Shown: positions 1 through 64,000 of the stretch, piece by piece
How the letters are laid out: the number at the start of each line of letters is the position of its first letter
Position numbering within the stretch: the stretch's first letter is position 1
Assembly (NCBI GenBank): GCA_964385615.1
Contig: CAYLPP010000004.1
Span: 39,494-103,493, forward strand
From: an uncultured bacterium
GTDB taxonomy: Bacteria; Omnitrophota; Omnitrophia; Omnitrophales; Aquincolibacteriaceae
DNA length: 64,000 bases
Direction of reading: 5' to 3'
Notes under the pieces: generated by a model
Database searches by the model: none
Seen by the model: the letters and a program-made list of their open reading frames with translations, nothing else
Told to the model about the DNA's origin: nothing
Made by a program: the position numbers and the translations under genes

Positions 1-1
1 G

Positions 2-1963
2 TATCAAAATTACGTGCTGGAGTTGACCGGGGACAATATTCCGGAAAGTTTTGACCGCACGAAGATTGCGTCCATCATTTTTACTGAAGACCAGAAGACC
101 GGAGACCCGCTTCTTAACAATGTCATCAAAGTTCAGATTCCCGGCCTGCATTATGACCCGCCCCAATATTCTGAAGCGGAGAATCAGGTCCGTGACATGT
201 TGATCACCAAAGGCCTGACCTATTTCTCGACGGACAAGGGCCTCGATCCTGCGACGCATCTTCCATACGATTCTATTGAAGCGGACGGCCATCCCAAGAT
301 TGACGAAGTTGATATTGGGAATGACGCCCGGTTTACTCAGCCCACGCTGATTGGATACTACCTTCAGATTCTGGGTGAAGTCGTCGGCGGCACGCTCGAC
401 AACGGTATGACACGTGATGAGGCCCTTACCGAAATCGACACCGTTCTGACCAGTCTGCTTACCATTCAGGAAGATTTCGGCTGGAAAGGGATGATTCCCT
501 GGATGCGTCTGGGGCCAGAACTTACGCCTTACACGCCGGACATCGCTCTGGGCGACAACGCCAATCTCGCGCAAAGCCTGGCCGGAACTTCGGGGACTTT
601 GTCGACAGTTAGTCTGACGCCGGAGCAGACTTCGGCGGTCGCCGCGATCCAGACGAAGATTGAATTGTTTCTCGACAATCAGGCGGAAGGTTACGCGTCT
701 TTTGTGGATGAAGTGTCCGGTTCTTTCTTCCAGGTTTTTACCCGCGACAGTCTAACCAGCCAGACCGGACATTTCCCGAATTTCTACATGGACCGGTTGG
801 CAAACGAATTCCGCGGCGGCATCGCGTTTCTTCAGGTCCGCTACGATCTGCCTTCCACGGTCTGGGAAGCGCTGGGTGTTCATTACAATAATTACACAAC
901 ATCTCAGGGTGAGACGATTCAAAACCTGGCGTATTTCGACGGCGGGGCTTTTCAGGCTTTTTGGCCGCTTCTGCATACCCGGGAAACGGATTTTATCGGT
1001 TTCCACAACGCGCTGGAAAACGCTTTTATCAGTTACGCTGATTTTTCCGCTTCGCACAATCTCCCCGGTTTTGTTTCGGCCAGTCAGCGCCCGGATGACG
1101 GGATTGTGTCGGGAGTTTATGAAAGCCGGCAGGGCGTACGCGAAATCGCGGAAGGCGGATCTTCGCACGCAGACCAGTTTGTTTCGGACGTAGGTTCAAC
1201 TTACGCGCTGGCCGCGGCGTTTTCGCTTGATCCGCAAACCGTGCTGGCTTGGCTGGCTTCGATCCGGGAACAATTACCGGGCCTTGAAGGAAACGAAGGG
1301 TTTTTTGACGGCGCTCGGTCCGATACTGAAATTGCCAAACGGACGCTTGGTGTGGATGCCGCGTCCATGATTCTGGGGCTTTCGAACGTCAGCTCTTCGG
1401 GTTTTGAAACCTACTTGAGAAATCACGGCCTCGAGCTGGATTACAACCTGCTTTATGATGGAGTCAGCCGCAGTCTTTCGATCGCAATGACGAACCAGGA
1501 AGCGGCCGCGCCTCCAGTCATTCCGGACAGGTCACTGGCGGTATTCAGTCACATTGATTCGCAGGGTACGATTAATAATTTCAACCAGTCGGCCGCGACT
1601 CCTGCCGGAATTCATCCGGTTTACGGCAGTCTGGCTGCTAATGGCGGGTACGGCGGTTATTTCTGGTTTCTGGACCAGTCTTACGACGCGCGTTCCAACA
1701 AGCTTTTGATCAACTACACGGCCAGCGATACTCCCCAGCAGATTAAACTGGAATTGAAAGATGAGTTCGGCCAGACGGTTGGAGTTTATACGCCGTCTTT
1801 GGTTGACACCGCTTCAGACAAGATCATTGAAATTGATCTTCCGAATACGGCGGAATTCAGCACGATTACGCAGGTGGTTCTTGTTATTGATCAAAACGCG
1901 ACAAACGACACGAGCGGAAATTTTATTATCCACTCGATCGATTTTCAATATTACGCGTCTTAA
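2..1963 (+). CDS. Hypothetical secreted protein, 5'-partial (the reading frame is open to the window edge). It is possibly carbohydrate-active, with a beta-sandwich-like C-terminal domain.
   Basis: A 649-aa ORF with no in-frame stop upstream of nt 14; the tabulated start is a GTG. The C-terminal region is rich in Thr/Asn/Asp (GYGGYFWFLDQSYD...IDFQYY). No confident family match was possible by eye. Confidence 0.45.
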   Translation, partial: YQNYVLELTGDNIPESFDRTKIASIIFTEDQKTGDPLLNNVIKVQIPGLHYDPPQYSEAENQVRDMLITKGLTYFSTDKGLDPATHLPYDSIEADGHPKIDEVDIGNDARFTQPTLIGYYLQILGEVVGGTLDNGMTRDEALTEIDTVLTSLLTIQEDFGWKGMIPWMRLGPELTPYTPDIALGDNANLAQSLAGTSGTLSTVSLTPEQTSAVAAIQTKIELFLDNQAEGYASFVDEVSGSFFQVFTRDSLTSQTGHFPNFYMDRLANEFRGGIAFLQVRYDLPSTVWEALGVHYNNYTTSQGETIQNLAYFDGGAFQAFWPLLHTRETDFIGFHNALENAFISYADFSASHNLPGFVSASQRPDDGIVSGVYESRQGVREIAEGGSSHADQFVSDVGSTYALAAAFSLDPQTVLAWLASIREQLPGLEGNEGFFDGARSDTEIAKRTLGVDAASMILGLSNVSSSGFETYLRNHGLELDYNLLYDGVSRSLSIAMTNQEAAAPPVIPDRSLAVFSHIDSQGTINNFNQSAATPAGIHPVYGSLAANGGYGGYFWFLDQSYDARSNKLLINYTASDTPQQIKLELKDEFGQTVGVYTPSLVDTASDKIIEIDLPNTAEFSTITQVVLVIDQNATNDTSGNFIIHSIDFQYYAS

Positions 1964-1966
1964 AAA

Positions 1967-2377
1967 TCAATCGGGGTAATTAAAATGAACCGGAATCTGA
2001 ATGTCAGGGTGCATGCTTTGGTGAACGGGGCAGGTCAGCGCGGCGCGTTCCAGAACAGGCCGTTCTTTTTGAGGGATACCCGCGGGCATTTTGAAGGTCA
2101 CCGTCAGTTTGCCGATCCGTCTCACAGGCTCCTGAACCATTTCCTTGATGACTTCCACTTCCGCGCCTTCAAGCGCCAGGCTGTGGCGTTTAGCCACAAT
2201 CCCCATGATAGTCAGCATGCAGGCTCCCAGCCCGCTGGCCACCAGATCCGTAGGTGAAAAAGCTTCACCCTTGCCGTGGTTGTCCTTAGGCGCGTCGGTT
2301 GCGGTTTTTGCACCCGAAGGCCCATGAGTCAGAGCGCAATGCAGATCGCCTTCATAGCGGATATTGATTTTAACCAT
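1967..2377 (-). CDS. OsmC/Ohr-family peroxiredoxin-like protein. The likely true start is the internal ATG giving MVKINI; the tabulated ORF extends to 2422.
   Basis: Contains an OsmC-like paired-cysteine motif (GLGACMLT...ALTCPVH), and the ~135-aa size is typical of the family. Confidence 0.75.
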   Translation of the reverse strand: MVKINIRYEGDLHCALTHGPSGAKTATDAPKDNHGKGEAFSPTDLVASGLGACMLTIMGIVAKRHSLALEGAEVEVIKEMVQEPVRRIGKLTVTFKMPAGIPQKERPVLERAALTCPVHQSMHPDIQIPVHFNYPD

Positions 2378-2398
2378 AGATGACGTATCATACGGCTT

Positions 2399-4057
2399 AT
2401 GCTGACGCAAATCCAGGTGCAAAATTTTCTGCTGGCCGGCAAAGCATCCCTTCCTTTTTCTCCTGAACTCAATGTCCTAACCGGTGAGACCGGCGCGGGC
2501 AAATCCATTCTAATTGACGCTATCCGTTTTGTGCTGGGTGAGCGCGTGGAAGTCCGGCCTGCCGAAGGCCAGACGGCCTCCGTCGAAGCGGTTTTTGAAC
2601 TTCACGACAAAGCTCTTCGCGGGCATGAATGGCTGGAACCGTATAAAAGCGAAGACGACGAAGACGTTTTGATCTTGCGCAAGGAAGTGAATCTGGAAGG
2701 AAAATCCAAAGTCTGGATTAACGGCAGGGCAGCAACGACTGCAGCGCTCAAGCAAATTGGAAGCCTGTTGATCGATATTCACGGTCAGTACGACCACCAA
2801 CTTCTTTTGGATGCCGCCAGCCATCTTGGACTGGTTGACCGTTACGCCAAGACGGAAGATTTGAGAAAAGAATACGGGGAAGTTTACGCGGGCTATCACA
2901 CGCTGATTCAGCGCCGTGAAGAGCTCGCGAAGCTGGCCGAAGGCCGTGAGCGGGAACTGGACCTGCTGAAATACCAGGTTGAAGAAATCGAGAAAGCGGA
3001 TCTTTCAGAAAGCGAAGAAGAGGAGCTTAAAACAGAACAGGCTCGGTTTGGCAACTCTGAGAAGCTTTATGAGGCCTGCTCCCGCGCGTTGGAGTATCTT
3101 GAAGGCGAGGAGCGTTCCGTGTCGGAATTGTTGGCGAAAGCTCAGAGGGATGTCAGCCTCCTGGCTAAGCTCGATCCTTCAATTGAAAACACCAAAACCG
3201 AATTTGAGAATGTTCAGCTGGGATTCGAGGAAATGTCCCGTTCCCTGCGTGATTATCAAGAGTCGCTTTCATTTGATCCTGACCGGCTGTCTGAGATTGA
3301 GAAGCGTTTGGATTTGATTGATTTACTAAAGCGCAAGTACGGTTCAACGGTCGGGAAGGTTTTGGAATTTTTTGAAAATGCCCGCCGGCGTTTTGACGAG
3401 CTGAACAATAAAGAAGTCTACGAAAAGGAAATCGAGCAGAATTTGAAGAAGATTCTGCCGAAGCTTGAATCGCTCGCGGACCAGCTGACGGCCGGGCGCA
3501 AGAAGGCGGGAGTTCTTCTTAAGAAAACGATTGAAACGGAGCTGGGCGATCTCCAGATTCCTTACGCTAAATTTGAGTGCGGGATCACGCAGACGGACTT
3601 TTCGGCTTCCGGCCGTGACGGTGTGGAATTTTTGATCAGCTTGAACGCGGGGGAGCCGGTTATGCCGCTGGCAAAAATTATTTCCGGCGGGGAAGTTTCG
3701 CGTGTCATGCTGGCGCTTAAAAAGGCGCTGATCAAAGTTGATCCGGTCGGCACTCTTATTTTTGACGAAATTGACGCGAATATCGGCGGGCGCCTGGGGG
3801 AAGTGACCGGGCAGAAGCTGAAAGAAATCTCTCAGGCCCGCCAGGTCCTGCTGATTACCCACCTGCCTCAAATCGCTTCCTTTGCCGACCGGCATTTTAA
3901 GGTCGCCAAGAAGGTCAAAGACGGTAAAACGGTGACGGAATACCGGGTCATTGAAGGTGAGGAACGTGTCCGGGAGCTCGCTCAGATGATGTCCGGCAGG
4001 AAAGAATCCGAAATCTCCAAAAAACACGCCGAAGAAATGCTCAGCCGGGCGAAGTAG
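2399..4057 (+). CDS. recN: DNA repair protein RecN
   Basis: N-terminal SMC-like Walker A (LNVLTGETGAGKSILIDAI), a long coiled-coil middle and a C-terminal signature/Walker B region (LIFDEIDANIGG). The 552-aa size is typical of RecN. Confidence 0.9.
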   Translation: MLTQIQVQNFLLAGKASLPFSPELNVLTGETGAGKSILIDAIRFVLGERVEVRPAEGQTASVEAVFELHDKALRGHEWLEPYKSEDDEDVLILRKEVNLEGKSKVWINGRAATTAALKQIGSLLIDIHGQYDHQLLLDAASHLGLVDRYAKTEDLRKEYGEVYAGYHTLIQRREELAKLAEGRERELDLLKYQVEEIEKADLSESEEEELKTEQARFGNSEKLYEACSRALEYLEGEERSVSELLAKAQRDVSLLAKLDPSIENTKTEFENVQLGFEEMSRSLRDYQESLSFDPDRLSEIEKRLDLIDLLKRKYGSTVGKVLEFFENARRRFDELNNKEVYEKEIEQNLKKILPKLESLADQLTAGRKKAGVLLKKTIETELGDLQIPYAKFECGITQTDFSASGRDGVEFLISLNAGEPVMPLAKIISGGEVSRVMLALKKALIKVDPVGTLIFDEIDANIGGRLGEVTGQKLKEISQARQVLLITHLPQIASFADRHFKVAKKVKDGKTVTEYRVIEGEERVRELAQMMSGRKESEISKKHAEEMLSRAK

Positions 4058-4152
4058 AATTTCGGTGCGCAGAGGTTCTTCGGGAACCTCACGCATCGTG
4101 CTTGCGCATGGGCGCAAGCGCGAAGAAATGCTCAGTCGGGCGAAATAATTTC
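4030..4152. repeat. Direct duplication of the last ~32 nt of recN (cgaagaaatgctcagYcgggcgaaRta..aatttc). The two copies flank a ~57-nt insert that contains two hairpins (GAGGTTCttcgGGAACCTC and CTTGCGCatggGCGCAAG).
   Basis: Copy 1 is at 4030-4063 and copy 2 at 4121-4152. They differ by one mismatch and a 2-nt indel. The inverted repeats in the insert were read directly from the sequence. Confidence 0.6.
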
Positions 4153-4223
4153 AAAAACCGCACATTTTCCGGAAAAAAATCCGATTCAAATTGAGAAATT
4201 TCCGTGAATTGCCAGAATGAGGC

Positions 4224-4895
4224 ATGATTAAAAACTGGCCTGAAGCGGAAAGACCGCGGGAAAGAATCTTGTCGCAGGGCGGAGCTGCTTTGTCCGACGC
4301 GGAGTTGTTGGCGATTTTGTTCGGCAGTGGAATTCGGGGCGTTGATGTGGTTTCATTCGCGCGTTCGATTCTCGCGGAGCACGGCGGACTGCGGGGCGTG
4401 CTTTCGCTTGAAAAGGAGAAGCTTCAGAAAATTAAAGGTCTGGGGCCTGCCAAGACTGCGGTTTTATGCGCGGTTGGAGAAATCTCCCAGCGCCGGGCCG
4501 GACAGGAGCTTTTTAAAAAAGACGCGCTTCGTGAACCTGAAGCCGTGATTCGTTATTTAAAACTTTCTCTGCAGGATCAAGTGCGTGAAATATTTAAAGT
4601 GCTTTTCCTGGATAAGGGCAATAGAATCATAGCGGAGTCCAATCTGTTTCATGGAACTGTGGATGAAGCCGCGGTTTATCCCCGCGAAATTGTCCGCGAG
4701 TCGCTTTTAAAAAATGCTACTGCTGTAATTTTGGTGCATAATCACCCTTCCGGCCGGATTGAACCCAGCCCTGAGGACCGGGAACTGACCCGGAAAGCGG
4801 TGAATGCCTGTTCGGCCGTTTCCGTCAAAGTGCTTGACCATATTATTATCGGCGATGGCAGGTATTATAGCTTCGCGGAGCAGGGGATCCTTTAA
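4224..4895 (+). CDS. radC: RadC/UPF0758-family JAB-domain protein
   Basis: N-terminal HhH-like region (LSDAELLAILFGSGIRG) and a C-terminal JAMM motif (HNHPSG...SPED). The 223-aa size fits. Confidence 0.85.
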   Translation: MIKNWPEAERPRERILSQGGAALSDAELLAILFGSGIRGVDVVSFARSILAEHGGLRGVLSLEKEKLQKIKGLGPAKTAVLCAVGEISQRRAGQELFKKDALREPEAVIRYLKLSLQDQVREIFKVLFLDKGNRIIAESNLFHGTVDEAAVYPREIVRESLLKNATAVILVHNHPSGRIEPSPEDRELTRKAVNACSAVSVKVLDHIIIGDGRYYSFAEQGIL

Positions 4896-4977
4896 GCAAT
4901 CCAGAAACAAGGCTCCTGGCGTAGACCTAGTAAGGAAAAAATCGGCGGAGCCGATATTAGTAGGACCGGAGGAATTT

Positions 4978-5595
4978 ATGAAAAAAATTTACCTTGGAGT
5001 CATTTTTTTCTGGGCGGTCATGCCCGTCAGCAGTCTTCTTGCTAAAAACATTGTAACCGGAATTCAAGGCCAGCCCGTTCTGGTCCGTGACGGCCAGGAA
5101 ACGGTTCTAACGGACGGGACTGAAATTGCCCAGGGTGATACCGTTAAGACCGGTGAAGGCGGTTTACTGGATATCAGCTTGAACGGCCGTTCCGGTGTAC
5201 GTATTCTTGCCGAAACAGAAGTTGAAATGCGCCAACTTGACGAAAAAAATACAGATTTGGACATGAAGGTCGGAAATATTATCGCCAACCTGAAAAAGAA
5301 GGTTCCTTCAGATGGAAAGTTTGAAGTTTCAACGCCTGCCGCGGTTCTTGCCGTGCGGGGCACTCAATTTTGGGGGCAAGCGGTGCCGGGCGGCGAGGGG
5401 AAGCCTCAAAGCACTTTTGCCGTTCGTGAAGGTATTTTGAGTGTGCGCGATAAAATAACTTCTGAAGAGTGGATGGTTAACAAAGGCGGAGCCATTGAAA
5501 TTTCAGGCGTTGGAAAGCCCGCTTTGACCCGCGCCGCTTCTGCCGGAGAACTTTCGGCGATCTCCCAGGCTGAAGAAATTAAAATCGAGGAATAA
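4978..5595 (+). CDS. Secreted FecR-domain-like protein. The tabulated ORF starts at 4804 and overlaps radC; the start chosen here is the ATG that has a GGAGG ribosome-binding site and begins a signal peptide.
   Basis: Begins MKKIYLGVIFFWAVMPVSSLLA, which looks like a signal peptide. The motifs VKTGEGGLLDISLNGRSGVRILAETEVEM and AVLAVRGTQF resemble the FecR/DUF4974 beta-sandwich. Confidence 0.5.
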   Translation: MKKIYLGVIFFWAVMPVSSLLAKNIVTGIQGQPVLVRDGQETVLTDGTEIAQGDTVKTGEGGLLDISLNGRSGVRILAETEVEMRQLDEKNTDLDMKVGNIIANLKKKVPSDGKFEVSTPAAVLAVRGTQFWGQAVPGGEGKPQSTFAVREGILSVRDKITSEEWMVNKGGAIEISGVGKPALTRAASAGELSAISQAEEIKIEE

Positions 5596-5600
5596 TCCAA

Positions 5601-5858
5601 ATGCTCGACAAGATTGCTCTGGTGGCGGCGATTGCTCTGCCTCTCTGGAATATTCCTTTGATGATCAGGATTGTTCAGAGGAAATCTTCAGCAGATATCA
5701 GTTTAATGTGGGCCCTGGGCGTTTGGGTTTGTATTATCCTGATGGCGCCTTCTGGCATCAAATCCACGGATTTCGTCTGGAAGGTCTACAATATCGTCAA
5801 CCTCTTCTTTTTTACCGGTGTTGTCGCCACCGTTTTGATTTACCACAAGCGTAAGTAA
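5601..5858 (+). CDS. Small 3-TM membrane protein, possibly a PQ-loop/SemiSWEET-like or lipid-A-biosynthesis N-terminal-domain family member
   Basis: An 85-aa protein with three hydrophobic helices and a conserved-looking VQRKSSADIS loop after TM1. A GAGGA ribosome-binding site lies 7 nt upstream. Confidence 0.4.
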   Translation: MLDKIALVAAIALPLWNIPLMIRIVQRKSSADISLMWALGVWVCIILMAPSGIKSTDFVWKVYNIVNLFFFTGVVATVLIYHKRK

Positions 5859-6056
5859 TTCTCGGCCAATCGGCCGATCCTCCCTTAGACATTCTTTTTA
5901 CACTTTCCACTTTAAAACCGTCTCCGCACGGTGTTCAGAAATTTTCCTAGCGGTATGATTCCCCCATGAAGCCGGTTTTGTTGAAAAAAATTCGCTGGGC
6001 AGCAATCGCCCTTTTTTTAGCAGGGGTTATCTGGCTGTTACATCAATGAGCGGATT

Positions 6057-6272
6057 TTAGAAATCCAGGAATTCTGAGCAGGTGAGATTAAAAGCTTTCG
6101 CGAGTTTCTCAATAGTTTCAAGCTTGACGTCCGTGGGGCGAGTGCTTTCGAGACGCTGGATGTGTTTGTAATCCAGTTCCGCGAGTTCGGCTAATTTTTG
6201 CTGTGTCCAGCCGCAGGTTTCCCGGAGGCTTCGAAGACGTTTCGCGAAATTATGACGGATTGAAATTTCCAT
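6057..6272 (-). CDS. XRE-family helix-turn-helix transcriptional regulator
   Basis: LRSLRETCGWTQQKLAELAELDYKHIQRLESTR is a classic Cro/C1 HTH; 71 aa. Confidence 0.8.
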   Translation of the reverse strand: MEISIRHNFAKRLRSLRETCGWTQQKLAELAELDYKHIQRLESTRPTDVKLETIEKLAKAFNLTCSEFLDF

Positions 6273-6397
6273 AAACGGGAATTATCGGGATTTAGAGGGT
6301 CCATTAACACCGTTTTCATGCGGTATTTCATGTTTGGAGTGGTTAAAGATGAATTTAGTCCAAAAGTGTGCGGACTAAGCACTTTTAAAGAGGCTTT

Positions 6398-6781
6398 ATG
6401 GCGGATTCGGCTAAACCCAGGGTTTTAGTCATTGATGACGAGATTGATGTGCTGTTGATGACCCGGGAGTATTTTGAACTTCGAGGCTATCAGGTTTTTA
6501 CGGCTCTTGACGGCGAGACAGGACTGCTGATTTGCCGTTATGAGAATCCCAAACTGGTTCTGGTGGATTATAAGCTCAAAACCTGTGACGGGGCTGAACT
6601 CATTCGGAGCTTAAGGAAAACATCAAACTCACTGAAAATTTTCGTGATTTCAGCGCATCAAGAAGAGAATATGGAGCGCCGGGTCACCGGGCTGGGAGCG
6701 GACAAGTATTTTGAAAAACCGGTTTCGATTATTGAAGTGGAGCGCGCGGCGCGTCAAATTTTAAATTTTCAGGCTTCCTGA
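6398..6781 (+). CDS. Stand-alone CheY-like response regulator receiver domain
   Basis: Has the receiver hallmarks: VLVIDDE acidic pocket, LVLVDYKL phospho-acceptor Asp, and conserved Lys in YFEKPV. It is 127 aa with no output domain. Confidence 0.8.
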   Translation: MADSAKPRVLVIDDEIDVLLMTREYFELRGYQVFTALDGETGLLICRYENPKLVLVDYKLKTCDGAELIRSLRKTSNSLKIFVISAHQEENMERRVTGLGADKYFEKPVSIIEVERAARQILNFQAS

Positions 6782-8472
6782 TTGATTCTCAACCCTTGAA
6801 CGGTCAAAGCCCATAAAACAACGGCCCCGGCGCAAAAGATCGTGCCCCGTAAGGGATGATTCAGCAAAAGGTCCAGAGGTCCGAAAGTGGTCAGAAGCAG
6901 GGCCGCTGTAGCGTAAAGCCAAAGCTTCAGGCTGGGAATCCAGTTGGACGGAACGCTTGAAACGGATTTCCAGAATCCGGGCGGACGGACTTTTGCCTGA
7001 AACGCGGTCAGAACGGAATCTTCGCAAGGTTTTGTCATGAAAGTCGCGGGAAGCCAGAAAGCCGCGGTGCCCGCAATCATAAAAATAAGATCCGCGACGG
7101 AAGATTCAGGAATGCCCGTGAATTCGAAAAAGAAAGGCCGGGCGAGAAGAACGGGAAGACTTGCTGCCATGGCCGCGATTTCACTCGCCGGATTAATTCT
7201 TCGCCAGAACCAGCGCAGAAAATAAACCGGGCCGATTCCCGCCGTCAGGTTTAAAACCAGGGTGAAGACGGCACCGATACTGTCGGTCATGAAAGCTACG
7301 GCCGTGGCCGCCGCGGCAAGAAGCAGGGAAGTCAGGCGCGCGACGGCAACGTAATGTTTCTCAGAGGCCCCCGGTTTAACGAACCGTTTCCAGAAATCAT
7401 TAACAAAATAAGAAGACCCCCAGTTTAAATGGGTGCTCATCGTGGACATGAATGCCGCGAAAAAGGAAGCCACCATTAATCCCCGAAGTCCTGAAGGTAA
7501 AAGCTGGGAAATCAGACGGGGATAAGCTTTTTCGTGATCGGTTAAGTCCGGAAGAAGAATCAGAGAAGCCAGGGCCGTTAGAATCCAGGGCCAGGCACGC
7601 AAGGCGTATTGGGCGATATTGAACCAGAGCGTCGCGTAAATGGCCTGCTTTTCATTTTTGCAGGAAGCAATTCTCTGAACAATAATTCCGCCTCCGTCCG
7701 TGTTTTTCCAGGCCCACCACTGAATGCAAATCAATCCCAGAAACCAGCCGAACGGAGAAGCTAAAATTTCTGAAGGCGTGTGCCCGGTCATGGGCGGGAT
7801 CAAAGCCAGTTTGCCGGTCGGGCCCAGTTTTTCCACAATCACATGAAGGCCGCCGCAGGCATTCACGGCGTAGAAGGCCAGAATAAAAGCTCCAGCCATC
7901 GCGACAATAAACTGAAACATATCGGTCAGAATAACGCCCCAGTAACCTGACATGCAGGAGTACGCGGCGGTTAGAGCCATGCAAAAAAGGACGGATTGCG
8001 CTTTATTCCACGAAGTGGTTTCCTGCATGACTTTAGACAGACCGGTGACCGGCCAGGCGCCCATGATAAACGCGTTATAAAAAATGCCCCAGTAAAGCGC
8101 TTTAAAGCCCCGCAGAAAAGCCGCAGATTTTCCGCTGTAGCGGAGTTCCACAAATTCGACTTCTGTCAGAACTCCGGCCCGTTTCCAGAGTTTTGAGAAA
8201 AAGAAAACCGCGAACATGGTAGAAATCGCCAGCGCCCAGACTTCCCAATTTCCCCAGATGCCTTTACGGCGCACGATGCCTGTGATTAGAAGCGGAGTGT
8301 CGGAGGAGAACGCGGTCGCGGCCATGGAAGTTCCGGCCAGCCACCAGCCCAGAGAGCGGTCGGAAGCGAAAAAGGATTCCATGCCCTTGCCGGCTTTTTG
8401 GGTCAGCAAAAGGCCGAGGGCGACACTGGCCAGGCAAAAACCGGCGACAATCAACCAGTCCAGCAGGCTCAT
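6769..8472 (-). CDS. Sodium:solute symporter (SSS/SSF) family transporter
   Basis: A 567-aa polytopic membrane protein with SSF-like N-terminal helices (MSLLDWLIVAGFCLASVALGLLL...GWWLAGTSMAATAFSSDTPL). Its start overlaps the anmK stop by 4 nt. Confidence 0.8.
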   Translation of the reverse strand: MSLLDWLIVAGFCLASVALGLLLTQKAGKGMESFFASDRSLGWWLAGTSMAATAFSSDTPLLITGIVRRKGIWGNWEVWALAISTMFAVFFFSKLWKRAGVLTEVEFVELRYSGKSAAFLRGFKALYWGIFYNAFIMGAWPVTGLSKVMQETTSWNKAQSVLFCMALTAAYSCMSGYWGVILTDMFQFIVAMAGAFILAFYAVNACGGLHVIVEKLGPTGKLALIPPMTGHTPSEILASPFGWFLGLICIQWWAWKNTDGGGIIVQRIASCKNEKQAIYATLWFNIAQYALRAWPWILTALASLILLPDLTDHEKAYPRLISQLLPSGLRGLMVASFFAAFMSTMSTHLNWGSSYFVNDFWKRFVKPGASEKHYVAVARLTSLLLAAAATAVAFMTDSIGAVFTLVLNLTAGIGPVYFLRWFWRRINPASEIAAMAASLPVLLARPFFFEFTGIPESSVADLIFMIAGTAAFWLPATFMTKPCEDSVLTAFQAKVRPPGFWKSVSSVPSNWIPSLKLWLYATAALLLTTFGPLDLLLNHPLRGTIFCAGAVVLWALTVQGLRINQEA

Positions 8473-9533
8473 CGTGTTATTTTTCCGAGGATAACAGCGT
8501 GTTTCGCGCCGGTGCCCGCGGGGCAGTGATTGACTTTGCCTTCCAGCGCCCGAAGAGCGAAAAAAGCGAACGCTGCAGGCTCCTTGGCTTGCGCCTCGAT
8601 ACCTGATTTTTCAATTGAGAGGACCGGAACGGGGGTCAGCAGATTTTTCAGGTGTTTCATCAGCGTAAGATTTAAAGCTCCGCCTCCGCTGACAAGGACT
8701 TCCCGAACCGGCGGGAGAAAAGCCTGGTAACTTTCCTTGATTGAAAACGCCGTGAAAAAAGTCAGGGTCGCCAGGATGTCCGCGGGTTTTTGCTTTTTAA
8801 GAGAAGCGGGAATAAAAGTCTCATTGAAAAGTTCACGGCCCGTGGATTTCGGCGGAAGTTTTTTAAAATAAGTATGCCTGGCCATGGCTTCCGCGGATTT
8901 AAAATCAATCTTACCTCCGGCCGCGATTTGACCGCCCTTGTCATAGTTTTTCTTGAAGTATTTTCGTGCCGCCCAATCCATGAGGCAGTTGCCGGGACCG
9001 GTATCAAAAGCGATCAGTTTTTTTCCGCCGGCCAGGGTGACATTTCCGATACCTCCGATATTTTGCAAAGCGCGCGGTTTATCTCCGAAAAAGAAGTCGT
9101 CAAAAAAGGGAATGAGCGGGGCCCCCTGACCGCCCGCAGCGATATCGCGGGGGCGGAAGTCCGAAACCACAGGGATCCCGGTTCTTTCAGCCAGATAAGA
9201 AGGTTCTCCGAGTTGAAACGTATGAGCGGGTTTTCCGGACCCGGCATGAAACACGGTATGACCGTGAGACCCGATGACTTTAATTTTTCGCCCAGGAAAT
9301 TTTTTCAGGAAACGGACCGCGCATTGAGCGAAATAAAGACCCAGTTCAGCGTTTAAGAGAGAAAGTTCCGGAGTCTTAAGATGGACGGCGCTGTTAATTT
9401 TTTTGGAAAGAGATGAAGGGTAAGGATAGGTGAGACAGCCCAGGGTTTTAAATTTGCGGCCGGTGAAATCGGCCAAGGCCAAAGACACTCCATCGCCGGA
9501 GGTGCCGGACATCAGGCCGAGAGCAAGCGTCAT
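8469..9533 (-). CDS. anmK: Anhydro-N-acetylmuramic acid kinase
   Basis: The N-terminus GLMSGTSGDGVSLAL and the ~354-aa ASKHA-fold size are typical of AnmK. Its start overlaps the murQ stop. Confidence 0.85.
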   Translation of the reverse strand: MTLALGLMSGTSGDGVSLALADFTGRKFKTLGCLTYPYPSSLSKKINSAVHLKTPELSLLNAELGLYFAQCAVRFLKKFPGRKIKVIGSHGHTVFHAGSGKPAHTFQLGEPSYLAERTGIPVVSDFRPRDIAAGGQGAPLIPFFDDFFFGDKPRALQNIGGIGNVTLAGGKKLIAFDTGPGNCLMDWAARKYFKKNYDKGGQIAAGGKIDFKSAEAMARHTYFKKLPPKSTGRELFNETFIPASLKKQKPADILATLTFFTAFSIKESYQAFLPPVREVLVSGGGALNLTLMKHLKNLLTPVPVLSIEKSGIEAQAKEPAAFAFFALRALEGKVNHCPAGTGAKHAVILGKITR

Positions 9534-10432
9534 TTTTCCAGAAGAGCTCTTTTAAGAAAACCGCGTGTTTTTTTCAGCGCGGCAACGGCTTTCGGGCGGG
9601 GCCATTTTTTACGGGCCATTAAAATAGCGACTTTCACCTTCTTGCCGGACTGCTTCAGATAAATTTCCGCCCGGTTTTCAGGAACCTGGCCCAAACGGCT
9701 GATCAGGCGCAGCGCGCGCGCCTCCAGTTTTTTGGACCGGGGCTGGAGGTCAACCATCCAGTTCTGGTAAACCTTTCCCAACTGGACCATGGTGCCGACA
9801 GTCAGCATATTCAGTACCAGTTTGGTCGCGGTGCCCGCTTTTAAACGAGTGGAACCACTGATGACTTCGGGGCCGGTTTTGACGGCGATCACGCAGTCAC
9901 ATAAATTTTTAAGCAGGGAGCCGTCCGCGCAGGTGACCAGAATCGCGGATGCGTTTTTTTCTTTCGCGGCTTGAAGCGCACCTTTAACAAAAGGAGTAAC
10001 CCCGCTTGCGGCAATGCCGACTAGAATATCCCCGGATTTCATTTTTTTGCGGAAAATTTCCAGCCCGTCTTCTAATTTATCTTCAGCGCCTTCCTTAGAA
10101 CGAAAAACCGAACTTTTTCCGCCCGCCATAACCGCCTGAATTAATGAGGGCGGGGTGTTAAAAGTCGGAGGACATTCCGCGGCTTCGAGAACGCCGAGAC
10201 GTCCGCTGGTGCCCGCGCCGGCAAAAAAGACGCGCCCGCCGTTTTTGACGGCTTTCACCATAAGTCCGACGCCCCTGGCAATTTGTTTGCGGGCTTGCGC
10301 GACTTTCAGAGGAACGCTCTGATCTTCACGGCTGATCAGTGTCAGGATCTTTTCTGTGGAAAGGGTGTCGATAGCGCGGGTGCGCGGGTTGGCCTGTTCG
10401 GTCAGCAATTTTCCGTAATTTACTTTTTTCAT
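9530..10432 (-). CDS. murQ: N-acetylmuramic acid 6-phosphate etherase. The start was chosen at MKKVNYG; the tabulated ORF extends to 10450.
   Basis: SIS-domain motifs (FFAGAGTSGRLGVLEAAECPPTF, GSTRLKAGTATKLVLNMLT) align with E. coli MurQ from memory. Confidence 0.85.
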   Translation of the reverse strand: MKKVNYGKLLTEQANPRTRAIDTLSTEKILTLISREDQSVPLKVAQARKQIARGVGLMVKAVKNGGRVFFAGAGTSGRLGVLEAAECPPTFNTPPSLIQAVMAGGKSSVFRSKEGAEDKLEDGLEIFRKKMKSGDILVGIAASGVTPFVKGALQAAKEKNASAILVTCADGSLLKNLCDCVIAVKTGPEVISGSTRLKAGTATKLVLNMLTVGTMVQLGKVYQNWMVDLQPRSKKLEARALRLISRLGQVPENRAEIYLKQSGKKVKVAILMARKKWPRPKAVAALKKTRGFLKRALLEK

Positions 10433-10453
10433 GCGGGGGCAGAATAGCATATA

Positions 10454-11974
10454 ATGCGCGCCATGTCCAAAGACCTCCGGGGCCTAGTCGGCGAACAAAT
10501 GATGATCGGCGTGGCAGGGCCGAAAATGACTTCCGCCATGAGAAAACTGGTCCGGAAAATCAGGCCGGGCGGGATTATTTTCTTCCGCCCGAATTTTGCT
10601 TCCGCCAAAGCTTTCCGTAAACTGGTTTCAGATCTTGAAGACGCCGCGGGTAAAAAATTAGTGACCGCGGTTGATCATGAAGGCGGCCGGGTCATTCATT
10701 TTAATGAGGGAGTTACGGTTTTCCCCGACAATCTGGCTGTCGGCAATACCCGCAAAGAAAAATACGCCGCCCAGCAGGGTGAAATCGAAGCCCTTGAGCT
10801 TAGAAAACTGGGGGTGACTCTGAATTTGGCACCCACCGCTGACGTGCTTCGTGAAAATTTCAGCCCGAATATCGGCATCCGTTCTTACGGTAAAGATCCC
10901 GGTCTGGTTTCCGCTTTTGGAACCGCGCGGATCAAAGCCATGCAGGCCGGGGGAATTTCGGCTTGCGCCAAACATTTCCCGGGGCAGGGGCAGTCGACCC
11001 GCGACGCGCATCTTGACCTGCCGGTTTTATTTTCAACCCATCAGGAAATGGAAAAAATTCACCTGGAGCCCTTTCGCGCGGCAATCAAGGCCGGGGTTCG
11101 CGCCGTGATGTCGTCGCATCCCATTTATCCGAATCTCGACAGAAAAAGACAGCCGGCCACATTTTCAAAAGAGATTATTACCGGACTTTTGCGGAACCGG
11201 CTCGGTTTTCAGGGCGCGGTTTTGAGCGATGATCTGGAAATGGGCGCTCTTAAAGGAATCTGCCCCATTGGTGAATCAGCCGTACGCGCAGCGGAAGCCG
11301 GGCATGATATGGTTTTGATCTGTCATGACGTCAAAGCGCAGGAGGAAGTTTTTGAAAGCCTGCTCAAAGCTTATGAAAGCGGGCGCCTCGATCCCTGGTC
11401 GCTTGAAAAGAGTCTTGTCAGAATTGACGCTCTGCGCCAAGAGGCACCGGCTCGAAGGGATGCTTCTAAAAAACACAATCGGGAATTTTCAGAAGCGCTT
11501 CCCTTGAAGATTTCAGAAGAAGGGGTCCTTCGGTCGGCGTCTCACGCGGGTTTCGGTTTTAAGAAAGGAGAGACGGTTTCGGCGGTCTTCCCGAAACTTT
11601 CCGAATTGGCGGGGCGTATCATGATTGAAAAAGAAATGCTGAACGAAAAAGCATTTGTGCTCGGGCTTTTCAAAGAGCGAGGCTGGAAACCCGGGGAGAT
11701 ACAAGTTCTTCCTTTAAAAATTTCCGGAAAGCTTCAGCCGGAAAAAAAGAAAAAAGCGGGCAGCGCTATTTTCTTTTGTTACGACGCGTATCTGGATGAA
11801 GGCACCCGTGTTTTTTTAAAGGAATTTCAGAAAAATTGGGAGAAGCCGGCCGTGGTTCTTCTGCGCGACCCTTATGACATTGATTTTATCGACAAGAAAA
11901 CCGCGTGCGTGACGGCTTTCGGTTTTCGTGCCTCTCAAATCCGCGCGGCTTTAAATTTATTGGTTCAAAAATGA
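10454..11974 (+). CDS. nagZ: Beta-N-acetylhexosaminidase, GH3 family (NagZ-like), with a C-terminal extension
   Basis: GH3 catalytic-region motifs KHFPGQGQSTRDAHLDLPVL and ILFRPNF. The 506-aa length is longer than the ~340-aa NagZ core. The exact start is uncertain (10454, 10463 or 10496). Confidence 0.8.
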   Translation: MRAMSKDLRGLVGEQMMIGVAGPKMTSAMRKLVRKIRPGGIIFFRPNFASAKAFRKLVSDLEDAAGKKLVTAVDHEGGRVIHFNEGVTVFPDNLAVGNTRKEKYAAQQGEIEALELRKLGVTLNLAPTADVLRENFSPNIGIRSYGKDPGLVSAFGTARIKAMQAGGISACAKHFPGQGQSTRDAHLDLPVLFSTHQEMEKIHLEPFRAAIKAGVRAVMSSHPIYPNLDRKRQPATFSKEIITGLLRNRLGFQGAVLSDDLEMGALKGICPIGESAVRAAEAGHDMVLICHDVKAQEEVFESLLKAYESGRLDPWSLEKSLVRIDALRQEAPARRDASKKHNREFSEALPLKISEEGVLRSASHAGFGFKKGETVSAVFPKLSELAGRIMIEKEMLNEKAFVLGLFKERGWKPGEIQVLPLKISGKLQPEKKKKAGSAIFFCYDAYLDEGTRVFLKEFQKNWEKPAVVLLRDPYDIDFIDKKTACVTAFGFRASQIRAALNLLVQK

Positions 11975-13263
11975 ATAAAAAACAGCTGGGTTTCTGGGAC
12001 TCAGTCGCGATTAACGTGGGGATTGTCATTGGCGTCGGTATTTTCCGCACGCCTGGAGAAATTGCCGGCTATGTGGATTCCACTCCGCTGATTCTGCTGA
12101 CCTGGGCGCTAGGCGGTTTGGTCGCAATGGTGGGCGCGCTTTGCTACGCGGAGCTGGCCGCGTGCTACCCTCAAACCGGCGGAACCTACGTTTACTTAAG
12201 GGAAGCTTACGGCCGGCCTTTCGGGTTTCTTTTCGGCTGGGTGGAATTCGCGGTGATGCGCCCGGGGTCGATCGCGGGGGTTGCTTATATTTTGACGAAT
12301 TACCTGGGGAATTTTGTTCCCGCCGCGGCTTCGCATGAAAAACTTTTCGCCATCCTAATGATTCTTTTCTTTACGGTTCTCAATATCCGCGGGCTTCACG
12401 TGGGGAGCGGAGTGCAGAATATTCTAACGGTTCTTAAAACTGCGTCCATTGTTCTAATGACGGGAATTATTTTTTGGAAGCTTGGGCTTCCGTCAGCCGG
12501 AGGGCCTGTTTTTTCGAGCGTGACCGGAAAAAATCTTATGGGTATCGCACCCGCGCTGATTCCGGTCATGTGGACGTACGGCGGCTGGCATCAGAGCACT
12601 TTTATCGGCGGAGAATTCAGGGACACCAAACGGGATTTGCCCCGATCTTTGGTTATGGGGGCCTTGATCGTCATGGCGCTTTACCTCATGATCAACGCGG
12701 CTTACCTGCGGGTTATGACGCCTGCTGAAACCGCGGGAACGAAAGCGATCGCTTCGGAAATTTTTTCCAGAATTTTTGGAACGCCTGGCGGAACTGCCGT
12801 GACGATTGCTGTTTTAATTTCCGCCGCGGGGGCGCTCAATTCCACGATTCTGACGGGAGGGCACATTCCCTTCGCGGTGGCGGGGGATTATCCCAAGCTT
12901 TCCTGGGTCGCGAAAATTGACGCGAAATTTCATACCCCCCTTCAATCTCTGGCCGTTAACGGGATTTGGGCTTCCGCTCTGGTTCTTTGGGGGAATTTTG
13001 ACCAGCTTCTTTTTTTCTTCGCGTTCGCGAACTGGCTCTTTTTTACGATGGCCGGGATTAGTGTTTTTGTTTTGAGAAAACGCGATCCCGAAAAAGTTAA
13101 AAAATCCATGCCGGGTTACCCCTGGGTCCCCGTGATTTTTATTCTATCTTCAGCGGTTCTTTGCCTGATCACCATCCGTACCGCGCCCTTTGAAAGTCTC
13201 TTCGGCGCCGGTTTAATGCTGTTGGGCTTACCGGTTTATGCTTTATTCAGGAATAGGGAATAG
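11971..13263 (+). CDS. APC-superfamily amino acid/polyamine permease
   Basis: About 12 TM segments with APC-like N-terminal motifs (VAINVGIVIGVGIFRTPGE, GGLVAMVGALCYAELAA). Its ATG overlaps the nagZ TGA (ATGA). Confidence 0.8.
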   Translation: MNKKQLGFWDSVAINVGIVIGVGIFRTPGEIAGYVDSTPLILLTWALGGLVAMVGALCYAELAACYPQTGGTYVYLREAYGRPFGFLFGWVEFAVMRPGSIAGVAYILTNYLGNFVPAAASHEKLFAILMILFFTVLNIRGLHVGSGVQNILTVLKTASIVLMTGIIFWKLGLPSAGGPVFSSVTGKNLMGIAPALIPVMWTYGGWHQSTFIGGEFRDTKRDLPRSLVMGALIVMALYLMINAAYLRVMTPAETAGTKAIASEIFSRIFGTPGGTAVTIAVLISAAGALNSTILTGGHIPFAVAGDYPKLSWVAKIDAKFHTPLQSLAVNGIWASALVLWGNFDQLLFFFAFANWLFFTMAGISVFVLRKRDPEKVKKSMPGYPWVPVIFILSSAVLCLITIRTAPFESLFGAGLMLLGLPVYALFRNRE

Positions 13264-13447
13264 CTATAGAGGTCAATTTCTAGCATTCCGTAACATCCCG
13301 CAGTTTATTCCCGCTTCGACAAGGATCATCGTGTAAATTTTAATATTCCAAGGAATAGGGTTGTATTAAGCTTACTTAAAATGTACTTTTTAAAAATTTT
13401 AACTCAATAGAAATATTGCAAAACGAACTTTCACGGACAGGAGATTC

Positions 13448-16400
13448 ATGCCTCGATTTTTAAGAGCCGCCGCGTTTACGGTTCTTCCTCTATTTATATG
13501 GAGTCAGATTAGCTGGGCCAACCCGCTTTTGGCGCAGTCCGGGGGAGAAGTGCGCCTGGAGACTCCGCAGATATCTGATTTTTCAATTCCGGAAAATCTG
13601 GGGAAAATACAGTTTGAGCATCCAGGATCCGGTCCTGCCATCATTCATATTCAAACGGCCCACGGAAATTATGGCGCAGAACAAAAAATAAGAGACCTGC
13701 TGGAGTATTTAAAAAAACGTTACGGCTTCAAACTTCTCTTAGTCGAAGGAACCGCTTCAAAACTTGAACCGGAACGCTTGAGTTTTTTTGGAAAAGAGAA
13801 ATCGCTGAGCCTTGAGACGGCTGAAAAATTGACTCGTGAGGCCCTCATGAAAGGTTCTGAGCTTTTTTTGATGGAAGAACCCGGCATGGAAGCTTACGGC
13901 ATTGAAAACCGGGAAGCGTATGTATCCAATGGTGAAGCGTTTCGGGCGGTGCTTACGGAACAAAAGGCTTCCGGGAAATTCCTCAGCGGGATGGATGAGC
14001 AGATTAACCGGTTATTGGCGGTTTTTACAGAGTCGTCTTTCCGCGGTTTTTTGTCCGAAATGCAGCGTTTTGAATCCGGGCAGGGCTCGCTCGCGGACTG
14101 GCTGGGATATCTTAAAAGTGTTACCGCAAAAAATTCAGGTTTAAACCTTGAAGACCCGGCTAATCAATTTGACTGGCCGATGCTGACCCGCTTCTTTAAA
14201 CTACAGGAACTTGAAAAGAAATATCATTCCGGCTCTTTCCGCGAGGAGCTTCCCGGCTTCCTGGCGCGGCTCCAGGGAATAAGTCCGGAATTATCCTCTC
14301 AGGCTGAAAAGTTATTTTCCGCGGAAAATATGCGGGTCCATCTGCCGTATCCTCAGACCGGTGAATTATTTGAGGCTATCGCGCGTGTTTTGCCTGAAGA
14401 CTTCAGCATTGACGCTTACCCGAATGTGAAAATCCGTGCGGCTTTTTTGATCCTCCAAAGTGAATTAAGCGCGGAAATGCTCATGAGAGAAACCGAAAAG
14501 CTTTCGGAGCTTGCTTCGGACGGGCTTGCCCGGACGGAAGATCAGAGGAAGATCTATGGGTTTTACCGGGACTATCTTTTGCTGACGAAACTTTTCGCAC
14601 TGAATGTCACGCCTGAGGAATACGGCTTAATTTTAAAACGCCGTGAAGCGCTGAACCCGGAAGCTTTGGCCGAAGAATTCCGGAGGCTGAACTCGGGAGG
14701 GCGTGTCCGTGATTTGAAGTTCGAACATTTGGCTGAAATATGTTCGCTATTTGAAAAATCGCTCGAATTTTATAAAGGGGCTAAAGAGCGTGACGCTTTA
14801 ATGATTCAGGGGGTTGAGCGGAGGTTAAAGGAAACCGGAGCGGACAAGGCAGTGGTGATTACCGGCGGGTTTCACGCGGAACCGTTTCAGGATTATTTTT
14901 CTTCTCATGGGTTTAATTATGCGCGGATCATGCCGGAGATTACAGTTTTAGGCGGAAGGGATGCCTATGTGGAAGCCGTTCTGCAGAGCCAGCCCCGCCT
15001 TTTTTTCGCATCGACCCGTGAAGTGCCGTTTGCTTTCGCTTCACCGGAAGCTCTTTTGGAAATGGATAGAAATGCTTATCTGGGCTCGCTCGACCGGCTG
15101 GTACGGGCTGAGCTTGAAACGGCTGAAGATTCCGGGGACTTAAAAAATATTGAGAAAGCGAATTCAAACGGCCGTTTATTCGGGATTCAATATCAAGCCG
15201 GTTCAAAAAATGTGACTGTGAGCGCGGATGGAAAAAAATTCACGGTTCCGGTTTCACTTCGTCTGAATTTAAATCAGACTCGGCTCCTTCAGCGTTCCGA
15301 GTTGAGGGTGGACGTTGAGAAACTTAAAAACGCCGCGACTAAAGATGAAGCGCTGCGTGATCTTTTGAGCACTCTGGTAAGCGGAAGCGATGACAGGCAG
15401 CGTTTGTCGGCCTATCGGATCCTCACGGGAGTTTTTAGACGGGGCTCGCATAGAGATGAGATTTATCAGCATTTTACGGATAATGACCGCCGAAAAATCC
15501 GGGAGCTGATGTTCCACGCTTTTTTTGATCCCGATCACCGGATCCGTCAAGACCTGGGGTACAACCTTTACGGAAGCCTCAAAGATTTGGCTTCAAATGA
15601 TGATCTTATGGATTATCTTGCCAGGGCCGACGTTTATCAGCCGGGGCATTTAAATGAAGCCGAGGAATTTGTTTCCTGGGAAGTTTCCGGTCAGGAACCT
15701 CGTTTGAGCCCTGAGGAAACTTACAGCCTGGCCACGCAGAAATACATGGGTAAAGAAGCCGTTCTTTTCGCGATTTCCCGGCGCATCCATTTTTCTCACG
15801 GGAATCCTGACGAGCCGTACTTTCAGGGAAAAATACAGGAGGCCGACGGGGATTTCCGGGCCGCTTTGAAGTGGTTTAATCCGGAAATTCTTCAAGACTC
15901 AAAATTCCCGATCGCGCGAGCGATCCACGCGGCTCTTTTTGAATTTGCGCGTGAGGAAATGGTCGAGAATCATATTCCCGCTTCCTTTCTTATTCCGGAT
16001 CAAAAGACGCATTCGGTGAAAAACTGGAGGCTTGAAATGATCCGGTGCGTGATGGGAGATGCCTACACTCCGTGGATTTCGGCGATGGTGAGTCTCTATG
16101 CTTCGTTTATCGCAGAGCATCAAGCGGTTTTAGGGCGCGAAAGTATTGGACTCAGCTTTCAGGAAATCCGGAATCGCAAGACCGGTACGGAAAAACCGAT
16201 TTTGTATGGACCGGTTAAGGCAGTTCTGGCGGGCGATGAGAATAAATTGGCGTATATCGCCGCCCGGAGTCTAGAGCATAAGAGTTCCAGCGGGGCCGAC
16301 ATCCGGGAAGGGTTGACTGTTCTGGAAGGATACCGCGAACTGCTCGCGGAAAATGGTTTTGACTTCGGCGACGCGATTCGAGTTTCAATCCGAAAAATGG

Positions 16401-19400
16401 GCACGCTTTCTAATTTAATAAACCGGAATTTCCTGAGCGCTTCGCGAGATGAAATAATGGGACCTCTTTTGGAGATTCAAGAAGATTTGAGAAGACTTTT
16501 AGAGCTCCTGACGGCGGAGGAACCGAAAATTCGGGGACGCAGTGAGGAGCTGATGCGGGGCAGTGACAAAAGACAGGGTGCCCGGCTTCGGAAAAATTTC
16601 GAAGTTCTCACGGAGCAAACCCGGCTTCTTAAGGTGTATCTTGATGACCGGATTGCGTTCGCGAACAAAAGCTCTGAACCCGCGCGTACGGAAGTGGTGC
16701 CGGTTCTGGGCTTAATTCAGTCACGGCATGGTCAGAAACTGGTTATTGAGACTTCAGATCTTTCCGGGGTTTCCGCCGCTATCTCCCGCGTCCGGCTTTT
16801 CTCGATTCTCAATAATCTTGTTTCGAACGCAATTGAGGCCCAGGCGGAGTATTCTCAGGAACCGGTAACTGTTCGAGTTTCCTTGGAAAAAGAGGGGATT
16901 CTTTTTGAAGTTCAAGATCACGGACCTGGTTTTCCTTCGGATTATTTTCAGCCCGGTGAAAATGGAATCCGCTTATTTGATCTGGATGAGAGGAAAGGGC
17001 TGGGATTGGCTGAAGTCTGGGCGACTACGGCCCTGGCTTCAGGGTTTCTGGATGTCATTTCCAAAAGCGGGAAAGGCTCCACAATCGGCGTGACAATTCC
17101 TCGCTCAGAGGTACGCACTCAAACATCCGAAGCCCCAGTCATTCAGGATTTAATCATTCCCGGTGTTTCGGCTAAAACACTTGGGGTTTCACCTTTGAGC
17201 CGGATTAAGGTGTGGAGGCGTAAACCGGTGCGGGGGAATCCTTCTCTGGTCCGGAGTAATGACAATCTTTTAGTGGTTGAAGCAAAAATGGCGAATGAAC
17301 TGAAAGCTTTAGACCAGATATGGGCGCGTATCGTGCTGCGTCTTGATAATCCGTCCGCGGAAGAAGTGGAAGGGATGCGGGTTATGGCGGAGGTCATTGA
17401 ACGCGTAAAAGTCCGTATCCGGCTTGAACAGAGGAAAAGCCAGGAAATTTTACGTGAGATTATGGGGTTTGAAGGAAGCGGGGGTATTTCAAACCCTAAA
17501 GCCCGCGAAATCGTTGAGAAAGAACTTCTTCCTGACTTGGAAGATCGTGATGAATTTCTTTTTTTGAGCGCTGCCGAAGAAGTCAAAGGCGTTTCGCTTG
17601 AAAAAGCCCGCACCGCGATTACCCGGCGGTATCAGACCTTGGCCATGATTAAGCTCTACCAAATTATTTTAAATCTGCCTTATGGGTTCCACACAGAAAG
17701 CGATGACGTGATTCAAATGCAAAGAAACCTGGCCGCATCCCGTAAGGATGAACTGGAAGCTGAAGTCCCGAGGATTTTAAGCGCGATTGAAAAAGGATCC
17801 AGCCCTCGTGCCGCCGTTCAGGAATCCATCGAACGTATCAAGATCAGAATCCGGGATCTTGACCGGGAGATTAAAGAGACTCCCAGCAGTGAGGACCGGA
17901 CGTCACTGAAAACACTGCGGACAATCGCGGTGGAACAGATCGGGTACCTTGAAAAAGTGGGAACCTCTTACGATGTTTACGAATATCTTTACGAGCCTCG
18001 TGATCCGGAGGATGTTAGAAAAGAAAAAATTAGCAACGAAACAAAACGTCATGTTCAGCTTGCCCGGACGGCGGGCGATGAATTCCCGGAGCTTAAACGG
18101 CGGGGATGGTCTCTGAAGACGATTTGGTTTTATGTGTTTTCATCAACAGCCTGGGTTTTTGGCCTGCATTTTTGGGCTGTTCGGTTTTTCCGTAAGAATC
18201 CTGATTTTTTTCTGAATTGGTTTAACGCTTACATCCGCAACGAGATTTCCAAAGGCCGGCCGGTTCAATACGCCGCTGCCAAGTTTTTCTATGAAAACCG
18301 TGAGCTGGCCGCGAAAAGGGATTCGCTGTTCTGGCCTTTTTTGATGCGTTATTACGATCTGGCTGAATATGGTCACGCCCGCAGAGAATCTGGTGACCCG
18401 GTCATCGTTTTTGCCGAAGAGATTCACGACGAATCGGATTATAACCGCCTGATGGCGAGTTCCCGGGGTCACGGGAAAATCGCGGCGATTGTCGCGCCTA
18501 AAATGGAAGGGGAAATGAGAATCCCTCACTGGTTTATTTACGCTAAGAAGGAAAATATTCTCGTTCTGACTTCTCTGGATTTAAGAAAAGCGGGGATCCG
18601 GCTGGAGGATCTTGAAAAGGCTGATGGGGAAGAGTACGAGGGGATGGTGGACGCGAAACGGGGGGTTCTGGTGATTAATCCCTCCGTGGAAACTCAGCTG
18701 GAGTGGCAGAGTAAGGGAGAAACTTACGAGCTCCAGGATAAATATTATTGGAGCCGCGCGCGTAAGCAGACCATTTTTAATCTGACTCAGATTGAGTACC
18801 TCGCGGATGAAACCAGCCTTGAAGCCATTGAATGGATGGATGGTCAACCCTCCCTGCTTTACCGCTCCGGCGCGAGCGGGGTTGGTTTATTCCGTCTCGA
18901 AGAACTTTTGACCGCTCAGATGGACCGCGCGGGTATTGAGCGCGATCCGGCGCGTATTCAGGCCGCGGGGTCGGAAATTCTTGGTTATCCGGAATTTGAA
19001 AATGGCCAGGTTTTTACTATCAGACTTAATGATGTGAGCGTGGACAAAAGACCTCAATTCCTTGTGGATGGCGCTAAAGGTTTGCGCGGATGGGATATGG
19101 ATGAAATTATCCGGACGATGTCCGGAGCCCGTTTTTACTTGAACCGGGAAAAGTATCCGGAATTTTATGAGTTCGGGAAAATGCAGTTAAAAGCCATTTT
19201 CGCGGCTCATTTACGCAAAGGTATCCGGCGTTCAGGGATTAAGATTTTGATTTCTGATGTCCGGAATGCTTCAGAAATCGAGGCGCTTGAAGCTTTGCTT
19301 TTGGACGCGAAAAAAGAATTTATCGAAGAGGTTATCATCGGTACTTCTGCGGACCTTTCCGCGAGACTTCACTACGAGGATATGACCCAGCTTCTCTCGA

Positions 19401-22400
19401 CACTCAATCCGGATGAAATCAGCGATGCGATTGAAAGAATCCCGATTGGTTACATGTATGAAGATACCACGGCGATTGAAAATGAACGGGAAGCCATGAC
19501 CCGAAAAGTAAAGGAATTGTCAAAAACCCATTGGCGCGAAAGGTTTTTTGGAATTGGTTCCAATGATTTGAGCAAGTCGATTAATAAAGACCGCATGGGC
19601 GGAACGATGGCGCTGGATGAGTTGAGTCCTCTCCTCGTTCGGGATATCTGGCTCGCCGCCAAATCGGCTCAAAGAGAAAATATTCCGGTTAACCTGGAAG
19701 GGGAGTTGGGCGGGTCCAAACCGATGGCTTTTATTCTTCTGGCTTTGCAGGAACTCTCTGGAGGGGTGAGGATCACTCCAGTCGCCGCGACCGCGCAAAT
19801 TCCTGAATTGAAGGAGCTGGTTCGTGAGCATGTAGAGATAAGTGATTTTACGGAACCCTTGCGGGGGCAAAAATATTCCTTGGCAGAGCTTTTAGAGAAG
19901 ATCAGGGCTCCTTCTTTTGACTTGAGTCAGTTCCCGCTGGAGGACTGGAAATCAATTTTAAATCAGCTGGTTTCTACCGTAGAGGCCAGAATTTTCGGAA
20001 GCGATGATTTTAATCATTTTGCCCAGCAGATTTCCGACGGAGTTGCTCCGGAAGACGCGGAAATTCAAGCTCCGAAAGAAGCTGGATATTCCCGTGTGGA
20101 AAGTTTGGATGACGGTAGAATCCGGGAGGATAGATTATACGCGGTCGGCGCCTATGCTTTTCATACAACGCCCAACCAAAAAATTATGGTATGGCTCGCG
20201 GCGCATAGAAATGTGCGCGCGGTTTACGGTAAAGGGGACGCCGACCCAATAACCGAGCTTTATGAGTTTAATTTTATCAATATTCTCACGGTCAGAATTC
20301 TCCGCAAGCAGAAAATGTTTTTTAGGGTTGAAGGCCCTGAAGCCGAGGTGAGGGAATTTTATGAATTAATCGATACGATGGTGGAATATGACGGCATGAC
20401 CAGCACATTTTCGCCCGCGTCCGGACGCTCTGAATTAAGAGTGAAGGCCGCTCCTCAGCTTCCCTGGGATGAAATTGAAAAAGCCCAGCAGGATTTTCGC
20501 CTAAGGCTCGCGGATCCGTCTTTAAAAGACGCGGTATTGCGGGAAATTTGGAATAACGTTCTTAACGGTCCGGATGAGCTCACCAGGGCCGCGAGCTATT
20601 ACATTCTCGCGGACTTCTTTACCCAGCCTGATTTATTTGCGGGAATTATCGGGAACAAGGAAAGGCTTTTTACGGGGCGGGTGCTCTTAAGTTCTTATTT
20701 CGACCCTTCAAAAAATATTCGAATGCCTTTAGCCAGCAACAACGCCGCGGAAGAGGTTTATGAGGCGGTCCCGGATAAAGCTTTGCTTGAACTGCTGAAT
20801 CAGACGGACGCTTATCCTTTTTTGAGAGTTAACGGCAAAAATGAATTGGAAACGATTAGCACGGGGGCTGACCCCCGCCTGGGTCCCGGTGCCGTGTTCA
20901 GTCCGGAGCTTCGGGCTTATTTCGCGAAAGAAGCGATTTTGTTCACTCTGTACCGCCGTTTAGCTAACAGTTCCAGCGGAACCCCGAAATTCATTCAATC
21001 TGAAATCGCGGCTGCACAGGCGGACCTTGATAAAGCTCAAACGGCTCATGATCCTTCTATTCTGGAAAATTCAAAATCTCCGATTTTAAGGGCCGTAGGC
21101 GCCGTGCTTTTTGAGTACCTGCGGGACGAGTACGTTGAGAATGGGGTTAAAAATGGACAAAGACTGATCGGCGAAAGTAATTGGGGGATCGCGGGCCGTT
21201 GGCGGTTAAATATGATTCAGGAAATTCTTGGGCCCGCTAACAAGGCCGCCGTGAGAGAAATAGCATGGGCCTATCTGGAATTTATTCGCCAGCACGAAGC
21301 TCATCTGGGGCCCGAGACCAGAGGTTTTGGCAGGGGCCGTTTAAGCCGCTCTGAATTGAGAAATGAAGAGCAGGGTAAATCGTTTGTTGAATTTCAGCGA
21401 TTCAGCCGGCTCCCGCGGATTGAGTCCGCGAAACTGCCGTTAGGATATTATATTCAATCCTCCGGACTCAATATTGCCGTGGTGGATGATCACCATAAAG
21501 TGGTGCCGATTTGGCGGGAAGCCCACGCACGGGGAATTATTCCGAAAAATTCTTCGCTGGTGCATATTGACGCGCACACGGATGATCTCTTTGTGCCGGA
21601 CAGTCTTAACGGTCTTGTTCCGCTCCCCTCGGGGATTTTAGACGGGGCTGTTTTGGCGGACTATTTGGAGCAAGTTAAACGGGGGATCGCGAAATATTAC
21701 CGGATTGGAACTTTTATCGCGCCGGAAGTTTTGGCCGGTCTAATTGATCCTGAAAAATGGTTCTTTATTAACTCGTTATCCAATCTTAGAAGCGGTCCGG
21801 GAAGATTTCAATTTCAATGGCGCGGAATTGGAGGTATCGAGATGCTTACGGCGGCTTATCCTTTCGCGGGTACTTTGGATCGAATTTTTAAGAATAATCA
21901 GCCGGATATCGTGAATTTCGACATTGATGTAATGGGAACGGAGGTTCACGTTTTCCGGAGCCTCTTCCGCGTTAAACTCTTCCGGTTTTTGGGAGATCAA
22001 AAAGCAGATTCAGCCCAGGAAATCCTCGATTTGCTTTCAAGAGATCCGGAACTGAAAGCGAAAGGTTTTAATTTAGCCGGCGGAAGATATTCAGAAATCG
22101 TGGAAGCCTATTTCCGCTCTGACAAGAAAACGCCGGTTTTGATTGAGCTGGAAAAGAGTTTGGCAGTGGAAACCGTTTTAGCTCAATGGTTTCCGGTTTT
22201 GCTTCCGCTTCTCTCTAGAGCTAAGCTGATTACGATTGCGACCAGCCCGGGCTATATCGACCAGGATGACGCTTTAAGAATTGTTAACCGTCTTCTTCCC
22301 GAATTAGAACAGTATAAGATTAGCGGAGTTTTGACCGTGTTTCCAGAAAGGGAGAGAGAGGAAGGCGCGGGAGAACTTCCTTTTGAGCAAAGAGCCCGCG

Positions 22401-23467
22401 CCGCTTTTGAGTCGATTCCCGCGGAAATTCGCTCAAAAATTCCGGATATTACTTTCGCGCAGGCTGAAGAATACGCGCGGAACTCAATTTCCGCGGATGA
22501 ACTGAAAGCAAGAGCGGAGGAAGATTTTTCTGAGGCTTGGCATCTGCCGTACGCGATTGATTTTGCCGGCCGGATTTCGCCCCGGGCTCTGGTTTATGCA
22601 CGGCTTGGAGAATTGTTTTTTAATGGAGGTAAACCGGATTCGGACGCGGCGCTGGCGGTTTTGCTGGGTCTTTACAAACGTAACGATCTTCCGCCGGAGG
22701 AAAAGGAAAATTTGAACCGGTTTGCCGCTTCTTTGGACCGCGAGCGGGATTTACCAGGGATCGTCGCGAAAAGTGTCCGCGATTTTAATCGGGTTATGAA
22801 ACGCTCGGAAATCCGGGTTTCAGGCGCGCAAACTCTTTCCCCGCTGTTTTTTTCCCGTCTGCTGGATTTGAGGTTTGATTTTATTCCGTTTTCCTGGTTT
22901 GAGATTTACGGCAGACAGGAACTTGAAAATACGTTTAACCGCTTGAAGAAAAACAGCCGGGCTCCAGGGGGAGCTTGGGCGCCGTTTACGGCCGATCAGC
23001 GCAATCAGCTGGGCGGTGTTCTGGGGATCCGCGGAAAATCAGAACCGCCGAACGTTCTGATTGTTGACCGCGTGGCGGGTGTGGACCGCGGATTGCTTTC
23101 TGTGCTGGGGGAAGCGGGACAAGGGGTTCGGGTTATTTTAGCGGGAGCTTCTGACGCGGATCGGAAGATTGTGGAAGCTTTGAACCGAGAGTTAAAAGCG
23201 CGGAAAAGGCCGGAAGTGCTTCTAGCCCAAAACGCGGAAGAAGCCCGCCGGATAGCTGATAAAGCGGTGAATGGAAAAGCGGTTATGCGGGCTTATCTGG
23301 ACGCCTCTGAAATTGGAAAATGGGGTGAAGCTTTGAGGAAGCAAAAAGCGGAAGTCGTCCCCATGACTCCGCGGATGTACCAAAATCTGACGGAAGGTTT
23401 TGCCGCCGCGGCTGCCCGGTTGACCGCCTTTTTTGAGATCAGGAAGCGCATCAGCTCTGCAGCATAG
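13448..23467 (+). CDS. Giant multidomain protein (3339 aa), called giant 1 below. Its parts are a signal peptide, a TraB/GumN/Tiki-like N-domain, a GHKL ATPase domain, one hydrophobic helix, an Enzyme-I-like PEP-utilizing module, an arginase-fold-like signature, and a C-terminal domain shared with the next gene.
   Basis: A single uninterrupted 10-kb ORF preceded by a GGAG ribosome-binding site. Details are in the findings. Confidence 0.85.
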   Translation: MPRFLRAAAFTVLPLFIWSQISWANPLLAQSGGEVRLETPQISDFSIPENLGKIQFEHPGSGPAIIHIQTAHGNYGAEQKIRDLLEYLKKRYGFKLLLVEGTASKLEPERLSFFGKEKSLSLETAEKLTREALMKGSELFLMEEPGMEAYGIENREAYVSNGEAFRAVLTEQKASGKFLSGMDEQINRLLAVFTESSFRGFLSEMQRFESGQGSLADWLGYLKSVTAKNSGLNLEDPANQFDWPMLTRFFKLQELEKKYHSGSFREELPGFLARLQGISPELSSQAEKLFSAENMRVHLPYPQTGELFEAIARVLPEDFSIDAYPNVKIRAAFLILQSELSAEMLMRETEKLSELASDGLARTEDQRKIYGFYRDYLLLTKLFALNVTPEEYGLILKRREALNPEALAEEFRRLNSGGRVRDLKFEHLAEICSLFEKSLEFYKGAKERDALMIQGVERRLKETGADKAVVITGGFHAEPFQDYFSSHGFNYARIMPEITVLGGRDAYVEAVLQSQPRLFFASTREVPFAFASPEALLEMDRNAYLGSLDRLVRAELETAEDSGDLKNIEKANSNGRLFGIQYQAGSKNVTVSADGKKFTVPVSLRLNLNQTRLLQRSELRVDVEKLKNAATKDEALRDLLSTLVSGSDDRQRLSAYRILTGVFRRGSHRDEIYQHFTDNDRRKIRELMFHAFFDPDHRIRQDLGYNLYGSLKDLASNDDLMDYLARADVYQPGHLNEAEEFVSWEVSGQEPRLSPEETYSLATQKYMGKEAVLFAISRRIHFSHGNPDEPYFQGKIQEADGDFRAALKWFNPEILQDSKFPIARAIHAALFEFAREEMVENHIPASFLIPDQKTHSVKNWRLEMIRCVMGDAYTPWISAMVSLYASFIAEHQAVLGRESIGLSFQEIRNRKTGTEKPILYGPVKAVLAGDENKLAYIAARSLEHKSSSGADIREGLTVLEGYRELLAENGFDFGDAIRVSIRKMGTLSNLINRNFLSASRDEIMGPLLEIQEDLRRLLELLTAEEPKIRGRSEELMRGSDKRQGARLRKNFEVLTEQTRLLKVYLDDRIAFANKSSEPARTEVVPVLGLIQSRHGQKLVIETSDLSGVSAAISRVRLFSILNNLVSNAIEAQAEYSQEPVTVRVSLEKEGILFEVQDHGPGFPSDYFQPGENGIRLFDLDERKGLGLAEVWATTALASGFLDVISKSGKGSTIGVTIPRSEVRTQTSEAPVIQDLIIPGVSAKTLGVSPLSRIKVWRRKPVRGNPSLVRSNDNLLVVEAKMANELKALDQIWARIVLRLDNPSAEEVEGMRVMAEVIERVKVRIRLEQRKSQEILREIMGFEGSGGISNPKAREIVEKELLPDLEDRDEFLFLSAAEEVKGVSLEKARTAITRRYQTLAMIKLYQIILNLPYGFHTESDDVIQMQRNLAASRKDELEAEVPRILSAIEKGSSPRAAVQESIERIKIRIRDLDREIKETPSSEDRTSLKTLRTIAVEQIGYLEKVGTSYDVYEYLYEPRDPEDVRKEKISNETKRHVQLARTAGDEFPELKRRGWSLKTIWFYVFSSTAWVFGLHFWAVRFFRKNPDFFLNWFNAYIRNEISKGRPVQYAAAKFFYENRELAAKRDSLFWPFLMRYYDLAEYGHARRESGDPVIVFAEEIHDESDYNRLMASSRGHGKIAAIVAPKMEGEMRIPHWFIYAKKENILVLTSLDLRKAGIRLEDLEKADGEEYEGMVDAKRGVLVINPSVETQLEWQSKGETYELQDKYYWSRARKQTIFNLTQIEYLADETSLEAIEWMDGQPSLLYRSGASGVGLFRLEELLTAQMDRAGIERDPARIQAAGSEILGYPEFENGQVFTIRLNDVSVDKRPQFLVDGAKGLRGWDMDEIIRTMSGARFYLNREKYPEFYEFGKMQLKAIFAAHLRKGIRRSGIKILISDVRNASEIEALEALLLDAKKEFIEEVIIGTSADLSARLHYEDMTQLLSTLNPDEISDAIERIPIGYMYEDTTAIENEREAMTRKVKELSKTHWRERFFGIGSNDLSKSINKDRMGGTMALDELSPLLVRDIWLAAKSAQRENIPVNLEGELGGSKPMAFILLALQELSGGVRITPVAATAQIPELKELVREHVEISDFTEPLRGQKYSLAELLEKIRAPSFDLSQFPLEDWKSILNQLVSTVEARIFGSDDFNHFAQQISDGVAPEDAEIQAPKEAGYSRVESLDDGRIREDRLYAVGAYAFHTTPNQKIMVWLAAHRNVRAVYGKGDADPITELYEFNFINILTVRILRKQKMFFRVEGPEAEVREFYELIDTMVEYDGMTSTFSPASGRSELRVKAAPQLPWDEIEKAQQDFRLRLADPSLKDAVLREIWNNVLNGPDELTRAASYYILADFFTQPDLFAGIIGNKERLFTGRVLLSSYFDPSKNIRMPLASNNAAEEVYEAVPDKALLELLNQTDAYPFLRVNGKNELETISTGADPRLGPGAVFSPELRAYFAKEAILFTLYRRLANSSSGTPKFIQSEIAAAQADLDKAQTAHDPSILENSKSPILRAVGAVLFEYLRDEYVENGVKNGQRLIGESNWGIAGRWRLNMIQEILGPANKAAVREIAWAYLEFIRQHEAHLGPETRGFGRGRLSRSELRNEEQGKSFVEFQRFSRLPRIESAKLPLGYYIQSSGLNIAVVDDHHKVVPIWREAHARGIIPKNSSLVHIDAHTDDLFVPDSLNGLVPLPSGILDGAVLADYLEQVKRGIAKYYRIGTFIAPEVLAGLIDPEKWFFINSLSNLRSGPGRFQFQWRGIGGIEMLTAAYPFAGTLDRIFKNNQPDIVNFDIDVMGTEVHVFRSLFRVKLFRFLGDQKADSAQEILDLLSRDPELKAKGFNLAGGRYSEIVEAYFRSDKKTPVLIELEKSLAVETVLAQWFPVLLPLLSRAKLITIATSPGYIDQDDALRIVNRLLPELEQYKISGVLTVFPEREREEGAGELPFEQRARAAFESIPAEIRSKIPDITFAQAEEYARNSISADELKARAEEDFSEAWHLPYAIDFAGRISPRALVYARLGELFFNGGKPDSDAALAVLLGLYKRNDLPPEEKENLNRFAASLDRERDLPGIVAKSVRDFNRVMKRSEIRVSGAQTLSPLFFSRLLDLRFDFIPFSWFEIYGRQELENTFNRLKKNSRAPGGAWAPFTADQRNQLGGVLGIRGKSEPPNVLIVDRVAGVDRGLLSVLGEAGQGVRVILAGASDADRKIVEALNRELKARKRPEVLLAQNAEEARRIADKAVNGKAVMRAYLDASEIGKWGEALRKQKAEVVPMTPRMYQNLTEGFAAAAARLTAFFEIRKRISSAA

Positions 23468-23692
23468 TCTAATGCTTCAAAGCATCTTCTAGCAGAAACT
23501 AACACTGCTAAAAATCGTGAAGTCCATTCAGTCATTCCCAGACTTCATTTGATTTCACCCTTCAGGTTAAATCAGAACTTATTTCAACTGCAAATAGTCC
23601 AGCATAACCCCTTGAAGATAAAAGTTTTTTAATGTAATCTTGCGTAACTTTTTAAAGAAATTGTAAATAAATTTAATTGAAAGAGGCTCTCA

Positions 23693-26600
23693 ATGAAAAA
23701 ACGGGACGGCAGACTCGTAAGGAAAACAAGCGCGGCCATTACGGCCGCGTGTTTTATCGCCCAACAGATTTTTGCACCCGCTGTTTCTTCTGCCTCCGAA
23801 GTTCAGGAAAGCAGTCTCCGAGTTCCCTCAATTGAAATTCCCGCTGAAATAGGTTCCCTTGAAACCTCAGGGATTTTAGAAGATCAAAAGCCCATGATTA
23901 TTCAGGTTCAGGACGCTCACGGAAATTATGACGCTCAGAAAAATATTCAAAAAATTCTCCAGCATCTTACCGCCTATGAAGGCGTCGACCTTGTTTTGCT
24001 CGAAGGCGGAAAAGGCCCGCTTCATCCCGAAATCCTGAATTTTTTACCAAGACGTCCTGATTTGAATCTGGAAATCGCCGACCGTCTGGCTCAGCAATCT
24101 GAACTGAGCGGAGCGGAGATTTTTCTTCTAGACCGGTATTTGGCGGGGAAGACTCTTGCCGCATTTGGGATTGAAAACGCTCCGGCTTACCGGGAGAACC
24201 GTGAAGCTTTTCAAAAAGTTCTGCGCGCCCGGGAGCAAAGCGGAAATTTCTTAAAAGATATGGAAATGCAGATTGACCGCCTGACGGCGCCTCATGTGAA
24301 TCCTCAGCTCAAAAATTTTCTGCGCAGTTATGAAGCTTATGAATCACGGCAGATGGATTTGACGGTATGGCTCCGCCAGCTTGAGGAGCTTTCACGCAAG
24401 CACTTGGGCTTGGACCTGGATTTAGCCGGAAGTCAGAAAGACTGGCCGATGCTCACCCGGTATTCCCGCCTGCGTAAACTCGAACCCAAACTTGATAAAA
24501 CGCGTGTTGAAAACGACAAAACGGCGATGCTTCAAAAACTTAGGTCGCTCAATGTTTCTAAAGCGGTGATTGAGGCTTTTGACAATGCCGTGAATATGGC
24601 CCCGGATAACGGTGTTCAGGCTTCTCAAATTGTGAAAGCTGTTGAGAGTGTGATGGAAGCGGTTCCTTCCGATTTTTCTTTTGAACCCTATGGGTTCCTG
24701 AAAGCTTGGATTCAGTTTGAAGTTTTTCAGCGTGAGCTTAATGGAGAAGCTTTATTCGCGGAGGTCAGCAAACTGGAAGATCTTCTCTCAAATCAGCTGG
24801 CCAGAACCGAAACCGAGAAAAAACTTCTGGCCCTCTTTAAAGATTACCGTGCTCTAAACAAACTTTTCGCTCTCGAACTTACCCGGGAAGATTATCAGAA
24901 TATCCAGCGTTCTGAGGACACGATGACGCCTTCGGCCATCGCCGGACGGTTTTCAGCGGTCAATAAAAACAAGCAGGTCCGCGACACGCAGTTTATTCAT
25001 TTAAAAGAACTCGACGCTCTTTATTCGCTCGCGCTTAATTTTTACCGCGGAGCGCTTGACCGCGATCATTTGATGGCGGACAACATTTTGGAAACTATGC
25101 AGGCGCAGGGGAAGCGCCGGGCGGTTGTTGTGACCGGCGGGTTTCATTCAGAAGGAATGCAGGAATACTTTCAATCCAAGGGTTTTTCTTACGCGCGGAT
25201 CAGCCCGCGAATTCAGGAGCTGGGTGACAACAAAGCTTATATCCGGGCAATGCTGGATGAAGATGTTGAAATTAAAAAATCGCAGGTCGCGGATATCCTG
25301 GTGGAACAATTCGGGGAAGTTCAGCTGGAGCTGGGGAGCGCCAGCCACTTAACCCGCAAGGACGCAGTCATTTACCGGGTCATGCGGGATGTCGTTGAAC
25401 ACGCGGGCGCGCGCTCAGAAATGCGCGGACGGCGTGATTGGATTTACGGTATCGGGCTTGTGACCGCGATCGGTTTAGCGGCTTATGCCGCGTTTAGACC
25501 CTTGCCTGTCAATCCGCCGGCTCAGCAGGATGTGCCTGCAAAAGTCGCGGAGCTAGAACCTAAACCGGTTCAGCAGGAGAAGAAGGTTGAAGAAAAAAAG
25601 CCCGCTCCGATTCCTGAAGTGGTGCCGCTGCCTCAGCCTGAAAAGAAAGCTCCAATTGTTAAAATAGATGAGCCTGTGATTGATAAGGCCGAAACGCTCC
25701 GTGTTTGGGGTAAGCGGGAAGTGCCTAAAATTTCTCCTGAAAAACTCGAGGCTCTTGTCACTTCAGATTTAAACGCGGAACAGATCCGGTATTTGCTGAA
25801 ATACGATAAGCGGTCGAAACAGCTTGAGTCCGCGGGAGCGGGAAAAAACACGGTTTGGAGTATTGAAGCCGGTGTCCGTCATATTACAGAAGCTAAGCTG
25901 AATAAGGCGGAGAAGGCGGAGTTTGAAGCGACGAAAGGCGCGATTGAAGAGTTTTTGAAAGAACTGAAAGAAGACGGCGCTTTTAAAGAAGGGCAGACCG
26001 CTCTGGATCTTTATTACTTTTTCTTCCGCCCGCTTTTTGTGGTGCAGGACCGTCATGGAGCTGCCGCCGCGAAGTGGGTGGTAGAAATGCAGATTGCTTA
26101 CTTTACGGTTAAGAATAATTTTGAGATCAACCTGAAAGGGTTAACTGAAAAATCTTTGAGCGCGACTTATATCCGCACCATTGAGGACTATCTGAATGCT
26201 GATGAGTGGAAAGCTAACGGCGGGGAACGGTTAAAAATCGCGTTCGCGCTTTCTATTTTATACGCGCAGATGGATAATTATAAACAGGTGATTTGGCGTA
26301 ATCACGACTGGTCAAAATTCAAAAGGCTTGAGCTTCCGGCTGAACTCGAACTCTACCGCTTTTACGGCGAAAAAGGGCTCGGCAAAGATGCGTTGGAACG
26401 CATGGAGCTCGAACTTAAAGCTGAAATCCGCGGCCCCAGACCCCTGGGAAAAAATAATGCCTGGAACAACCGCCCGAATCTCCCCCAACGTTATGTCGGC
26501 CTTTACGAAGAAGTTTATTCCAGGACCTGGTATTACTCGACCATGCACCGTGAGCGTTTTTACCGGCCCGGAGATTTCCGCCTCGGAGCGACTCCGAATC

Positions 26601-29600
26601 CCTGGTTCCCGACGCATACGCTGATGTACTTCCATATTTCCAGAATGGATTGGGTCCAGAAACGCGCTTCGGATGTAACGGGTGTGAGCCGTGAACCCTA
26701 TTTCATCGCGCCGGTGGCGATCCAGCTGCCCAGCGACAACATCCGCAAAAACAAATTTCCGATTATTATTCCAGCACGCCCGGACGCTGTCTGGGGCGCG
26801 ATGGGGCTCGGCGATAGAAGCAGTCAGCGGGCTGAAGATATTTTCAGTTTTCATCTTTCCAATCCTTCCGCTTGGAAGCCGGGTGAAAAAGACGAGCTTC
26901 AATATCTCGATCAGGTTTTTGACGCGGCAAAAATGAAAGATTTCAGTAAGCAGTTCCGCGCATTATGGGACAGCGGAAAAGTCCGGAAATTGTATGTCCA
27001 GGATTACGGAGAATTTCTGGTGGATGATTTCCTCAAGAAGTTCATTGACCAGAATTATTTTGACGTTTTCAACGGTCAGCTGAAAGGAAACGAAAAGTAT
27101 TTTGATGATCTCGCGAAGGCTTTGAGGACGCAATATCCGAAACTTCCTTACGATTATCAGGTTTATCTTCAAATTCCTCTCCTTCGCTATGAGGCCGGGA
27201 AAAATCTCAAGCTGGATGATGATTATATGGCGTATCTCCGCGCGGATCTTTACCAGTCCGCGGCTCAGCTTGCCCGGGATATCTATGTCAACAACACGCA
27301 GGCGCTGATCGGCTCAGCTTACCGGCAGGGAATTTATGACACTCCGGGCGTCTTAGCGTATGTTGAACGGCACATTATTTTCCGGCCCATGGTTGAAAAG
27401 CTTCTAGGCCGTGAGCTTGTTCTCTCAGACCCTCACTCGAACGATTCGGGGCGTCTGTCCGCGTTCGTTAATGAAATTTACAAAAGAGATATTGATCCGG
27501 ACATCTGGTATCTGATTACCCGCTATACGCTTGAAGAATCCACGCAAAAAAGTGCGCTGGAATTTTACAACGCCGTGATGGGTACTGAATTAACTTCTTT
27601 GGGGCTTAACGATAAAGACGAAAAACTCGCGGCGGTCCGCTTCGGGGTTCTGCTTTCGTACGCGGCCGAGGACATTCTTCACCCGGGCCGGATGGAGAAA
27701 ATAAAAACGTTCTTAAAAACACCGGCGATGCGCCGTAAAGCTGTCGAGTTTGCCATCCGCACGCGCGGGGCATTTAGAAGTGAGCCTGATCTTACGGGAG
27801 ATGACTTAAAACGCGCCGCTGACGCGCTTGAAAAAGATCTTTTGGAGCAGAAAAACTCAGAAGCCCTTGTGCGCTACACCGGCTACTTGATCGGGCAGGC
27901 CCGGACCGCTGTTTTGAAAGACGTTCTGGATAGCGATGAAAATTTTAAGGAGTGGGTGGAATTGACGGACGCTTTGATTAAGGTTCTTGATCCGCGAGCG
28001 CCTAAAAAACGTTCCGAAGCGCGGGCGGTTTCCCGGGCGCCGGAATCTTTCGAGGCTGATTTTATCGAAGCTTTTTTAAATTCAAAGTTAATGGATTTAA
28101 CGGATCGTGAGAGGGTTGTTTTTACGAGACGGTTCGCCGAAAAGAAAAAGGTGAATGAAATCGCGGCGGAATTGAAAATTGCCGGGCCTGCTGTTTCCAA
28201 GGTTATCGCGAGTCTCCAGCTGAAAACGGATTATTTCTCGGTGAATATTTACGGCAAGCCTTTGCTCGATCCCCGCAAGCTCAATGAGCTCCCCGTGGAA
28301 AGGGTCGGATACCTTGATCAAAAAACCCTGACAGCCTGGAAAGGCAGGGGGATTAATAATTTGAAGGACTTGGTGACACGAATGCCTGAACTTCTGGATG
28401 ATCCCCAGAAAACAGGACCGGCGCTTAAAATAGTTTCCCAATACCTGATCGCTTTGGGAGTGAATCTTAATCTGGGATTGATTATGGATCTTACCCCTGA
28501 AGCTTCGTCCGCGCTGGAAGCTATGACTCTTCAGGAATATTTGGTTCAGGAAAACGCATACCAACTGCTTTTGAGAGTTCAAGCGGTTCAAGACCCTCTG
28601 TTTTTACCGCAAAAGAAACGTGAGGAAAGACCGGGTAAATTAAGACAGCTTGGAGTGAATACGGTCGGCGACCTTCTTAAGGTCGGGCTTGATGCGTTCA
28701 GACAGGCGGGATTTACCTCTTCCGACATTAAGTTAATCGCGGCGGTTTTAAAAGTTCAGCCGGCAGGAACAAGCGCCCGCTCAGAACTCCGCTCGGAAGA
28801 AACGAAACCGGAAGCCCAAGGCAAAGCTGTACCGGTACGGTCCGAAGTTCTTCAAAGAGTCCGGAGTCTCAAGACTGATGAGGTGGAAAAGTTAACGACG
28901 GAAGATCTCGCTGGAATCGTTCGTGAACTTGTGGAGAGCGGAATTTTAAAGGATTACGAAGGGCTTCAAGTGCTGTTAACGTTGTTTTCTGCGGGCCCGG
29001 CGACTGGGAAAGGCGCTTTGATGAGCGCGACTTTTCTGGCTGAAGAAGAAGGAGAAATCGCCCCCTATCAAGATCTGGTGGATAAATTCGTTCTTTTTCA
29101 CACCCGCGCTCCGCGAGTGGATAAAAAAGGAAGATCGGAAAAGAACGGAAGAGCTTACTATTTCGTGAAAACGGAAGATTTAAAACAGTTGGCGGCGGAA
29201 CTTGGCGAAGATGTTCTGGTCGTTCGGGAAATCAACCGGGAAGTTCAGGCGCTCGCGCGTAAAAATTTCACACTGCCTCATGTCGAAGTCGGGGAGGTCA
29301 CCGGTTCTGGACAGCTTCAGCCGGGCGATCTTGTCGTGAGCTTCGATGCTTCCCAGGGGCTTTTAGTCATTCAGCGCGGGGAATTCACGATTCCTCTGAC
29401 GGGGGTGACCATTCCTGAAGGCTCTGCGGGGTATTTTTTAAATGGGGATAAAATTGAAAAAGTTGAAGGGCCGGCGGTCTATGTAAGCCGGCAGATTAAA
29501 GGGATTGAAGAAACGTTTAAGAGCGGAAAGCTGACCATTCTTGAAGGCGGTTATGAATGGTTCAAATGGGTTAAAGAGCATTATCCGGAAGTTCTGACCA

Positions 29601-30937
29601 TGTTTTTATCGCCTTTCCGCGAACCCGAATTCGCCGTGCGTGCCCAGAATTTGGCATGGATCCGGGAAAACTTTTCAACCCCTGAAGATATTTACGCGGC
29701 TTTTGAAGCGATGACGGATTTGATTAAAGCCAATAAAGGTGAAATTTCCATTCCTTCGTCAACGGGCTATCAGGCGGCTATAAAAGCCAAGGTTGATTCC
29801 AAACCTGCGATTCCGCCTGTGCTGGCCGAAAACACCGCGGTCATTCTTAATGACGCTGATTTTATCGCTGAACTCAATCAGCTTCGGAGCCGTTTTGGAA
29901 AGCCTTCGCTGAAGCCGGAAGATTACGATTTGGCCCGGGCCCTGGCCTTTGAAGTTCAGAGGAGGCTTTTCGGCCGTGATGGGGTGAAGGCGTTTCGTGT
30001 CGGCGGGGAAAGAAGCAATCCTTACGACCGGATTTTAGAAGGAACCTTGCAGATTCTGGACCGGAATTCCGATTACGGCGCTGAAAACGTTCTTCCGAAT
30101 CCTTTTGGGTACACGGAAGACGAGAAAAGTAAAAACATTAATGAGTTGAGCGATCAGTTCGCCCGGCGTGTTTTCCTGCACGTTGTGGAAGGTCTTCGCC
30201 GGTCAGAGATCAGAAATAATCCGGCGGATATTACCGCGGTATCCCTGCTTGAAGGCAAACCGGGGACGCCTTCAGAATTATTAGTTCAGGCTCCGGTTGG
30301 GATTTCACCGCGGAAGACTTTGCGCGCGGTCCAAATCGTTACTGAGGTTTTTGATGGAATTGCGCCTACGGCTGGAATTCTCGGCATTTCGGCGGAAGTT
30401 CTGATTGACCGGATATCTGCCGGTGAAAGCGGAAAGGTTTCACCGTGGGTGCCGTTTACCGATGAACAAAGAAAACAGCTGAGCGGAGTGCTGGGAATTC
30501 GCGGGCATGGAACTCAAGCAAATGTTCTGATTACTGAACCCGTCGCTGGTATTGATAATGGCCTGCTCGCTTTACTCGGTGAAGCTGGAGAAGGCGTTCT
30601 GGTTATTTTGGTGGGCGCGGATGATCAGCAGAAGCGTATCGTCGCTGAAATGAATAAAGAATTAAAAGCCGTGAAGCGTCAAGAAATCCGGCTGGCTAAA
30701 GATACGGTCGAAGCCCGGAAGATCGCGGATCAATACACTAAGGGAAAAACCGTGATGCGGGCGTATGTCGACGTTTCAATGGTAGGCCGGTACGGTACGG
30801 CGCTGCGTAAACAGCTTGCGGATGTTATCCCGATGACTCCCAGAATGTACGAGAATATGAAGCAGGGGTTTGCCGCGGCGGCAGCCCGCCTGACGGCTTT
30901 CTTCGAAATCAGCAAACGGATCAAATCCGCGGCATAA
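23693..30937 (+). CDS. Giant multidomain protein (2414 aa), called giant 2 below, a paralog of giant 1. Its parts are a signal peptide, a TraB/GumN/Tiki-like N-domain, a TM helix with a Pro/Lys-rich linker, a sigma70-r4-like HTH, two RNAP alpha-CTD-like HhH domains, and the shared C-terminal domain.
   Basis: A single 7.2-kb ORF preceded by an AGAGG ribosome-binding site. Its N- and C-terminal regions align clearly to those of the upstream giant. Confidence 0.85.
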   Translation: MKKRDGRLVRKTSAAITAACFIAQQIFAPAVSSASEVQESSLRVPSIEIPAEIGSLETSGILEDQKPMIIQVQDAHGNYDAQKNIQKILQHLTAYEGVDLVLLEGGKGPLHPEILNFLPRRPDLNLEIADRLAQQSELSGAEIFLLDRYLAGKTLAAFGIENAPAYRENREAFQKVLRAREQSGNFLKDMEMQIDRLTAPHVNPQLKNFLRSYEAYESRQMDLTVWLRQLEELSRKHLGLDLDLAGSQKDWPMLTRYSRLRKLEPKLDKTRVENDKTAMLQKLRSLNVSKAVIEAFDNAVNMAPDNGVQASQIVKAVESVMEAVPSDFSFEPYGFLKAWIQFEVFQRELNGEALFAEVSKLEDLLSNQLARTETEKKLLALFKDYRALNKLFALELTREDYQNIQRSEDTMTPSAIAGRFSAVNKNKQVRDTQFIHLKELDALYSLALNFYRGALDRDHLMADNILETMQAQGKRRAVVVTGGFHSEGMQEYFQSKGFSYARISPRIQELGDNKAYIRAMLDEDVEIKKSQVADILVEQFGEVQLELGSASHLTRKDAVIYRVMRDVVEHAGARSEMRGRRDWIYGIGLVTAIGLAAYAAFRPLPVNPPAQQDVPAKVAELEPKPVQQEKKVEEKKPAPIPEVVPLPQPEKKAPIVKIDEPVIDKAETLRVWGKREVPKISPEKLEALVTSDLNAEQIRYLLKYDKRSKQLESAGAGKNTVWSIEAGVRHITEAKLNKAEKAEFEATKGAIEEFLKELKEDGAFKEGQTALDLYYFFFRPLFVVQDRHGAAAAKWVVEMQIAYFTVKNNFEINLKGLTEKSLSATYIRTIEDYLNADEWKANGGERLKIAFALSILYAQMDNYKQVIWRNHDWSKFKRLELPAELELYRFYGEKGLGKDALERMELELKAEIRGPRPLGKNNAWNNRPNLPQRYVGLYEEVYSRTWYYSTMHRERFYRPGDFRLGATPNPWFPTHTLMYFHISRMDWVQKRASDVTGVSREPYFIAPVAIQLPSDNIRKNKFPIIIPARPDAVWGAMGLGDRSSQRAEDIFSFHLSNPSAWKPGEKDELQYLDQVFDAAKMKDFSKQFRALWDSGKVRKLYVQDYGEFLVDDFLKKFIDQNYFDVFNGQLKGNEKYFDDLAKALRTQYPKLPYDYQVYLQIPLLRYEAGKNLKLDDDYMAYLRADLYQSAAQLARDIYVNNTQALIGSAYRQGIYDTPGVLAYVERHIIFRPMVEKLLGRELVLSDPHSNDSGRLSAFVNEIYKRDIDPDIWYLITRYTLEESTQKSALEFYNAVMGTELTSLGLNDKDEKLAAVRFGVLLSYAAEDILHPGRMEKIKTFLKTPAMRRKAVEFAIRTRGAFRSEPDLTGDDLKRAADALEKDLLEQKNSEALVRYTGYLIGQARTAVLKDVLDSDENFKEWVELTDALIKVLDPRAPKKRSEARAVSRAPESFEADFIEAFLNSKLMDLTDRERVVFTRRFAEKKKVNEIAAELKIAGPAVSKVIASLQLKTDYFSVNIYGKPLLDPRKLNELPVERVGYLDQKTLTAWKGRGINNLKDLVTRMPELLDDPQKTGPALKIVSQYLIALGVNLNLGLIMDLTPEASSALEAMTLQEYLVQENAYQLLLRVQAVQDPLFLPQKKREERPGKLRQLGVNTVGDLLKVGLDAFRQAGFTSSDIKLIAAVLKVQPAGTSARSELRSEETKPEAQGKAVPVRSEVLQRVRSLKTDEVEKLTTEDLAGIVRELVESGILKDYEGLQVLLTLFSAGPATGKGALMSATFLAEEEGEIAPYQDLVDKFVLFHTRAPRVDKKGRSEKNGRAYYFVKTEDLKQLAAELGEDVLVVREINREVQALARKNFTLPHVEVGEVTGSGQLQPGDLVVSFDASQGLLVIQRGEFTIPLTGVTIPEGSAGYFLNGDKIEKVEGPAVYVSRQIKGIEETFKSGKLTILEGGYEWFKWVKEHYPEVLTMFLSPFREPEFAVRAQNLAWIRENFSTPEDIYAAFEAMTDLIKANKGEISIPSSTGYQAAIKAKVDSKPAIPPVLAENTAVILNDADFIAELNQLRSRFGKPSLKPEDYDLARALAFEVQRRLFGRDGVKAFRVGGERSNPYDRILEGTLQILDRNSDYGAENVLPNPFGYTEDEKSKNINELSDQFARRVFLHVVEGLRRSEIRNNPADITAVSLLEGKPGTPSELLVQAPVGISPRKTLRAVQIVTEVFDGIAPTAGILGISAEVLIDRISAGESGKVSPWVPFTDEQRKQLSGVLGIRGHGTQANVLITEPVAGIDNGLLALLGEAGEGVLVILVGADDQQKRIVAEMNKELKAVKRQEIRLAKDTVEARKIADQYTKGKTVMRAYVDVSMVGRYGTALRKQLADVIPMTPRMYENMKQGFAAAAARLTAFFEISKRIKSAA

Positions 30938-30965
30938 TTTTAAGACGGCAGTCCGTAAGGACAAA

Positions 30966-31006
30966 AACCCGTTTCCCGCCCTCGGGCGGGGAGCGGGTTA
31001 TTTTTT
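30966..31006 (+). terminator. Rho-independent terminator after giant 2
   Basis: AACCCGtttCCCGCCCtcgGGGCGGGgagCGGGTT forms a nested GC-rich hairpin, followed by ATTTTTT. Confidence 0.65.
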
Positions 31007-31018
31007 ACCATATTAAGA

Positions 31019-31047
31019 CTTTTATAATGAAAGAACTGTGATATAAT
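31019..31047 (+). promoter_or_regulatory. Candidate typA promoter with an extended -10 (TGaTATAAT at 31039-31047). A second TATAAT lies at 31023-31028.
   Basis: Sequence motif only. The leader is short or absent, and there is no clear SD before the ATG at 31058. Confidence 0.3.
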
Positions 31048-31057
31048 CCCCGGCTCT

Positions 31058-32902
31058 ATGACTACTCAGAAAAGAAGGAAAGAACTTCGTAACGTCGCTA
31101 TTATCGCTCACGTCGACCACGGCAAAACCACGCTCGTTGACGCGATTTTAAAGCAGACCGGCGCCTATGATTTCAAGGAAGGCGAGACCACGATTATGGA
31201 CTCGAACCCCCTTGAAAAAGAGCGCGGGATTACGATTTTCTCCAAGAACGCTTCCTGCCGTTTTAAAGATACCCAGATTAATATTGTGGATACGCCCGGC
31301 CACGCGGACTTCGGGTCCGAAGTGGAACGCATCCTTAAAATGGTCGACGGCGTGCTTCTATTAGTAGACGCTTTTGACGGCCCCATGCCTCAGACCAAGT
31401 TTGTGCTTAAAAAGTCGCTCGAGCTTCATTTGAAGCCGATTCTCGTGGTCAACAAGATTGACCGCCCCGGCGCGCGTCCTCAGGAAGTCGTGGATATGGC
31501 TTTTGATCTTTTCTGCGAATTAAACGCGACGGATGAACAGCTGGATTTCCCGATCGTGTTCGCTTCCGGCAAAGACGGAATTGCCAAAATCGATCTCAAA
31601 GATGAAAGTAAAGACATCACCCCTCTTTTGGACACGATTCTTCACCGCGTGCTTCCTCCTGTCGCGGATCCCGACCTTAACTTTCAAATGCTGATCACCA
31701 TGCTGGATTATGATTCTTATGTCGGGCGCATCGCGATCGGCCGTATTACCAATGGAAAAATTTCCACCGGGGATTCGATGGTTTGCGTGAAGCGTGACGG
31801 CAGTATCATCCGGGGCAAAGCCACTAAAATTCTGAAATATATTGGTCTAAAGCGCATTGAAGCTGAAAGCGCTGAAGCCGGCGATATTATTTCCATCGCG
31901 GGTATCGACGATATCAAAGTGGGCGAGACGCTCGCGCATCCTGACAATCCCAAGGCGCTTCCCACGATTAAAGTGGATGAGCCGACGATTTCCATGAATT
32001 TTTCCCACAACACCAGCCCTCTTTGCGGTAAGGACGGCGGGCGTTTCCTGACTTCCCGCCACATTCGGGAACGGCTGGAGCACGAAGCGATGATGAACGT
32101 GGGTATTAAGATTGAAGAAGTTGAAGGCGGGGAGCGGTTCAAGGTTTCCGGCCGCGGGGAACTTCACCTTTCTATTTTGATCGAAACCATGCGCCGTGAA
32201 GGTTATGAGCTTGAAGTCTCTCGCCCGCGCGTGATCCTTAAGGAAGTCGATAAGGAAATCCTTGAGCCTGTTGAAGAACTCACGGTTGAAGTCGACCCCA
32301 ATTATCAGGGCGCGGTTATGCAGGCGCTGGGTTCCCGCAAGGCTGAAATGAAAAATATGCAGAACAGCGCGGTTGGCGGTACCGTCCGGCTTGAATATTT
32401 GATTCCCTCGCGCGCTTTGATCGGTTTCCGCAGTGAATTTATGACCATGACCCGCGGCACCGGAATTTTGTATCAAAACTTTTTTGAATACCAGAAATTT
32501 AAAGGGGATCTGCCTGAGCGTCCGTCCGGTGTTTTGGTTTCTCAGGATAACGGTAAAGCCGTTGCTTACGCGCTTTGGGGTTTGCAGGAACGCGGTGAGA
32601 TTTTCACAAGGCCCGGCGATGAAATTTATGAAGGCATGATCGTGGGTGTCAATAATAAGGGCAATGACTTGGTTGTGAACGCGATCCGCGAAAAGAAGCT
32701 TACCAATATGCGCTCGACCGGTACGGACGAAGCCATTCAGCTGGTTCCGCCCCGTGAAATGACACTGGAATTCGCTCTCGATTTTATTGAAGATGATGAA
32801 TTGGTTGAAATTACCCCCAAGAATGTCCGTCTGCGCAAACGTTATCTGACTGAAAACGAACGCAAGACTTCTGCCCGCGGCGCCGCCCTTCGCGGACAGT
32901 AA
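31058..32902 (+). CDS. typA: Translational GTPase TypA/BipA
   Basis: G-domain motifs (AIIAHVDHGKTTLVD, DTPGHADF, NKID) and the EF-G-like domain order; 614 aa. Confidence 0.9.
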   Translation: MTTQKRRKELRNVAIIAHVDHGKTTLVDAILKQTGAYDFKEGETTIMDSNPLEKERGITIFSKNASCRFKDTQINIVDTPGHADFGSEVERILKMVDGVLLLVDAFDGPMPQTKFVLKKSLELHLKPILVVNKIDRPGARPQEVVDMAFDLFCELNATDEQLDFPIVFASGKDGIAKIDLKDESKDITPLLDTILHRVLPPVADPDLNFQMLITMLDYDSYVGRIAIGRITNGKISTGDSMVCVKRDGSIIRGKATKILKYIGLKRIEAESAEAGDIISIAGIDDIKVGETLAHPDNPKALPTIKVDEPTISMNFSHNTSPLCGKDGGRFLTSRHIRERLEHEAMMNVGIKIEEVEGGERFKVSGRGELHLSILIETMRREGYELEVSRPRVILKEVDKEILEPVEELTVEVDPNYQGAVMQALGSRKAEMKNMQNSAVGGTVRLEYLIPSRALIGFRSEFMTMTRGTGILYQNFFEYQKFKGDLPERPSGVLVSQDNGKAVAYALWGLQERGEIFTRPGDEIYEGMIVGVNNKGNDLVVNAIREKKLTNMRSTGTDEAIQLVPPREMTLEFALDFIEDDELVEITPKNVRLRKRYLTENERKTSARGAALRGQ

Positions 32903-32972
32903 GAATTCTGCCGATAAAGTTTTCTCGCATTTTTCCGTGAATAGGATATAATGCTCCCATTCGCGAAAGGTT

Positions 32973-33470
32973 TTGAAAGTGTCTAAGAAAAAAGCTGTTT
33001 CCAAGTCGGTTGATTCGCTTTTATCTGAGAAGAAGATTTATCAGATTGTGAACCCTCGCCTCGTCCAGGCCCCTCCTACTTTTACCGTTAATGAAGCCGT
33101 CCGTTTAATGCAGGAAAGAAAAGCCGGCTCCGTCGTTATCGCTGAAAAGAAAAAACCGGGGGGTTTTTTCACGGAAACGGACATTATCCAGAAAATTATG
33201 GGCTGTGACGTGAACTGGAGCTTTCCGGTTCGTGATTACATGACGCCTAACCCGGTCTGCCTCCGTATGGAAGACACGGTCGGCCAGGCTATTGATGTGA
33301 TGGGTACTAACCGCTTCTATCATATTCCCCTGGTGAATGAAAAAGGGGAGCTTGTGAACGTGATTTCCGTGCGTACTTTGATCCGCTTTTTGGCTGAGTT
33401 TTATCCGGCCGAAGTGCTTAACCTGCCTCCGGTTCCAGATCAAATCATGGAATCCAGAGAGGGAGGCTAA
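32973..33470 (+). CDS. CBS-domain pair protein
   Basis: Two CBS repeats (TVNEAVRLMQERKAGSVVIAE and GQAIDVMGTNRFYHIPLVNEKGELVNVISVRTL). The start codon is TTG. Confidence 0.7.
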   Translation: MKVSKKKAVSKSVDSLLSEKKIYQIVNPRLVQAPPTFTVNEAVRLMQERKAGSVVIAEKKKPGGFFTETDIIQKIMGCDVNWSFPVRDYMTPNPVCLRMEDTVGQAIDVMGTNRFYHIPLVNEKGELVNVISVRTLIRFLAEFYPAEVLNLPPVPDQIMESREGG

Positions 33471-33472
33471 GC

Positions 33473-35314
33473 GTGGCTGATACAAAAATTAAAAAGAAAG
33501 TTCCCGCGATTACCGTCCGCTTTGCCGGAGATTCCGGTGACGGGATGCAGTTGACGGGGGATCAGTTTGCCGATACGACGGCAGTCATGGGCAATGACTT
33601 TTCGACTCTGCCGGATTTCCCGGCTGAAATTCGCGCCCCTGCCGGAACCCTCCCCGGCGTCAGCAGTTTCCAGATCCAGTTTTCCGAATCCGTCATCTAC
33701 ACACCTGGGGATATTGCCGACGTGCTTGTCGCGATGAACCCCGCGGCGCTTAAGATCAATATTCCGATGGTTAAAAAAGGCGGACTCATGATTATTAATG
33801 AGAACGCTTTTAATGAGGTTGGTTTGCGCAAAGCTAATCTCAAAAATAACCCTCTGACCGATGATACGCTTAAAGACTGGCAGGTTCTGAAGGTTCCTCT
33901 TTCGGATTTAACGCGGAATGCTCTTAAAGATCATCCGATTAAAATGACCGAAGTGGACCGCTGTAAAAACTTTTTCGCCCTCGGCATGATGTTCTGGCTT
34001 TATGACCGTCAGCTGGATCATACCGTCGGCTGGATTCAAAATAAATTCGCGAAGAAACCTGAAATTATGAACGCGAACGTAGCCGCGCTGAAAGCCGGCT
34101 ACAATTACGCGGACATTACGGAAGTCCTGACCACGCAATATCAGGTAGCTCAGACCAAGCTTGAGCCCGGAACTTACCGTAAAATTATGGGAAATGAAGC
34201 GACTGCTATCGGGCTTGTCGCGGCGTCTCTGCTTTCCGATAAACCTCTTTTTTACGGTTCTTACCCGATTACTCCAGCCAGTTCGATTCTTGAAGGTCTT
34301 TCCCGTTATAAACATTACGGGGTTAAAACTTTTCAGGCGGAAGACGAAATCGCGGCGATTGGCGTGACCATTGGCGCAGCTTTCGGCGGCGACTTGGCCG
34401 TCACGGGAACCAGCGGCCCGGGCCTTTGCCTTAAATCTGAAGCTTTAAACCTTGCGGTCATGGCTGAACTTCCGATTGTTGTTATTGATGTTCAGCGCGG
34501 CGGACCCAGTACCGGAATGCCGACTAAAACGGAGCAGACAGACTTGCTTCAGGCTATGTTCGGCCGGAACGGGGAATCGCCGGTTTGCATCGTGGCACCC
34601 AGCACGCCTGCCAACTGTTTTGATATGGCTCTTGAAGCCTGCAGAATCGCGATGAAATTTATGGTGCCGGTTATCTATCTTTCGGAAGGCTATCTGTCCA
34701 GCGCTTCAGAGCCCTGGAAATTGCCGGATATTGCTAAGCTCCCTAAAATTGAAATTAAGCATCCAACCTCAGCGGGCCCTGAAGGCTATATGCCGTACGC
34801 GCGCAATCCTGAAACTCTGGCCAGACCTTGGGCGCTTCCGGGGACTAAAGGCTTAGAGCACCGGATCGGCGGTCTTTCCAAAGCGGATATGACCGGCAAC
34901 GTGAGCTATGATCCGGATAACAATCAGAAGATGATTAATTTCCGCGCGGAAAAAGTTCAGCGGATTGCTAATGATATTCCGGAGCTTGAAGTTCGCGGGG
35001 CGCAATCCGGCAAACTGCTGGTGCTGGGATGGGGCGGTACTTACGGCCCGATTTATCAGGCGGTTTCTGAGTTTCAAGACGCAAAGTCCAAGATTGGACA
35101 GGCGCATCTTCATTACATTAACCCCTTTCCCAAAAATTTGGGTGCGGTTTTGAAAAAATTCGAAAAGGTTCTGATTCCGGAATTAAACTCCGGTCATCTG
35201 GCCATGCTGATCCGCAATCAGTTTCCTGGAACCGAAGTGATCGGCTTGAATAAAGTGCAAGGCCAGCCGTTTAAAGTTTTTGAAATTGTCCGCAAGATCA
35301 AGGAGATCGTATGA
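33473..35314 (+). CDS. korA: 2-oxoacid:ferredoxin oxidoreductase, fused gamma/alpha subunit (KorA/OorA-like)
   Basis: A 613-aa protein with an N-terminal gamma-type domain (ITVRFAGDSGDGMQLTGDQFA) followed by an alpha-subunit TPP/pyrimidine-binding region. The start codon is GTG. Confidence 0.8.
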   Translation: MADTKIKKKVPAITVRFAGDSGDGMQLTGDQFADTTAVMGNDFSTLPDFPAEIRAPAGTLPGVSSFQIQFSESVIYTPGDIADVLVAMNPAALKINIPMVKKGGLMIINENAFNEVGLRKANLKNNPLTDDTLKDWQVLKVPLSDLTRNALKDHPIKMTEVDRCKNFFALGMMFWLYDRQLDHTVGWIQNKFAKKPEIMNANVAALKAGYNYADITEVLTTQYQVAQTKLEPGTYRKIMGNEATAIGLVAASLLSDKPLFYGSYPITPASSILEGLSRYKHYGVKTFQAEDEIAAIGVTIGAAFGGDLAVTGTSGPGLCLKSEALNLAVMAELPIVVIDVQRGGPSTGMPTKTEQTDLLQAMFGRNGESPVCIVAPSTPANCFDMALEACRIAMKFMVPVIYLSEGYLSSASEPWKLPDIAKLPKIEIKHPTSAGPEGYMPYARNPETLARPWALPGTKGLEHRIGGLSKADMTGNVSYDPDNNQKMINFRAEKVQRIANDIPELEVRGAQSGKLLVLGWGGTYGPIYQAVSEFQDAKSKIGQAHLHYINPFPKNLGAVLKKFEKVLIPELNSGHLAMLIRNQFPGTEVIGLNKVQGQPFKVFEIVRKIKEIV

Positions 35315-36345
35315 GCCCTGAAACTTCGGCGCCTCAAGTGCCCTCTCAGCCCCCGTTCACTAAAGAAAGTTTTGTTTCGGGGCAGGAAGTCCGTTGGTGC
35401 CCCGGATGCGGAGATTACGCTATTCTGGCGACCGCGCAGCGAACTTTGGCTAAATTCGATCTGCCTAAAGAAAAATACGTGTTTGTTTCCGGCATCGGCT
35501 GTTCCAGCCGGTTTCCGTATTACATGAATACTTACGGGTTTCACACGATTCACGGCCGCGCGCCCACGATTGCCAGCGGTTTGAAATGCGCCAATCCTGA
35601 GCTTTCGGTTTGGGTTATCACGGGCGACGGTGATGGTCTTTCCATCGGCGGGAATCATTTGGTTCACTGTATGCGCCGGAACGTGGATCTGAACATCTTG
35701 CTTGTGAATAACCAGATTTACGGTTTAACCAAAGGTCAGTATTCTCCGACTTCCGAATTCGGAAAAGTCACGAAGTCAACGCCTATGGGCTCGATCGACT
35801 ATCCGATCAACGCTCTTTGCATCGCGATTGCTTCGGAAGCGACGTTTATCGCCCGTACGCTTGATTCCGACCCTCTGCATATGAGCTATGTCATGGAACG
35901 CGCGATGAAGCACAAGGGAATTTCTTTTGTGGAAATCTACCAGAATTGCGTGATTTTCAATGATAAGGCTTTTGGTCCGGTTACCGGGCGCGAAAACCGC
36001 GAAGACCGTATGGTTTACCTGGAACACGGCAAACCTCTGGTTTTTGGTAAGGAAAAAAATAAAGCGGTGCGTCTTAACGGTTTGAAACCGGAAGTCATGG
36101 ATTATAAATCAGGCGACACGGGGCTGATTGTTCATGATGAAAAAAGCGTGACGCCTCATTATGCTTACCTTTTGACGCAGATGACTTATCCGGAAATGCC
36201 GGTGCCTTTCGGAGTTTTTCGCGCCATTGAGAAACCGACCTACAACGAAATGATGGATGCCCAAATCGCGGAAGCGGTCAAGAAACGCGGGAAAGGGTCC
36301 GTTCAGGATCTCCTTTACCGTGCTGAGACCTGGACTGTGAAATAG
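35311..36345 (+). CDS. korB: 2-oxoacid:ferredoxin oxidoreductase beta subunit (TPP-binding)
   Basis: Cys motif CPGCGDY and TPP motif GDGDGLSIGGNH. It overlaps the korA stop. Confidence 0.85.
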   Translation: MSPETSAPQVPSQPPFTKESFVSGQEVRWCPGCGDYAILATAQRTLAKFDLPKEKYVFVSGIGCSSRFPYYMNTYGFHTIHGRAPTIASGLKCANPELSVWVITGDGDGLSIGGNHLVHCMRRNVDLNILLVNNQIYGLTKGQYSPTSEFGKVTKSTPMGSIDYPINALCIAIASEATFIARTLDSDPLHMSYVMERAMKHKGISFVEIYQNCVIFNDKAFGPVTGRENREDRMVYLEHGKPLVFGKEKNKAVRLNGLKPEVMDYKSGDTGLIVHDEKSVTPHYAYLLTQMTYPEMPVPFGVFRAIEKPTYNEMMDAQIAEAVKKRGKGSVQDLLYRAETWTVK

Positions 36346-36353
36346 GTGAAACC

Positions 36354-36926
36354 ATGAAATGTCCGTCTTGCGGATTTGAAAATATCGAGGGTGAAGACCG
36401 CTGCGCTCAGTGTCTTCACACCCTGCATCACACCGCCCTGCCCAAGAAAACAGCTGACACGATTAAAGACGCCATTATGTCGGCGCCTATTTCTGAGCTG
36501 ATTACCGGAGAAGACCTGCTGGTTGCCGCGACGACGGATAAAATCGATAAGATTCTTCGTATTTTCCAGACGAGGAAAAAAAATTGTGTGGTGGTCTATC
36601 AGCGCAAGAAATTAGTAGGGATTTTAAGCAACCGTGACATTCTCTGGAAAGTCGCGGGTAAGTACAAAGATCTCTCCAAGGTCACCGTGGAAGAAGTCAT
36701 GACGCCCAATCCTGAATATGTCATGCCGGAGCATCCCATTGCTTTTGCCGTGAATAAAATGGCGATGGGCGGTTTCCGCCATGTTCCAGTCCTCAACGAA
36801 GCCGGCGAACCTCTGAGCATCATCCTGATCAAGGATGTCCTTGCTTACCTTGCTGAGCGGGAGCGTAAGAAGCCTGCCGCGCCCAAAAGTCCCGCTTCGA
36901 AAAAATCTTCAAAAAAGAAAAAGTAA
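36354..36926 (+). CDS. Zinc-ribbon plus CBS-pair protein with a Lys-rich tail
   Basis: The zinc ribbon is MKCPSCGF...CAQC, followed by two CBS motifs (GILSNRDIL, GFRHVPVLNEAGEPLSIILIKDV). The C-terminus is KKSSKKKK. Confidence 0.7.
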   Translation: MKCPSCGFENIEGEDRCAQCLHTLHHTALPKKTADTIKDAIMSAPISELITGEDLLVAATTDKIDKILRIFQTRKKNCVVVYQRKKLVGILSNRDILWKVAGKYKDLSKVTVEEVMTPNPEYVMPEHPIAFAVNKMAMGGFRHVPVLNEAGEPLSIILIKDVLAYLAERERKKPAAPKSPASKKSSKKKK

Positions 36927-36964
36927 TCCGGAAGGCGATGTTCCGCCTGGATAGAGGAGATTTC

Positions 36965-37738
36965 ATGAAAAAAATTTTCCCCGCGCTTCTCATTCTGGCT
37001 GTTGCTTTTTCGGGATGCTTTAAGAAAAAAGACCGTATTTCTCCTGAAGAGGAAAAAGCCGTGAACGCGGTTCTCGCGCATTGGGAGACTTGGGTTCCCT
37101 CCCGTCAAAAAGCCGGAACAGCCCCTCTTTTAACTTTTGAGGAACTTTATGCCGGTTTAGCGGATGACGGAAAAAATTTTCTCGATAAAATCCGGGCTTT
37201 GAAGCCCGGAGGAGTGTTTCCGGATCCCCAAAAAACTTTTCTGGCCCGTATTGACGGTCAAAAGCTTGAGCGCGGAGGAAAACCCGTGACGATCGACACG
37301 CAATATCTTCCCACGGAAGTTTACAGCGCGCTTCGGGTGATGCTCACGGAGATGCAGAAAGATTTGGGAAAGCAGCTTCTTGTTGAATCCGGCTACCGCT
37401 CACCGGCCTACCAGCTTTATCAGTTTGTTTTTTATATGCCCAAGCACGGCTATTCCATTTCTGAAACGAACCGCTGGGTCGCTCTCCCGGGGCACAGTGA
37501 ACACGGCAATCCCGCGCGTCAGGCCGTCGATTTTATTAATATGCAGGGGATTAACGGCGATGATAACGGCCAAACTGCGGAAACATTTGAAAAGCTTCCG
37601 GAATATGACTGGCTTCAGCGCCGGGCGGGAGAATTTGGATTTGAGTTGTCCTATCCCAAAGGCAAGAAAGACACGGTTTTTGAGCCCTGGCACTGGCATT
37701 ATGCCGGAGAAAGCGCCGCTCCTTCCAATAAAGCATGA
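36965..37738 (+). CDS. Lipoprotein of the peptidase M15 (VanY/D,D-carboxypeptidase-like) family
   Basis: Lipobox LAVAFSGC. M15 zinc-site motifs are SGYRS, H..G.A.D (SEHGNPARQAVDF) and EPWHWHY. Confidence 0.7.
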   Translation: MKKIFPALLILAVAFSGCFKKKDRISPEEEKAVNAVLAHWETWVPSRQKAGTAPLLTFEELYAGLADDGKNFLDKIRALKPGGVFPDPQKTFLARIDGQKLERGGKPVTIDTQYLPTEVYSALRVMLTEMQKDLGKQLLVESGYRSPAYQLYQFVFYMPKHGYSISETNRWVALPGHSEHGNPARQAVDFINMQGINGDDNGQTAETFEKLPEYDWLQRRAGEFGFELSYPKGKKDTVFEPWHWHYAGESAAPSNKA

Positions 37739-38280
37739 TGCCTCAGGAGCGTGAACAGGTTGTTTTAAGCCGGGAGTGCGAAGCCGTCGAAATTCCTAGC
37801 GGTAAAAGTATTACCCTTTTTGCCGGAACCAGTTTAACGTTAATGCAGTCCCTTGGCGGTGCTTTTACGGTTGTAACCGGAATTGGTCAAATGGCCAGCA
37901 TCGCTGGAAAAGACGCGGATGCCATCGGCAAGGAACCGCCTCCGCCCCCGGCGCTTGTTGACTCCACGGGCAAAGAGAAGAGCGTGGAGGAGCTGGTTTG
38001 GGACCAGTTAAGGACCTGTTATGATCCCGAAATTCCTCATAACATTGTCGACCTCGGACTTGTATACCGGTGCGATGTTGATGAATCCTCGAAGAAAGTG
38101 CAAATCCGCATGACACTGACCGCGCCGGGCTGCGGTATGGGAGACTGGCTTAGGCAGGATGTAAAAAGAAAAGTCTCCACGATTCCCGGAATTGTTGAAG
38201 TTGAAGTTGAAGTTGTTTTTGACCCGCCTTGGACCCGCGATAAGATCGCCCCTCAGCTTCGCCGTTATCTCAATCTGTGA
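37735..38280 (+). CDS. DUF59/MIP18-family Fe-S assembly protein (SufT-like) with an N-terminal extension
   Basis: The C-terminal domain reads DPEIPHNIVDLGLVY...LTAPGCGMG, which is the typical MIP18 motif. Confidence 0.6.
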   Translation: MMPQEREQVVLSRECEAVEIPSGKSITLFAGTSLTLMQSLGGAFTVVTGIGQMASIAGKDADAIGKEPPPPPALVDSTGKEKSVEELVWDQLRTCYDPEIPHNIVDLGLVYRCDVDESSKKVQIRMTLTAPGCGMGDWLRQDVKRKVSTIPGIVEVEVEVVFDPPWTRDKIAPQLRRYLNL

Positions 38281-38804
38281 TTGAAAAATACACGTTTGAT
38301 TTGAGGGCAGAATTCCCAAATAAGCCCAAGGTCCGGGAGAAAATGATTCTGGTTAAGACCGACCTTGAATCCCGGAACCATGTGGTTATGAAACTCCTGG
38401 CCTACCTTCTGTTTTATGATCCCCGTCTCGTTATCGAAAAAAATATCGATATGCACTACAAGCCTGACGTGGTCATTCCCGGCGATCATGGTGTTCCGGA
38501 GCTTTGGATCGATTGTGGTAAAATTGCGCTGAAAAAAGTCGATACATTGTCACGCAAACTCAAAACATCGCGCCTGGTTATTTTAAAAGAAACCGTGCGT
38601 GAGATGGAGAGTTTCCGGAAGCTTATTGATAAAAAAATCGAAAACGCGCTTCGGGTTGAATATTTGGCTTTTGAGCCGGGATTTGTATCCGGAATTGCCG
38701 ACAATCTCCAGAGAACCAACGAAGTCACCCTGTATGAGGTGATGGAAAATGTCGTGGGGTTTGCGCTTAATGAACTGGTTTTTGAAAGCACTCTTTACCG
38801 TTAA
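38277..38804 (+). CDS. YaeQ-family protein
   Basis: At 175 aa, the motifs HVVMKLLAYLLFYD and PELWIDCGK resemble YaeQ (MMVRLLAFAL, ELWIEVG) as recalled from memory. Confidence 0.5.
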   Translation: MIEKYTFDLRAEFPNKPKVREKMILVKTDLESRNHVVMKLLAYLLFYDPRLVIEKNIDMHYKPDVVIPGDHGVPELWIDCGKIALKKVDTLSRKLKTSRLVILKETVREMESFRKLIDKKIENALRVEYLAFEPGFVSGIADNLQRTNEVTLYEVMENVVGFALNELVFESTLYR

Positions 38805-38835
38805 ACGGGGCAATTCATAAAATAGAGGAGGCTGT

Positions 38836-39315
38836 ATGAGTAAGATGAAATGGATGCTGATGGGTTTGGCAGGACTGATGATCGTGAGCGGGGGGGCGGT
38901 TTTTGCTGAAGATATGCCTGCCGCAGGGAAGGGTGAGAGTAAAATTTCCGGAAGAATGCCGCCTGAGATGGAAGCTTTGATTCAGGAAGAAGTGGCTTCT
39001 TTGAAACAAGCCAGTTCAGAAATGCAGGCCAAACACCAAAAAGACATGGATGAGGTTCGGATGCTAAACGGCAAGATTGTTGAGGCGATTAAAGCGGATA
39101 AAAAAGAGGAAGCCTCAGCGCTCAAAAAACAGATTGAGCAGATCCGTGACCGAATGAAAGCTGAAGATAAGGCCTTTCGTGAAAGGATGAAGAAGCATAA
39201 TGAGGAATGGAGTCTCAAGCGAAAGGCTTTAAGTGCCAAGATTCAGGAAGAAAGAAAAAAAGCAGCTGCCGCCGCCGAGAAACAGAGTAAAGAGAAGGCG
39301 AAGGCGGGCCGATAG
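38836..39315 (+). CDS. Secreted Lys/Glu-rich alpha-helical protein, possibly a Spy/CpxP-like periplasmic stress protein
   Basis: Has a signal peptide (MKWMLMGLAGLMIVSGGAVFA) and a coiled-coil composition; 159 aa. Confidence 0.45.
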   Translation: MSKMKWMLMGLAGLMIVSGGAVFAEDMPAAGKGESKISGRMPPEMEALIQEEVASLKQASSEMQAKHQKDMDEVRMLNGKIVEAIKADKKEEASALKKQIEQIRDRMKAEDKAFRERMKKHNEEWSLKRKALSAKIQEERKKAAAAAEKQSKEKAKAGR

Positions 39316-39352
39316 ATTCTCTGCAGACCTTTTCAGGTCTTAAGGAGAAGTT

Positions 39353-39523
39353 ATGAAAAAAATTTTCATTTTTACGGCCTTGTTAGGAATCGTTATCCTT
39401 CCTTTCGGCGGTATTGCCTTGAGTGCCCGGGTCAACCCTGTCGGCGGTGCTTTGTATTTAGTTAGTTTTTTGGCCCCCGCGGATGTCCCGGCCCCCCTCA
39501 ACGGTATGGGTTTTCCCCAGTAA
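39353..39523 (+). CDS. Small secreted or membrane peptide (56 aa) that is not in the ORF table
   Basis: A strong AAGGAGAAG ribosome-binding site lies 6 nt upstream of the ATG. It has a hydrophobic N-terminus (MKKIFIFTALLGIVILPFGGIALSA) and follows a hairpin at 39323-39340. Confidence 0.35.
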   Translation: MKKIFIFTALLGIVILPFGGIALSARVNPVGGALYLVSFLAPADVPAPLNGMGFPQ

Positions 39524-39558
39524 TTTTTGTTTAAACCTTTCCGCTTCCCGCGCGTCTA

Positions 39559-40383
39559 ATGGGTATGCGAAAAAAGATACGTCTAATAGGGGTTTTGGCC
39601 CTTTCTATTCTGTGGCTGACCGCTCCGGCCCCCGCAGCCCGGGCCGAAGAAAGTTTGCCTTCCAGCCGGGATTTTTCGCCTTCCAACGTAGCCCGGTTAC
39701 GCGAGCTTAAAGAGAAAGACCCTCAGGCGTTTGAGGCTTTTGTCAGCGAGAGAAAGCAGCAGGTTAAATCCCGGTTCCGGGAAATCCGGAAAAATGATCC
39801 CCAAAAATATCAGGACCTCAAGCAAGGAGTTGTGGAAAACCGGATGCGGCGTCTGCGCGGGATGCGCCGGGACAATCCTGAAAAGTTTCGGCAGGTCATG
39901 GGGGAGAGAGTTCAAAAGTTCGAGAAAGTTAAAAGGGAAAACCCTGAGCGCTACAGGAATTTCATTGGAAATCATCCCCGATTTGAAGACCGGATGCAAA
40001 AGATACAGCCTTTCAAGGATCGGCCGGAGGGCGGTCGTCCAGGATTGAATCGTCTTCCAACCGCATCGCAACCGGAAGCTCACGGGCCTGAAAGCCGGCC
40101 CGGTTTACGTGAGAATACCCGTGAAAATGTAAAGGCTCCCAGACCGCCTCAGGCTGAATTTAAAAATAACCAGGGACCGGATTTTAAACGCCAGAATCCG
40201 GAACGGCAGATGAATCCCCGTAGCGAACCCGGAAACGGCCCAAGGGTCAATGGGCTGAATTCCCGTCCGCAGGCTGGGCAGGGGCCCGGCCCAAGAGGCG
40301 GAGTTTTAAGATCCCAAAATCAGCCCCCCCGAAACGCGGGAGGAGGTCCCGGTGGCAGCCGCAGAAGCCGGAATCGATCCTGA
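39559..40383 (+). CDS. Secreted repeat protein with periodic NPE[KR][FY]R-type repeats and a Gly/Pro/Arg/Asn-rich tail
   Basis: Signal peptide MRKKIRLIGVLALSILWLTAPAPAARA. The repeats KDPQAF, NDPQKY, DNPEKF and ENPERY recur at roughly 20-aa spacing. Confidence 0.5.
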   Translation: MGMRKKIRLIGVLALSILWLTAPAPAARAEESLPSSRDFSPSNVARLRELKEKDPQAFEAFVSERKQQVKSRFREIRKNDPQKYQDLKQGVVENRMRRLRGMRRDNPEKFRQVMGERVQKFEKVKRENPERYRNFIGNHPRFEDRMQKIQPFKDRPEGGRPGLNRLPTASQPEAHGPESRPGLRENTRENVKAPRPPQAEFKNNQGPDFKRQNPERQMNPRSEPGNGPRVNGLNSRPQAGQGPGPRGGVLRSQNQPPRNAGGGPGGSRRSRNRS

Positions 40384-40963
40384 AGTTTTAGCCGCCCGGG
40401 CGCGCCAGGGGGATACCCTGGCTTTTTCGCGTTTAGTGGAGCTCTATGAAGAGAAGGCCATTCATACGGCTTACGCTTTCCTGGGGAACATGGAAGACGC
40501 GCGTGACGCGGCGCAGGAAGCTTTTGTGAAGGCGTACCAGGCACTGGGTTCTTTTAAAGGAAATAGTAAATTCTCGACCTGGCTGATCCGGATCGTTGTC
40601 AATCAATCGAAAGATGTGCTGAGAAAAAAGAAAACCCGGAATTTTTTTAACTGGATTCCTTCCGGAGAAGCGGAAGAAAAAGACCCGATTCAGAATCTGG
40701 AATCCAAATCGCCCGATTCCCGCAAACAGCTTCAGAACCGTGAAATCGATCAAGCGGTGCGCGAAGCGGTTGAGAAACTGCCGGGTCAGCAGAAAAGTGT
40801 TTTTACACTGCGTTATCTGGAAGGCATGAGTCTTGAAGAAATTGCCCAGGTCCTGGACTTAAGCACGGGAGCGGTCAAAGCCCACTTGTGGCAGGCCGGG
40901 CAAAAAATGAAAAAAAGTCTCCAGCCCTGGATGGCCGGAGCGGAGGTGGACCGTGGAATCTGA
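40352..40963 (+). CDS. ECF-type RNA polymerase sigma-70 factor
   Basis: Region 2 (FSRLVELYEEKAIHTAYAFLGNMEDARDAAQEAFVKAY, WLIRIVVNQ) and region 4 (LRYLEGMSLEEIAQVLDLSTGAVKAHL). Confidence 0.8.
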   Translation: MAAAEAGIDPEVLAARARQGDTLAFSRLVELYEEKAIHTAYAFLGNMEDARDAAQEAFVKAYQALGSFKGNSKFSTWLIRIVVNQSKDVLRKKKTRNFFNWIPSGEAEEKDPIQNLESKSPDSRKQLQNREIDQAVREAVEKLPGQQKSVFTLRYLEGMSLEEIAQVLDLSTGAVKAHLWQAGQKMKKSLQPWMAGAEVDRGI

Positions 40964-41549
40964 AATGTTTGATAAGCTTGACCGTGATTTAATGAAAGGA
41001 CTCCAGACCCTGCGTGAAAAGCCGGTTCCGCAAGAAATTCGCAGAAATTTCCGCCGGTCGGTAGAAGAAAGAATTCTAGAGATCGGAAGGCCCCCGCTTT
41101 TTTCATGGCAGACGGCGTTGATTCCGGCGGCGGTATTGGTCCTTGGACTGGCTTTAATCGTGCTTTTTGTGAAACCCAGGCCCGTGACGGTATCTCCGCA
41201 GATGAAAGAAGCCCCGGCGGTGATCCGCGAAACCGCGAAGTCTGAGGTGAAAATTCTGGCGCCCGCTTTGCCTATGCCCTCAGAGGTTAAACGCGAAGTT
41301 CAGGTGGACCGGGAAATTCAAAACCAGAACCCGCAAACACAGGCTGCTGTTGTCAGTGAAAGCGATTTGCTTAGCGAGATTGAAACACTCAAAGAACTTG
41401 GGGTCTGGACGGACGAGGATGAAGAAGAAATTGGAATTTCCTCAGATCAGATTTTTGAAGAGCTGGAGATTCTGATGGGGGAATCGGCGCAAACCGGTGT
41501 TTCTCCAGACGGTTCCGGGGCTCCTGCCGGACAAGTCGGTCAGTTTTAA
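40953..41549 (+). CDS. Putative anti-sigma factor (single-pass membrane protein)
   Basis: It overlaps the sigma gene by 11 nt and has one TM helix (ALIPAAVLVLGLALIVLF) separating an N-terminal cytoplasmic part from a C-terminal part. Confidence 0.5.
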   Translation: MESEMFDKLDRDLMKGLQTLREKPVPQEIRRNFRRSVEERILEIGRPPLFSWQTALIPAAVLVLGLALIVLFVKPRPVTVSPQMKEAPAVIRETAKSEVKILAPALPMPSEVKREVQVDREIQNQNPQTQAAVVSESDLLSEIETLKELGVWTDEDEEEIGISSDQIFEELEILMGESAQTGVSPDGSGAPAGQVGQF

Positions 41550-41552
41550 GAG

Positions 41553-41588
41553 CGGAAACAAATTCTCCTTTCCGAACCGTTTTTTTTG
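41553..41588 (+). terminator. Putative Rho-independent terminator
   Basis: CGGAAAcaaattctccTTTCCG followed by T8. Confidence 0.45.
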
Positions 41589-41636
41589 ATGCAGAATAGT
41601 CCTTTCATTAATTTTCATCCATGAAAGGAATACCCC

Positions 41637-42281
41637 TTGAAATCCTCTTACATTGAGCATGACAATCCCGCAGCCGCCAATCCCGAAACTCTCCGGTCTA
41701 AAACCGTTGAAATTGCCAAGAAGCACAAGGCTTCCTGGATAGAGTTGGGGCAATGTCTTTTTGCCGTTCAGAAGGATAAGATCTTCAAACAGTGGGGATA
41801 CCTCACTTTCGAGGCTTACTGTCTGAAAGAGCTCGGCATTAAACAGGCGACGGCGGCCAAACTCCTGAAGTCTTATTATTTTTTGGAAAAAGAAGAGCCG
41901 GCCATTATCAGCCAGGAAGGGATTGATGACGCGAAGCCTACCGTCCTTCCTCATTATGAATCCGTGAACCTCCTGAGACTGGCCAAGGAAAACCCCAAAA
42001 TTCAGCCGGAAGAATTCCGCGATTTGCGCAAAGCGGTTCTTTCGTCCGCCAAGGAACCCAAGGAAGTTCGGGCCCAGGTAAAACAGATTCTTCTGAACCG
42101 TGAAGAAGCGGAAAATCCTTCAGAGGTTCGCCAGGCTCGCCGGAATGCGGCCATTAAAAGAGTGATTATGGTTCTCAGCGGCGCGCGCAGAGAATTGGAG
42201 CATGAAGGGCTGATTCCTGAATATCTGGTCAAGCAGATGAACGACTTGATTACGAAAATGCAGGATCAGATCGAAAAATGA
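41637..42281 (+). CDS. Hypothetical protein (TTG start)
   Basis: A 214-aa soluble protein in a well-defined ORF; I recognise no motifs in it. Confidence 0.4.
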   Translation: MKSSYIEHDNPAAANPETLRSKTVEIAKKHKASWIELGQCLFAVQKDKIFKQWGYLTFEAYCLKELGIKQATAAKLLKSYYFLEKEEPAIISQEGIDDAKPTVLPHYESVNLLRLAKENPKIQPEEFRDLRKAVLSSAKEPKEVRAQVKQILLNREEAENPSEVRQARRNAAIKRVIMVLSGARRELEHEGLIPEYLVKQMNDLITKMQDQIEK

Positions 42282-43210
42282 GTTTTCGCGATTCGATGAA
42301 GCAGAACAACATGGACTTGGTCCGTGTGACGGAAGCCGCGGCAATCGCGGCATCCGCCTGGGTTGGAAGCGGTGACAAAATTGCCGCGGATAAAGAAGCC
42401 ACGGAGGCGATGCGTGAACGCCTGAACCGCTTGGATTTCAGGGCCAGGGTGGTGATCGGCGAAGGTAAGAAGGACGACAGTTACGGTTTGTTTACGGGAG
42501 AAATTGTCGGAACGGCTCCGAAAAATTCAAAAATTTATGAAATCGCCGTGGACCCGATTGAAGGGACCCGTCCGACGGTGACTTCCGGGCCGGAAGCGAT
42601 CAGCGTGATTGCGCTTTCGGAAGAAGGCGGTCTTTTTGAAACGGGTGAGTATTATATGAATAAGCTTGCCTACGGACCTGAAATTGCTTCGCGGGTAAAG
42701 TTGAATATCACGGACCCCATTGAGGGAACGCTCAAAAAGGTTTCCGCGGCTTCCGGTAAAAAAATGAATCAGATCATGGTCTGTATTCTTGACCGTCCCC
42801 GGCATGAGAAACTGATTATGATTCTTCGTAAGCTTGGAGTCCGGATCAAGCTGATTTTGGATTGCGATGTTTCAGGCGCGATCGCGACCGGGCTTCCGGA
42901 GAGCGGGATCGATCTTCTCCTGGGAACCGGGGGAGCGCCGGAAGGTGTTTTGGCCGCTTGCGCCATGAAATGCCTGCGCGGAGATTTTCAGGCGCAAATC
43001 GCGGACGGCAAAGGAAATGTCACTGATCCTAAAGTCTACGGACTCAACGATCTGGTGCGCAAAGAATGTATTTTTGCCGCGACGGGCATTACGAACGGCA
43101 GTTTGCTCCGGGGCGTGAGGTACACGAATCTAGGCGCCGTTACGAACAGCGTTTTTATGCGTTCTGAGAGCGGAACCATCCGCTGGATTTCCGCCAATCA
43201 CGGGAACTAA
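42278..43210 (+). CDS. glpX: Fructose-1,6-bisphosphatase class II
   Basis: The GlpX N-terminus VRVTEAAAIAASAWVGSGDK and the motif IAVDPIEGT. Confidence 0.85.
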   Translation: MSFRDSMKQNNMDLVRVTEAAAIAASAWVGSGDKIAADKEATEAMRERLNRLDFRARVVIGEGKKDDSYGLFTGEIVGTAPKNSKIYEIAVDPIEGTRPTVTSGPEAISVIALSEEGGLFETGEYYMNKLAYGPEIASRVKLNITDPIEGTLKKVSAASGKKMNQIMVCILDRPRHEKLIMILRKLGVRIKLILDCDVSGAIATGLPESGIDLLLGTGGAPEGVLAACAMKCLRGDFQAQIADGKGNVTDPKVYGLNDLVRKECIFAATGITNGSLLRGVRYTNLGAVTNSVFMRSESGTIRWISANHGN

Positions 43211-43212
43211 CT

Positions 43213-43539
43213 ATGACTCTTTCTCAAAAAAAATGTAAACCCTGCGAAGGGGGAACACCCGCTTTGACATCCGCGCAGGCGCAGGAATACCTGAAGCAGA
43301 CGCCGGGATGGAATCTCAAGGATGGCCGTCTGACGCGTGAATTTCAGTTTAAAAATTACTATGAAACGGTTTCTTTCGTGAACGCCGCGGCTTGGATCGC
43401 TCACCGCGAAGATCATCATCCGGATATAGAGTTCGGTTATAAGGCTTGCACCGTCCGGTTTTGGACTCATTCCGTTAAAGGGCTTTCCGAAAACGATTTT
43501 ATCTGTGCTTCTAAAATCAACGAACTTTTAAAGGATTGA
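43213..43539 (+). CDS. phhB: Pterin-4a-carbinolamine dehydratase (PCD/DCoH)
   Basis: Motifs W.L...L.REF.F and EDHHPD...Y; 108 aa. Confidence 0.85.
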   Translation: MTLSQKKCKPCEGGTPALTSAQAQEYLKQTPGWNLKDGRLTREFQFKNYYETVSFVNAAAWIAHREDHHPDIEFGYKACTVRFWTHSVKGLSENDFICASKINELLKD

Positions 43540-43547
43540 GGATTCAA

Positions 43548-45452
43548 ATGGATGAGATTCACGGGGAATCCGGGCATTTCGGCCGAAATCTTCTGCTGGG
43601 TATAACCGCGGTTATACTTTTGGCCGTCACGGCCGCGGCTTTTTTTATTTTTACATTTGACGCGGACCGCTACCGGCCGATGATACAGGAAAAACTGGAA
43701 CAGGCACTCGGACGCCCTGTTGGAATGGAAAGAATTTTTCTGGGCTGGGAAGGCGGACTCGCTTTAAAAATTGATGGTCTGAACTTAAACCAGTCAAAAA
43801 CCTCAAAGAATTCATTTCTGAATATCCGTTCAGTGGCCGTCAGAGTCAGCTTGATGCCTCTTTTGCGCCATGAGGTCCAGGTTTCTTCCGTGATTATTGA
43901 CAATCCTGAGATAACGCTGACCCGTTCTCCGTCGGGGCGCATTTTGGAACTTTCGGAACAGCCGGTGTCTTCTTCGGAAGTTTCTTCGCCCGCGCCTGGA
44001 AAGGATACTCCCGCAGAGGGATCTTCCGCGGCGTTAGCATTTCTGGTTGAATCCGTAAAAATTAAAAATGGCCGTTTGCATTTTGTGGATCAAAATCCGG
44101 CAAGCTATTCGGATATTGATATCCGCCAGATTGAGGCGGTGGTGTCGGATATTTCCCCGCTAAAACCGCTTCATTTTGACGCCCGGGCGTCAATTTTTGG
44201 AACCCGTCAGAATTTTAGCGCGGAAGGGCAAGCCGGATATGATGTGCGGGAAAACGGAGTTTTTCTTGAGAATTTCAGCGCTTCAATGGAACTTGCGGAT
44301 GTGGATGCCGGAAAACTTCTGGCGTCTTTCCCGGCGCTTCAGGAGGTTGGCTTGGCTCAGGGAATGGCCGGGCATCTGGATTTCAAGATCGAGCGTTTTA
44401 AAATGGTTTCCGGAAAAATCAGGGATTTAGAAGGCGATTTTCATATTGGGCAGGGAACTCTCAAGACCGCCCGGATGCCTATTCCGGCATCGAATTTGGA
44501 CGCCAATGTCAATTTTAACGCGGACCGGATTATTCTTCAGAATTTATCAGGTAATCTGGGAACCGGAAAATTTGAGCTTGCCGGGCAGACGGAATTAACG
44601 ATGCCTCTTTATCAGACCCAGTTTCAAGTTTCCGTTTCCGGTATGGAGTTTTCGGAGTTGACGCCTCCTCCGGCCCGGAGTTCAGAACCGTATCTAACCG
44701 GTAAAGCCGGACTTAATTTAAAAGCCGCGGCGCAAGGCAACGGCGCACCGTTGATCACCCAGACAGTCTCCGGCAACGGAATGCTTCAAATGGACGGGTT
44801 GGTTCTTAAAAATATGAACGTTTTGCGTGAAATTCTGAAAAAACTTTCAGTCGTGCCGGCAATCGGTCAGAGCCTGGAAAAGCATCTTCCGGAAAATTAT
44901 AATGAGCGCTTGAGGTCCGATGACACATCCTTTGAACCAATCCAGGCTCCTATCCTTATTCAGCAGGGAATTATTTTCTTTGATCATGCGCTGATTCAAT
45001 CAGATTCATTGAGCGTGCTGGCTTCGGGGCGCGCGGGAATAAATGGGTCCGTGCAGATGAACGCGATTGTGACTCTGGACTCGGATTTGTCCGCGGCTTT
45101 GATACGGGGGATTCAAGAGCTTCAATACCTGACCGATCCGCAGGGCCGTCTCCAGATTCCGCTAGTCCAGGCTCAAGGCCCCAAATTCTCTCTGATTCCT
45201 GATATTCCGTATATTGCCAGTAAACTTGCCGTCGGCAAGGGCCGGGACGTGCTGACACAGCTGATTCAGAAAAAGACCGGCACCGCGGATCCTAACGCTC
45301 CCGCAGCGGAAAGCTCTTCAGGAATTGAACAGAACGTCCAGCCGAGCGGGGGAACGGATTACCGGAAGCTCAAAGGTAAAGATATCCTCAACCAATTCCT
45401 TCAGACAGCTTTGCAGCCTGAGTCCGGCGGGGATTCTTCAAACAGCCGTTAA
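43548..45452 (+). CDS. AsmA-family outer-membrane assembly protein. The tabulated TTG start is at 43536; the ATG at 43548 is preferred here.
   Basis: An N-terminal TM anchor (LLLGITAVILLAVTAAAFFIF) is followed by a long beta-rich periplasmic region. Confidence 0.7.
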   Translation: MDEIHGESGHFGRNLLLGITAVILLAVTAAAFFIFTFDADRYRPMIQEKLEQALGRPVGMERIFLGWEGGLALKIDGLNLNQSKTSKNSFLNIRSVAVRVSLMPLLRHEVQVSSVIIDNPEITLTRSPSGRILELSEQPVSSSEVSSPAPGKDTPAEGSSAALAFLVESVKIKNGRLHFVDQNPASYSDIDIRQIEAVVSDISPLKPLHFDARASIFGTRQNFSAEGQAGYDVRENGVFLENFSASMELADVDAGKLLASFPALQEVGLAQGMAGHLDFKIERFKMVSGKIRDLEGDFHIGQGTLKTARMPIPASNLDANVNFNADRIILQNLSGNLGTGKFELAGQTELTMPLYQTQFQVSVSGMEFSELTPPPARSSEPYLTGKAGLNLKAAAQGNGAPLITQTVSGNGMLQMDGLVLKNMNVLREILKKLSVVPAIGQSLEKHLPENYNERLRSDDTSFEPIQAPILIQQGIIFFDHALIQSDSLSVLASGRAGINGSVQMNAIVTLDSDLSAALIRGIQELQYLTDPQGRLQIPLVQAQGPKFSLIPDIPYIASKLAVGKGRDVLTQLIQKKTGTADPNAPAAESSSGIEQNVQPSGGTDYRKLKGKDILNQFLQTALQPESGGDSSNSR

Positions 45453-45925
45453 ACAGCGGATTTAGGAACGACCCGGACACTGACCCGGATGAGTCCCTTG
45501 CGCGGGGATGCGATTTTTTTGAACGCGGTGCGGGTTAAATCGATAATCCGGTCGAGTCTTTTGGAAGGCCCCCGGTCATTGACACGGCAAATGACCTTTT
45601 TCCCATTCTCCAGATTTTTAATCTCCAGATAGGTTCCGAAGGCATAATCCCACGACGCGCAGGTCAACAGCTTATCGTTGAAGATTTCTCCGTTCGCGGT
45701 ATGCCGGTTGATCCCGGGGTCCGATTCGCTGTACCAGGAGGCTATGCCAAAGCGGGCTGGATTTTTCGGAACCACTGCCAAGCGCATTCTTTTTTTGACG
45801 GTTTTGACAGAGGTTTCGATTGGAGGATTCGCTTCCTGAAGGATGGAGACCGGTTCGGCCCAGACCGTGGACGTAAAAACCATCAGCCCGACCGCTAAAA
45901 TTTTTTCAATGTTCCTAAGTTTCAA
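45449..45925 (-). CDS. rlpA: RlpA-like DPBB-domain lipoprotein or septal lytic transglycosylase
   Basis: ASWY...ANGE...ASW...GT...V.VNDRGP is the RlpA double-psi beta-barrel signature. Confidence 0.8.
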   Translation of the reverse strand: MKLRNIEKILAVGLMVFTSTVWAEPVSILQEANPPIETSVKTVKKRMRLAVVPKNPARFGIASWYSESDPGINRHTANGEIFNDKLLTCASWDYAFGTYLEIKNLENGKKVICRVNDRGPSKRLDRIIDLTRTAFKKIASPRKGLIRVSVRVVPKSAV

Positions 45926-46125
45926 ACACGCCTCACTTGTTGATCAAAACCTAGCACACAGGATTTAGCTCTGCAAAAAACACGCGTTTTCCGGGAAGAC
46001 TTCTTAAAAAGCCTAAAAAAACTCGGAGAAATTAATTTCTAGAGGGGGAACTGGTAAAAGCTCTCTGAGGCAGGTATCTTTTCACCAAAGCAAAGAAATG
46101 TTTTTTTAACCCGGAAAAAACGGAA

Positions 46126-47940
46126 ATGACGGAAATGGTCGGGTTTAAAATCTACGCGTGGCCGCTTCTTGCCGCGGGTCTTTCAATCCTTTTCCTTGGC
46201 GTTGTCATGGTTTTCAGGGAAAGAGGTTCCTCGTTAAGCCGCGCGTTCCTCCTTCTCACGTTTTGCTCCTCCGGATGGCTCCTTGGCTTTTTCGCGGTTA
46301 ACTTGTGCGGGGATCCTGAAACGGCCATGATCTGGGTGAAGGCCGCAAATACTTTCGTTGTTTTTATCCCCAGTGTTTTTTATCTTTTTGTGGTAGTTGC
46401 CGCCCGTCAGATTGACCGCCATAACATTCCTCTTTTTCTGGCGTTTTCAGCGTCTGAGATTTTTCTGATTCTGGTCTGGAGCGGGAATACTTTTATTTCT
46501 TCGCTGATTCCATATTTCTGGGGGTTTTATCCGCGGTACGGAAATTCAACCCTGCTTTTTCTGGTTTTTTTCTTCGGTGCCATGGCCTCAAGTTTCCGTT
46601 TGCTTTGGGTTTGCCACCGGCGTTATGGTGCTAACACCAAGCGCTTTAAGACTTTCCTGGCGGGCTTCGCGATCGCTTATCTTGCGAGCGTTGATTTCCT
46701 GCCTGCTTACGGAATTCCGGTTTATCCTTGCGGGTATTTGGCAGTGCTTGTTTTTTCCGGGTTTATGGCTTGGGGAATTATTCGCCGGCATTTGGCGGAC
46801 ATCACGCCCTCTTTTGCGGCTGAGCAAATCCTTAAAACAATGGCGGACGGGCTCTTGGTGCTGGACCGTGAGGGAACAGTGCGTTTAGCTAATGAGTCGG
46901 CCCGGTATTTGTTTGGTGAGGAGGGCGAAGAATTGATTGGCAGACCGGTTCATGCCGGAGGGATGGAATTTTTTAAAAAACAGAATCTGGCCAGACTTTT
47001 GTGGACGGGAGGCGTGCAAAATCACGAGGTTGTTTACTACAGTAAGCCTCAGGGGATGCATGTGCTGGATATCTCCACTTCGGTGATCCGGGACAGCCAT
47101 AAAGAACCTCTGGCAGTGGTTTGTATTATTAAAGACGCGACCGCTCGCAAGAATTCAGAAGCCGCATTAAGAGACAGTGAAAAGCACTACCGGATTTTGG
47201 CGGAAAATGTGACGGATGTGATCTGGACCATGGACATGAATTTAAAACTTACTTATGTAAGCCCGTCGATTCTTAAACTGACAGGGTTCACTCCATCTGA
47301 AGCGGTTTCGCGGGATTTGATCGAGACTTTTACGGGCCATTCTTCCCAAAAAGCCATGGTGGCTTTTACCGGACTCTTTCACGGTTTGGGGGCAATGCCG
47401 GGGCCTATCGAATTGGAATACCGGTGTAAGGAAGGGACCACGGTATGGGCGGAAGTAACTCTTTCGATCATCCGTGATGAAAAAGGCAGTCCGGTTGAAA
47501 TTCTCGGGGTCAGCCGGAACATTGCCGAACATCTCAAAGTCCGCGAATCGGTTAAAACCGCGGAAAATCTTTATTTGGAGCTTGCCTCCTCAGTTTCTGA
47601 TCCGGTTTTTATTCTGGACCGGAATTGCGTGATTCGCACGGTGAATCCTGCCGCCGAACAGATTCTGGGAATGAGTCTGGGGGAACTTGCAGGAAAATCT
47701 CTGGCTGGAATTCTTTCGCAGGACACGCAGGCCAAAACCCTGCAGGAAATTACCTGCGTCTTTTTGGGGTGGCAGAGACTCTGCTTTGATGCCGCGTTTT
47801 CCACTCGTGACGGGCGGCGGTTGATTATGGAGGCCCATCCCAAGCTGATGCTCAGAGAATCCGACCACTCGTTTGTCCAGGTGGTTTTTAAAAATCCGCG
47901 TCAACGGGCGGTTCATCCGCAAAATCAAAATGTGGCATGA
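46126..47940 (+). CDS. Membrane sensor with an N-terminal multi-TM domain and tandem PAS domains, with no recognisable output domain
   Basis: About 6-7 TM helices in the first 210 aa, followed by PAS-like repeats (GLLVLDREGTVRLANESARYLFG, NVTDVIWTMDMNLKLTYVSPS, VSDPVFILDRNCVIRTVNPAAEQILG). Confidence 0.7.
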   Translation: MTEMVGFKIYAWPLLAAGLSILFLGVVMVFRERGSSLSRAFLLLTFCSSGWLLGFFAVNLCGDPETAMIWVKAANTFVVFIPSVFYLFVVVAARQIDRHNIPLFLAFSASEIFLILVWSGNTFISSLIPYFWGFYPRYGNSTLLFLVFFFGAMASSFRLLWVCHRRYGANTKRFKTFLAGFAIAYLASVDFLPAYGIPVYPCGYLAVLVFSGFMAWGIIRRHLADITPSFAAEQILKTMADGLLVLDREGTVRLANESARYLFGEEGEELIGRPVHAGGMEFFKKQNLARLLWTGGVQNHEVVYYSKPQGMHVLDISTSVIRDSHKEPLAVVCIIKDATARKNSEAALRDSEKHYRILAENVTDVIWTMDMNLKLTYVSPSILKLTGFTPSEAVSRDLIETFTGHSSQKAMVAFTGLFHGLGAMPGPIELEYRCKEGTTVWAEVTLSIIRDEKGSPVEILGVSRNIAEHLKVRESVKTAENLYLELASSVSDPVFILDRNCVIRTVNPAAEQILGMSLGELAGKSLAGILSQDTQAKTLQEITCVFLGWQRLCFDAAFSTRDGRRLIMEAHPKLMLRESDHSFVQVVFKNPRQRAVHPQNQNVA

Positions 47941-47946
47941 GGGGAA

Positions 47947-48567
47947 ATGAAACTTTATAATGCGCCCATGAAAAAAATGTTTTTGCTCAGTGTCCTGAGC
48001 CTTACGGCCGGCTGTGCGGCTCTTTTTGGATGGAATATTCACGCGCCCGGCCTGCTCTCTGGAAATTTTGATTATCAGATACGCCCGCTTCCCGCGCGGG
48101 TGGCGCTTTATTTGGATCCTTCAATCTATACCTACCAATCCAAAGACCGCGGTGGAGCGACCGCGGACCCTCAGACCTTTTATATTGGGGAAGCGTACGC
48201 GCCAATGGCTTTGGAAGGGTTCCAGCAGGCTTTTGATGAATTTGTGTTCATGGAAGTCGAGCCGACTCCGGCCATCATGAAACAGTACGCGATTTCTTAT
48301 CTGGCGGTAGTGCGCCCGAAAGCTTTTAAAAATCATGTGACCTGGAAAGGCCAAGGGGTTAGGTTTACGACGGAAACAGCCGTTTTTAATACAGCCTTTC
48401 AGCAGGTTGACCGGTTTGAATCCGCGGGAAGCAGTGATGTTGAGAAGATTTTTGCCAAGAAGGGCGGTCCGGAAGTGAATCTGAATGCCGCGCTTGAAAA
48501 TAATGTGATCGCTTTGGTTCAGTACATTCAGGACGCGGTACAGACCGGAAAGTGGCCGGAGGTATGA
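47947..48567 (+). CDS. Hypothetical lipoprotein
   Basis: Lipobox LSLTAGC; 206 aa. Confidence 0.5.
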   Translation: MKLYNAPMKKMFLLSVLSLTAGCAALFGWNIHAPGLLSGNFDYQIRPLPARVALYLDPSIYTYQSKDRGGATADPQTFYIGEAYAPMALEGFQQAFDEFVFMEVEPTPAIMKQYAISYLAVVRPKAFKNHVTWKGQGVRFTTETAVFNTAFQQVDRFESAGSSDVEKIFAKKGGPEVNLNAALENNVIALVQYIQDAVQTGKWPEV

Positions 48568-49106
48568 AAAAACTCCTTTTAAAAGCGGGTTGTTGTCTTG
48601 TCATTACAGCGGTTTTTGTTCTGCCTCAGGCAGCCGCTGACGAGGTGATAACACAGACGCCCACGAAAGTGGTGGTTCGTGAGCACATCAAGACCGGTAA
48701 ACCTTATGTCGTTATTACGTCCGCGCAGGGAGACAGGAACCCTTTTGCTTCTATTCCTGTCGCGACCCGTGTCCGGCCGGATTACCGGTTGCTGGATCCT
48801 AAAGTGAAGGCCAGTCAGGTTCGTTATGAGGGTCCGGTCAGCGACCGTAAGAAAGTTTATATTTTCGCGGGAACCATTGCCGCTCTCGGAACCGCCGGCG
48901 GTGCCGCGGTGATTGCGGCGGCTCCGGCCGCGACCGGGGCAGGAGCGGCAGGCGGCGCGGGCGGGTACGCGGCCGCGGGAACGGCTGTTGCGGCGGGTAC
49001 GATTTCAACATCCGTTTTGAATACCCGGCCCGATCCGGAAAAAGATAAAATTGAACAGGGGTTTTCATCCGCGCAGATATCGGATACAGTTAAGGAAGGA
49101 TCATGA
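48552..49106 (+). CDS. Secreted hypothetical protein with a Gly/Ala-rich segment
   Basis: Has a signal peptide and a low-complexity stretch GTAGGAAVIAAAPAATGAGAAGGAGGYAAAGTAVAAG. Confidence 0.4.
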   Translation: MAGGMKKLLLKAGCCLVITAVFVLPQAAADEVITQTPTKVVVREHIKTGKPYVVITSAQGDRNPFASIPVATRVRPDYRLLDPKVKASQVRYEGPVSDRKKVYIFAGTIAALGTAGGAAVIAAAPAATGAGAAGGAGGYAAAGTAVAAGTISTSVLNTRPDPEKDKIEQGFSSAQISDTVKEGS

Positions 49107-49942
49107 AAAAGACGATCGGCCTTTTAACCGCGTTTACGCCTGAAGTTTTCAAAAGCGAATATCATACCCGGATTATTTCCGGTATCGTGGACGCTTTGCG
49201 CCAGACTCATTATGATATGAAGATGATCATGGTTAAAGACGAAGAATACGCGGACCCCAGCCGTAAAATCCTCAAAGAGCACGATGTTCAGGGCCTTTTG
49301 CTTTTAACCTGGCGGATTCATCCCAAATATATCGAAGAGTCCATGTCCGGTTCCGAACTGCCGGTAGTTATCGTCAACGACTACACGCCGGGCATCAAAA
49401 CCAACATTGTTTATTCAAACAATAAAGCGGGCATTGAGCTTGCCGTGAGGCATTTGCTCAACCGCGGGTACCGGAAGATCGGAATGCTTCAGGGGCCGGA
49501 CGAAGATTCTCTGGACGCCCGGGAAAGGTTTCAGGTTTACGGAGATTTGCTTCGTGAAAACGAGCTGGCTTTTGATCCCGCTTACTACCGCAAGTGTGAT
49601 TATTATTTTGAAGAAGACGGCTATTTGAAGATGATGGACATCATTCACACGGCCAAGGTTTTGCCCCGGGCGATGATCTGCTTTAATGATGATATCGCGA
49701 TCGGCGCGTTAAAAGCTCTCAAAGAATCCTGGATCAAGTGCCCTGAAGAAGTCGCTGTGGTCGGTTATGACGGGATTGAGCGCGGGAAATATGTAGTTCC
49801 GCCCTTAACTACGATTCGACAGCCTTTGGAAAGAATGGGGCGGGAAATGGTAACGATTGTGACTGGACTTATCGAAGGGCGTTTGAAAGGCCCGATTCAG
49901 AAAGAACACCTCCCCGAGCTTGTGATCCGCCAGTCTGCCTGA
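49103..49942 (+). CDS. LacI-type periplasmic-binding-fold (sugar-binding) domain protein lacking an HTH
   Basis: It resembles the LacI/PurR C-terminal ligand-binding domain (GLLTAF..., KIGMLQGP, AMICFNDDIAIGALKAL), with no N-terminal DNA-binding domain. Confidence 0.55.
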   Translation: MKKTIGLLTAFTPEVFKSEYHTRIISGIVDALRQTHYDMKMIMVKDEEYADPSRKILKEHDVQGLLLLTWRIHPKYIEESMSGSELPVVIVNDYTPGIKTNIVYSNNKAGIELAVRHLLNRGYRKIGMLQGPDEDSLDARERFQVYGDLLRENELAFDPAYYRKCDYYFEEDGYLKMMDIIHTAKVLPRAMICFNDDIAIGALKALKESWIKCPEEVAVVGYDGIERGKYVVPPLTTIRQPLERMGREMVTIVTGLIEGRLKGPIQKEHLPELVIRQSA

Positions 49943-49958
49943 GATACAAAATAAAAAA

Positions 49959-49986
49959 GGCCGCCCCGTGAGGAGCGGCCTTTTTT
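49959..49986. terminator. Bidirectional Rho-independent terminator between convergent genes
   Basis: AAAAAAGGCCGCcccgtgaggaGCGGCCTTTTTT. Confidence 0.7.
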
Positions 49987-50003
49987 GCTTCTACTGTATT
50001 CCG

Positions 50004-50381
50004 TTAGGAACCGATGCTGACTCCGCCTTCGGGAAGTTTCACATCCACCTGAGTAATCGGGAAGGTGGCAATGTGAAGCACACCGCCGATGGTGTCATAG
50101 AGGGCGTTGAAATTTCCGCGCAGGAAACCCTTGATGACACAGCTCTTATTCTGATGGGCTTCGACGGGTTCGGTAAAGATTTCAGTCCAGCCCGCGAAGA
50201 AATTCTTGAAACCAAACTCAAGCTTGCCAAGCGCCTGCTTGCTCCAGCCGGTCTGTTCCGTCCAGGGACTGGCTTTGAAGCCGAGCTTACAGCACTGCTG
50301 GCAGTTACCTTCAGTGCCGCCCGCGTACGCGGCAGGCGCAAGAAAGGCGAGTGTTAAAAGCATTAAAAGGATCTTCTTCAT
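50004..50381 (-). CDS. Small secreted protein, possibly of the exosortase-associated TIGR04073-like family
   Basis: Has a signal peptide, and the motif KLEFGFKNFFAGWTEIFTEP resembles the conserved G-x-x-N-x-x-x-G-W-x-E-I core of that family. This is from memory. Confidence 0.4.
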   Translation of the reverse strand: MKKILLMLLTLAFLAPAAYAGGTEGNCQQCCKLGFKASPWTEQTGWSKQALGKLEFGFKNFFAGWTEIFTEPVEAHQNKSCVIKGFLRGNFNALYDTIGGVLHIATFPITQVDVKLPEGGVSIGS

Positions 50382-50524
50382 TGGTTTTCCCCCTTGGTTA
50401 TATAGCTACAAAGCCTTAATTCAATAGACTATCTATCGTCATCCTTTACATAAAGTTTACCGGGAGCTTTTTAGTGATTTAAGGTATAATTCTCCGTCAA
50501 AATACCCGGTAAACAAGCGAGGCC

Positions 50525-51739
50525 TTGATGAGCGCTCTAAGACTTTCTACGTTTTTGATGCTGATTCTGATTGCCCCCCGGACCCTGCTGGCCGGAATCT
50601 CCTTTTACGACCTAAATACCCGTGTTCCGATTAAAAATGAATACTATTCCGTGCTTTCTGTTCAGCCTGGAAGCTCGCCCGGGATTCTGAAGTTTAAGGT
50701 CAAATCCGACCATGCCCTCTACGAAGTCGAGGGGGTTGTTCCGATGATCAAACTTTTACGCGAAATTGAAGTTATTGAGAAAATCCGGCGGAACGAAGAA
50801 ACCAGCGGTTTTTTTGACGGTGTCGCGGCCTCAGTGGGAGCTACGGCCGGAGGATTTGTGAAACTTGTGACCCATCCGATTGAGTCGGGTAAAGGCTTGG
50901 GGCGTGCCGCGGGGAAAGTCGGGCGGACTATCGGCGGAGTTTTCCGCACAAAGGAAGAAGGGGAGAAAACGAGCTTCGGGGAATCGGTGCTGGGATCTTC
51001 GGAGCGTGAGCTGGCTAAAGAGTTCGGAGTGGATGTTTACACGACCAATCCTTATTTAAAAGGATTGCTGACGAAAATGGCCCGCGCGCGGATGGGCGGG
51101 AAAAGTTTCGTGTTTCTGGCGACGTTTTTAATCCCCGTAGGCGCTATTTCTCTGGCAGTCACCGCCAGCGGATTGAACGGCGCCGCGGATCAGGTCGTCA
51201 ATGACAACAGCCGCGCGGAACTTTTCCGGCTGAATAAAGATGCCCTGTTGGATCTTAAAATCTTAAATTCAGACGCGGAACGCTTTTTGAATTGCCCGGA
51301 GTTCAGTCCCCGGGAGGCGACTTATTTCCGCGCTTATCTGGAGCAGTTAAAGCAGGTTTCCGGTTTTCAGAGTCTGATCAAAATCGCGGCCCAGGTAAAA
51401 ACGGACACGGACGCGCGAAAAATTCTTTTTTCGACTCAGGTCGCGGCGGAAGAGGCAAAAAAGAATCCGAAGGTTTTTGGAAAGATCGAAGTTTGGGGAG
51501 ACGGTTTGAAAGCTCAGACGAAGGATGGCCTGATTTTTATCATGCCCTATGATTATCTGGATTCAGATTCTCAGGGGAAGCTTCTCTTGAAGCAGATGAA
51601 GGGTGAGTTAGAGCATTCGGGAAAATCCCGGCTGGAGCTTTGGAATGCCGGACAGGTTTCAACCGGATTTTCTGGAGACGCGAAATGGCAGGGGATCGGC
51701 CTGCGGAAATTAATTTTGTGGGGCAGCGGCAAATCTTGA
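50525..51739 (+). CDS. Hypothetical secreted or membrane-associated protein
   Basis: Hydrophobic N-terminus (LSTFLMLILIAPRTLLAG) and one internal hydrophobic helix; 404 aa. Confidence 0.45.
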   Translation: MMSALRLSTFLMLILIAPRTLLAGISFYDLNTRVPIKNEYYSVLSVQPGSSPGILKFKVKSDHALYEVEGVVPMIKLLREIEVIEKIRRNEETSGFFDGVAASVGATAGGFVKLVTHPIESGKGLGRAAGKVGRTIGGVFRTKEEGEKTSFGESVLGSSERELAKEFGVDVYTTNPYLKGLLTKMARARMGGKSFVFLATFLIPVGAISLAVTASGLNGAADQVVNDNSRAELFRLNKDALLDLKILNSDAERFLNCPEFSPREATYFRAYLEQLKQVSGFQSLIKIAAQVKTDTDARKILFSTQVAAEEAKKNPKVFGKIEVWGDGLKAQTKDGLIFIMPYDYLDSDSQGKLLLKQMKGELEHSGKSRLELWNAGQVSTGFSGDAKWQGIGLRKLILWGSGKS

Positions 51740-52239
51740 AAACCTACGAAGTCGAACAGAAATACCGCGTTAAAAATCCGGCAGCGTTCCGCCGGAAAAT
51801 TATCGCGCTGAAAGCCCGGAAAATTTCGAGCGGGTTTGAGGAGAACGCGGTTTACAATCTCCGCAAATTCGGAATTCGCGAAGGGATTCTCCGGCTCCGC
51901 CGAAGCGGGAAAAAAGCCAAGTTGACTCTCAAAGGACCGCGCCTTGCGGGCCGGTTTAAAAAACGGGTAGAAATCGAAACCGAAGTTGATTTTACGGCGA
52001 TGAACCTGATTTTCCGCGCGCTAAAATGGAAACCGTCTTGCCGTTACTCAAAGGTTCGTGAAGAATATCAAAAGGGGAGCGCTTTAATTGTGCTGGATTT
52101 TTTAAAGGGGCACGGCTGGTTCGCGGAGATCGAAGCTCCTGCCCGTCAGATTCATTTATTGGAACGCAAGCTGGGTCTTAAAATTTCTGACCGTGAACAC
52201 CGCACCTATCTGCAAATTCTAGGCCTTCGCTACCGCTAA
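51640..52239 (+). CDS. CYTH-domain (CyaB/ThTPase-like) protein. The true start is probably near 51736 (TTG), overlapping the upstream stop.
   Basis: Contains the CYTH ExExK motif (YEVEQKY) and RLRRSG...KLTLKG. The first ~30 codons of the tabulated ORF overlap the previous gene. Confidence 0.65.
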   Translation: MECRTGFNRIFWRREMAGDRPAEINFVGQRQILKTYEVEQKYRVKNPAAFRRKIIALKARKISSGFEENAVYNLRKFGIREGILRLRRSGKKAKLTLKGPRLAGRFKKRVEIETEVDFTAMNLIFRALKWKPSCRYSKVREEYQKGSALIVLDFLKGHGWFAEIEAPARQIHLLERKLGLKISDREHRTYLQILGLRYR

Positions 52240-52265
52240 TTCTGTTTTAATCTTGTGCTGCCTGA

Positions 52266-54251
52266 TCAGGTGCGGAGCTGTTTCTCAGCATCGACAACGT
52301 CACGGTTGATTTTCATGCGCGCTTTGTGGGCTTTGGCGCGCAGGTCGTCTGAAGTGCTGTGCGCGTGTTCCAGCTCGCGAAGCAGCTGGATGATCATGCG
52401 GAAATGCCTGACAATCTCGCCTTCATCCGCCTGAGTCAGCCGGAAAATCCGGTCAAAAGGAACACCTTGGACCCAGGCTTCGACGGCCAGCGCCTGATTG
52501 AAATGCGGGTGCTTGGTGTAGGGATGAATTCGGAACTGAGATTCGAGTTTGTGAATTTTTCGGTGATGATGCTCGGCGTAACTGCGGAGTTTCTCAATCC
52601 GGCCGGTCAGGTGAGGAACATGATCGCCCTTGCGCGGTTCACAGATCAGGCCGGAAAGTAAAACGCTCAGCATTGCGTCATCCAATTTATCCAGGATGCC
52701 GTCCTGATGGAGCTCGGAAAGCATCAGTTCATAGCCGAAGACAGAAGACGCGAACTCGCCTTTCGGCGTTAAACTTTTTTCATCCAGATGGCCCAGCGTA
52801 TCCAGAAGTTTCAATTTGTTTTCCAGCAGGCTGTAGCCTTTCTGGCGGATATGACCTGGCGACTGAAAGTGGTGGAACGAGCGCGGATAAATTTCAAAAA
52901 GTTTCCGGCCTAGATCACGGTAGAGATTCAGCAGGGTGGCATAAGCGGTGTTCAACTGACTTTCAATCGGCTCATACCGGCCGTGAAGAATTTTTTCCAC
53001 GTCATGGAAACTGACGTCCTGAGGGTGAACGCGCAGAACGACAAAACCCTTGGTGTCCATGCCTCGCCGGCCCGCCCGCCCCGCTATTTGAAAAAAATCC
53101 CGGTGGGTCAGGAGCCGGAAGCCGTGGCCGTCATATTTTTCGAGTTCGTCAAAAATAACCGTCTTGGCCGGCATATTGATGCCGATGGCGAAAGTTTCGG
53201 TCGTGAAAATCAGTTTAATCAGTTTTTTCGTGAAAAGCTGTTCGATGACTTCTTTTAAAGTCGGGAGCATACCCGCGTGGTGATACGCGATACCTTGCTC
53301 AATGAGAGGCGCCATTTCGACGGCGGATTTTTCGTGTTTCAGGTCGTATTTTTCCAGCAGTTTAAAAAAGTCATGGGTGATTTGCTTGCGTTCTGAATCG
53401 TCCAGAAAATCAAAACGAATGGCTTCGCCCGCCAGGTATTCCGTGCGCCGCCGGCCGAAGGCAAAATAAATCGCGGGGAGGCGGTTGTTGTCCATGAGGT
53501 ATTCCACCAGCTGGTCGAGCCGGTTCGGCCGGGCTTTCATCATGGGAATGCCCCGGTGGCGTTCGCGCGAGCTTCTGCGCCAGATTTCACGGTTCAGGTA
53601 GCCGTCACGTTTTAAATCTTTCAGATTGGTCATAATCTGCCCCTGGCACTGAAAAAGAAAGTCCAGCGGAACCGGGCGGTGAGATTCCTGCACGATTTCA
53701 AGCGGGCGGTCATGAATTTTCCGGATCCAGTCGGCCAGCTGATGAACATTGGGTACGGTGGCTGAAAGCGCCAGGATGCGGATGTGAGAGGGGGTAAAAA
53801 GAATCGCTTCCTCCCAGACCGTTCCGCGTTCGGCGTCATCCAGATAATGGACTTCGTCAAAAATAACCCAGCCGATTTTTTCGATACGGCTGGAATTTTC
53901 AAAAAGGGAATTGCGGTAAATTTCCGTGGTCATAATCAGAATCGGCGCGTCGGGATTGATCGAGACATCGCCGGTTAGAATACCGACTTGATCATCGCCG
54001 TAGGCCGCGCGGAAATCCCGGTACTTTTGATTGCTCAGAGCCTTGACCGGCGCGGTGTAGATCACCTGCTCATGACGGGAGAGAGCCTGGTCGATGGCTT
54101 TTTCAGCAATCACCGTTTTGCCGGAACCTGTGGGCGCGGAGACAATGACCGAATGGCCCTTGTCGATCCATTCGATCGCTTCTTTTTGGAACTTATCGAG
54201 TTCAAATGTCATATAATGGGGCATTCTCGCACATATGGACGAAAAAGCCAT
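52266..54251 (-). CDS. Ski2/HelY-like DExH-box helicase (superfamily 2)
   Basis: Motif I APTGSGKT, motif II DEVH, and motifs SAT and QIAGRAGRRG. The C-terminal region is helical. Confidence 0.8.
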   Translation of the reverse strand: MAFSSICARMPHYMTFELDKFQKEAIEWIDKGHSVIVSAPTGSGKTVIAEKAIDQALSRHEQVIYTAPVKALSNQKYRDFRAAYGDDQVGILTGDVSINPDAPILIMTTEIYRNSLFENSSRIEKIGWVIFDEVHYLDDAERGTVWEEAILFTPSHIRILALSATVPNVHQLADWIRKIHDRPLEIVQESHRPVPLDFLFQCQGQIMTNLKDLKRDGYLNREIWRRSSRERHRGIPMMKARPNRLDQLVEYLMDNNRLPAIYFAFGRRRTEYLAGEAIRFDFLDDSERKQITHDFFKLLEKYDLKHEKSAVEMAPLIEQGIAYHHAGMLPTLKEVIEQLFTKKLIKLIFTTETFAIGINMPAKTVIFDELEKYDGHGFRLLTHRDFFQIAGRAGRRGMDTKGFVVLRVHPQDVSFHDVEKILHGRYEPIESQLNTAYATLLNLYRDLGRKLFEIYPRSFHHFQSPGHIRQKGYSLLENKLKLLDTLGHLDEKSLTPKGEFASSVFGYELMLSELHQDGILDKLDDAMLSVLLSGLICEPRKGDHVPHLTGRIEKLRSYAEHHHRKIHKLESQFRIHPYTKHPHFNQALAVEAWVQGVPFDRIFRLTQADEGEIVRHFRMIIQLLRELEHAHSTSDDLRAKAHKARMKINRDVVDAEKQLRT

Positions 54252-54585
54252 CCAGGAAAAAATAGACAGGGAGTTTCAGTGTCACCGCTGCGGTGAGTGC
54301 TGCCGCAAGCCGGGGTACGTTTATCTCAACACGAGCGAGACAGAAGCCATGGCGCGGTTCCTCGGGAAAGATATCCGGGATTTTATGGAGGAATTTTGTG
54401 AGGTTATTGAGCGCCGGCAGATTGTGCTGAAAAAACTTCCGGATGAAGCCTGTATTTTCCTGAAAGACAATTCCTGCGAAGTTAACCCCGCTAAACCCCG
54501 GCAGTGCCGGGAGTTTCCCTTCAAGTGGCGCACCCCTGCCAGTTTTGGCTACTGCACGGGTCTGAAAACCTTATTTAATTCATAA
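54235..54585 (+). CDS. YkgJ/UPF0153-family Cys-rich protein (CxxCxxCC)
   Basis: Contains CHRCGECCR and later ACIFLKDNSCEVNPAKPRQCREFP. Confidence 0.6.
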   Translation: MDEKAIQEKIDREFQCHRCGECCRKPGYVYLNTSETEAMARFLGKDIRDFMEEFCEVIERRQIVLKKLPDEACIFLKDNSCEVNPAKPRQCREFPFKWRTPASFGYCTGLKTLFNS

Positions 54586-54608
54586 ACCTTTATATTAAAA
54601 CAAGTTAC

Positions 54609-54639
54609 ATATCTGGACTAAAACAGTCTGGTTTGATAT
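54609..54639. promoter_or_regulatory. Candidate Rrf2/IscR-type operator overlapping the promoter of the Rrf2-suf operon
   Basis: ATATCTGGACTAAAACAGTCTGGTTTGATAT contains the GACT-N5-AGTC inverted core with outer ATATC/GATAT arms, and is followed by a TATACT -10-like hexamer. Confidence 0.4.
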
Positions 54640-54664
54640 ACTTTAATCGGAAGCTGAGGTCACT

Positions 54665-55117
54665 ATGAGATTTACGACGAAAACAGAATACGGGTTGGTC
54701 TGCCTCATCTATATGGCTAGGCACATGGAAGGCGGAAAGACTGAGCCTTGCACGATTAAAGAGCTGTCGGGTGCTGAAGAGTTTTCGCCCGCGTATACGG
54801 AAAAAATCCTTCAGAGCCTTCGGGCGGCGGGGATTGTGACCGCGCTTCACGGCAATCAGGGCGGATATGTGCTGGCCCGGCCGGCTACCGAAATTACGGT
54901 GAAAGAAATTATCGAAGCTCTGGAAGGTTCTACTTTTGATGTTTTTTGCGAACCCGATAACCGCAAAGAAATTACCTGCACTCATTTTTCACTTTGCGGA
55001 ATCAAACCCCTCTGGGGCAAGAGCCGGGAAGTCTTGAACCAGTTTTATTCTTCCGTAACGCTGGATATGCTCGTGAAAGGGCATCTGGAATCCGCGGAAG
55101 TTAAATTGTTGTTCTAA
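54665..55117 (+). CDS. Rrf2-family transcriptional regulator (IscR/SufR-like)
   Basis: Winged-HTH N-terminus [18 protein letters not shown] and a C-terminal Cys cluster (FCEP...CTHFSLC). Confidence 0.85.
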
Positions 55118-55125
55118 GGAAAATT

Positions 55126-56601
55126 ATGGAAACAAAAGACACGAATAAAAGCGCGAAGCCGGCTACGATTGAAGAATTCGTCAATCGTGAGTATCAGTAC
55201 GGCTTTCAGACTGAAATCGAATCAGGCCGTACGGTTAAGGGTTTGAATGAAGAAACTATCCGTCTGATTTCCTCCTACAAGAATGAACCTGAGTTCATGC
55301 TGGAATTCCGCCTTAACGCTTTCCGGCAGTTTCAGAAAATGAAAGAGCCGAAGTGGGCGCATGTGTCTTACCCGCCTATTAATTATCAGGACATCCTTTA
55401 TTACACGGAGCCCAAACAGAAAAAGGCTGAGAAACTTCAGAGTATGGAAGAGGTCGACCCGGAACTGCGCCGTACGTTTGAGAAGCTCGGCATTCCCTTG
55501 ATGGAGCAGAAACGGCTGGCCAATGTGGCCGTTGACGCGATTTTTGACAGTGTTTCCGTGGCCACGACTTTTAAGGAAAAACTGAAGGAAGCGGGCGTGA
55601 TTTTTTGTTCGTTCTCTGAAGCGGTTAAGGAATATCCGGAACTGGTCAAAAAATACATGGGGTCCGTGGTGCCTGCCGCGGACAATTACTTCGCCGCGCT
55701 CAACTCCGCGGTTTTCTCCGATGGTTCTTTCGTTTATGTTCCGAAAAATACGCGGTGCCCGATGGAGCTTTCCAGTTATTTCCGAATCAACACGGAAAAT
55801 TCCGGCCAATTCGAGCGCACCCTGATCATCTGCGAAGACAACAGCCATGTCAGTTATCTGGAAGGCTGTACCGCGCCGAAGTTCGACACGAATCAGCTTC
55901 ACGCGGCGGTGGTGGAGCTGGTCGCGCTTGAAAACGCGGAAATTAAATATTCGACGGTGCAGAACTGGTATGCGGGTGACCCCAAGACCGGCAAGGGCGG
56001 GATTTTTAATTTCGTGACCAAGCGCGGGAAATGCCTGGGCAATAATTCCAAAATTTCCTGGACCCAGGTTGAGACGGGTTCTGCCATCACCTGGAAATAT
56101 CCCAGCTGTATTTTGATGGGCGATAACTCTGTGGGCGAATTCTATTCAGTCGCGCTCACGACCGGCTACCAGCAGGCGGACACGGGAACCAAGATGATTC
56201 ATCTGGGTAAAAACACGCGAAGCACGATCATTTCGAAAGGAATTTCCGCGGCGCACGGCATGAATAATTACCGGGGCCTTGTGCAGATGGGGCCTAACGC
56301 GGAAAACGCGCGCAATTTCACGCAGTGCGATTCGCTTTTAATCGGTTCCAAATGCTCCGCCAACACCTATCCTTATATGGACGTGGCCAATCCTACGGCG
56401 CAGGTTGAGCATGAAGCTTCGATCTCGCGCGTCAGCGACGATCAGCTTTTTTATTTTCAACAGCGGGGCATCGATGCCGAAACGGCTATGAGCTCCATTC
56501 TCAGCGGCTTCTGCAAGCAGGTATTCCGGGAACTTCCCATGGAATTCGCGGTGGAAGCGACGCAATTACTCGGCCTCAAGCTGGAAGGAACGGTGGGTTA
56601 A
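55126..56601 (+). CDS. sufB: Fe-S cluster assembly protein SufB
   Basis: A 491-aa protein with SufB-like N-terminal and core beta-helix motifs. Confidence 0.9.
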
Positions 56602-57368
56602 TGTTATCAGTTCGTAATCTGCACGCGGTCATCGCGGACAAAGAAATTCTGAAAGGCATCAGCCTGGAAGTTAAAGCCGGAGAAGTGCATGCCATCATGG
56701 GGCGTAACGGTTCGGGCAAAAGCACTTTGGCTAAAACCATCGCGGGGGAGCCTCATATCGAAGTGACTTCCGGCGAAATTCTTTTTAATGGCAAGAACCT
56801 GATTGGAATGGAACCCGAAGACCGCGCTTTAGCCGGCGTCTTCATGGGTTTTCAGTATCCTGTTGAAATTCCGGGTGTGAATAACGCGAGTTTTTTACGG
56901 TTGGCTTTTAACGCCAAACGCAAGGCGCAGGGGCAGGAAGAAATGGATCCGATGGAATTCGACGAATTCCTTCAGGACAAAATTAAGATGGTGGAAATTT
57001 CGCAGGACTTTCTTGACCGCGCGGTGAATCAGGGTTTTTCCGGCGGTGAGAAAAAGAAGAACGAAATTCTGCAGATGGCCGTGCTGGAACCCAAGCTCGC
57101 GATTTTGGATGAAACCGATTCCGGCCTGGATGTTGACGCTCTGCGTACCGTGGCCGAAGGCGTCAACCGCCTGCGCACTCCGGAAAACGCGGTGGTACTG
57201 GTCACGCATTATCAGAGAATTCTGAACTACATTAAACCTGATCATGTGCATATTCTGTTTGAAGGGAAAATTATTAAATCCGGCGGGAAGGACCTCGCCC
57301 TTGAAGTTGAAAACCGGGGTTATGACTGGGTTTTTGAAGAAATGAAAGGGAAAGCCGTTTCAAAATGA
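56601..57368 (+). CDS. sufC: Fe-S cluster assembly ATPase SufC
   Basis: ABC motifs: Walker A GRNGSGKST, signature FSGGEKK and Walker B ILDETDSG. Confidence 0.9.
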   Translation: MLSVRNLHAVIADKEILKGISLEVKAGEVHAIMGRNGSGKSTLAKTIAGEPHIEVTSGEILFNGKNLIGMEPEDRALAGVFMGFQYPVEIPGVNNASFLRLAFNAKRKAQGQEEMDPMEFDEFLQDKIKMVEISQDFLDRAVNQGFSGGEKKKNEILQMAVLEPKLAILDETDSGLDVDALRTVAEGVNRLRTPENAVVLVTHYQRILNYIKPDHVHILFEGKIIKSGGKDLALEVENRGYDWVFEEMKGKAVSK

Positions 57369-58651
57369 ACGCTGAATTGACTTATCAGGAATCGGTCAAA
57401 GCGGGACCCGCGGAAAAAACCGGGCCGGAATGCCTGCGCGATTTCCGTCAGCGGGCGTTTGCCCGTTTTCAGGAGACCGGATTCCCGACGCGTAAAATGG
57501 AAGCCTGGAAATATATGAGTTTAGAGCCGGTGCTTAGAATGCCGGTATTGAACAGGCAGACAGTTCCGGCGGTTGTGAACCCCTCGGCTCTTGACGCGGA
57601 TCATGAAGACTTTTTTGTTTTTTGGAACGGTGTTTATCAACCTTTGGTTTCTTCATTCCGGAAAATTCCCTCCGCTGTGCGTTATGGGGTGCTTTCTTCC
57701 GGCCGTTTTGAAGGGGCGGGGTTGGAAGCTTTTTTTCAGGATCTTGAAAATGAAAATCCTCTTTCGGTAGTTAACGCGTTCCGGTTTGAAGACGCTTTTG
57801 TCATTCAGGTTCCGCAGGGAACCGTTATTCCGGAGCCCGTGCGGTTGATTTTCCGCTCAAGCGAAAAAGGGGAAGCCAATCCCCGGATTCTGGTGTGGCT
57901 GGGTGCCGGTTCCAAAGCGGAACTTATTTTTGATTTCTCCGGTGAGGAAAAGGCTTCGCTGATGAATACTTCGGCTCAAGTCCGCCTGGAACCCAACGCG
58001 AATTTGAGCGTGTCACTGATTCAAAAAGCGGGTGAAGGCACGGTCCAGTTTTTAAACAGCCGGATTTCGCAGTCTGAAGGCAGTTCGCTGGAATGGGTTT
58101 CTTTTTCGAGCGGCGGGAAAATGACGCGTAATGAGACGGTTGTAAATCTGGAAGGCTCGAACGCTTTTGCTTCGATTTCAGGGTTGGCTTTGCTGGACGG
58201 GGAGTCGCAGGTTTTTCAGCACGCTTTCATTTATCATCAGAAGCCTCACTGCTCAAGCCGGCAGGTGTTTAAGAATATTCTTTCGGATAAATCCGCGGCG
58301 GAGTTTGACAGCCTGGTGCATGTCTGGAAAGACGCGGCTAAATCCGATTCTGAACAGCTGGACAAAAACCTTCTGCTTTCAAAACAGGCGCGCTCGTGGT
58401 CGCGGCCTCAGCTGAAAATTGATACGGATGACGTGAAAGCTTCGCACGGTGCCGCAACAGGGCAGTTAGAAAGAAATGAACTCTTTTATCTGAGAAGCCG
58501 GGGGCTTTCCAAGCAGGAAGCGCGTTTTTTGATCACTTACGGGTTTGCTGAGGAAGTTCTGGAGAAAATCGGCCATTCGGGTTTGCGCCGGGAGCTTGAA
58601 GCTTTTGCTTCGGCGCAGATTCAGCGGATGACCGCGGGGATTCCGGCGTGA
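57365..58651 (+). CDS. sufD: Fe-S cluster assembly protein SufD
   Basis: Its position between sufC and sufS, the SufB/D-fold size and a partial SufBD-family motif. Confidence 0.8.
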   Translation: MNAELTYQESVKAGPAEKTGPECLRDFRQRAFARFQETGFPTRKMEAWKYMSLEPVLRMPVLNRQTVPAVVNPSALDADHEDFFVFWNGVYQPLVSSFRKIPSAVRYGVLSSGRFEGAGLEAFFQDLENENPLSVVNAFRFEDAFVIQVPQGTVIPEPVRLIFRSSEKGEANPRILVWLGAGSKAELIFDFSGEEKASLMNTSAQVRLEPNANLSVSLIQKAGEGTVQFLNSRISQSEGSSLEWVSFSSGGKMTRNETVVNLEGSNAFASISGLALLDGESQVFQHAFIYHQKPHCSSRQVFKNILSDKSAAEFDSLVHVWKDAAKSDSEQLDKNLLLSKQARSWSRPQLKIDTDDVKASHGAATGQLERNELFYLRSRGLSKQEARFLITYGFAEEVLEKIGHSGLRRELEAFASAQIQRMTAGIPA

Positions 58652-59892
58652 AGGAGGCCGTCATGAGCTCAAATTTTGATGTGATGAAAATCCGGAAAGA
58701 TTTTCCGCTCCTGGCTTCGTCCATGAACGGCCGGCCTCTGGTCTACCTTGATAATGCCGCCACCACGCAGAAACCGCTCGCGGTCATTGAAAGAATGGAT
58801 CATTTTTACCGGAAGGAATACACCAACATTCACCGGGGCGTTTACACGCTGAGCCAGCAGGCGACAATGGAATGTGAAGAGGCCCGTACGAAGTGCGCCG
58901 AATTTTTGAACGCGGAAAAAGCGGAAGAGATTATTTTTGTGCGCGGGGCAACTGAGGCTGTTAACCTTGTTGCGTCCGCTTACGGTGAGAAATTTTTAAA
59001 AAGCGGGGACGAGATTATTATTTCCCAGCTGGAGCATCACGCCAATATTGTTCCCTGGCAGCAGTTGGCCCAGAGAAAGTCTTTGAAGCTGAAAGTTATT
59101 CCCATCAATGAAAGCGGTGAGCTGTTGATGGAAGAATATAAAAAACTGCTTTCGCCCAAGACCAAATTGGTGGCTGTGACCCAGGTTTCCAATGCGCTGG
59201 GAACGATTGTGCCTGTCGAAGAAATTACGAAACTGGCGCATCAGGCCGGTGCGGTTGTGCTGATTGACGGCGCTCAGGCTGTACCGCATTTGAAGGTTGA
59301 TGTTCAGGCCATCGGCTGTGATTTTTACTGTTTTTCCGGGCATAAGGTTTACGGGCCCAGCGGGATTGGCGTACTTTACGGGCGTTATGATTTGCTGGAA
59401 GCTATGGATCCTTATCAGTTCGGCGGGGAAATGATTGAAAGCGTGACTTTTGAGAAAACGACGTTTGCCAAGCCGCCTGCGAAATTTGAAGCGGGAACTC
59501 CGGCCATTGTTGAGATTGTGGGCTTGGGCGCGGTGCTGGATTATGTGCAGGGTGTCGGACTTGATAAGATCTCAGCTTATGAACATGAATTGCTAATTGA
59601 AGCGTCGCGGAAATTATCTTCGGTTTCCGGCCTGCGTATTTTGGGCACAGCCAGAAATAAATCGGCTGTGGTTTCCTTCGAGTTGGAAGGAATTCACCCG
59701 CACGACATCGGCAGTATTCTGGATCAGGACGGCATCGCAGTCCGCACCGGTCATCACTGCGCTCAGCCTCTCATGAAGTTTTTGAAAGTGCCCGCGACGG
59801 CCCGAGCCTCATTTTCTTTTTATAACACAAAGGCGGAAATCGACGCGCTGGTTGCCGGACTGGAAAAGGTAAAGGCGGTTTTTCACGCATGA
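58648..59892 (+). CDS. sufS: Cysteine desulfurase SufS (class V aminotransferase)
   Basis: PLP lysine in FSGHKVYGP and the active-site loop RTGHHCAQP. Confidence 0.9.
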   Translation: MKEAVMSSNFDVMKIRKDFPLLASSMNGRPLVYLDNAATTQKPLAVIERMDHFYRKEYTNIHRGVYTLSQQATMECEEARTKCAEFLNAEKAEEIIFVRGATEAVNLVASAYGEKFLKSGDEIIISQLEHHANIVPWQQLAQRKSLKLKVIPINESGELLMEEYKKLLSPKTKLVAVTQVSNALGTIVPVEEITKLAHQAGAVVLIDGAQAVPHLKVDVQAIGCDFYCFSGHKVYGPSGIGVLYGRYDLLEAMDPYQFGGEMIESVTFEKTTFAKPPAKFEAGTPAIVEIVGLGAVLDYVQGVGLDKISAYEHELLIEASRKLSSVSGLRILGTARNKSAVVSFELEGIHPHDIGSILDQDGIAVRTGHHCAQPLMKFLKVPATARASFSFYNTKAEIDALVAGLEKVKAVFHA

Positions 59893-60347
59893 TTCCCGAA
59901 CCCAGACTTGAAAAGCTTTATCAGGATGTGATTCTGGATCACAACCGGAATCCCCGTAACTACAAAGAAGTCGCCGGGCCGACGCAGTATTCGCACGGCT
60001 TCAATCCTCTTTGCGGTGATGATTATCATCTTTATCTGAAAGTGGATGAAAAGGGCGTGATTCAGGATATCGGTTTTCAGGGCGCGGGCTGCGCGATTTC
60101 AAAATCCAGCGCGTCGCTTATGACCGCTTTTATCAAGGGGAAAACCCTGAGCGAAGCGGAAACCGTGAAGGATGCCTTTCTTGATTTGCTGACCAAAGAG
60201 CCTACGCCCGCTCCGGCGCGCGAAAAGGTGGGGAGACTCGTGCTTTTTGAAGGCGTAAAAGAATTTCCGGTGCGGGTGAAATGCGCGACCCTGATCTGGC
60301 ACACTCTGGCGGACACACTTAAAGACGCGAAGGCGGGTGCGAAATGA
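59889..60347 (+). CDS. sufU: SUF-system NifU-family sulfur transfer/scaffold protein SufU
   Basis: Motifs NPLCGDD...GAGCAIS...CATL; 152 aa. Confidence 0.8.
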   Translation: MIPEPRLEKLYQDVILDHNRNPRNYKEVAGPTQYSHGFNPLCGDDYHLYLKVDEKGVIQDIGFQGAGCAISKSSASLMTAFIKGKTLSEAETVKDAFLDLLTKEPTPAPAREKVGRLVLFEGVKEFPVRVKCATLIWHTLADTLKDAKAGAK

Positions 60348-60907
60348 AAGAGCCTGAAGAACTTCAGATTACGGCGGAAATTACGCCCAACCCTAACACG
60401 CTTAAATTCGTACTGAACCGGCCTTTGCTCTCTTTTGGTTCGAGGAATTATTTAAAAAAAGAAGAGGTCACGGATTCGCCTTTGGCGGCTTCCCTGTTTG
60501 AAGTCGGGCAGGTGGCTTCCGTTATGATCGGTACGGATTTTGTGACGATGACTAAGACACCTGAAGCGGACTGGCAGGAAGTCGGTCCTCATGTGGTGCA
60601 GGCTCTTCGCGCTTTTTTTGAGTCCGGTCAGGAAGCGATCGCGGCGAATGCCTCCGTCAGCGTGCATGCTGAGACCCGGACTGACGTTGAAAAGAAAATT
60701 ATCGAAATTCTGGACAATGAAATCCGCCCCGCGGTCGCCCGTGACGGCGGAGACATTGTTTTTTACGGTTTTGACAACGGGGTCGTGAAACTGCACCTTC
60801 AGGGCGCCTGCAGTTCCTGCCCGAGTTCGGTCATGACCTTGAAAATGGGGATTGAGAACCGGCTGAAAATGATCATTCCTGAAGTCAAGGAAGTCCTGCA
60901 GGTCTGA
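60344..60907 (+). CDS. Nfu/NifU-C-terminal-domain Fe-S carrier protein with an N-terminal Nfu_N-like domain
   Basis: The C-terminal motif LQGACSSCPSS is the Nfu CxxC motif. Confidence 0.75.
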   Translation: MKEPEELQITAEITPNPNTLKFVLNRPLLSFGSRNYLKKEEVTDSPLAASLFEVGQVASVMIGTDFVTMTKTPEADWQEVGPHVVQALRAFFESGQEAIAANASVSVHAETRTDVEKKIIEILDNEIRPAVARDGGDIVFYGFDNGVVKLHLQGACSSCPSSVMTLKMGIENRLKMIIPEVKEVLQV

Positions 60908-61026
60908 AAACCCCCTTCCGCAAGTCCTCCCGGGGCCGGGTATAATTTAGAAAAGGCCTTACCCGGCGTTTTACACACGTTTTACTTGTGAGTCATCTCT
61001 GCCAACCTTAGGATACGGAGACTGAA

Positions 61027-62022
61027 ATGGGAAAATCCAAAAAGAAAAAATTCTGGATCGGGATCGATCTGGGCGGAACTAAACTGCTGACGGCTGTTCT
61101 GGACCAGCGCTTTCGAGTGGTCGCTTCCGTTAAAAATAAAGTCGATGCCTCGAAGGGGCCCAAAAAGTTCCTGGAAGACCTCGAAGACAGTATCCGGGAA
61201 GCCCTCAAAGAGTCGCGGGTTCAAAAATCCAAAATCGGCGGGATTGGAATCGGCGCCCCCGGCATTATGGACCGCAAAAAAGGCGAAATCGTTTTCTGCC
61301 CGAACATTCCTTTTCTCAACGGATTCCGTCTGGGGAACGTGCTCCAGAAAAAATTCGGAGTCCATGCGGTTCTGGAAAATGACGCCAACACCGGGCTTTA
61401 CGGTGAATCAGAATTAGGCGCGGCCCGCGGTTATAAGGATGTTATTGGAATTTTTGTCGGCACGGGTGTCGGCGGCGGTATTTTAATCGACGGGAAAATT
61501 TACAGCGGGGTTTCAGGCTCAGCCGGAGAGATCGGTCATATGGTGCTTGATCCTTCGGGGCCTTCATGCGGCTGCGGACAGCGGGGCTGTCTGGAGGCTT
61601 ACACCGGCCGGTTGGCCATGGCGGGCGAAGCTGCGGTTTTGGCGTCGCGTGGTCAGGCCAAAAGGCTTTACCGTGAAGCGGGAACCGAAGTTTCAAAAAT
61701 TAAAAGCGGCGTGCTGGCTAAAGCGGTTTTTAGCGGTGATAAAAAAATTGAAAAGATGATCAAAGAACGGGCTGGGCGTCTGGGAATGGCCATGGCGGGA
61801 CTCGCGAATTTTATGAGCCCGGAGCTTTTTGTCCTGGGCGGAGGGGTTGTCGAGGCTATGCCTTTTATCGTGAAAGAAGCGGAAAAATCGATGAGGCATT
61901 TCGTGATGCCGAAAATCGGCGCGCATATCCGGGTCGTACCCGCTCAACTGGGAGATCACGCGATCATCAAGGGCGCGGCGCGGCTGGCGGCGGATTTTGA
62001 TGAGGGGAAAGGAAAGTCATGA
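61027..62022 (+). CDS. ROK-family sugar kinase (glucokinase-like)
   Basis: Motifs IGIDLGGTK and ENDANTGLYGE, and the zinc motif GHMVLDPSGPSCGCGQRGCLE. Confidence 0.8.
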   Translation: MGKSKKKKFWIGIDLGGTKLLTAVLDQRFRVVASVKNKVDASKGPKKFLEDLEDSIREALKESRVQKSKIGGIGIGAPGIMDRKKGEIVFCPNIPFLNGFRLGNVLQKKFGVHAVLENDANTGLYGESELGAARGYKDVIGIFVGTGVGGGILIDGKIYSGVSGSAGEIGHMVLDPSGPSCGCGQRGCLEAYTGRLAMAGEAAVLASRGQAKRLYREAGTEVSKIKSGVLAKAVFSGDKKIEKMIKERAGRLGMAMAGLANFMSPELFVLGGGVVEAMPFIVKEAEKSMRHFVMPKIGAHIRVVPAQLGDHAIIKGAARLAADFDEGKGKS

Positions 62023-63584
62023 CGGAAAATCCTGTAGTCCAGAAGCAAATGGTTTCCGTGATTGATATCGGTTCAAGCGCGATCCGCATGGTGATCGCGG
62101 AATTGGGACCTAAAACGGAAATACGCCGTCTGGAAAACCTTCAGAAACCCGTGGCTTTGGGCAAAGACGTTTTTACGACCGGGAAAATCAGCCGGACGGT
62201 GATGCGTGAAGCGCTGACGATCATTAAAAATTATAAGAGCATTATCGACAGCTACGGGATTACCAATATTCACGCGATCGCGACCAGCGCGGTGCGCGAT
62301 GCCCTGAACCGCGAGAGTTTTGTCGACCAGGTTTTCGTCCGGACGGGAATTGACGTTGAAGTCATAGAAGGTCCTGAAGAAAACCGTCTTGAACTGCTGG
62401 CTGTGGAGCACGCCCTTGGTGAAAAGTATGAGTATCAGAATAAAAACTGCCTGATTATTGAAGTGGGTTCGGGCAGTATCGAAATTATTGTTTTAAATAA
62501 TGGGGAAGTGGGGCTGACCCGGACTATTTCTCTGGGAACGATCCGCCTTCCCGAACAGCTGATTGCCGGGAAAACCTCCCCGGATATTTTTAAACGGGCG
62601 ATTAAGCGCACGGTCCGCACGCTTAGTCAGAATTTTTCCCGGGAATACGACCTTAAGAATATTGATACTTTTATCGCTCTTGGCGGTGATATGCGGTTTT
62701 TAGCTCGCCAGCACTCAGGCGGTGAACTCGAGAATTTTGGAATTCTGAACAAGAAGAATTTCCTCGATTTCCTTAACGGAATCGCCAAAATTCCTCTTGA
62801 GGAACTGGCGGAAAAATTCAGTCTCTTTTATTCTGAAGCGGAGACGCTCTTCCCCGCGCTTCTTTTTTACGCCAACTTCCTGGAAGAGACTGGGGCGAAA
62901 GAAATTGTCGTGCCCATGACCAATATTCGCGACGGCCTGCTGATCGAGCTTTCCCAGCTTTTTTCAGGGTACAAGCGCACTGACGTCTCCAAGCAGGTTA
63001 TTAGCTCGGCCCGTCAGCTTGGTAAAAAATTTCATTACGACGAACCTCACTCACTGTGCGTGGCTAACCTGGCGATCAAGCTTTTTGACCTTTTGAAGCA
63101 AGACCACGGCCTCGGTACCCGTGAACGGCTCTTGCTGGAAGTCTCCGGAGTTCTTCATGATATCGGGATGTTTGTTTCGTCGACTTCCTATCATAAGCAT
63201 TCCAGTTATCTGGTCGACACGGCGGAGATTTTCGGTCTGCGCAAGCAGGATAAAAATATCGTTTCCAACGTAGTCCGCTACCACCGCCGGGCTCTGCCTC
63301 AACCCAGCCATGAACCGTATATGTCCCTGCCTCGCGCCGACCGCGCGGTGGTTTCCAAGCTGGCGGCGATTTTGCGGATCGCCGACGCTCTGGACAAAGC
63401 CCGTCAGCAAAAAATTAAAAATTTCTCCATGGAAAAGCAGGATGACGCCTACATTCTCTGGGTGCCCGAAGAAATCGGCGACATTTCTTATGAACGGGAG
63501 TCCATGGCCAAGCGCAGTAATCTTTTCAGCGAGGTTTTTGGCGTGGCTCTGGATCTTAAGCAGGGGAATCCGCCAAAAGGCTGA
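62019..63584 (+). CDS. ppx: Ppx/GppA exopolyphosphatase with a C-terminal HD domain
   Basis: ASKHA N-terminus (VIDIGSSAIRMVIAE, EVGSGSIEI) and the HD motif LHDIGMF. Confidence 0.85.
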   Translation: MTENPVVQKQMVSVIDIGSSAIRMVIAELGPKTEIRRLENLQKPVALGKDVFTTGKISRTVMREALTIIKNYKSIIDSYGITNIHAIATSAVRDALNRESFVDQVFVRTGIDVEVIEGPEENRLELLAVEHALGEKYEYQNKNCLIIEVGSGSIEIIVLNNGEVGLTRTISLGTIRLPEQLIAGKTSPDIFKRAIKRTVRTLSQNFSREYDLKNIDTFIALGGDMRFLARQHSGGELENFGILNKKNFLDFLNGIAKIPLEELAEKFSLFYSEAETLFPALLFYANFLEETGAKEIVVPMTNIRDGLLIELSQLFSGYKRTDVSKQVISSARQLGKKFHYDEPHSLCVANLAIKLFDLLKQDHGLGTRERLLLEVSGVLHDIGMFVSSTSYHKHSSYLVDTAEIFGLRKQDKNIVSNVVRYHRRALPQPSHEPYMSLPRADRAVVSKLAAILRIADALDKARQQKIKNFSMEKQDDAYILWVPEEIGDISYERESMAKRSNLFSEVFGVALDLKQGNPPKG

Positions 63585-63586
63585 CT

Positions 63587-64000
63587 ATGGAGACCTCCAA
63601 ACCGGAACACTTCTTCAACAGAGAACTTTCCTGGATTGAGTTCAATACCCGTGTGTTTGAAGAAGCGCGTGACCCGTCCAATCCTCTGTTGGAACGTTTG
63701 AAGTTTCTGGGGATTGTCAGTTCCAACTTTGACGAGTTTTTTATGGTCCGCATGGCAAGCCTCGAAGAGTCTTCGCCGGCTTTTCAAACCGTCCGCTCGC
63801 GGGCTTACGGACTGATCGAACAGCAGAACCTTTATTTTGAACAGGCCATGATTCCGGAAATGGAATCCCATGGAATTGTCCGGGTGCCCGCTGAAGCGCT
63901 GAATGAAAAACAGCTCGAATTCGTGAAACTGCTTTTCTATAAAGAAATTTTTCCGGTTCTGACCCCGATCGCTCTGCATCCCGATAAGGCGCTTCCTGTT
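63587..64000 (+). CDS. ppk: Polyphosphate kinase 1, 3'-truncated by the window edge
   Basis: The N-domain signature FFNRELSWIEFNTRVFEEA...FLGIVSSNFDEFFMVR. It starts 3 nt after the ppx stop. Confidence 0.85.
   Translation, partial: METSKPEHFFNRELSWIEFNTRVFEEARDPSNPLLERLKFLGIVSSNFDEFFMVRMASLEESSPAFQTVRSRAYGLIEQQNLYFEQAMIPEMESHGIVRVPAEALNEKQLEFVKLLFYKEIFPVLTPIALHPDKALPV

Follow-up and report, generated by a model that had tools for sequence, protein, structure and literature searches.

A histidine-kinase-like module with intact ATP-binding motifs and an aspartate in the acceptor column within a giant modular protein of Omnitrophota

The locus described here raises the question of what a histidine-kinase-like ATP-binding domain might be doing inside a protein of 3,339 amino acids, and whether it could still work as a kinase. 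The protein is encoded by giant ORF 1 (13448..23467), located in a window of 64,000 nucleotides from an uncultured bacterium of the Omnitrophota (family Aquincolibacteriaceae; assembly GCA_964385615.1, contig CAYLPP010000004.1, positions 39,494 to 103,493); coordinates are those of the window and all features named below lie on its plus strand. An identical protein (P0001, 100 % identity) is found at NCBI on a 215-kb contig. In the first-pass annotation, a GHKL/histidine-kinase-like ATPase domain had been placed at 16790-17110 of this ORF, and the peptide quoted for it is indeed the in-frame translation of that segment. Recognition of a kinase-like domain alone is a modest gain; His-less pseudo-kinases are known elsewhere, and HATPase_c is among the commonest domains in giant proteins of Omnitrophota (bioRxiv 10.1101/2023.11.21.568195, Fig. 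S1 legend), being present in 136 of 779 of them (bioRxiv 10.64898/2026.06.07.730766).

The Pfam profile HATPase_c (PF02518) matches aa 1115-1219 with 46.2 bits (E 6.9e-12) when the whole protein is searched and with 50.7 bits (E 2.8e-13) when the sub-sequence is used, in both cases above the gathering cut-off of 26.4, whereas the matches of HATPase_c_2 (19-24 bits, cut-off 27.4) and HATPase_c_5 are below threshold. All 14 matches obtained with phmmer in the PDB are sensor histidine kinases, including HK853, WalK/YycG, ZraS, KinB, FixL fusions and PhoR, and the significant NCBIfam matches of the module are likewise sensor kinases throughout. By the Pfam, PDB and hhalign matches, the CA (HATPase_c) domain comprises aa 1091-1218 (16718..17101). 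It contains an N box (N1123-L-V-S-N1127-A-I-E, 16814-16837) with N1127 as the Mg-binding asparagine, a G1 box (D1157-H-G-P-G1161, 16916-16930), an F box (F1177), a G2 box (G1184-L-G1186-L1187-A, 16997-17011) and a G3 box (G1208-K-G1210-S-T, 17069-17083). The N, G1 and G2 boxes had been recognised correctly in the first pass, as N1127, D1157/G1159/G1161 and G1184/G1186/L1187 occupy columns that are invariant among 14 kinases, but the stretch taken for a Gly-rich lid after G2 is the G3 box. Of the 14 invariant kinase columns 13 are kept, the exception being H168 of the reference, which is aligned to D1001. The earlier suggestion of a non-canonical GHKL module can thus be replaced: judged by its sequence, the segment at 16790-17110 is a true histidine-kinase CA domain of the standard type, and the conservation of the motifs indicates that it probably binds ATP. 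Its N box NAIEA resembles that of the FixL/NtrB subgroup. Since GHKL motifs are common to the entire superfamily, a non-kinase ATPase related to MutL, GyrB, Hsp90 or MORC had to be considered; this reading is hardly credible, because sensor kinases account for every significant match in the PDB and NCBIfam and because kinase-specific elements, namely the DHp hairpin described below, the F box and the G3 box, are present.

Upstream of the CA domain, no canonical HisKA H-box had been noticed, and the region does lack a histidine. A search for divergent dimerisation helices, as had been recommended, nevertheless revealed a DHp domain at canonical spacing that carries a degenerate H box (FLSASRDEIMGPL). 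The AlphaFold2 model and the alignments place a helical linker and a DHp-like helical hairpin at aa 951-1090 (16298..16717), and the alignments place the degenerate H box, N-F-L-S-A-S-R-D-E-I-M-G-P-L, at aa 994-1007 (16427..16468). The same match of FLSASR-D-EIMGPL with FLAxvS-H-ELRTPL was obtained in three independent ways: in a MAFFT alignment of the module with 21 kinases, in a comparison by hhalign with a profile of 14 canonical kinases, where residues 44-271 of the query, and with them the H-box region, were covered at a probability of 99.3 % (E 7.7e-21), and with a local HMM that scored 94 bits across aa 992-1222. Asp1001 (GAT, 16448-16450) occupies the phospho-His column, and 126 residues separate this column from the Mg-binding asparagine. 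The only histidines in aa 951-1225 are H1094 and H1158; none is present in aa 951-1093 and hence none in the DHp domain. In a single-sequence AlphaFold2 model of aa 951-1225, helices were predicted for aa 952-967, 974-994, 1000-1037 and 1041-1074 (pLDDT 76-93), with values of 84-93 for the latter two, whereas the CA part of the model is of low confidence (pLDDT below 50); a Foldseek comparison of this model with the PDB gave generic helical bundles only and no match with E<=0.001.

The phosphatase motif of HisKA-type kinases is H-E-x-x-T/N, and the position of its Thr/Asn is taken by Gly1005 (D-E-I-M-G) in the module. The hairpin upstream of the CA domain is that of a HisKA-type kinase, whereas both the acceptor histidine and the phosphatase motif are missing. 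Besides the acceptor, the H box differs from the canonical form by Arg for Ser at -1, Met for Arg at +3 and Gly for Thr/Asn at +4, while the glutamate that adjoins the acceptor (E1002) is kept. As a single base separates His from Asp codons and the sequence was assembled from a metagenome, an ordinary histidine kinase in which GAT stands for CAT by an assembly or sequencing error was considered. We regard it as very improbable: the joint divergence of positions -1, +3 and +4 shows that the loss of the histidine is not a single-base artefact, the nearest relative (P0121) also has no His in the acceptor column of the MAFFT alignment, and no cognate regulator is encoded by the 18 neighbouring ORFs scanned. 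Among relatives, a DHp domain without histidine was found in eight of 182 aligned domains, and the module of giant ORF 1 is the only one with aspartate.

On balance, we think it probable that aa ~994-1218 constitute a His-less transmitter core with complete ATP motifs, that is, a pseudo-histidine kinase, forming one cargo module of an exported modular protein. Such a module would still dimerise and bind ATP, and possibly hydrolyse it, but would be unable to autophosphorylate on histidine or to feed a response regulator by a His-to-Asp relay, and would act instead as a nucleotide-dependent binding or regulatory unit. With HisKA-type transmitter cores such as those of Thermotoga HK853, FixL and NtrB-like proteins it shares the order of DHp hairpin and CA domain, the canonical spacing and the N, G1, F, G2 and G3 boxes; it differs from them by Asp and Gly in place of the acceptor His and the phosphatase Thr/Asn, and in that neither a sensor architecture of its own that spans the membrane nor a partner regulator was found, the module being part of a predicted exported multi-module protein. 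Another parallel is DivL of Caulobacter, a pseudo-histidine kinase in which Tyr replaces His and the output domains have been repurposed as a binding or sensing surface (PMC4211667). The kinase fold and the CA domain are kept and the acceptor is substituted in both cases, but DivL is a cytoplasmic, membrane-anchored regulator with DivK~P/CckA as partner (PMC4211667), whereas the module described here has Asp and belongs to a modular giant protein that is predicted to be exported.

Alternatively, the intact CA domain could phosphorylate something other than a DHp histidine, so that the module would be an active non-canonical kinase. Candidate acceptors would be Ser, Thr or Tyr, for which mitochondrial PDK/BCKDK, SpoIIAB/RsbW and the plant subfamily-2 ethylene receptors and phytochromes are examples, a His in a different module or protein, with acceptor and kinase kept apart in the manner of CheA, or else Asp1001, which might accept phosphate as an acyl-phosphate; we know of no precedent for this on an Asp in the acceptor column. 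The retention of N1127, D1157xGxG1161, G1184xG1186L and GKGST is a pattern expected from selection for catalysis rather than for mere scaffolding, E1002 beside the acceptor position is also retained, and in P0121 a His-less CA module of similar kind adjoins Fic and nucleotidyltransferase domains, which modify proteins. Yet we consider an active kinase of this kind rather unlikely, since searches with Pfam and PDB profiles at E<=10 detected no acceptor domain, no gene for a receiver or HPt domain is present among the 18 neighbouring ORFs scanned, and the sequence groups with HisKA-type kinases and not with the HATPase_c_2 family of Ser kinases. Response_reg also gave no match in giant ORF 1, giant ORF 2 or the same 18 ORFs. 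Two sites had been noticed by eye, one resembling HPr His15 at aa ~2237 (AFHTTPNQKIM) and one resembling the swivel His of enzyme I at aa ~1691 (RIPHWFIYAKKENILVLT); for both, the Pfam and PDB profile searches remained empty even at E<=10, so that a phosphorelay partner within the same chain lacks support.

A further explanation is that the module is a captured kinase fragment which has no role of its own and drifts neutrally within a fast-evolving modular gene. It is orphan-like: no close orthologue was found, as a search of 1.84 billion representatives gave 37 % identity for its best match, and a word-index search with the module alone gave nothing. It has lost the catalytic His as well as the phosphatase residue, cargo is exchanged rapidly between paralogues, and an Enzyme-I-like PEP-binding domain of the same protein (Pfam PEP-utilizers_C, 18863..19843) likewise has Glu in the column of the active-site Cys (LEGELGGS against MCGEMAGD of enzyme I). 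Nonetheless, such a decaying relic is improbable. Thirteen of the 14 invariant and most of the near-invariant positions have survived at an identity of at most ~37 % to any kinase, and an ORF of 10 kb without a single stop codon indicates that the whole is under selection. Moreover, the loss of two catalytic residues of the DHp domain with conservation of every CA motif is the pattern of a repurposed pseudo-kinase rather than that of random decay. At least some cargo domains of these proteins, as the module illustrates, keep ligand-binding motifs but lose catalytic residues.

The pseudo-histidine kinase that we favour would not be a free-standing sensor. It would form, together with an unannotated domain of about 330 residues, a cargo module of 603 residues (aa 621-1223) in a chain composed of a Sec-type signal peptide, an N-module and lineage-variable enzyme-like modules delimited by the motif R-S-E-[LIVM]-R. 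The unannotated domain (aa 621-950, 15308..16297), for which searches of Pfam, NCBIfam and the PDB gave no match, precedes the DHp domain and is possibly its input domain; an internal paralogue is located at aa 2353-2643 (31 % identity, E 4e-35). The signal-peptide-like segment at the N-terminus (MPRFLR followed by AAAFTVLPLFIWSQISWA, 13448..13522) has a layout that recurs across the family, in which a K/R-rich start is followed by a hydrophobic core with a conserved T/S/N-Q and an AxA-like end. If this signal peptide is functional, the module would be located outside the cytoplasm, and an ATP-dependent role becomes puzzling. ATP is normally absent there; the puzzle would be eased if the protein enters the cytoplasm of another cell or if the predicted topology is wrong.

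The N-module (aa 40-530, 13565..15037) is the part that defines the family. All of the 120 listed homologues, which comprise 1,860-5,841 residues, align to aa ~5-530 of giant ORF 1 with 23-51 % identity, and only these first ~500-600 residues are common to them, the Pfam domains of the cargo being unrelated. The cargo kinases vary as well, since canonical H-box kinases occur in P0044 and P0053 and CA-only modules in other homologues. The tandem paralogue giant ORF 2 (2,414 aa, 23693..30937) has an N-module that is 36.5 % identical to that of giant ORF 1. The source names of the listed homologues are all Omnitrophica or Omnitrophota. A scan of the GTDB representative genomes with an alignment of five sequences yielded 65 loci; those with names belong to Omnitrophota except for two on short contigs (3-4 kb) that had been assigned to Planctomycetales and Elusimicrobiota by binning, and the GTDB MAGs that contain the family have several paralogues each. 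The N-module shares the alpha/beta core of erythromycin esterase, ChaN, TraB and Tiki proteins, into which a large helical insertion is placed. H72, E100-G101, E153, R448 and T472-G-G-F-H476 are invariant, and H72, E100, R448 and H476 are so in 16 diverse members; these four may be the counterparts of the catalytic His/Glu/Arg/His set of Ere and Tiki proteins. Matches to Pfam are below threshold (Cofac_haem_bdg in three of 16 members, with a best E of 2.7e-4, DUF5682 and DUF5694), and a sequence search of the PDB gave no match. With its fold of the Tiki/TraB/EreA type, the N-module is a candidate enzyme.

The modules behind the N-module are separated by a motif of five residues. RSE[LIVM]R occurs 404 times in 120 family members, compared with 2.4 expected occurrences, an enrichment of about 170-fold; the median spacing is 334 residues, about the size of a domain, the flanks are not conserved, and just three copies lie inside N-modules. 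Giant ORF 1 contains five copies: RSELR at aa 616-620 (15293..15307), which forms the left boundary of the kinase-containing module, RSEVR at aa 1219-1223 (17102..17116), immediately behind the final strand of the CA domain (GVTIP-RSEVR), RSELR at aa 2327-2331 (20426..20440) and at aa 2634-2638 (21347..21361), and RSEIR at aa 3119-3123 (22802..22816). Giant ORF 2 has RSEMR (25412-25426), RSELR (28778-28792) and RSEIR (30200-30214). The kinase module is thus bounded exactly by two copies of a motif enriched more than 100-fold across the family. The eight copies of the window are confined to the two giant ORFs and are encoded by differing synonymous codons, which rules out a DNA-level repeat or recombination site and argues for selection at the protein level. 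Variants such as RSEAR, RAExR and A[AS]SLG occur in other lineages. In the literature, no report of RSE[LIVM]R was found and nothing relevant on RSELR, RSEVR, RSEMR or polyproteins of Omnitrophica.

Enrichment and position make the RSExR copies candidate processing sites. As a tentative extension, which we hold to be possible rather than probable, RSE[LIVM]R and the variants RSEAR, RAExR and A[AS]SLG would be processing sites of bacterial polyproteins. After Sec export these would be cut into domain-sized pieces, either by the N-module or by a dedicated protease, and a mixture of enzyme-like and signalling-like modules specific to the lineage, the His-less ATP-binding kinase among them, would be set free to act outside the producer, possibly within a host or prey cell or at its surface. 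In MARTX-type toxins, effector domains are freed by autoprocessing, and a Tiki-like fold is known from their RRSP effector. The proteins described here differ from these toxins, as a cysteine protease domain, RTX repeats or type I secretion genes were not seen, the cargo resembles housekeeping enzymes and not known toxins, and cleavage at RSExR is hypothetical.

Also comparable are the giant "Archaeovorin" or "multi-enzyme" proteins of the same phylum, which likewise combine a signal peptide with tiled, unrelated and normally cytoplasmic enzyme domains (bioRxiv 10.1101/2023.11.21.568195; bioRxiv 10.64898/2026.06.07.730766), including HATPase_c, PEP-utilising, phosphoglucomutase and receiver domains and HEAT repeats. 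These giants present the same puzzle of ATP-dependent domains that are predicted to be extracellular, and the earlier survey states that their cleavage, and the points at which it would occur, are not known (bioRxiv 10.1101/2023.11.21.568195). With 3,339 and 2,414 residues, however, the two ORFs of the window are below the threshold of the surveys (at least 10,000 residues), and so is the family range of 1,860-5,841; in addition, its members start with an EreA/ChaN/TraB/Tiki-like module and are punctuated by RSExR. The words "motif", "linker", "processing", "Tiki" and "TraB" are absent from the text of the second survey (bioRxiv 10.64898/2026.06.07.730766).

RSExR provides concrete candidate boundaries that can be used now to divide giant proteins for structure prediction. 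Between the fourth and the fifth copy in giant ORF 1, a UPF0489 domain is located (aa 2676-2773, 21473..21766) which weakly resembles peptide arginase. An aromatic and hydrophobic stretch at aa 1555-1581 (18110..18190) is a possible membrane helix; its status is uncertain because its Kyte-Doolittle value is modest and because Arg and Asp are found in its homologous counterpart in P0002. The segment at 18100-18190 had been described as the only internal hydrophobic helix of the protein, but its mean Kyte-Doolittle value over 19 residues (1.15) is exceeded by that of aa 2905-2923 (1.54).

The peptide in which the first-pass annotation had recognised a GHKL-type ATPase is the translation of positions 16790-17110 (+), which lie in frame within a 10,020-nt ORF (13448-23467, 3,339 aa; giant ORF 1). 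In the proposed check, Pfam HATPase_c matched aa 1115-1219 and, against a curated cut-off of 26.4 bits, scored 46.2 bits (E 6.9e-12) when the whole protein was searched and 50.7 bits (E 2.8e-13) for a sub-sequence. The 14 PDB sequences retrieved by phmmer, among them HK853, WalK, ZraS, KinB, FixL fusions, and PhoR, are all sensor histidine kinases. The N box, NAIEA, has a Glu at the position of the Lys found in many kinases and resembles that of the FixL/NtrB subgroup, consistent with the FixL matches among the PDB sequences. NCBIfam yielded sub-threshold partial matches only; those across the catalytic and ATP-binding (CA) region were to kinase models, several of which (MtrB, PhoR) reach beyond the N-terminal edge of the CA domain by about 100-140 residues.

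No H box had been noticed in this upstream region. The acceptor histidine is indeed absent, but a degenerate H box is present at aa 994-1007 in three independent alignments: a MAFFT alignment to which the exhaustive search of representatives contributed 21 kinases, an hhalign comparison in which query residues 44-271 aligned with a 14-member profile of canonical kinases (probability 99.3 %, E 7.7e-21), and a match to a local HMM built from those kinases (94 bits over aa 992-1222). In each of them N-F-L-S-A-S-R-D-E-I-M-G-P-L is placed on the consensus F-L-A-x-v-S-H-E-L-R-T-P-L, and the phospho-acceptor column is occupied by Asp1001. When giant ORF 1 was added to the 14-kinase alignment, 13 of the 14 invariant columns were found to be kept (N1123, N1127, A1128, D1157, G1159, G1161, F1177, G1184, G1186, L1187, G1199, G1210, and P1218), the histidine being the single exception; the only histidines in aa 951-1225, H1094 and H1158, both lie within the CA domain. 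Judged from these alignments, the kept columns, and the lost histidine, the module comprises a complete transmitter core, its nucleotide-binding motifs intact and its dimerisation and phosphotransfer (DHp) domain predicted to be catalytically dead. The codon of Asp1001, GAT (16448-16450), is one base away from CAT; a lone sequencing error is nevertheless unlikely, since the H box also departs from the consensus by Arg at position -1, Met at +3, and Gly at +4. Position +4 carries the Thr or Asn required for the phosphatase activity of HisKA kinases. A single-sequence AlphaFold2 model of the module contains confident helices at aa 1000-1037 and 1041-1074 (pLDDT 84-93), with the CA part poorly modelled. 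In an alignment of 182 DHp domains taken from the 150 nearest relatives, the histidine is present in 174 and absent from eight, and the sole aspartate is that of giant ORF 1.

Kinases lacking the histidine are already known; what is new is that the copy in giant ORF 1 is a DHp-CA unit with aspartate at the acceptor position. Neither a receiver nor an HPt partner was found in giant ORF 1 or among the 18 neighbouring ORFs scanned. The module would dimerise and bind ATP, would take no part in His-to-Asp phosphotransfer, and would act as a pseudo-kinase by analogy with DivL (PMC4211667). That it instead serves as a kinase for a substrate other than histidine is less likely. HATPase_c as such appears in the Fig. 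S1 legend of an earlier study among the top 20 domains of Omnitrophota giants (bioRxiv 10.1101/2023.11.21.568195) and occurs in 136 of 779 long Omnitrophota proteins (bioRxiv 10.64898/2026.06.07.730766).

The module is orphan-like. When 1.84 billion representatives were searched exhaustively with phmmer, only ten matches fell below 1e-10, the best with 37 % identity, and a word-index search gave none. Its nearest relative, P0121 (2,109 aa), combines a signal-peptide-like start, a Fic (Fic/DOC) domain, a nucleotidyltransferase head, and a CA domain, and it also lacks a histidine in the acceptor column of the MAFFT alignment. P0121 has neither the N-terminal module of giant ORF 1 nor the RSExR motif described below.

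With the whole of giant ORF 1 as query, the protein itself (P0001, NCBI, 215-kb contig) and 140 further matches were retrieved; the 120 listed are 1,860-5,841 aa long, and their source names, where given, are all Candidatus Omnitrophica or Omnitrophota. A scan of GTDB species representatives gave 65 loci, with several copies per genome, the named ones all from Omnitrophota except for two short contigs. Only about the first 500-600 residues are common to the family (23-51 % identity), everything downstream being different. The precomputed Pfam annotation of these proteins reads as an inventory of enzymes and regulators that are normally cytoplasmic, for instance triose-phosphate isomerase, phosphoglucose isomerase, fructose bisphosphatase, glutamate dehydrogenase, phosphoglucomutase, hexokinase, SecA, UDP-glucose dehydrogenase, receiver domains, sigma-factor regions, HEAT repeats, and HATPase_c; kinase modules with the canonical histidine are found in P0044 and P0053, and a CA domain only in P0052, P0100, and P0109. 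The adjacent giant ORF 2 (23693-30937, 2,414 aa) is a paralogue with a 36.5 % identical N-module; its aa 1429-1505 (27977-28207) weakly resemble sigma-70 region 4/ECF sigma factors, below threshold (TIGR02937, 20.8 bits, cut-off 42.9), and a true ECF sigma factor gene is located at 40352-40963. In an alignment of 16 diverse N-modules, H72, E100-G101, E153, R448, and T472-G-G-F-H476 (full-length numbering) are invariant, and the AlphaFold2 model derived from it is confident (pLDDT 86.7, pTM 0.78). Structural neighbours are two Bacillus 'succinoglycan biosynthesis' proteins (2rad, 2qgm), the type III effector HopBA1, the erythromycin esterase EreC, a TraB-family protein, and ChaN, and the model solidly predicts a known hydrolase fold (Tiki/TraB/EreA-like); the module itself may be a protease, an esterase, or a binding domain. 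The 2-6 kaa subfamily headed by this module is newly defined here.

Equally new is the punctuation of these proteins by RSE[LIVM]R, of which no mention was found in the literature; the cleavage points of Omnitrophota giants have been stated to be unknown (bioRxiv 10.1101/2023.11.21.568195). Giant ORF 1 carries RSELR at aa 616 (15293-15307), RSEVR at aa 1219 (17102-17116), RSELR at aa 2327 (20426-20440) and aa 2634 (21347-21361), and RSEIR at aa 3119 (22802-22816), and giant ORF 2 has three copies (25412-25426, 28778-28792, 30200-30214); no other ORF of the window contains one. Across these eight copies synonymous codons differ at every position, and this, with the confinement to the two giant ORFs, shows that selection acts on the peptide rather than on the DNA. 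In both ORFs the motif is found at apparent module boundaries, and in giant ORF 1 no boundary that can be drawn is without a copy: the motifs follow the N-module, directly succeed the last CA strand (GVTIP-RSEVR), mark both ends of the internal paralogue of the aa 621-950 domain, and precede the UPF0489 domain by 38 residues. The kinase-like domains thus form the end of one 603-aa module, aa 621-1223. In 120 family proteins 404 copies were observed, with 2.4 expected from composition; 41 of the 79 motif-bearing proteins have their first copy between aa 500 and aa 720, only three copies fall within the first 500 residues, and the spacing is domain-sized, with a median of 334 aa (interquartile range 166-610). 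The flanks are not conserved, with small residues before and an acidic bias after the motif. Variants are likewise in excess over composition, namely RSEAR (124 observed, 0.9 expected; P0004, P0012, P0015, P0039, P0061), RAExR (158, 13.5; P0058, P0079, P0088), and A[AS]SLG (47, 2.5; P0070, P0074, P0076-P0078, P0094, P0098, P0106); the last is almost confined to members without RSE[LIVM]R, a pattern suggesting that the motif and the factor recognising it have co-evolved in a lineage-specific manner. The kinase-like domain itself is ordinary; RSExR makes it directly testable whether, and where, the giants are processed. A similar core, [SP]-E-V-[KR], occurs just after the signal-peptide-like segment in 15 of the 35 closest relatives and in 9 % of random internal windows, the enrichment being absent in more distant members; its counterpart in giant ORF 1 is G-E-V-R-L (aa 33-37, 13544-13558).

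Since the N-terminus is Sec signal-peptide-like across the family, the kinase-like module would lie outside the cytoplasm. At aa 1555-1581, the stretch proposed as a membrane helix shows only weak hydrophobicity and poor conservation. The paradox of ATP-dependent domains predicted to be extracellular has been noted also for larger Omnitrophota giants. One resolution, which is speculation, is that the cargo modules function in another cell; this would fit the predatory or parasitic lifestyle proposed for the phylum (PMC10066038), as well as the presence of Fic in the relative P0121 and the effector-like character of the N-module's structural neighbours.

The first 330 residues of the 603-aa module form an unannotated domain. 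It is one of two paralogous copies (15308-16297 and 20441-21361; 31 % identity, E 4e-35) of a domain of about 300 aa without a match in Pfam, NCBIfam, or PDB; this first copy precedes the kinase-like domains, and the second is on its own, with an RSELR motif on either side. A second cargo domain, an enzyme-I-like PEP-binding domain (18863-19843), has kept GVGLFRLE and FFGIGSNDL; it carries Glu in the column of the enzyme I Cys (MCGEMAGD to LEGELGGS) and may therefore be catalytically altered. The UPF0489 domain (21473-21766, 39 bits) weakly resembles peptide arginases of the FlmR/OhkR type, with a score that stays far under the cut-off (NCBIfam NF052474, 22.6 bits). The giant ORFs are directly preceded by a cell-wall recycling cluster (6769-13263) encoding a sodium:solute symporter, AnmK (anhydro-MurNAc kinase), a MurQ/GKRP-like SIS protein, and a GH3 NagZ-like hydrolase, followed by an amino-acid permease.

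Follow-up and report, generated by a model that had tools for sequence, protein, structure and literature searches.

Giant modular proteins of an Omnitrophota bacterium as candidate polyproteins divided by a recurrent R-S-E-x-R junction motif

How can a protein that begins like an exported one carry modules that need cytoplasmic substrates? This question is raised by two open reading frames in the 64-kb window (the whole stretch of 64,000 nucleotides analyzed here): giant 1 (g1) and its tandem paralog giant 2 (g2). In g1, a first-pass annotation had described a cleavable-looking signal peptide and a single internal hydrophobic helix with nucleotide-dependent domains on both sides, which would place an ATP-binding domain in the periplasm. 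The puzzle proved to be real and general: an export-type N terminus stands ahead of modules requiring ATP or PEP. The features of g1 are the following.

13448..23467, + strand: g1 ORF, 3339 aa, identical to public protein P0013
13448..13519, + strand: N-terminal signal-peptide-like segment, aa 1-24, MPRFLRAAAFTVLPLFIWSQISWA
13580..14992, + strand: constant N-domain, aa ~45-515, whose EreA/ChaN/Tiki/TraB-like fold contains a large helical insert
15293..15307, + strand: junction motif RSELR, aa 616-620
16157..16171, + strand: degenerate junction FQEIR, aa 904-908, aligned with the RSELR that closes the paralogous module
16790..17104, + strand: GHKL/HATPase_c domain, aa 1115-1219 (PF02518, E 6.9e-12), its end coinciding with the next motif
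17102..17116, + strand: junction motif RSEVR, aa 1219-1223
17117..20425, + strand: module M2, with a conserved N-terminal region, an Enzyme-I-like unit, and a diverged HPr-like tail
18098..18193, + strand: hydrophobic, aromatic-rich insertion of ~30 residues in M2, aa 1551-1582
20426..20440, + strand: junction motif RSELR, aa 2327-2331
20441..21346, + strand: module M3, paralog of g1 aa 621-~900 (31% identity, E 1e-39)
21347..21361, + strand: junction motif RSELR, aa 2634-2638
21362..22801, + strand: module M4, which includes a UPF0489 (arginase/deacetylase-like) domain (aa 2676-2773)
22802..22816, + strand: junction motif RSEIR, aa 3119-3123
22817..23464, + strand: constant C-domain, 59% identical to that of g2, last residues ...FFEIRKRISSAA

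The N terminus of g1 has the charged n-region, short h-region, and small −3/−1 residues of a cleavable signal peptide, in agreement with the initial description; here and below, signal peptide and transmembrane (TM) calls are hydropathy heuristics rather than the output of trained predictors. A GGAG ribosome-binding site lies 7 nt 5' of the ATG, and the protein starts with MPRFLRAAAFTVLPLFIWSQISWA, with NP after the putative cleavage point. The n-region MPRFLR contains two Arg residues and precedes the hydrophobic AAAFTVLPLFIW; the h-region spans 12 residues, and positions −3 to −1 read S-W-A, followed by N (aa 22-24). In the AF2 model, this part of g1 forms a helix at residues 3-24, with a disordered linker at 22-41.

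The internal hydrophobic stretch exists, and within g1 it ranks first among internal segments: positions 18100-18190 encode aa 1551-1581 and include IWFYVFSSTAWVFGLHFWAV, and aa 1559-1578 score highest by a simple biological-scale sum, with basic residues on either side. These properties speak for a literal reading in which aa 1559-1578 are a true single-pass TM helix and, if the signal peptide is cleaved, the N-domain and GHKL domain are periplasmic and the EI-like and later modules cytoplasmic. However, the segment is only marginally hydrophobic. Its best Kyte-Doolittle means are 1.15 over 19 residues and 1.20 over 21 residues, below our TM criterion (at least ~19 residues with a mean of at least ~1.6) and below the 1.67 of the hydrophobic segment in g2. 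Of 17 aligned homologous modules, only those of g1 and P0014 contain the ~30-residue insertion (less hydrophobic in P0014), and the other 15 lack it. AF2 gives it a pLDDT below 50 and two short helices instead of one long one, between helices of a single domain that are confidently modeled together. A TM helix would be expected to be conserved and to lie between folded units; this stretch occurs in two modules and inside the Enzyme-I-like fold. The EI-like module had been placed wholly C-terminal to the helix, which is inaccurate because the stretch is an insertion inside one conserved module. The single-pass reading is thus highly improbable. Low hydropathy, rare occurrence, and position within the fold instead back the alternative, raised in the same annotation, that the helix does not span the membrane. 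We conclude that aa 1559-1578 are a lineage-specific insertion within the EI-like module and no credible topology divider, at most a peripheral membrane-contacting hairpin.

Of the nucleotide-dependent domains assigned to both sides of this helix, the ATP-binding GHKL domain stands, whereas the EI-like module would depend on PEP and not on a nucleotide. The Pfam scan placed HATPase_c, the ATP-binding Bergerat fold with its N, G1, and G2 boxes, at g1 aa 1115-1219 (PF02518, profile positions 4-109 of 111) and returned no HisKA match in g1. The surrounding unit (aa ~975-1223) has many NCBIfam histidine kinase matches, all far under their cutoffs, and by eye an Arg occupies the would-be H-box His position in SASRDEIMGPL at aa 997. 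In M2, the same scan detected PEP-utilizers_C (PF02896, aa 1806-1961, E 6e-11). Foldseek matched the M2 model to EI, PPDK, and EIC with target-normalized TM-scores of up to 0.74, including full-length Enzyme I over ~680 aligned columns (E about 1e-14). Like PTS Enzyme I, M2 has a PEP-binding barrel that keeps the Arg, Asp, Lys, and Asn-Asp motifs for the PEP and Mg ligands (GVGLFRLEE, IRLNDVSVDK, and GIGSNDL in g1). It also has an invariant His at the presumed swivel position (RIPHWF, g1 aa 1691-1696; H471 in M2 alignment A2), which by its position would be the equivalent of EI His189. An HPr-like segment comes after the EI-like unit and is canonical (GLHARP) in relatives P0018 and P0019. Unlike Enzyme I, M2 has an N-terminal extension of ~290 residues and the hydrophobic insertion in its EIN-like part, and it is embedded in a giant protein. 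The catalytic Cys (EI Cys502) is replaced by Glu (LEGELGG in g1 versus MCGEMAG in EI), so the chemistry of M2 may differ from PEP-dependent phosphotransfer.

Homologs of M2 were found by exhaustive search of representative genomes; a word-index homolog search with M2 gave zero matches. By eye, the stand-alone M2 homologs of Elusimicrobiota have N-terminal signal peptides, and one of them bears a C-terminal HATPase_c domain as well; such modules may therefore act outside the cytoplasm of the producer. Within giants, the position of M2 ranges from aa 659 to 3740. Scoring of 11 giants with a regex anchor gave a distance of 19-37 aa between a motif and the start of M2 in 10 of them, including g1 and two with R-T-E-x-R. 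For the eleventh, P0020, the printed distance was 11 aa, the pattern having matched an earlier site. In giant P0017, outside the 11 counted, a motif was seen by eye at a similar spacing before M2.

The combination of an export-type N terminus and cytoplasm-type enzymes extends across a family. Species-representative genomes contained 226 relatives of g1 and g2, and the 80 loci fetched out of these come from Omnitrophota or unnamed metagenome-assembled genomes, with several paralogs in each genome. Among the relatives, lengths reach at least 7.6 kaa. Members share a constant signal-peptide-bearing N-domain, variable cargo modules, and a constant C-domain. A K/R-rich n-region and a hydrophobic core of ~10 residues are present in 67/73 N termini (median of 3 K/R before the 10-residue core, mean KD 2.49). 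In many of these signal-like N termini the c-region is unusually long. The N-domain shares the alpha/beta fold of the EreA/ChaN/Tiki/TraB superfamily; PF04187 stayed under its gathering score (18.1 bits in g2 against a cutoff of 27.7, no match in g1). Its invariant residues in alignment A1 are H72 (AHG), E100, E153, R448, and GGFH473-476, candidates for the paired G-x-x-H motifs with conserved Glu and Arg that mark the superfamily. Fold relatives of the N-domain include peptidases (Tiki, RRSP) and, among secreted effectors, HopBA1 and RRSP of MARTX. Complete members end in a conserved C-terminal helix with the terminus ...[S/T/A]-A-(A), and a homolog search with the C-domain as query gave zero matches. 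Family members that have no TM-like segment carry modules of the 6-phosphogluconolactonase type, the NAD-dependent 2-hydroxyacid dehydrogenase type, and the inositol-monophosphatase type. In the member at locus L003, no convincing TM-like segment was detected from the N terminus to a complete triosephosphate isomerase.

The modules of these proteins are separated by a short motif of the form R-[S>A]-E-[V/L/A/M/I]-R, that is, R-[S/A]-E-Φ-R. In a six-frame translation of the 64-kb window, all nine occurrences of [RK]SE[LIVMA]R fall in g1 and g2. The codons differ among the nine copies, which points to conservation at the protein level, and the flanks are unrelated. A cause at the DNA level (a repeated linker, a recombination site, or an RNA signal) was rejected on the basis of these codons and flanks and the absence of relevant tandem repeats in the window. 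Across the family, RSE[LIVMA]R was observed 434 times versus 2.1 expected (~200-fold enrichment), and R[SA]E[LIVMA]R 420 times in 205,871 residues versus 4.6 ± 1.9 in shuffles. RSD..R has 0 copies in the family, and both Arg residues and the Glu are required. Motifs found in these loci beyond the family ORF belong mostly to upstream tandem members or to parts of that ORF interrupted by runs of N. In AF2 models the motifs sit in low-confidence linker regions. So strict a five-residue motif between unconserved flanks implies a common trans-acting reader of whatever kind. A literature search with the motif strings returned no description, only unrelated alginate lyase papers, and a search on Omnitrophota polyproteins found nothing relevant.

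The units delimited by the motif are autonomous. The triosephosphate isomerase of L003 (aa 1172-1432) covers profile positions 2-244 of 245 and lies between motifs at 1160 and 1437; the 2-hydroxyacid dehydrogenase, 6PGL/GlcN6P-isomerase-type, and IMPase-type domains each have motifs on both sides. No motif was found strictly within any Pfam envelope, and one touches a Pfam border: in g1, the HATPase_c envelope ends on the initial Arg (aa 1219) of RSEVR. The degenerate FQEIR in the g1 module paralogous to M3 looks like a decayed motif where two units have become permanently fused. Sequences behind the motif resemble N termini: 38/132 hydrophobic internal segments start within 40 aa past a motif (11.5% expected), as do 4/7 internal lipobox sites within 45 aa (8% expected), and a fifth lipobox site follows the variant RSETR. 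For post-motif hydrophobic segments, a positive-inside comparison gave 17 versus 13 without the motif Arg (not significant) and 29 versus 7 with it. The residue directly after 506 motifs is depleted in Pro (0.22×) and in L/F/W/Y (0.38×, p = 7e-14) and enriched in small residues (1.78×), and Pro is about 2-fold enriched upstream of the motif. This composition resembles the P1' signature of a cleavage site and could partly reflect general linker composition.

The same arrangement is seen in g2.

23693..30937, + strand: g2 ORF, 2414 aa, tandem paralog of g1 with N- and C-domains in common
25412..25426, + strand: junction motif RSEMR, aa 574-578
25439..25495, + strand: hydrophobic segment WIYGIGLVTAIGLAAYAAF, aa 583-601, KD19 1.67, about 4-5 residues past the motif
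25496..25762, + strand: Pro/Lys/Glu-rich spacer
28010..28024, + strand: junction motif RSEAR, aa 1440-1444, just ahead of a sigma-70 region-4-like HTH
28778..28792, + strand: junction motif RSELR, aa 1696-1700
30200..30214, + strand: junction motif RSEIR, aa 2170-2174
30215..30934, + strand: constant C-domain, last residues ...FFEISKRIKSAA

The hydrophobic segment of g2 is among those that start within 40 aa past a motif. The first-pass annotation had described a clean TM segment followed by a Pro/Lys-rich linker, with everything downstream plausibly cytoplasmic. The segment and its Pro/Lys/Glu-rich linker were confirmed; the cytoplasmic location of what follows is not secure, given the motif, an Arg-rich N-side, and a spacer that we take to be of the kind found in TonB. 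For g2 aa 583-601, the role of an N-in/C-out anchor in a product released separately fits at least as well as the cytoplasmic-downstream reading.

Together, these observations suggest that autonomous units parted by a strict R-S-E-x-R motif are most likely the solution to the topology puzzle. If the motif is a site of protein cutting, cytoplasm-type enzymes could follow an export signal. We infer, at somewhat less than even odds, that g1 and g2 are polyproteins cut after the second Arg of the motif, each product being localized on its own; the presence of several autonomous units per ORF, with a short conserved motif at the junctions, argues for this. The cutting enzyme would be a putative Arg-specific endopeptidase, most likely acting on the cytoplasmic side, and each product would then be localized by its own signals. 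Sec would export the N-domain. Where a module opens with a signal peptide, lipoprotein signal, or signal anchor of its own, as in g2 from aa 579 onward, it would be exported or inserted into the membrane, and signal-less modules, in g1 the GHKL, EI-HPr-like, and UPF0489 units, would stay in the cytoplasm. The signal peptides of the Elusimicrobiota M2 homologs go against cutting in the cytoplasm and may hint at action outside that compartment. The N-domain is the sole constant candidate with peptidase relatives, but its export signal would put it on the wrong side of the membrane to cut in the cytoplasm. No obvious protease gene lies near the giants in the 64-kb window, where their neighbors encode AnmK, a GH3 hydrolase, permeases, BipA, ferredoxin oxidoreductase subunits, VanY, a RecN-like protein, RadC, a FecR-like protein, and an ECF sigma factor.

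The data were also weighed against export of the whole protein, in which the complete giant crosses the inner membrane behind its N-terminal signal peptide, the modules work in the periplasm, at the cell surface, or in prey or host, and the motif is cut only there in MARTX-like fashion, possibly by the Tiki/RRSP-like N-domain. Such export would suit the signal-like N terminus conserved throughout the family, the many members with no TM-like segment in >3800 aa, the signal peptides of the Elusimicrobiota homologs, and the secreted effectors HopBA1 and RRSP among the fold relatives of the N-domain; published work also proposes predation or episymbiosis as a way of life and roles as extracellular effectors. 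We nevertheless consider it unlikely. The cargo includes ordinary sugar-phosphate enzymes (TIM, 6PGL type, IMPase type, NAD-dependent dehydrogenase) for which extracellular substrates are not obvious, lipoprotein and Sec signal peptides right after motifs work only if presented from the cytoplasmic side, and the Pfam scan detected neither of two MARTX hallmarks, glycine-rich repeats and the C80 cysteine protease domain.

A different possibility, to which we also assign a small probability, is that the giant stays intact as a scaffold, tethered through its N-terminal segment and the occasional TM helix. The motif would then be a recognition site for a binding partner, for a modifying enzyme (for example, a Ser kinase or an Arg-modifying enzyme), or for a chaperone or targeting factor that handles one module at a time. 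This would satisfy the trans-acting reader implied by the motif and is in keeping with the weak similarity of the g1 UPF0489 module to peptide arginases and with recent literature that treats giants as single membrane-associated polypeptides. However, it leaves the topology problem in place for members that combine a signal-like N terminus, no TM segment, and cytoplasm-type enzymes, and it explains neither the lipoprotein signal peptides behind motifs nor the Pro depletion and small-residue enrichment at exactly the post-motif residue.

Whether Omnitrophota giants are single chains or cut pieces is an explicit question in the field. Multienzyme giants of this phylum, including the Archaeovorins, combine a signal peptide and/or TM helices with many cytoplasm-type Pfam domains, among them HATPase_c (10.1101/2023.11.21.568195; 10.64898/2026.06.07.730766). 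They share with g1 and g2 the phylum and the topology contradiction, and cleavage has already been suspected for them; at 3.3 and 2.4 kaa, g1 and g2 fall under the 10-kaa cutoff of those surveys. Both studies are silent on the constant N- and C-domains and on the R-S-E-x-R motif (10.1101/2023.11.21.568195; 10.64898/2026.06.07.730766). The most recent survey leaves the contradiction open and concludes that the metabolic enzymes sit on the periplasmic face (10.64898/2026.06.07.730766), a location that is biochemically awkward, and missing information on cleavage points is reported to have blocked further analysis of giants (10.1101/2023.11.21.568195). Cutting at the motif would be a simple way out of the contradiction. 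Its ~200-fold enrichment gives concrete, testable cut sites and allows giants to be divided in silico into units suited to annotation and structure prediction. Tentatively, and with more doubt than for g1 and g2 themselves, we propose that a substantial part of the enzymes and envelope proteins of Omnitrophota are true bacterial polyproteins, cut by a dedicated putative Arg-specific protease at R-S-E-x-R into dozens of independently sorted proteins, and that the code may extend to the giants of 10-147 kaa. With such a code, those giants could no longer be read as single huge membrane proteins; it would also point to a putative sequence-specific protease. We know of no parallel in cellular organisms for polyprotein expression at such a scale, should cleavage occur.

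Two known systems of large multiunit proteins offer comparisons. The MARTX toxins of Vibrio are linked to the giants by their RRSP effector, a fold match of the N-domain. MARTX toxins are cut after Leu and are autoprocessed after delivery; unlike them, the giants carry enzymes of housekeeping type as well as units that have signal peptides of their own. Membership of g1 and g2 in this class was rejected, as no glycine-rich A/B/C repeats, C80 domain, or T1SS features were detected (Pfam, E up to 0.1). In flavivirus-type polyproteins, one long ORF encodes several autonomous proteins, a dedicated protease cuts short basic junctions with Arg at P1 and a small residue at P1', and host signal peptidase handles internal signal sequences, so that products end up on both sides of the membrane. 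The g1/g2 family is similar in having autonomous units in one ORF and short basic junctions, at which cleavage would take place. In contrast to the viral polyproteins, the giants are chromosomal and bacterial and exist as many paralogs, their cargo is mostly metabolic or regulatory, and their junction motif is R-S-E-x-R.

Giants 1 and 2 are tandem genes, each preceded by an AT-rich intergenic region and a good ribosome-binding site. Their features are as follows (window positions, or residues of each protein).

13448-23467, + strand: giant 1 ORF, 3339 aa
Giant 1 aa 1115-1219: HATPase_c (Pfam)
Giant 1 aa 1806-1961: PEP-utilizers_C (Pfam)
Giant 1 aa 2031-2104: Enzyme I match (NCBIfam)
Giant 1 aa 2676-2773 (21473-21766): UPF0489 (Pfam)
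23429-23464: family C-terminus of giant 1
23693-30937, + strand: giant 2 ORF, 2414 aa
Giant 2 aa 583-601: hydrophobic segment WIYGIGLVTAIGLAAYAAF, followed by a Pro/Lys/Glu-rich spacer
30899-30934: family C-terminus of giant 2

The two proteins share only their ends (36.5% identity in the EreA/ChaN/Tiki-like N-domain, 59% in the C-domain). Giant 2 also carries a weak ChaN/Tiki match in its N-domain and a sigma-70 region-4-like HTH (both Pfam). The N-terminus of giant 1, MPRFLRAAAFTVLPLFIWSQISWA|NP, is laid out like a Sec signal peptide, with n-, h-, and c-regions; this call, like all signal-peptide and transmembrane (TM) calls here, is heuristic. In the histidine-kinase-like unit of giant 1 the ATP-binding boxes are intact, and by eye an Arg apparently occupies the H-box position expected for the phosphoacceptor His (SASRDEIMGPL, aa 997-1007, 16436-16468); judged from its sequence, this unit may be a pseudo-kinase or a non-canonical ATPase. 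Across the window, GC skew is positive and long ORFs lie almost all on the + strand. Four ORFs of 159 to 649 aa (14-1963, 38836-39315, 39559-40383, and 40953-41549) had no Pfam hits within an E-value limit of 0.001.

The sequence features reported in the first-pass annotation are present: the signal-like start, GHKL domain, and EI-type match of giant 1, and the TM-like segment with its spacer in giant 2. Its picture of the internal helix as lying between the GHKL and EI-like modules was not borne out. The stretch at 18100-18190 (aa 1551-1581, including IWFYVFSSTAWVFGLHFWAV) has a best 19-residue Kyte-Doolittle mean of 1.15, versus 1.67 for the giant 2 segment. MAFFT alignment of the region showed that RRGWSLKTIWFYVFSSTAWVFGLHFWAVRFFRKNP is a ∼30-residue insertion carried only by giant 1 and its closest relative, P0014, whose version is less hydrophobic; in 15 other homologous modules the insertion is missing and the flanks are contiguous. 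In the AlphaFold2 model of the module, the insertion (pLDDT <50, two short helices) sits between confidently modelled helices 298-321 and 362-378 of one domain. Because this model matches full-length Enzyme I, the insertion falls within the EI-like unit rather than separating it from GHKL. The giant 1 helix is a red herring for topology.

The topology puzzle itself is family-wide. Searches with the N-domain returned 12 proteins from a clustered protein collection and 226 relatives from one-genome-per-species contigs, of which 80 loci were fetched (Omnitrophota or MAGs, commonly several loci per genome). Almost all N-termini comprise a K/R-rich stretch followed by a hydrophobic one. Two members with a signal-like N-terminus, L032 and L045, lack any TM-like segment over some 3900 aa and still contain sugar-phosphate and NAD-dependent enzymes. 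Complete members close with a conserved amphipathic helix and the end ...[S/T/A]-A-(A), also read ...[S/T/A/K]-[S/A]-A (besides giants 1 and 2, L007, L016, L021, L039, L053, L060-L064, L068, and L076-L080), an ending reminiscent of the Ala-Ala tags that mark C-termini for degradation or processing. Tandem family genes are frequent, as in giants 1 and 2: at L014, L023, L031, L050, L064, and L079, the ORF directly upstream of the N-domain match has the junction motif and the family C-terminus (...SA or ...AA). In some relatives the N-domain coding sequence contains in-frame insertions of heptanucleotide tandem repeats, (GTACGGA)n with inverted complements, in three variable loops (L033:3458-4369, the locus of P0006; also P0003, P0009, and P0012; translated, e.g., TEYGVRSTA...TPYAFRRT). 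Similar 7-mer palindromic hairpins occur upstream of the N-domain match at L033:1286-1357 and L033:2228-2308. From its sequence, the repeat looks like a small palindromic element tolerated within genes.

The pentapeptide R-[S/A]-E-x-R marks the module junctions. [RK]SE[LIVMA]R has five copies in giant 1 (aa 616, 1219, 2327, 2634, and 3119) and four in giant 2 (aa 574, 1440, 1696, and 2170), encoded by differing codons; the rest of the window, translated in all six frames, contains none. R[SA]E[LIVMA]R was counted 420 times in 82 family proteins (205,871 residues), versus 4.6 ± 1.9 in shuffles; in the set extended to 100 proteins, RSE[LIVMA]R was 203-fold enriched, Asp never replaced Glu, and Lys rarely replaced Arg. 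Flanks are unconserved, and the median motif-to-motif spacing is 199 aa. Motifs in other ORFs of family loci fall mostly in upstream tandem members or in fragments of the family ORF itself, broken up by N-runs.

The motifs delimit autonomous units. In L003, motifs at 1160 and 1437 enclose an entire triosephosphate isomerase (aa 1172-1432; profile positions 2-244 of 245). The C-terminus of L003 extends only five residues beyond a motif (RSELR-VRISA). Also motif-bracketed are NAD-dependent 2-hydroxyacid dehydrogenases (L077 and L032), a 6PGL/GlcN6P-isomerase-type domain (L032), and an IMPase-type domain (L045), and the HATPase_c domain of giant 1 ends at a motif. Giant 1 contains a pair of paralogous modules, aa 621-∼900 and aa 2332-2633 (31% identity, E 1e-39); the terminal RSELR of the second (21347-21361) aligns with a degenerate FQEIR (16157-16171) in the first, which is fused to the GHKL part. 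Since these paralogs differ at their C-terminal junction, junction motifs appear to have been gained or lost in evolution. The UPF0489 domain shows weak similarity to FlmR/OhkR-family RiPP peptide arginases (E 6.4e-5), a curious likeness given the two invariant Arg of the motif.

The motif-delimited EI-like module (giant 1 aa 1224-2326) recurs behind differing upstream modules. Exhaustive HMMER searching found 26 relatives, mostly within other giants (2.9-7.6 kaa), where the module lies anywhere from aa 659 to 3740, with some stand-alone Elusimicrobiota proteins of ∼1000-1400 aa. The module starts 19-37 aa downstream of a motif in 10 of 11 giants scored, including giant 1 and two in which the motif has the form R-T-E-x-R; for P0020, the eleventh, the scored distance was 11 aa, and in P0017, outside this count, a motif can be seen by eye at a comparable distance. 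Full-length PTS Enzyme I aligns with the AlphaFold2 model over ∼680 columns (E about 1e-14), and isolated EIN and EIC domains match it too. The module retains the ligand motifs for PEP and Mg, a His is invariant at the swivel position, and the C-terminal end is a diverged HPr-like segment where relatives have canonical GLHARP. Glu replaces the catalytic Cys502 (LEGELGG, aa 2083-2089, 19694-19714), a change that relatives share (LEGEWGGS), so the module may not carry out PEP:protein phosphotransfer in the classical way.

Sequences after the motif resemble new N-termini. Of 132 internal hydrophobic segments, 38 start in the 40 residues downstream of a motif (11.5% expected, a 2.5-fold enrichment), and many of these can be read as signal anchors or as A-x-A-containing Sec signal peptides. 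Seven internal sites in 271 kaa combine a lipobox with a hydrophobic run; for four of them a motif lies no more than 45 residues upstream (8% expected; e.g., RSELR-GKFAKSIILGIIALAAGC and RAELR-VGAVIQRVAIFAAVAAMTGLVGC), and for a fifth the preceding motif is the variant RSETR. The position that immediately follows the motif (n = 506) is poor in Pro (0.22×, against an about 2× enrichment upstream) and in L/F/W/Y (0.38×, p = 7e-14) and rich in small residues (1.78×). Such a pattern would be expected if the bond after Arg were cleaved and the resulting N-terminus were stable under the bacterial N-end rule. Residues adjoining the motifs have low confidence in both AlphaFold2 models.

We propose that cleavage follows the second Arg of the motif, probably takes place on the cytoplasmic side, and releases products that would be sorted one by one. 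The N-domains of both giants would be exported; the GHKL, EI-HPr-like, helical-repeat, and UPF0489 units and C-domain of giant 1, and the HTH and P-loop units of giant 2, would remain cytoplasmic. One giant 2 product, starting GRRDW-TM, would be anchored N-in/C-out, its Pro/Lys/Glu-rich spacer reminiscent of TonB. We consider it less likely that the motif is instead a docking or modification site on an uncleaved scaffold. Equally less likely is a secreted effector whose modules act after export, a reading favored by the export-type appearance of the EI-like module's homologs in Elusimicrobiota: stand-alone proteins (P0022, P0025, P0026, and P0031/P0040) have, at the motif position, an N-terminal signal peptide and a long Ala/Pro-rich leader, and P0025 has an additional C-terminal HATPase_c. 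Export signals joined to cytoplasm-type phosphotransfer domains are therefore not confined to Omnitrophota. A recent Omnitrophota survey placed the metabolic content of giants with signal peptide and TM on the periplasmic face and left the same topology contradiction open (10.64898/2026.06.07.730766).

West-Roberts et al. suspected cleavage and stated that information on cleavage points was lacking; the motif strings and the word "polyprotein" are absent from the searchable Omnitrophota literature. We rate the junction code as previously undescribed, and the architecture as of the polyprotein or modular-toxin kind, encoded in this case by chromosomal genes within a bacterial phylum.

Follow-up and report, generated by a model that had tools for sequence, protein, structure and literature searches.

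The arginase-deacetylase family includes UPF0489 as a recognised clade (PMC5454378), and the characterised bacterial members of this clade are Mn-dependent peptide arginases (PMC10028609, PMC12703449, PMC12707348). These PF12640 enzymes are so far known as small, stand-alone maturases that install ornithine in ribosomal peptide natural products, and all of those characterised act on peptides (PMC10028609, PMC12703449, PMC12707348). In OspR, MnA and MnB are held crystallographically by H12, D39, H41, D43, D165 and D167, Glu11 is proposed to stabilise the guanidinium, Ser264 replaces Glu277 of arginase, and an extra domain after the DxD motif (Ser170-Ser234) is involved in dimerisation and in the substrate cleft (PMC10028609). 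The signature of the RiPP peptide arginases comprises EEH(N/H)EAF, DxHxD and LDIDLDYFSC (PMC10028609, PMC12703449). Eukaryotic members are still orphans, among them human C5orf22, for which a peptide-arginase activity has been put forward as a hypothesis (PMC10028609).

Here, we examine a 64,000-nt window (the whole stretch of DNA that was analysed, from an uncultured bacterium), in which an arginase/deacetylase-like metal-binding signature had been proposed within a giant ORF. As described below, we find a UPF0489 module whose closest relatives are likewise embedded in giant proteins, and we weigh what such a module might do there.

An arginase-like module in giant protein g1

The module lies in g1, one of two neighbouring giant ORFs, and three Pfam-A families exceed their cut-offs when the whole protein is scanned. 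The corresponding features are listed here, with nucleotide positions counted from the start of the window.

13448-23467, + strand: g1, giant ORF 1 (3339 aa), which holds the arginase-like module (from the ORF list and translation)
g1 aa 1115-1219: HATPase_c, 46.2 bits against a cut-off of 26.4 (Pfam-A)
g1 aa 1806-1961: PEP-utilizers_C, 42.5 bits against a cut-off of 22.8 (Pfam-A)
g1 aa 2676-2773: UPF0489 (PF12640), 35.7 bits against a cut-off of 27 (Pfam-A)
21347-21361, + strand: upstream delimiter RSELR, aa 2634-2638
21362-22801, + strand: whole conserved arginase-like module, aa 2639-3118 (from BLASTP and alignment A3)
21431-22327, + strand: UPF0489/PF12640 arginase-fold catalytic core, aa 2662-2960
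22802-22816, + strand: downstream delimiter RSEIR, aa 3119-3123

With these three families above their cut-offs, g1 does join a metal-hydrolase-like unit with GHKL and EI-like modules, as had been proposed. A further PEP-utilizers_C stretch is found at ~aa 2031-2100, the N-terminus is signal-peptide-like, and many other modules of g1 are without an assigned function. An identical protein is recorded as a singleton, its source being one NCBI contig. In BLASTP comparisons with other giants, aa ~2620-3111 of g1 are conserved as a single unit. The range given in the original prediction, 21450-21960, spans the three motifs described below but falls short of the catalytic core (~nt 21431-22327) and of the whole module (nt 21362-22801).

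The PF12640 match rises to 40.1 bits for the isolated domain, against 35.7 bits for the whole protein and a gathering score of 27, and is limited to profile positions 1-81 of 167. When searched against the PDB as a single sequence, the domain retrieves OspR (8brp_A) first, weakly (E=0.075), with VVDDHHKVVPIW opposite IMEEHNEAFFIW and HIDAHTD opposite HVDEHSD. An exhaustive HMMER search of 1.84 billion protein representatives returned 60 proteins at E<=1e-3, with 7 at E<=1e-10 (g1 and six others); a word-indexed homologue search gave none with the domain as query and one match with an alignment of 8 modules. The top HMMER matches besides g1 (P0002-P0007) are 3817, 7108, 4733, 1613, 955 and 4854 aa long, four of them >3800 aa, and the two shortest look incomplete: P0005 (1613 aa) stops soon after motif 3, and P0006 (955 aa) is without a start residue. 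The remaining matches are stand-alone proteins of ~170-400 aa.

We consider an alignment of 55 homologues at 23-37% identity (A1), all 55 of which match PF12640, and one of 8 giant-embedded modules (A3). The A1 profile identifies OspR (E=2e-29) and the putative agmatinase 3lhl_A (E=2.2e-5) in the PDB, with the three motifs in register. Together with the PF12640 match, these hits agree with the arginase-fold relationship originally predicted, and the suggestion that eukaryotic UPF0489 proteins are distant kin of this fold accords with the placement of UPF0489 as a clade of the arginase-deacetylase family (PMC5454378). On the strength of the alignments and the structural model presented below, the g1 domain is almost certainly an arginase-fold UPF0489 domain with a complete set of binuclear-site ligands.

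Metal ligands and predicted fold

All three motifs are encoded on the same strand and in the frame of g1, and they are followed by an insertion, a further conserved motif and a C-terminal extension.

21470-21514, + strand: motif 1, NIAVVDDHHKVVPIW, aa 2675-2689, in frame of g1
21488-21493, + strand: D2681-H2682 of motif 1 (VVDDHHK), H2682 being a predicted MnA ligand
21557-21592, + strand: motif 2, LVHIDAHTDDLF, aa 2704-2715, in frame of g1
21569-21583, + strand: D2708-A-H2710-T-D2712 (DxHxD), predicted ligands
21908-21943, + strand: motif 3, IVNFDIDVMGTE, aa 2821-2832, in frame of g1
21920-21928, + strand: D2825-I-D2827, predicted ligands
21932-22222, + strand: helical insertion behind motif 3, aa 2829-2925
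22238-22249, + strand: ATSP motif, aa 2931-2934, where the final beta strand of the core ends
22328-22801, + strand: C-terminal helical extension, aa 2961-3118

The ligand order of the superfamily, H ... DxHxD ... DxD, is found in g1. In rat arginase I, the matching ligand pairs are 23 and 104 residues apart. The corresponding distances in g1 are 26 residues from H2682 to D2708 and 113 from D2712 to D2825, and in OspR they are 27 and 122 (PMC10028609). With the order right, the spacing roughly right and PF12640 above its cut-off, the arginase-type ligand motifs first noted in g1 are upheld. Given short motifs built of common residues and a protein of 3339 aa, one might ask whether the resemblance arose by chance. 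A search of g1 with the composite pattern DH-x(18-30)-DxHxD-x(95-130)-DxD gives a single match, against none in 3000 residue shuffles, and we rule out a chance match, its probability being very small.

Six columns of A1, and no others, are invariant across the 55 homologues: H2682, D2708, H2710, D2712, D2825 and D2827. Near-invariance is seen at D2680, W2689, H2706, A-T-S-P 2931-2934 and A2942. In aligned register, which assumes a +1 offset between the PDB chain index and the numbering of the paper, the six invariant residues correspond to His12, Asp39, His41, Asp43, Asp165 and Asp167 of OspR. The DxHxD of g1 stands opposite HVDEHSD in OspR and HFDAHTD in the agmatinase 3lhl, and D2825 and D2827 stand opposite the second and third Asp of OspR LDIDIDYF. 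The position of OspR Glu11 is occupied by D2681 in g1; this column is N32/D11/H7/E4/R1 of the 55 sequences, with His in most giant-embedded copies. Because the Glu11 position is variable in the family, its members at large may act on something other than a guanidinium. The ATSP motif is strongly conserved in A1 (S and P each 54/54, T 51 and A 50). Since the A1-OspR alignment ends at position 143 of 193, short of ATSP, we infer that the Ser of this motif is probably the counterpart of OspR Ser264; a phmmer search of the ATSP-bearing C-terminal segment against the PDB returned nothing.

At two positions, g1 itself departs from the consensus, with N2823 where 48/55 sequences have D and M2829 where 42/55 have F. 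These departures, along with the many g1 modules of unknown function, would suit a non-catalytic pseudo-enzyme that binds metal or acts as a scaffold, kept as a structural element or as a binder of arginine-rich partners. However, that exactly the six metal ligands are invariant, with D2680, H2706 and ATSP near-invariant across 55 sequences, speaks for an active site under selection, which makes a pseudo-enzyme improbable. By alignment and model, the g1 module is probably a real two-metal enzyme of the arginase family and active.

An AlphaFold2 (AF2) model built from A1 has a mean pLDDT of 81.8 and a pTM of 0.81, and pLDDT exceeds 90 in the blocks that hold the motifs. Every motif is placed where a beta strand ends C-terminally (in model numbering, H21 follows strand 13-18, D47/H49/D51 follow strand 41-46, D164/D166 lie at the end of strand 160-164 and T271-S272-P273 follow strand 266-270), and the g1 model has the three-layer alpha/beta/alpha arginase fold, again in line with the original prediction. 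With this fold and the arginase-family hits, the prediction survives both of the conditions that had been named for its rejection. The top Foldseek matches are agmatinase 4dz4 and OspR, both with a probability of 1.00, E ~3e-3 and TM 0.34-0.46; we attribute the weak E-values and the global TM <0.5 to large insertions. The predicted structure and the alignments thus agree on fold, family and ligand conservation.

One such insertion follows motif 3. The gap from D2827 to T2932 is 104 residues in g1, whereas stand-alone homologues have ~31 residues there and most other giants 52. The inserted segment (aa 2829-2925) is predicted to be helical, with pLDDT ~67-90, and sits where the Ser170-Ser234 domain sits in OspR. 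Beyond the core, a C-terminal extension of ~160 aa with the signature NPRxLVYxKL...LLGLYKN..LPP.EK is kept in 8/8 giant-embedded modules (A3) and is absent from the stand-alone homologues; it matches no family in Pfam or NCBIfam. By sequence comparison, the giant-embedded modules form a rare and distinct UPF0489 subfamily with its own C-terminal extension, which resides only inside giant modular proteins.

Host giants and putative RSExR delimiters

Genome and metagenome scans with a six-sequence alignment (A2) located the module within stop-free stretches of 2272 to >6900 aa, from MAGs that bear the labels Omnitrophota and Planctomycetia, from one bacterium without classification, from the metagenome of a microbial mat and from several JGI metagenome contigs. 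Related giants with the arginase-like module include those at L010:7256-18841, L007:3-6818 and L001:650-11998. The related giants carry Pkinase, Kdo/APH-like kinase, Fic, HATPase_c, Response_reg and HEAT modules, and the family therefore appears to string protein-modifying and signalling enzymes together in variable order. In the giant-protein literature that we examined, arginase or UPF0489 domains are not mentioned.

The modules of g1 are punctuated by a short recurrent motif. The pentapeptide [RK]SE[LVIMA]R is enriched over shuffle-based expectation in g1 (5 versus 0.07), g2 (4 versus 0.03), L001 (11 versus 0.15), L007 (5 versus 0.05) and P0002 (8 versus 0.06); for RSE[LVIMA]R, the enrichment over shuffles is 35- to 130-fold.

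15293-15307, 17102-17116, 20426-20440, 21347-21361 and 22802-22816, + strand: RSExR copies of g1, at aa 616, 1219, 2327, 2634 and 3119
g2 aa 574, 1440, 1696 and 2170: RSExR copies of g2

The copies in g1 fall between recognisable modules, and the motif recurs in the related giants L001, L007, L010/P0002, P0003 and P0005. In L010, it lies within tandem low-complexity linkers; in L007, which is from an Omnitrophota MAG, RSEMR is found just ahead of the arginase-like module and RSEVR at the matching downstream place. It is absent from the module-bearing giants of Planctomycetia, and its flanks show no conservation across 38 instances. Judged from its pattern of occurrence in these sequences, RSExR looks like a module delimiter, or else a processing or modification site. 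For giant Omnitrophota proteins, information on cleavage points has been stated to be lacking (bioRxiv 10.1101/2023.11.21.568195).

Several further features of the locus concern g1 and its neighbour. The genes around g1 encode a NagZ-like GH3, an amino-acid permease, the second giant g2, BipA and a 2-oxoacid:ferredoxin oxidoreductase, such that the neighbours apart from g2 are housekeeping genes. Within g1, two helical modules of ~280 aa each (15320-16162, aa 625-905, and 20504-21328, aa 2353-2627) are duplicates of one another (31% identical, E=2e-38). The first copy is upstream of the GHKL module, and the second forms its own RSELR-delimited block directly upstream of the arginase-like module. 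Neither Pfam nor NCBIfam gives a family match for this duplicated module, which is possibly an adaptor. The second giant, g2 (window 23693-30937, 2414 aa), is without an arginase-like module; it has a TM-like segment at aa 583-601, directly behind its first RSEMR, a linker rich in Pro, Lys and Glu, and a Sigma70_r4 helix-turn-helix match at aa 1467-1498 that is weak and under the cut-off (E=0.011).

The two giants share both of their ends. Their N-terminal modules are 36.5% identical, and BLASTP also finds this module in P0002, P0003, P0005, P0007 and L001. At the other end, a ~180-aa module of g1 (22925-23464, aa 3160-3339) matches g2 at 30395-30934 (aa 2235-2414) with 59% identity and ends ...AAAARLTAFFEI.KRI.SAA; it retrieves nothing from Pfam or NCBIfam. 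Small-residue tails (SAA, KAA, RSA, TSA) also end related giants.

The stand-alone UPF0489 homologues, examined at five loci, share no functional theme among their neighbours, and RiPP genes are missing there. In 2/5 of these loci, from a Patescibacteria MAG and a Gammaproteobacteria MAG (L008:10064-11176 and L009:11458-12546), a gene for a CorA divalent-metal transporter is beside or near the homologue, which may be coincidence or may reflect metal supply.

Proposed function and relation to known systems

The explanation that we favour, with a probability of about 0.55, is that the module is a binuclear arginase-fold cassette, likely using Mn2+, that converts peptidyl-arginine to peptidyl-ornithine. 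By analogy with OspR, H2682 and D2712 would coordinate one metal and H2710 and D2827 the other, with D2708 and D2825 as bridging ligands; we infer that the metal is most likely Mn2+. A metal-bridged hydroxide would then attack the guanidinium carbon, releasing urea and leaving ornithine in a protein or peptide substrate. Since the characterised PF12640 enzymes (OspR, BipC, FlmR/OhkR) work in this way, the conversion of peptidyl-arginine to peptidyl-ornithine is, by analogy, the most likely reaction here, and we count the Ser in ATSP and the acidic D2681, both of which fit OspR, in its favour. The post-DxD helical insertion and the C-terminal extension probably supply substrate recognition or oligomerisation, and the module may work while still part of the giant or once cut free at the RSE[LI]R sites on either side. 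Counting against this explanation are the variable Glu11 position, the low score to the RiPP peptide-arginase model NF052474, the absence of RiPP genes nearby and the weak Foldseek statistics. A further point against it is that export, should the N-terminus prove to be a true signal peptide, would fit poorly with sister modules that depend on ATP and PEP, except if the protein makes its way into another cell.

Conventional ureohydrolases (arginase, agmatinase, formiminoglutamase, guanidine hydrolase; PF00491) have in common with the g1 module the fold, the ligand set, the motif order and the approximate spacing (GGDHS / DAHxD / SxDxD). The module could instead hydrolyse a free metabolite, as an agmatinase, guanidine hydrolase, guanidino-acid hydrolase or similar small-molecule enzyme, without acting on peptidyl-arginine. 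Membership in PF00491 is rejected by score (11.5 bits versus a 22-bit cut-off, E=0.2), and 2/55 homologues match that profile weakly. We favour a macromolecular substrate because the characterised PF12640 enzymes use peptides, because the insertion matches the site of the OspR cleft, and because the sister giants carry Pkinase, Fic, GHKL and REC modules; a free-metabolite substrate is rather unlikely in our estimation. The other branch of the superfamily would offer an HDAC/APAH-type deacetylase or amidohydrolase, which would use one Zn2+ on an amide such as acetyl-lysine or acetyl-polyamine. Membership in that branch, which would call for a PF00850 match together with closest structural similarity to deacetylases, is rejected for the domain; no HDAC family appears in the scan of the isolated domain, and we hold such an activity to be very improbable.

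The peptidyl-arginine reading can be extended to a protein-directed Arg-to-Orn effector cassette within an undescribed class of giant multi-enzyme proteins. In such proteins, the cassettes (GHKL ATPase, PEP-utilising, Ser/Thr kinase, Fic and arginase-like) would be freed by cleavage at strict RSE[LVA]R sites, the shared N-terminal module, an EreA/ChaN/Tiki-fold hydrolase, might do the cleaving, and the freed enzymes would act on the proteins of another cell; giants of this kind would be those in the Omnitrophota- and Planctomycetia-labelled MAGs and the unclassified metagenome contigs. We regard this extended scenario as speculative and unlikely. The nearest analogues in context are the MARTX-type multi-effector toxins, to which g1 is related by analogy and not by membership: neither RTX repeats nor a cysteine protease domain were found in g1.

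Among described families, the eukaryotic UPF0489 proteins, including human C5orf22, belong to the same Pfam family as the g1 module, which is bacterial and embedded in a giant multi-enzyme protein. Closer are the RiPP peptide arginases (OspR, PDB 8BRP; BipC/PbsE; FlmR/OhkR; PF12640 and NF052474), with which g1 shares the ligands, an acidic residue at the Glu11 position, the post-DxD helical insertion and the invariant Ser of ATSP. With 26.7 bits against a 350-bit cut-off for NF052474 (E=3.6e-6), the domain is a homologue of the RiPP peptide arginases that lies outside their curated family, and it is no RiPP peptide arginase in the strict sense. [quoted passage not shown] Nor is there a RiPP context: no precursor peptide or maturase is found among the neighbours of g1, and the domain sits inside a 3339-aa ORF.

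As a standard Pfam scan spots the domain, the fold assignment in itself is nothing new. What is new is the rare subfamily with its specific extension, its residence only in giants and its non-RiPP context, none of which we found mentioned in the literature searched. The module is a concrete, clonable construct of ~480 aa, and the RSE[LVA]R delimiters offer practical cut points for dividing the giants into tractable modules. Because a cassette with an intact site recurs in giants beside kinase, Fic, GHKL and PEP-utilising modules, this comparison suggests that deguanidination of arginine, or some related hydrolysis, also has a place outside natural-product biosynthesis, possibly to modify proteins.

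Follow-up and report, generated by a model that had tools for sequence, protein, structure and literature searches.

A sigma region 4-like and helix-hairpin-helix module as probable accessory cargo in a modular Omnitrophota-type giant protein

Why would a giant bacterial protein with a signal-peptide-like N terminus carry, midway along its chain, domains that resemble parts of RNA polymerase (RNAP)? The question is raised by giant 2, a protein of 2414 residues encoded in the window, that is, the whole 64,000-nt stretch of DNA that we analysed. The original prediction had recognized in it a sigma-70 region 4-like helix-turn-helix (HTH) followed by two helix-hairpin-helix (HhH) domains similar to the C-terminal domain of the RNAP alpha subunit (alpha-CTD), and had suggested a very large membrane-tethered regulator of the ToxR/CadC type or an RNAP-interacting decoy. 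The peptides quoted for these domains are located where they had been placed, at window positions 28097-28760 on the + strand (aa 1469-1689, LTDRERVVFTRRF...AAVLKVQ) in the frame of 23693-30937. A protein identical to giant 2 (P0001) is found on a 215-kb NCBI contig. The features of giant 2 and of its paralogue giant 1 are collected in Table 1.

Table 1. Features of giant 2 and its paralogue in the window (aa, residue numbers of giant 2)
Feature	Position	Strand	Basis
Giant 2 ORF, 2414 aa, bearer of the cassette	23693..30937	+	ORF list, translation
N-terminal signal-peptide-like segment (MKKRDGRLVRK, hydrophobic stretch, SSASE)	23693..23797	+	sequence reading
Conserved family head, weakly Tiki/ChaN/TraB-superfamily-like	23789..25411	+	protein matches, Pfam below threshold
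Junction motif RSEMR, aa 574-578, closing the head	25412..25426	+	motif scan
TM-like helix WIYGIGLVTAIGLAAYAAF, aa 583-601	25439..25495	+	Kyte-Doolittle 1.67 over 19 residues
Conserved body, aa ~650-1439, common to P0002-P0004	25640..28009	+	BLASTP
Junction motif RSEAR, aa 1440-1444, start of the insert	28010..28024	+	alignment with P0002 and P0003
Sigma-70 region 4-like HTH, r4.1 + r4.2, aa 1447-1520 (core HTH ~1467-1510)	28031..28252	+	HMMs, Smith-Waterman
First (HhH)2 domain, aa 1527-1600, like both alpha-CTD and Y-family polymerase thumb	28271..28492	+	
Helical linker, aa 1601-1645	28493..28627	+	AF2 helices, pLDDT <40
Putative further HhH pair of reduced length, aa 1646-1688	28628..28756	+	GVNTVGDL motif, Smith-Waterman, AF2
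Junction motif RSELR, aa 1696-1700, closing the sigma-4/HhH cassette	28778..28792	+	motif scan
Second insert cassette, guanylate-kinase-like P-loop module (GPATGKG; HTRAPRV...YYFV), split by a large insertion	28793..30199	+	NCBIfam below threshold
Junction motif RSEIR, aa 2170-2174, preceding the tail	30200..30214	+	motif scan
Conserved C-terminal tail, aa ~2213-2414	30329..30934	+	common to P0002-P0004
Giant 1, paralogue of giant 2 with the same head and tail and other cassettes (HATPase_c, PEP-utilizers_C, UPF0489); five RSExR motifs	13448..23467	+	

Sigma-70 region 4 (PF04545) is the domain that binds the -35 element and the beta-flap. The predicted HTH of this type was supported beyond chance by concordant HMM matches below threshold and by a homologous cassette in another giant protein (P0121), which passes Pfam Sigma70_r4 when searched as a fragment. 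On giant 2, Sigma70_r4 did match the fragment (E 1.1e-3), but with 18.9 bits (15.7 bits in the full protein) against a gathering cut-off of 24.1 bits. The NCBIfam models sigma70-ECF (E 5.7e-5) and Sig70_bacteroi1 (6.4e-5) matched as well, in each case through the r4 portion at the C terminus of the model, and giant 2 itself stays below every curated HMM threshold. Smith-Waterman alignment of the giant 2 HTH with region 4 of the ECF sigma factor encoded in the window gave a z of 6.2, a score reached by two of the 5000 shuffles. The P0121 fragment scores 25.8 bits on Sigma70_r4, above the cut-off (21.1 bits at full length), and aligns with region 4 of E. coli sigma70 with a Smith-Waterman score of 84 (z 12), which none of 5000 shuffles reached; its NCBIfam matches are mostly to sigma-factor models (RpoD/RpoH/RpoS), each at the C-terminal end (best E 1.1e-6). 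A profile built from both modules matched almost exclusively region 4 of sigma70, SigA and RpoS among PDB sequences (best E 0.007), and phmmer with the giant 2 fragment returned nothing meaningful from the same database. AF2 placed helices where expected over the sigma-4 part, with pLDDT <50 from an alignment of two sequences, and Foldseek listed sigma-4 structures among its matches at non-significant E-values. The sequence evidence supports region 4 at the level of the fold: giant 2 shares its helix pattern and register (L-T-x-R-E-R-x-V-F-x-x-R-F, x-x-E-I-A-x-x-L and the recognition helix), including the upstream r4.1 helix, and differs in that its copy is embedded midway in a 2414-aa protein.

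The recognition helix reads AGPAVSKVIA in giant 2, TRERIRQIEA in sigma70 and TRARVQQIEA in P0121. R584, E585, R588 and Q589 of sigma70, which we take to be the DNA-reading residues, are absent from the giant 2 helix, which has lost these DNA-contact residues and kept the hydrophobic pattern. Because AGPAVSKVIA replaces TRERIRQIEA, the giant 2 copy is unlikely to read a -35 element in the sigma70 style. Neither Sigma70_r2 nor Sigma70_r3 matched giant 2 or P0121, and a search of the stretch N-terminal to r4 in P0121 revealed neither region; the genuine ECF sigma factor of the window scores 60.8 bits on r2. Lacking both of these regions, giant 2 does not qualify as a sigma factor.

For the domain that follows, the predicted (HhH)2 fold stood, whereas its identification as an alpha-CTD did not. 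An AF2 model trimmed to the sigma-4 part and the first HhH domain (HhH1) reached pLDDT 60-83 over HhH1, the only part improved by trimming (pLDDT 45 for the whole cassette; both models were built on a two-sequence alignment), and the compact (HhH)2 fold superposes on a solved alpha-CTD structure. The expected match to Pfam RNA_pol_A_CTD (PF03118) did not appear in giant 2 even at E 10, and P0121 reached 14.4 bits (E 0.032), below the cut-off of 23.8. HhH1 aligns with the E. coli alpha-CTD at a Smith-Waterman z of 5.1; hhalign of the two-sequence profile with this single E. coli sequence returned a probability of ~1%, and genomes scanned for the E. coli alpha-CTD yielded only 91-100% identical sequences, from which no useful alpha-CTD profile could be built. 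Foldseek preferred Y-family polymerase thumbs, with probabilities reaching 0.96 and identities of 20-24% across 59-70 columns at a non-significant best E of 0.43, and weak Pol IV matches were obtained in Pfam, NCBIfam and PDB sequences. Compared with the E. coli DinB thumb, giant 2 HhH1 has no similarity (z 0.2) and the HhH of P0121 a Smith-Waterman z of 4.6. A specific assignment of HhH1 to the alpha-CTD is not supported, the fit to the Y-family thumb and to RAD51-NTD being almost as good.

At the 265 determinant (R265, N268, G296, K298, S299), the weak Smith-Waterman alignment of giant 2 with alpha-CTD puts K at R265, shifts the G296 loop by one residue and does not keep K298; in the alignment of giant 2 with P0121 read by eye, P0121 has R at the position homologous to R265. 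Unlike alpha-CTD, the giant 2 domain has a helix ~8 residues longer before the GI hairpin and no attached alpha N-terminal dimerization domain: RNA_pol_A_bac and RNA_pol_L did not match giant 2, and HhH1 is flanked by the sigma-4 HTH and the helical linker, itself without a family match. Unlike the DinB/Dpo4 thumb (Pfam IMS_HHH families), it comes without polymerase palm, fingers and little finger. The second HhH copy of the original prediction (HhH2) found weak support. The G-h-x-[TNSH]-h-x-D-h motif recurs in it (GVNTVGDL); this pattern, chosen post hoc, is rare in the family at 0.021 per 1000 aa. HhH2 reaches a Smith-Waterman z of 3.5 against the DinB thumb, and its similarity to alpha-CTD is not significant (p 0.3). 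The putative HhH2 is truncated and was modelled by AF2 as four short helices with pLDDT 48-59.

How the module is placed in giant 2 became apparent from its closest relatives. Residues 1-1457 align with P0002-P0004 at 55-56% identity in BLASTP, and homology restarts at aa 2213. The ~760-aa insert in between is absent from P0003 and P0004, and P0002 has other cargo instead: at the junction, P0003 reads KRSEAR and continues directly with the tail, and P0002 reads KRSEMR and continues with different cargo. Within the insert, the sigma-4/HhH module spans aa 1445-1695 with an R-S-E-x-R motif on each side (aa 1440 and 1696). For the neighbouring guanylate-kinase-like cassette, NCBIfam gave two matches that fall well short of threshold, guanyl_kin at module aa 63-136 (E 3.4e-4) and PRK14737 at module aa 231-284 (E 5.5e-3). 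Because the closest relatives lack the cassette or carry other cargo, it is accessory cargo and not what giant 2 is built around. Judged by these sequence relationships, the sigma-4/HhH module is an accessory cargo cassette of a modular Omnitrophota giant protein.

The cassette is also rare. Among 1.84 billion (1.84e9) representatives, P0121 was its only homologue (E 2.5e-4), a giant protein without head, signal peptide or TM helix. The two cassettes are 27-33% identical and keep the PxxRxGYL and GIxxLxDL motifs and the hydrophobic core invariant in proteins that share nothing else. Locus scans of GTDB genome contigs, IMG/VR and a phage collection returned no further copy, a scan of JGI metagenomes returned only the contig of P0121 itself, and a local profile search of 121 collected giants added none. 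A word-index search with a 339-aa fragment and the two-sequence profile also found no homologue, by a method that missed even the identical parent protein. The pI of the module, 9.1, was uninformative, as were net charge and pI of its sub-domains.

The original prediction had further described an apparently secreted membrane protein with a TraB-like head. The signal-like stretch and one TM-like segment are present, and the head matched below threshold only (Pfam Cofac_haem_bdg, the ChaN model of the Tiki superfamily, E 4.5e-4). The head shares 36.5% identity with that of giant 1, and the tail shares 58.9% with the final 180 aa of giant 1. We obtained 166 matches to giant 2 at E <=1e-5, most of which cover ~20% of the query, namely the N-terminal head (~500-570 aa), and most of which, where a name is given, are named Candidatus Omnitrophota. 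Beyond aa 650, only P0002-P0004 and P0035 match among the matches listed, and no Pfam family matched the conserved body. An N-terminal hydrophobic stretch was detected in 60 of 68 family members and a TM-like segment after the head in 8 of the 68. Most members, giant 1 included, have a signal peptide and no TM helix, so that their cassettes would lie outside the cytoplasm. In giant 2, the HTH is C-terminal to the TM helix and the signal peptide would be cleaved; the HTH is therefore predicted to be cytoplasmic, and its secretion was not borne out. We infer the cytoplasmic placement of the cassette from hydropathy alone. On the same side we counted the topology scan, P0121 with neither signal peptide nor TM helix, and the P-loop kinase-like nature of the neighbouring cassette. 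The cassette is probably cytoplasmic and probably binds nucleic acid or RNAP.

The junction peptide R-[SA]-E-x-R occurs four times in giant 2 and five times in giant 1, and not once in the 13,756 aa of the remaining window ORFs. The first 60 relatives contain 265 instances of RSE.R, where 3.0 would be expected, a ~90-fold enrichment. The motifs bracket whole Pfam enzyme domains, such as the hexokinase of P0037, which occupies 1202-1645 between motifs at 1197 and 1649, and the cassette borders in giant 2 are as clean as those of functional enzyme cassettes. A DNA-level repeat at the junctions was ruled out by synonymous codon variation, and because the codons vary synonymously, the motif exists at the peptide level. 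A literature search on the motif strings returned nothing but papers on alginate lyase and abbreviations with other meanings. For such proteins, the absence of known cleavage points has blocked domain-wise analysis (West-Roberts et al. 2023, 10.1101/2023.11.21.568195). R-[SA]-E-x-R is a concrete candidate for module borders or processing sites. We regard this motif as the most interesting by-product of the analysis.

Our preferred reading, to which we assign a probability of roughly 55%, is that the region is one accessory cassette (sigma-4 HTH, (HhH)2 and a degenerate HhH pair) of a modular Omnitrophota-type giant and acts as a DNA- or RNAP-binding adaptor. Giant 2 would then run from the signal peptide through the Tiki/ChaN-like head, R-S-E-x-R, the TM helix, the body and R-S-E-x-R into cassette 1, and from there through R-S-E-x-R, the guanylate-kinase-like cassette 2 and a last R-S-E-x-R into the conserved tail. 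Cassette 1 would consist of r4.1 and r4.2, an (HhH)2 of the alpha-CTD/Y-family-thumb/RAD51-NTD fold class and the shorter degenerate HhH pair. HTH and HhH domains bind double-stranded DNA, the former in the major groove and the latter on the backbone, and sigma-4-type HTH and HhH folds are classic protein-contact surfaces of RNAP. As an adaptor for nucleic acid or RNAP, the cassette could tether the giant scaffold to DNA or RNAP; if the R-S-E-x-R junctions were cleaved, it would instead be released as an HTH-HhH protein of ~28 kDa.

A sensory role of the kind seen in ToxR and CadC, with the exported head sensing a signal and the HTH controlling promoters from a very large membrane-tethered protein, appears rather improbable to us. 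ToxR and CadC have an N-terminal OmpR-type winged helix adjoining the TM helix and then a C-terminal periplasmic sensor. Giant 2 does resemble them in that one polypeptide unites an exported domain with a single TM helix and a predicted cytoplasmic HTH of a DNA-binding type. However, its order is reversed (signal peptide, head, TM helix, ~850 aa and only then the HTH), and the HTH is of the sigma-4 type and dispensable in relatives: the nearest ones keep head, TM helix, body and tail without it. Trans_reg_C, the OmpR/PhoB-type winged helix, was not matched in giant 2 by Pfam or NCBIfam. Furthermore, the HTH shares its insert with an unrelated kinase-like cassette, the equivalent positions in other family members are taken by dozens of different, unrelated enzyme cassettes, and the sole other copy resides in P0121, a giant without head, signal peptide and TM helix. 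The wrong domain order, the missing winged helix and the absence of the cassette from relatives leave the ToxR/CadC-type reading of the original prediction unsupported. As far as domain content can tell, giant 2 is neither a sigma factor nor an alpha subunit nor a ToxR/CadC-type regulator.

The other explanations concern what the cassette binds, if anything. Most activators, anti-sigma factors and Spx-type regulators touch RNAP at two elements, sigma-4 and alpha-CTD, and the cassette might be a mimic or decoy of RNAP whose surfaces bind proteins such as the beta flap or regulators instead of DNA, perhaps after release at the R-S-E-x-R junctions and possibly in another cell. The two folds are exactly of the sigma-4 and alpha-CTD fold class, the recognition helix of giant 2 has lost its DNA-reading residues with the hydrophobic pattern intact, and the border motif at the peptide level could be a processing site; a predatory or parasitic lifestyle has been proposed for Omnitrophota, as has cleavage of their giant proteins (West-Roberts et al. 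2023, 10.1101/2023.11.21.568195). We nevertheless consider a decoy unlikely, given that HhH1 fits the Y-family thumb and RAD51-NTD nearly equally, that the cassette is predicted to be cytoplasmic with cleavage and export putative, and that P0121 retains the DNA-reading TRARVQQIEA. A bolder version, in which R-[SA]-E-x-R motifs are processing or docking sites of 'cargo trains' and the released ~28-kDa cassette mimics the promoter-proximal face of RNAP, is more improbable than any reading so far. Such a mimic would occupy -35/UP-type DNA or capture factors docking on sigma-4 and alpha-CTD, thereby interfering with transcription in the producer, prey or host, and would constitute a natural sigma-4/alpha-CTD chimera serving this purpose. 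No less unlikely than the simple decoy is a decaying or structural relic, in which a captured sigma-4/HhH fragment binds nothing specifically and now only fills space within a fast-evolving cargo region. In its favour, just two copies are known, with 27-33% identity to each other, giant 2 falls under all HMM thresholds with a degenerate recognition helix, the second HhH is truncated and AF2 confidence is low. Yet the ORF is intact, the core positions, PxxRxGYL and GIxxLxDL are invariant between two otherwise unrelated copies, and the clean R-S-E-x-R borders are those seen around functional enzyme cassettes. Least probable of all is an accidental resemblance with neither a sigma-4 nor an HhH domain present. 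Every HMM match on giant 2 itself is below the curated threshold and the Foldseek E-values are non-significant, but the transitive homology via P0121 (z 12 against sigma70 r4, Pfam above the cut-off) and the shuffle tests oppose it, and for the HTH it is already effectively refuted.

Accessory cargo in a modular giant has an analogy in MARTX-type toxins, which have conserved ends, swappable central effector cassettes and inter-domain processing. Giants 1 and 2 together with P0002-P0004 may be likened to them in their conserved ends, interchangeable central cassettes and short intervening peptide, but there is no sequence relationship, a cysteine protease domain was not found, and the cargo consists of housekeeping-type enzymes, not toxins. 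Closer at hand, giants 1 and 2 belong to a family of >160 long proteins with a signal peptide and/or TM helix and mixed metabolic and signalling domains, as in the multi-enzyme giants of Omnitrophota (10.1101/2023.11.21.568195; 10.64898/2026.06.07.730766). With 2.4-3.3 kaa, however, they are far smaller than the classes of 10 kAA and larger that are central to these two reports, neither of which mentions the sigma-4/HhH cassette, the head-body-tail architecture or the junction motif. The folds themselves are familiar; the literature searched contains no description of their fusion or of its placement as a swappable cassette in a membrane-anchored giant. If the cassette binds DNA or RNAP, it would link Omnitrophota giants to transcription or chromosome tethering. 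The larger value lies in the architecture of long Omnitrophota proteins, in which a conserved head and tail enclose interchangeable cassettes joined by a sharply defined R-[SA]-E-x-R peptide.

Alignments with related giant proteins indicate that the sigma-region-4/HhH module of giant 2 is a cassette, which is dispensable in its relatives. Three of these (P0002-P0004, 55-56% identical) align by BLASTP to aa 1-1457 and 2213-2414 of giant 2, but not to aa 1458-2212. The body of P0003 runs straight into the tail (...VIKALAPAKRSEARLAAPEVSAQSPEARLVIEIFEGIIP...), the cassette begins at this point in giant 2 (...LIKVLDPRAPKKRSEARAVSRAPESFEADFIEAFL...), and other cargo begins there in P0002 (...LIKLLAPKKRSEMRSIQQSEYKIDF...), whose precomputed Pfam annotation contains WD40 and DUF218. 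Because R-S-E-x-R motifs at aa 1440, 1696 and 2170 divide it, the insert of giant 2 is made up of two cassettes. The second looks like a guanylate kinase, judging from a P-loop (GPATGKG) and the stretch HTRAPRV...YYFV (TR.PR...Y.FV); it reached E = 3.4e-4 with the NCBIfam guanyl_kin model, a score well under the threshold, and is interrupted by an inserted stretch of about 95 aa. The paralogue encoded by the adjacent gene, giant 1, is 36.5% identical to giant 2 in the head and 58.9% in the last 180 aa, and its cargo (HATPase_c, PEP-utilizers_C and UPF0489) is wholly unlike that of giant 2. The tail of about 180 aa common to both giants is better conserved than the head.

Features of the two giants, of the second module carrier and of the control sigma factor
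Feature	Nucleotide position	Protein position (aa)	Remarks
Giant 1	window 13448-23467		3339 aa, paralogue of giant 2, adjacent gene
R-S-E-x-R-type motifs, giant 1	within ORF 13448-23467	616, 1219, 2327, 2634, 3119	five motifs
Giant 2 ORF	window 23693-30937, +		7245 nt, 2414 aa
R-S-E-x-R, giant 2	window 25412-25426	574	end of head
R-S-E-x-R, giant 2	window 28010-28024	1440	insert start
Sigma-4/HhH cassette		1445-1695	first of two in insert
R-S-E-x-R, giant 2	window 28778-28792	1696	end of the region studied
Guanylate-kinase-like P-loop cassette	window 28793-30199	1701-2169	second of two in insert
R-S-E-x-R, giant 2	window 30200-30214	2170	just ahead of tail
ECF sigma factor	window 40352-40963		canonical; Sigma70_r2 60.8 bits, r4_2 57.6 bits
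P0121 gene	L001 62-8470		JGI contig Ga0105164_10001365

The peptides quoted in the original prediction (window 28097-28760, forward strand) match exactly in the frame of giant 2, at aa 1469-1689. A protein identical to giant 2 (P0001) is encoded on a 215-kb NCBI contig, and most of the 166 matches to giant 2 at E <= 1e-5 that carry a source name are named Candidatus Omnitrophota/Omnitrophica. Besides the parent P0001 (E = 1e-208), an exhaustive phmmer search covering 1.84 billion representatives turned up a single relative of the module, the 2762-aa protein P0121 (E = 2.5e-4), in which residues 1211-1503 align with query residues 19-294; its module sequence is LTRKERKVLQGRI...EEIGRELVGGVRTRARVQQIEAQALQKA. 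The family head is missing from P0121, which does have 12 R[SA]EVR motifs as well as HEAT repeats; no signal peptide and no transmembrane segment was found in it. A further HTH-like stretch (SITSAAAKLGVSQPWL) lies about 30 residues upstream of region 4 in the P0121 cassette.

The sigma-region-4-like HTH was borne out mainly through this second copy. The giant 2 module itself stayed below the cut-off of Pfam Sigma70_r4 (E = 1.1e-3, 18.9 bits versus 24.1), as it did with GerE and Sigma70_r4_2 (E about 0.05), while the P0121 fragment passed for Sigma70_r4 with 25.8 bits (E = 7.4e-6). Among NCBIfam models, the query matched sigma70-ECF (E = 5.7e-5), Sig70_bacteroi1 (E = 6.4e-5) and SigB/F/G (E = 2.9e-3), always on the C-terminal region 4 part of the model; all its HMM matches were under curated thresholds, yet mutually concordant. 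The NCBIfam matches of P0121 were mostly sigma-factor models (RpoH, RpoD, RpoS, SigC and others, best E = 1.1e-6), each at the C-terminal end of the model, and its Smith-Waterman score against aa 528-613 of E. coli sigma70 was 84, compared with 25.7 ± 4.9 for shuffles (z = 12). A search of every PDB sequence with a profile built from both modules retrieved almost only region 4 of sigma70, SigA and RpoS (best E = 0.007). Region 4 of the ECF sigma factor of the window served as a positive control from the same genome; the query HTH aligned to it at z = 6.2, a score reached by 2 of 5000 shuffles. These concordant sequence matches identify the HTH of giant 2 as a genuine, though diverged, sigma region 4 that takes in the r4.1 helix. 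Giant 2 does not qualify as a sigma factor, since searches for region 2 or 3 came up empty both in it and upstream in P0121. The recognition helix reads AGPAVSKVIASLQLK in the query and TRERIRQIEAKALRKL in sigma70, and P0121 keeps TRARVQQIEAQALQK. The window copy has lost the Arg, Glu and Gln with which sigma70 reads the -35 element, and sigma70-like recognition of -35 elements by giant 2 is unlikely.

The domain following the HTH (aa 1527-1600) had been likened to the alpha-CTD of RNA polymerase. It is an (HhH)2 domain, for which alpha-CTD is the best single match, yet it cannot be separated from other HhH families. Neither HhH fragment of the query matched Pfam even at E = 10; P0121 gave RNA_pol_A_CTD at E = 0.032 (14.4 bits, below the cut-off of 23.8), IMS_HHH_1 at E = 0.17 and NCBIfam DNA polymerase IV at E = 0.093. 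Smith-Waterman alignment with the E. coli alpha-CTD covered 66 columns, the length of the domain (score 51, shuffles 26 ± 4.9, z = 5.1), with shuffle counts of 1/2000 and 5/5000, a p-value that is optimistic because the target had been chosen after the sequence was seen. The two-sequence profile compared by hhalign with the single E. coli alpha-CTD sequence gave a probability of about 1%. AlphaFold2 modelled the whole cassette with a pLDDT of 45, and the HTH plus first HhH domain with 51 overall, 60-83 for residues 81-140 (aa 1527-1586) and below 50 for the sigma-4 part. Foldseek placed Y-family polymerase thumbs on top for the shorter model (probability up to 0.96, best E only 0.43); for the whole cassette, an alpha-CTD (9dvt_A; target-normalised TM-score 0.61, 2.8 Å over 56 columns) and sigma-4 domains ranked highest, all non-significant. 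Against the thumb of E. coli DinB, the P0121 domain scored z = 4.6, the first query domain 0.2 and the second query element 3.5.

This second element (aa 1646-1688, RPGKLRQLGVNTVGDLLKVGLDAFRQAGFTSSDIKLIAAVLKV), predicted to be another alpha-CTD-like copy, is plausibly a shortened HhH pair. It was modelled as four short helices in two hairpins with a pLDDT of 48-59; P0121 has nothing corresponding, with RAEVR coming straight after the first HhH domain. It carries another G-h-x-[TNSH]-h-x-D-h motif, GVNTVGDL, comparable with GINNLKDL in the first domain, GIQTLQDL in P0121, AIHYIGDL in alpha-CTD and GLRTCGDV in DinB. The pattern, defined post hoc, is present only seven times in the family proteins (335,626 aa), with three of these in the two modules.

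At the sequence level, R-[SA]-E-x-R marks the cassette borders in Omnitrophota-type giants and brackets whole Pfam domains. The first 60 relatives contain RSE.R 265 times, as opposed to 3.0 expected from shuffles; R[SA]E.R is present nine times in the 5753 aa of both giants and never in the remaining 39 ORFs of the window (13,756 aa). The hexokinase domain of P0037 (1202-1645) lies between motifs at 1197 and 1649, HATPase_c of giant 1 ends at 1219, where a motif starts, and the HAD, HEAT and UDPGP domains of P0024 and P0033 lie between motifs, never spanning one. Since codon use differs synonymously between copies and the flanks show no conservation, the signal is one of the peptide level; the motif may serve as a processing or docking site. 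It is not mentioned in the two Omnitrophota giant-protein papers, one of which left proteins unsplit for structure prediction because cleavage points were unknown (West-Roberts et al., 10.1101/2023.11.21.568195).

Giant 2 starts with a positively charged N terminus, a hydrophobic stretch and SSASE, and has one TM-like segment (aa 583-601). Given a cleaved signal peptide, the head would be outside and everything beyond aa 601 cytoplasmic. A cytoplasmic cassette would also agree with P0121, devoid of signal and TM, and with the nucleotide-kinase-like neighbour. The N-terminal hydrophobic stretch is found in 60 of 68 family members, and a TM segment after the head in only 8. Giant 1 has none after the head, yet contains ATP- or PEP-dependent domains normally expected in the cytoplasm; the signal-like stretch, in most members without a TM segment after the head, is a puzzle of topology for giant 1 and for P0005-P0045.

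The original prediction envisaged a very large membrane-tethered regulator of the ToxR/CadC type. This model fails on three counts: relatives can do without the cassette, the cassette does not belong to the OmpR type, and the order of the domains is reversed. That the module is a decoy for RNA polymerase, the other proposal, is improbable. The best-supported reading is an adaptor on a modular scaffold: an accessory cytoplasmic cassette would supply a sigma-4-type HTH with one or two HhH pairs, would bind DNA, RNA polymerase or a regulator, and might act either while attached to the giant or once freed at the R-S-E-x-R junctions. Sigma-4 and HhH folds are already known; their fusion and the giant-protein setting, known from two copies, are new, and part of the interest stems from the motif at the junctions and from the head-cassette-tail layout brought out here.

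The giant genes are set among ordinary chromosomal genes. AnmK, a MurQ-like SIS protein and a GH3 NagZ-like enzyme, forming a peptidoglycan-recycling cluster directly 5' (window 8469-11974), and a permease are encoded on that side; BipA, 2-oxoacid:ferredoxin oxidoreductase, VanY (a D-Ala-D-Ala carboxypeptidase type, window 36938-37738), the ECF sigma factor, GlpX, AsmA and SufBD are encoded 3'. An ORF of 198 aa (40953-41549) without a Pfam match overlaps the end of the ECF sigma gene and may encode its anti-sigma factor.
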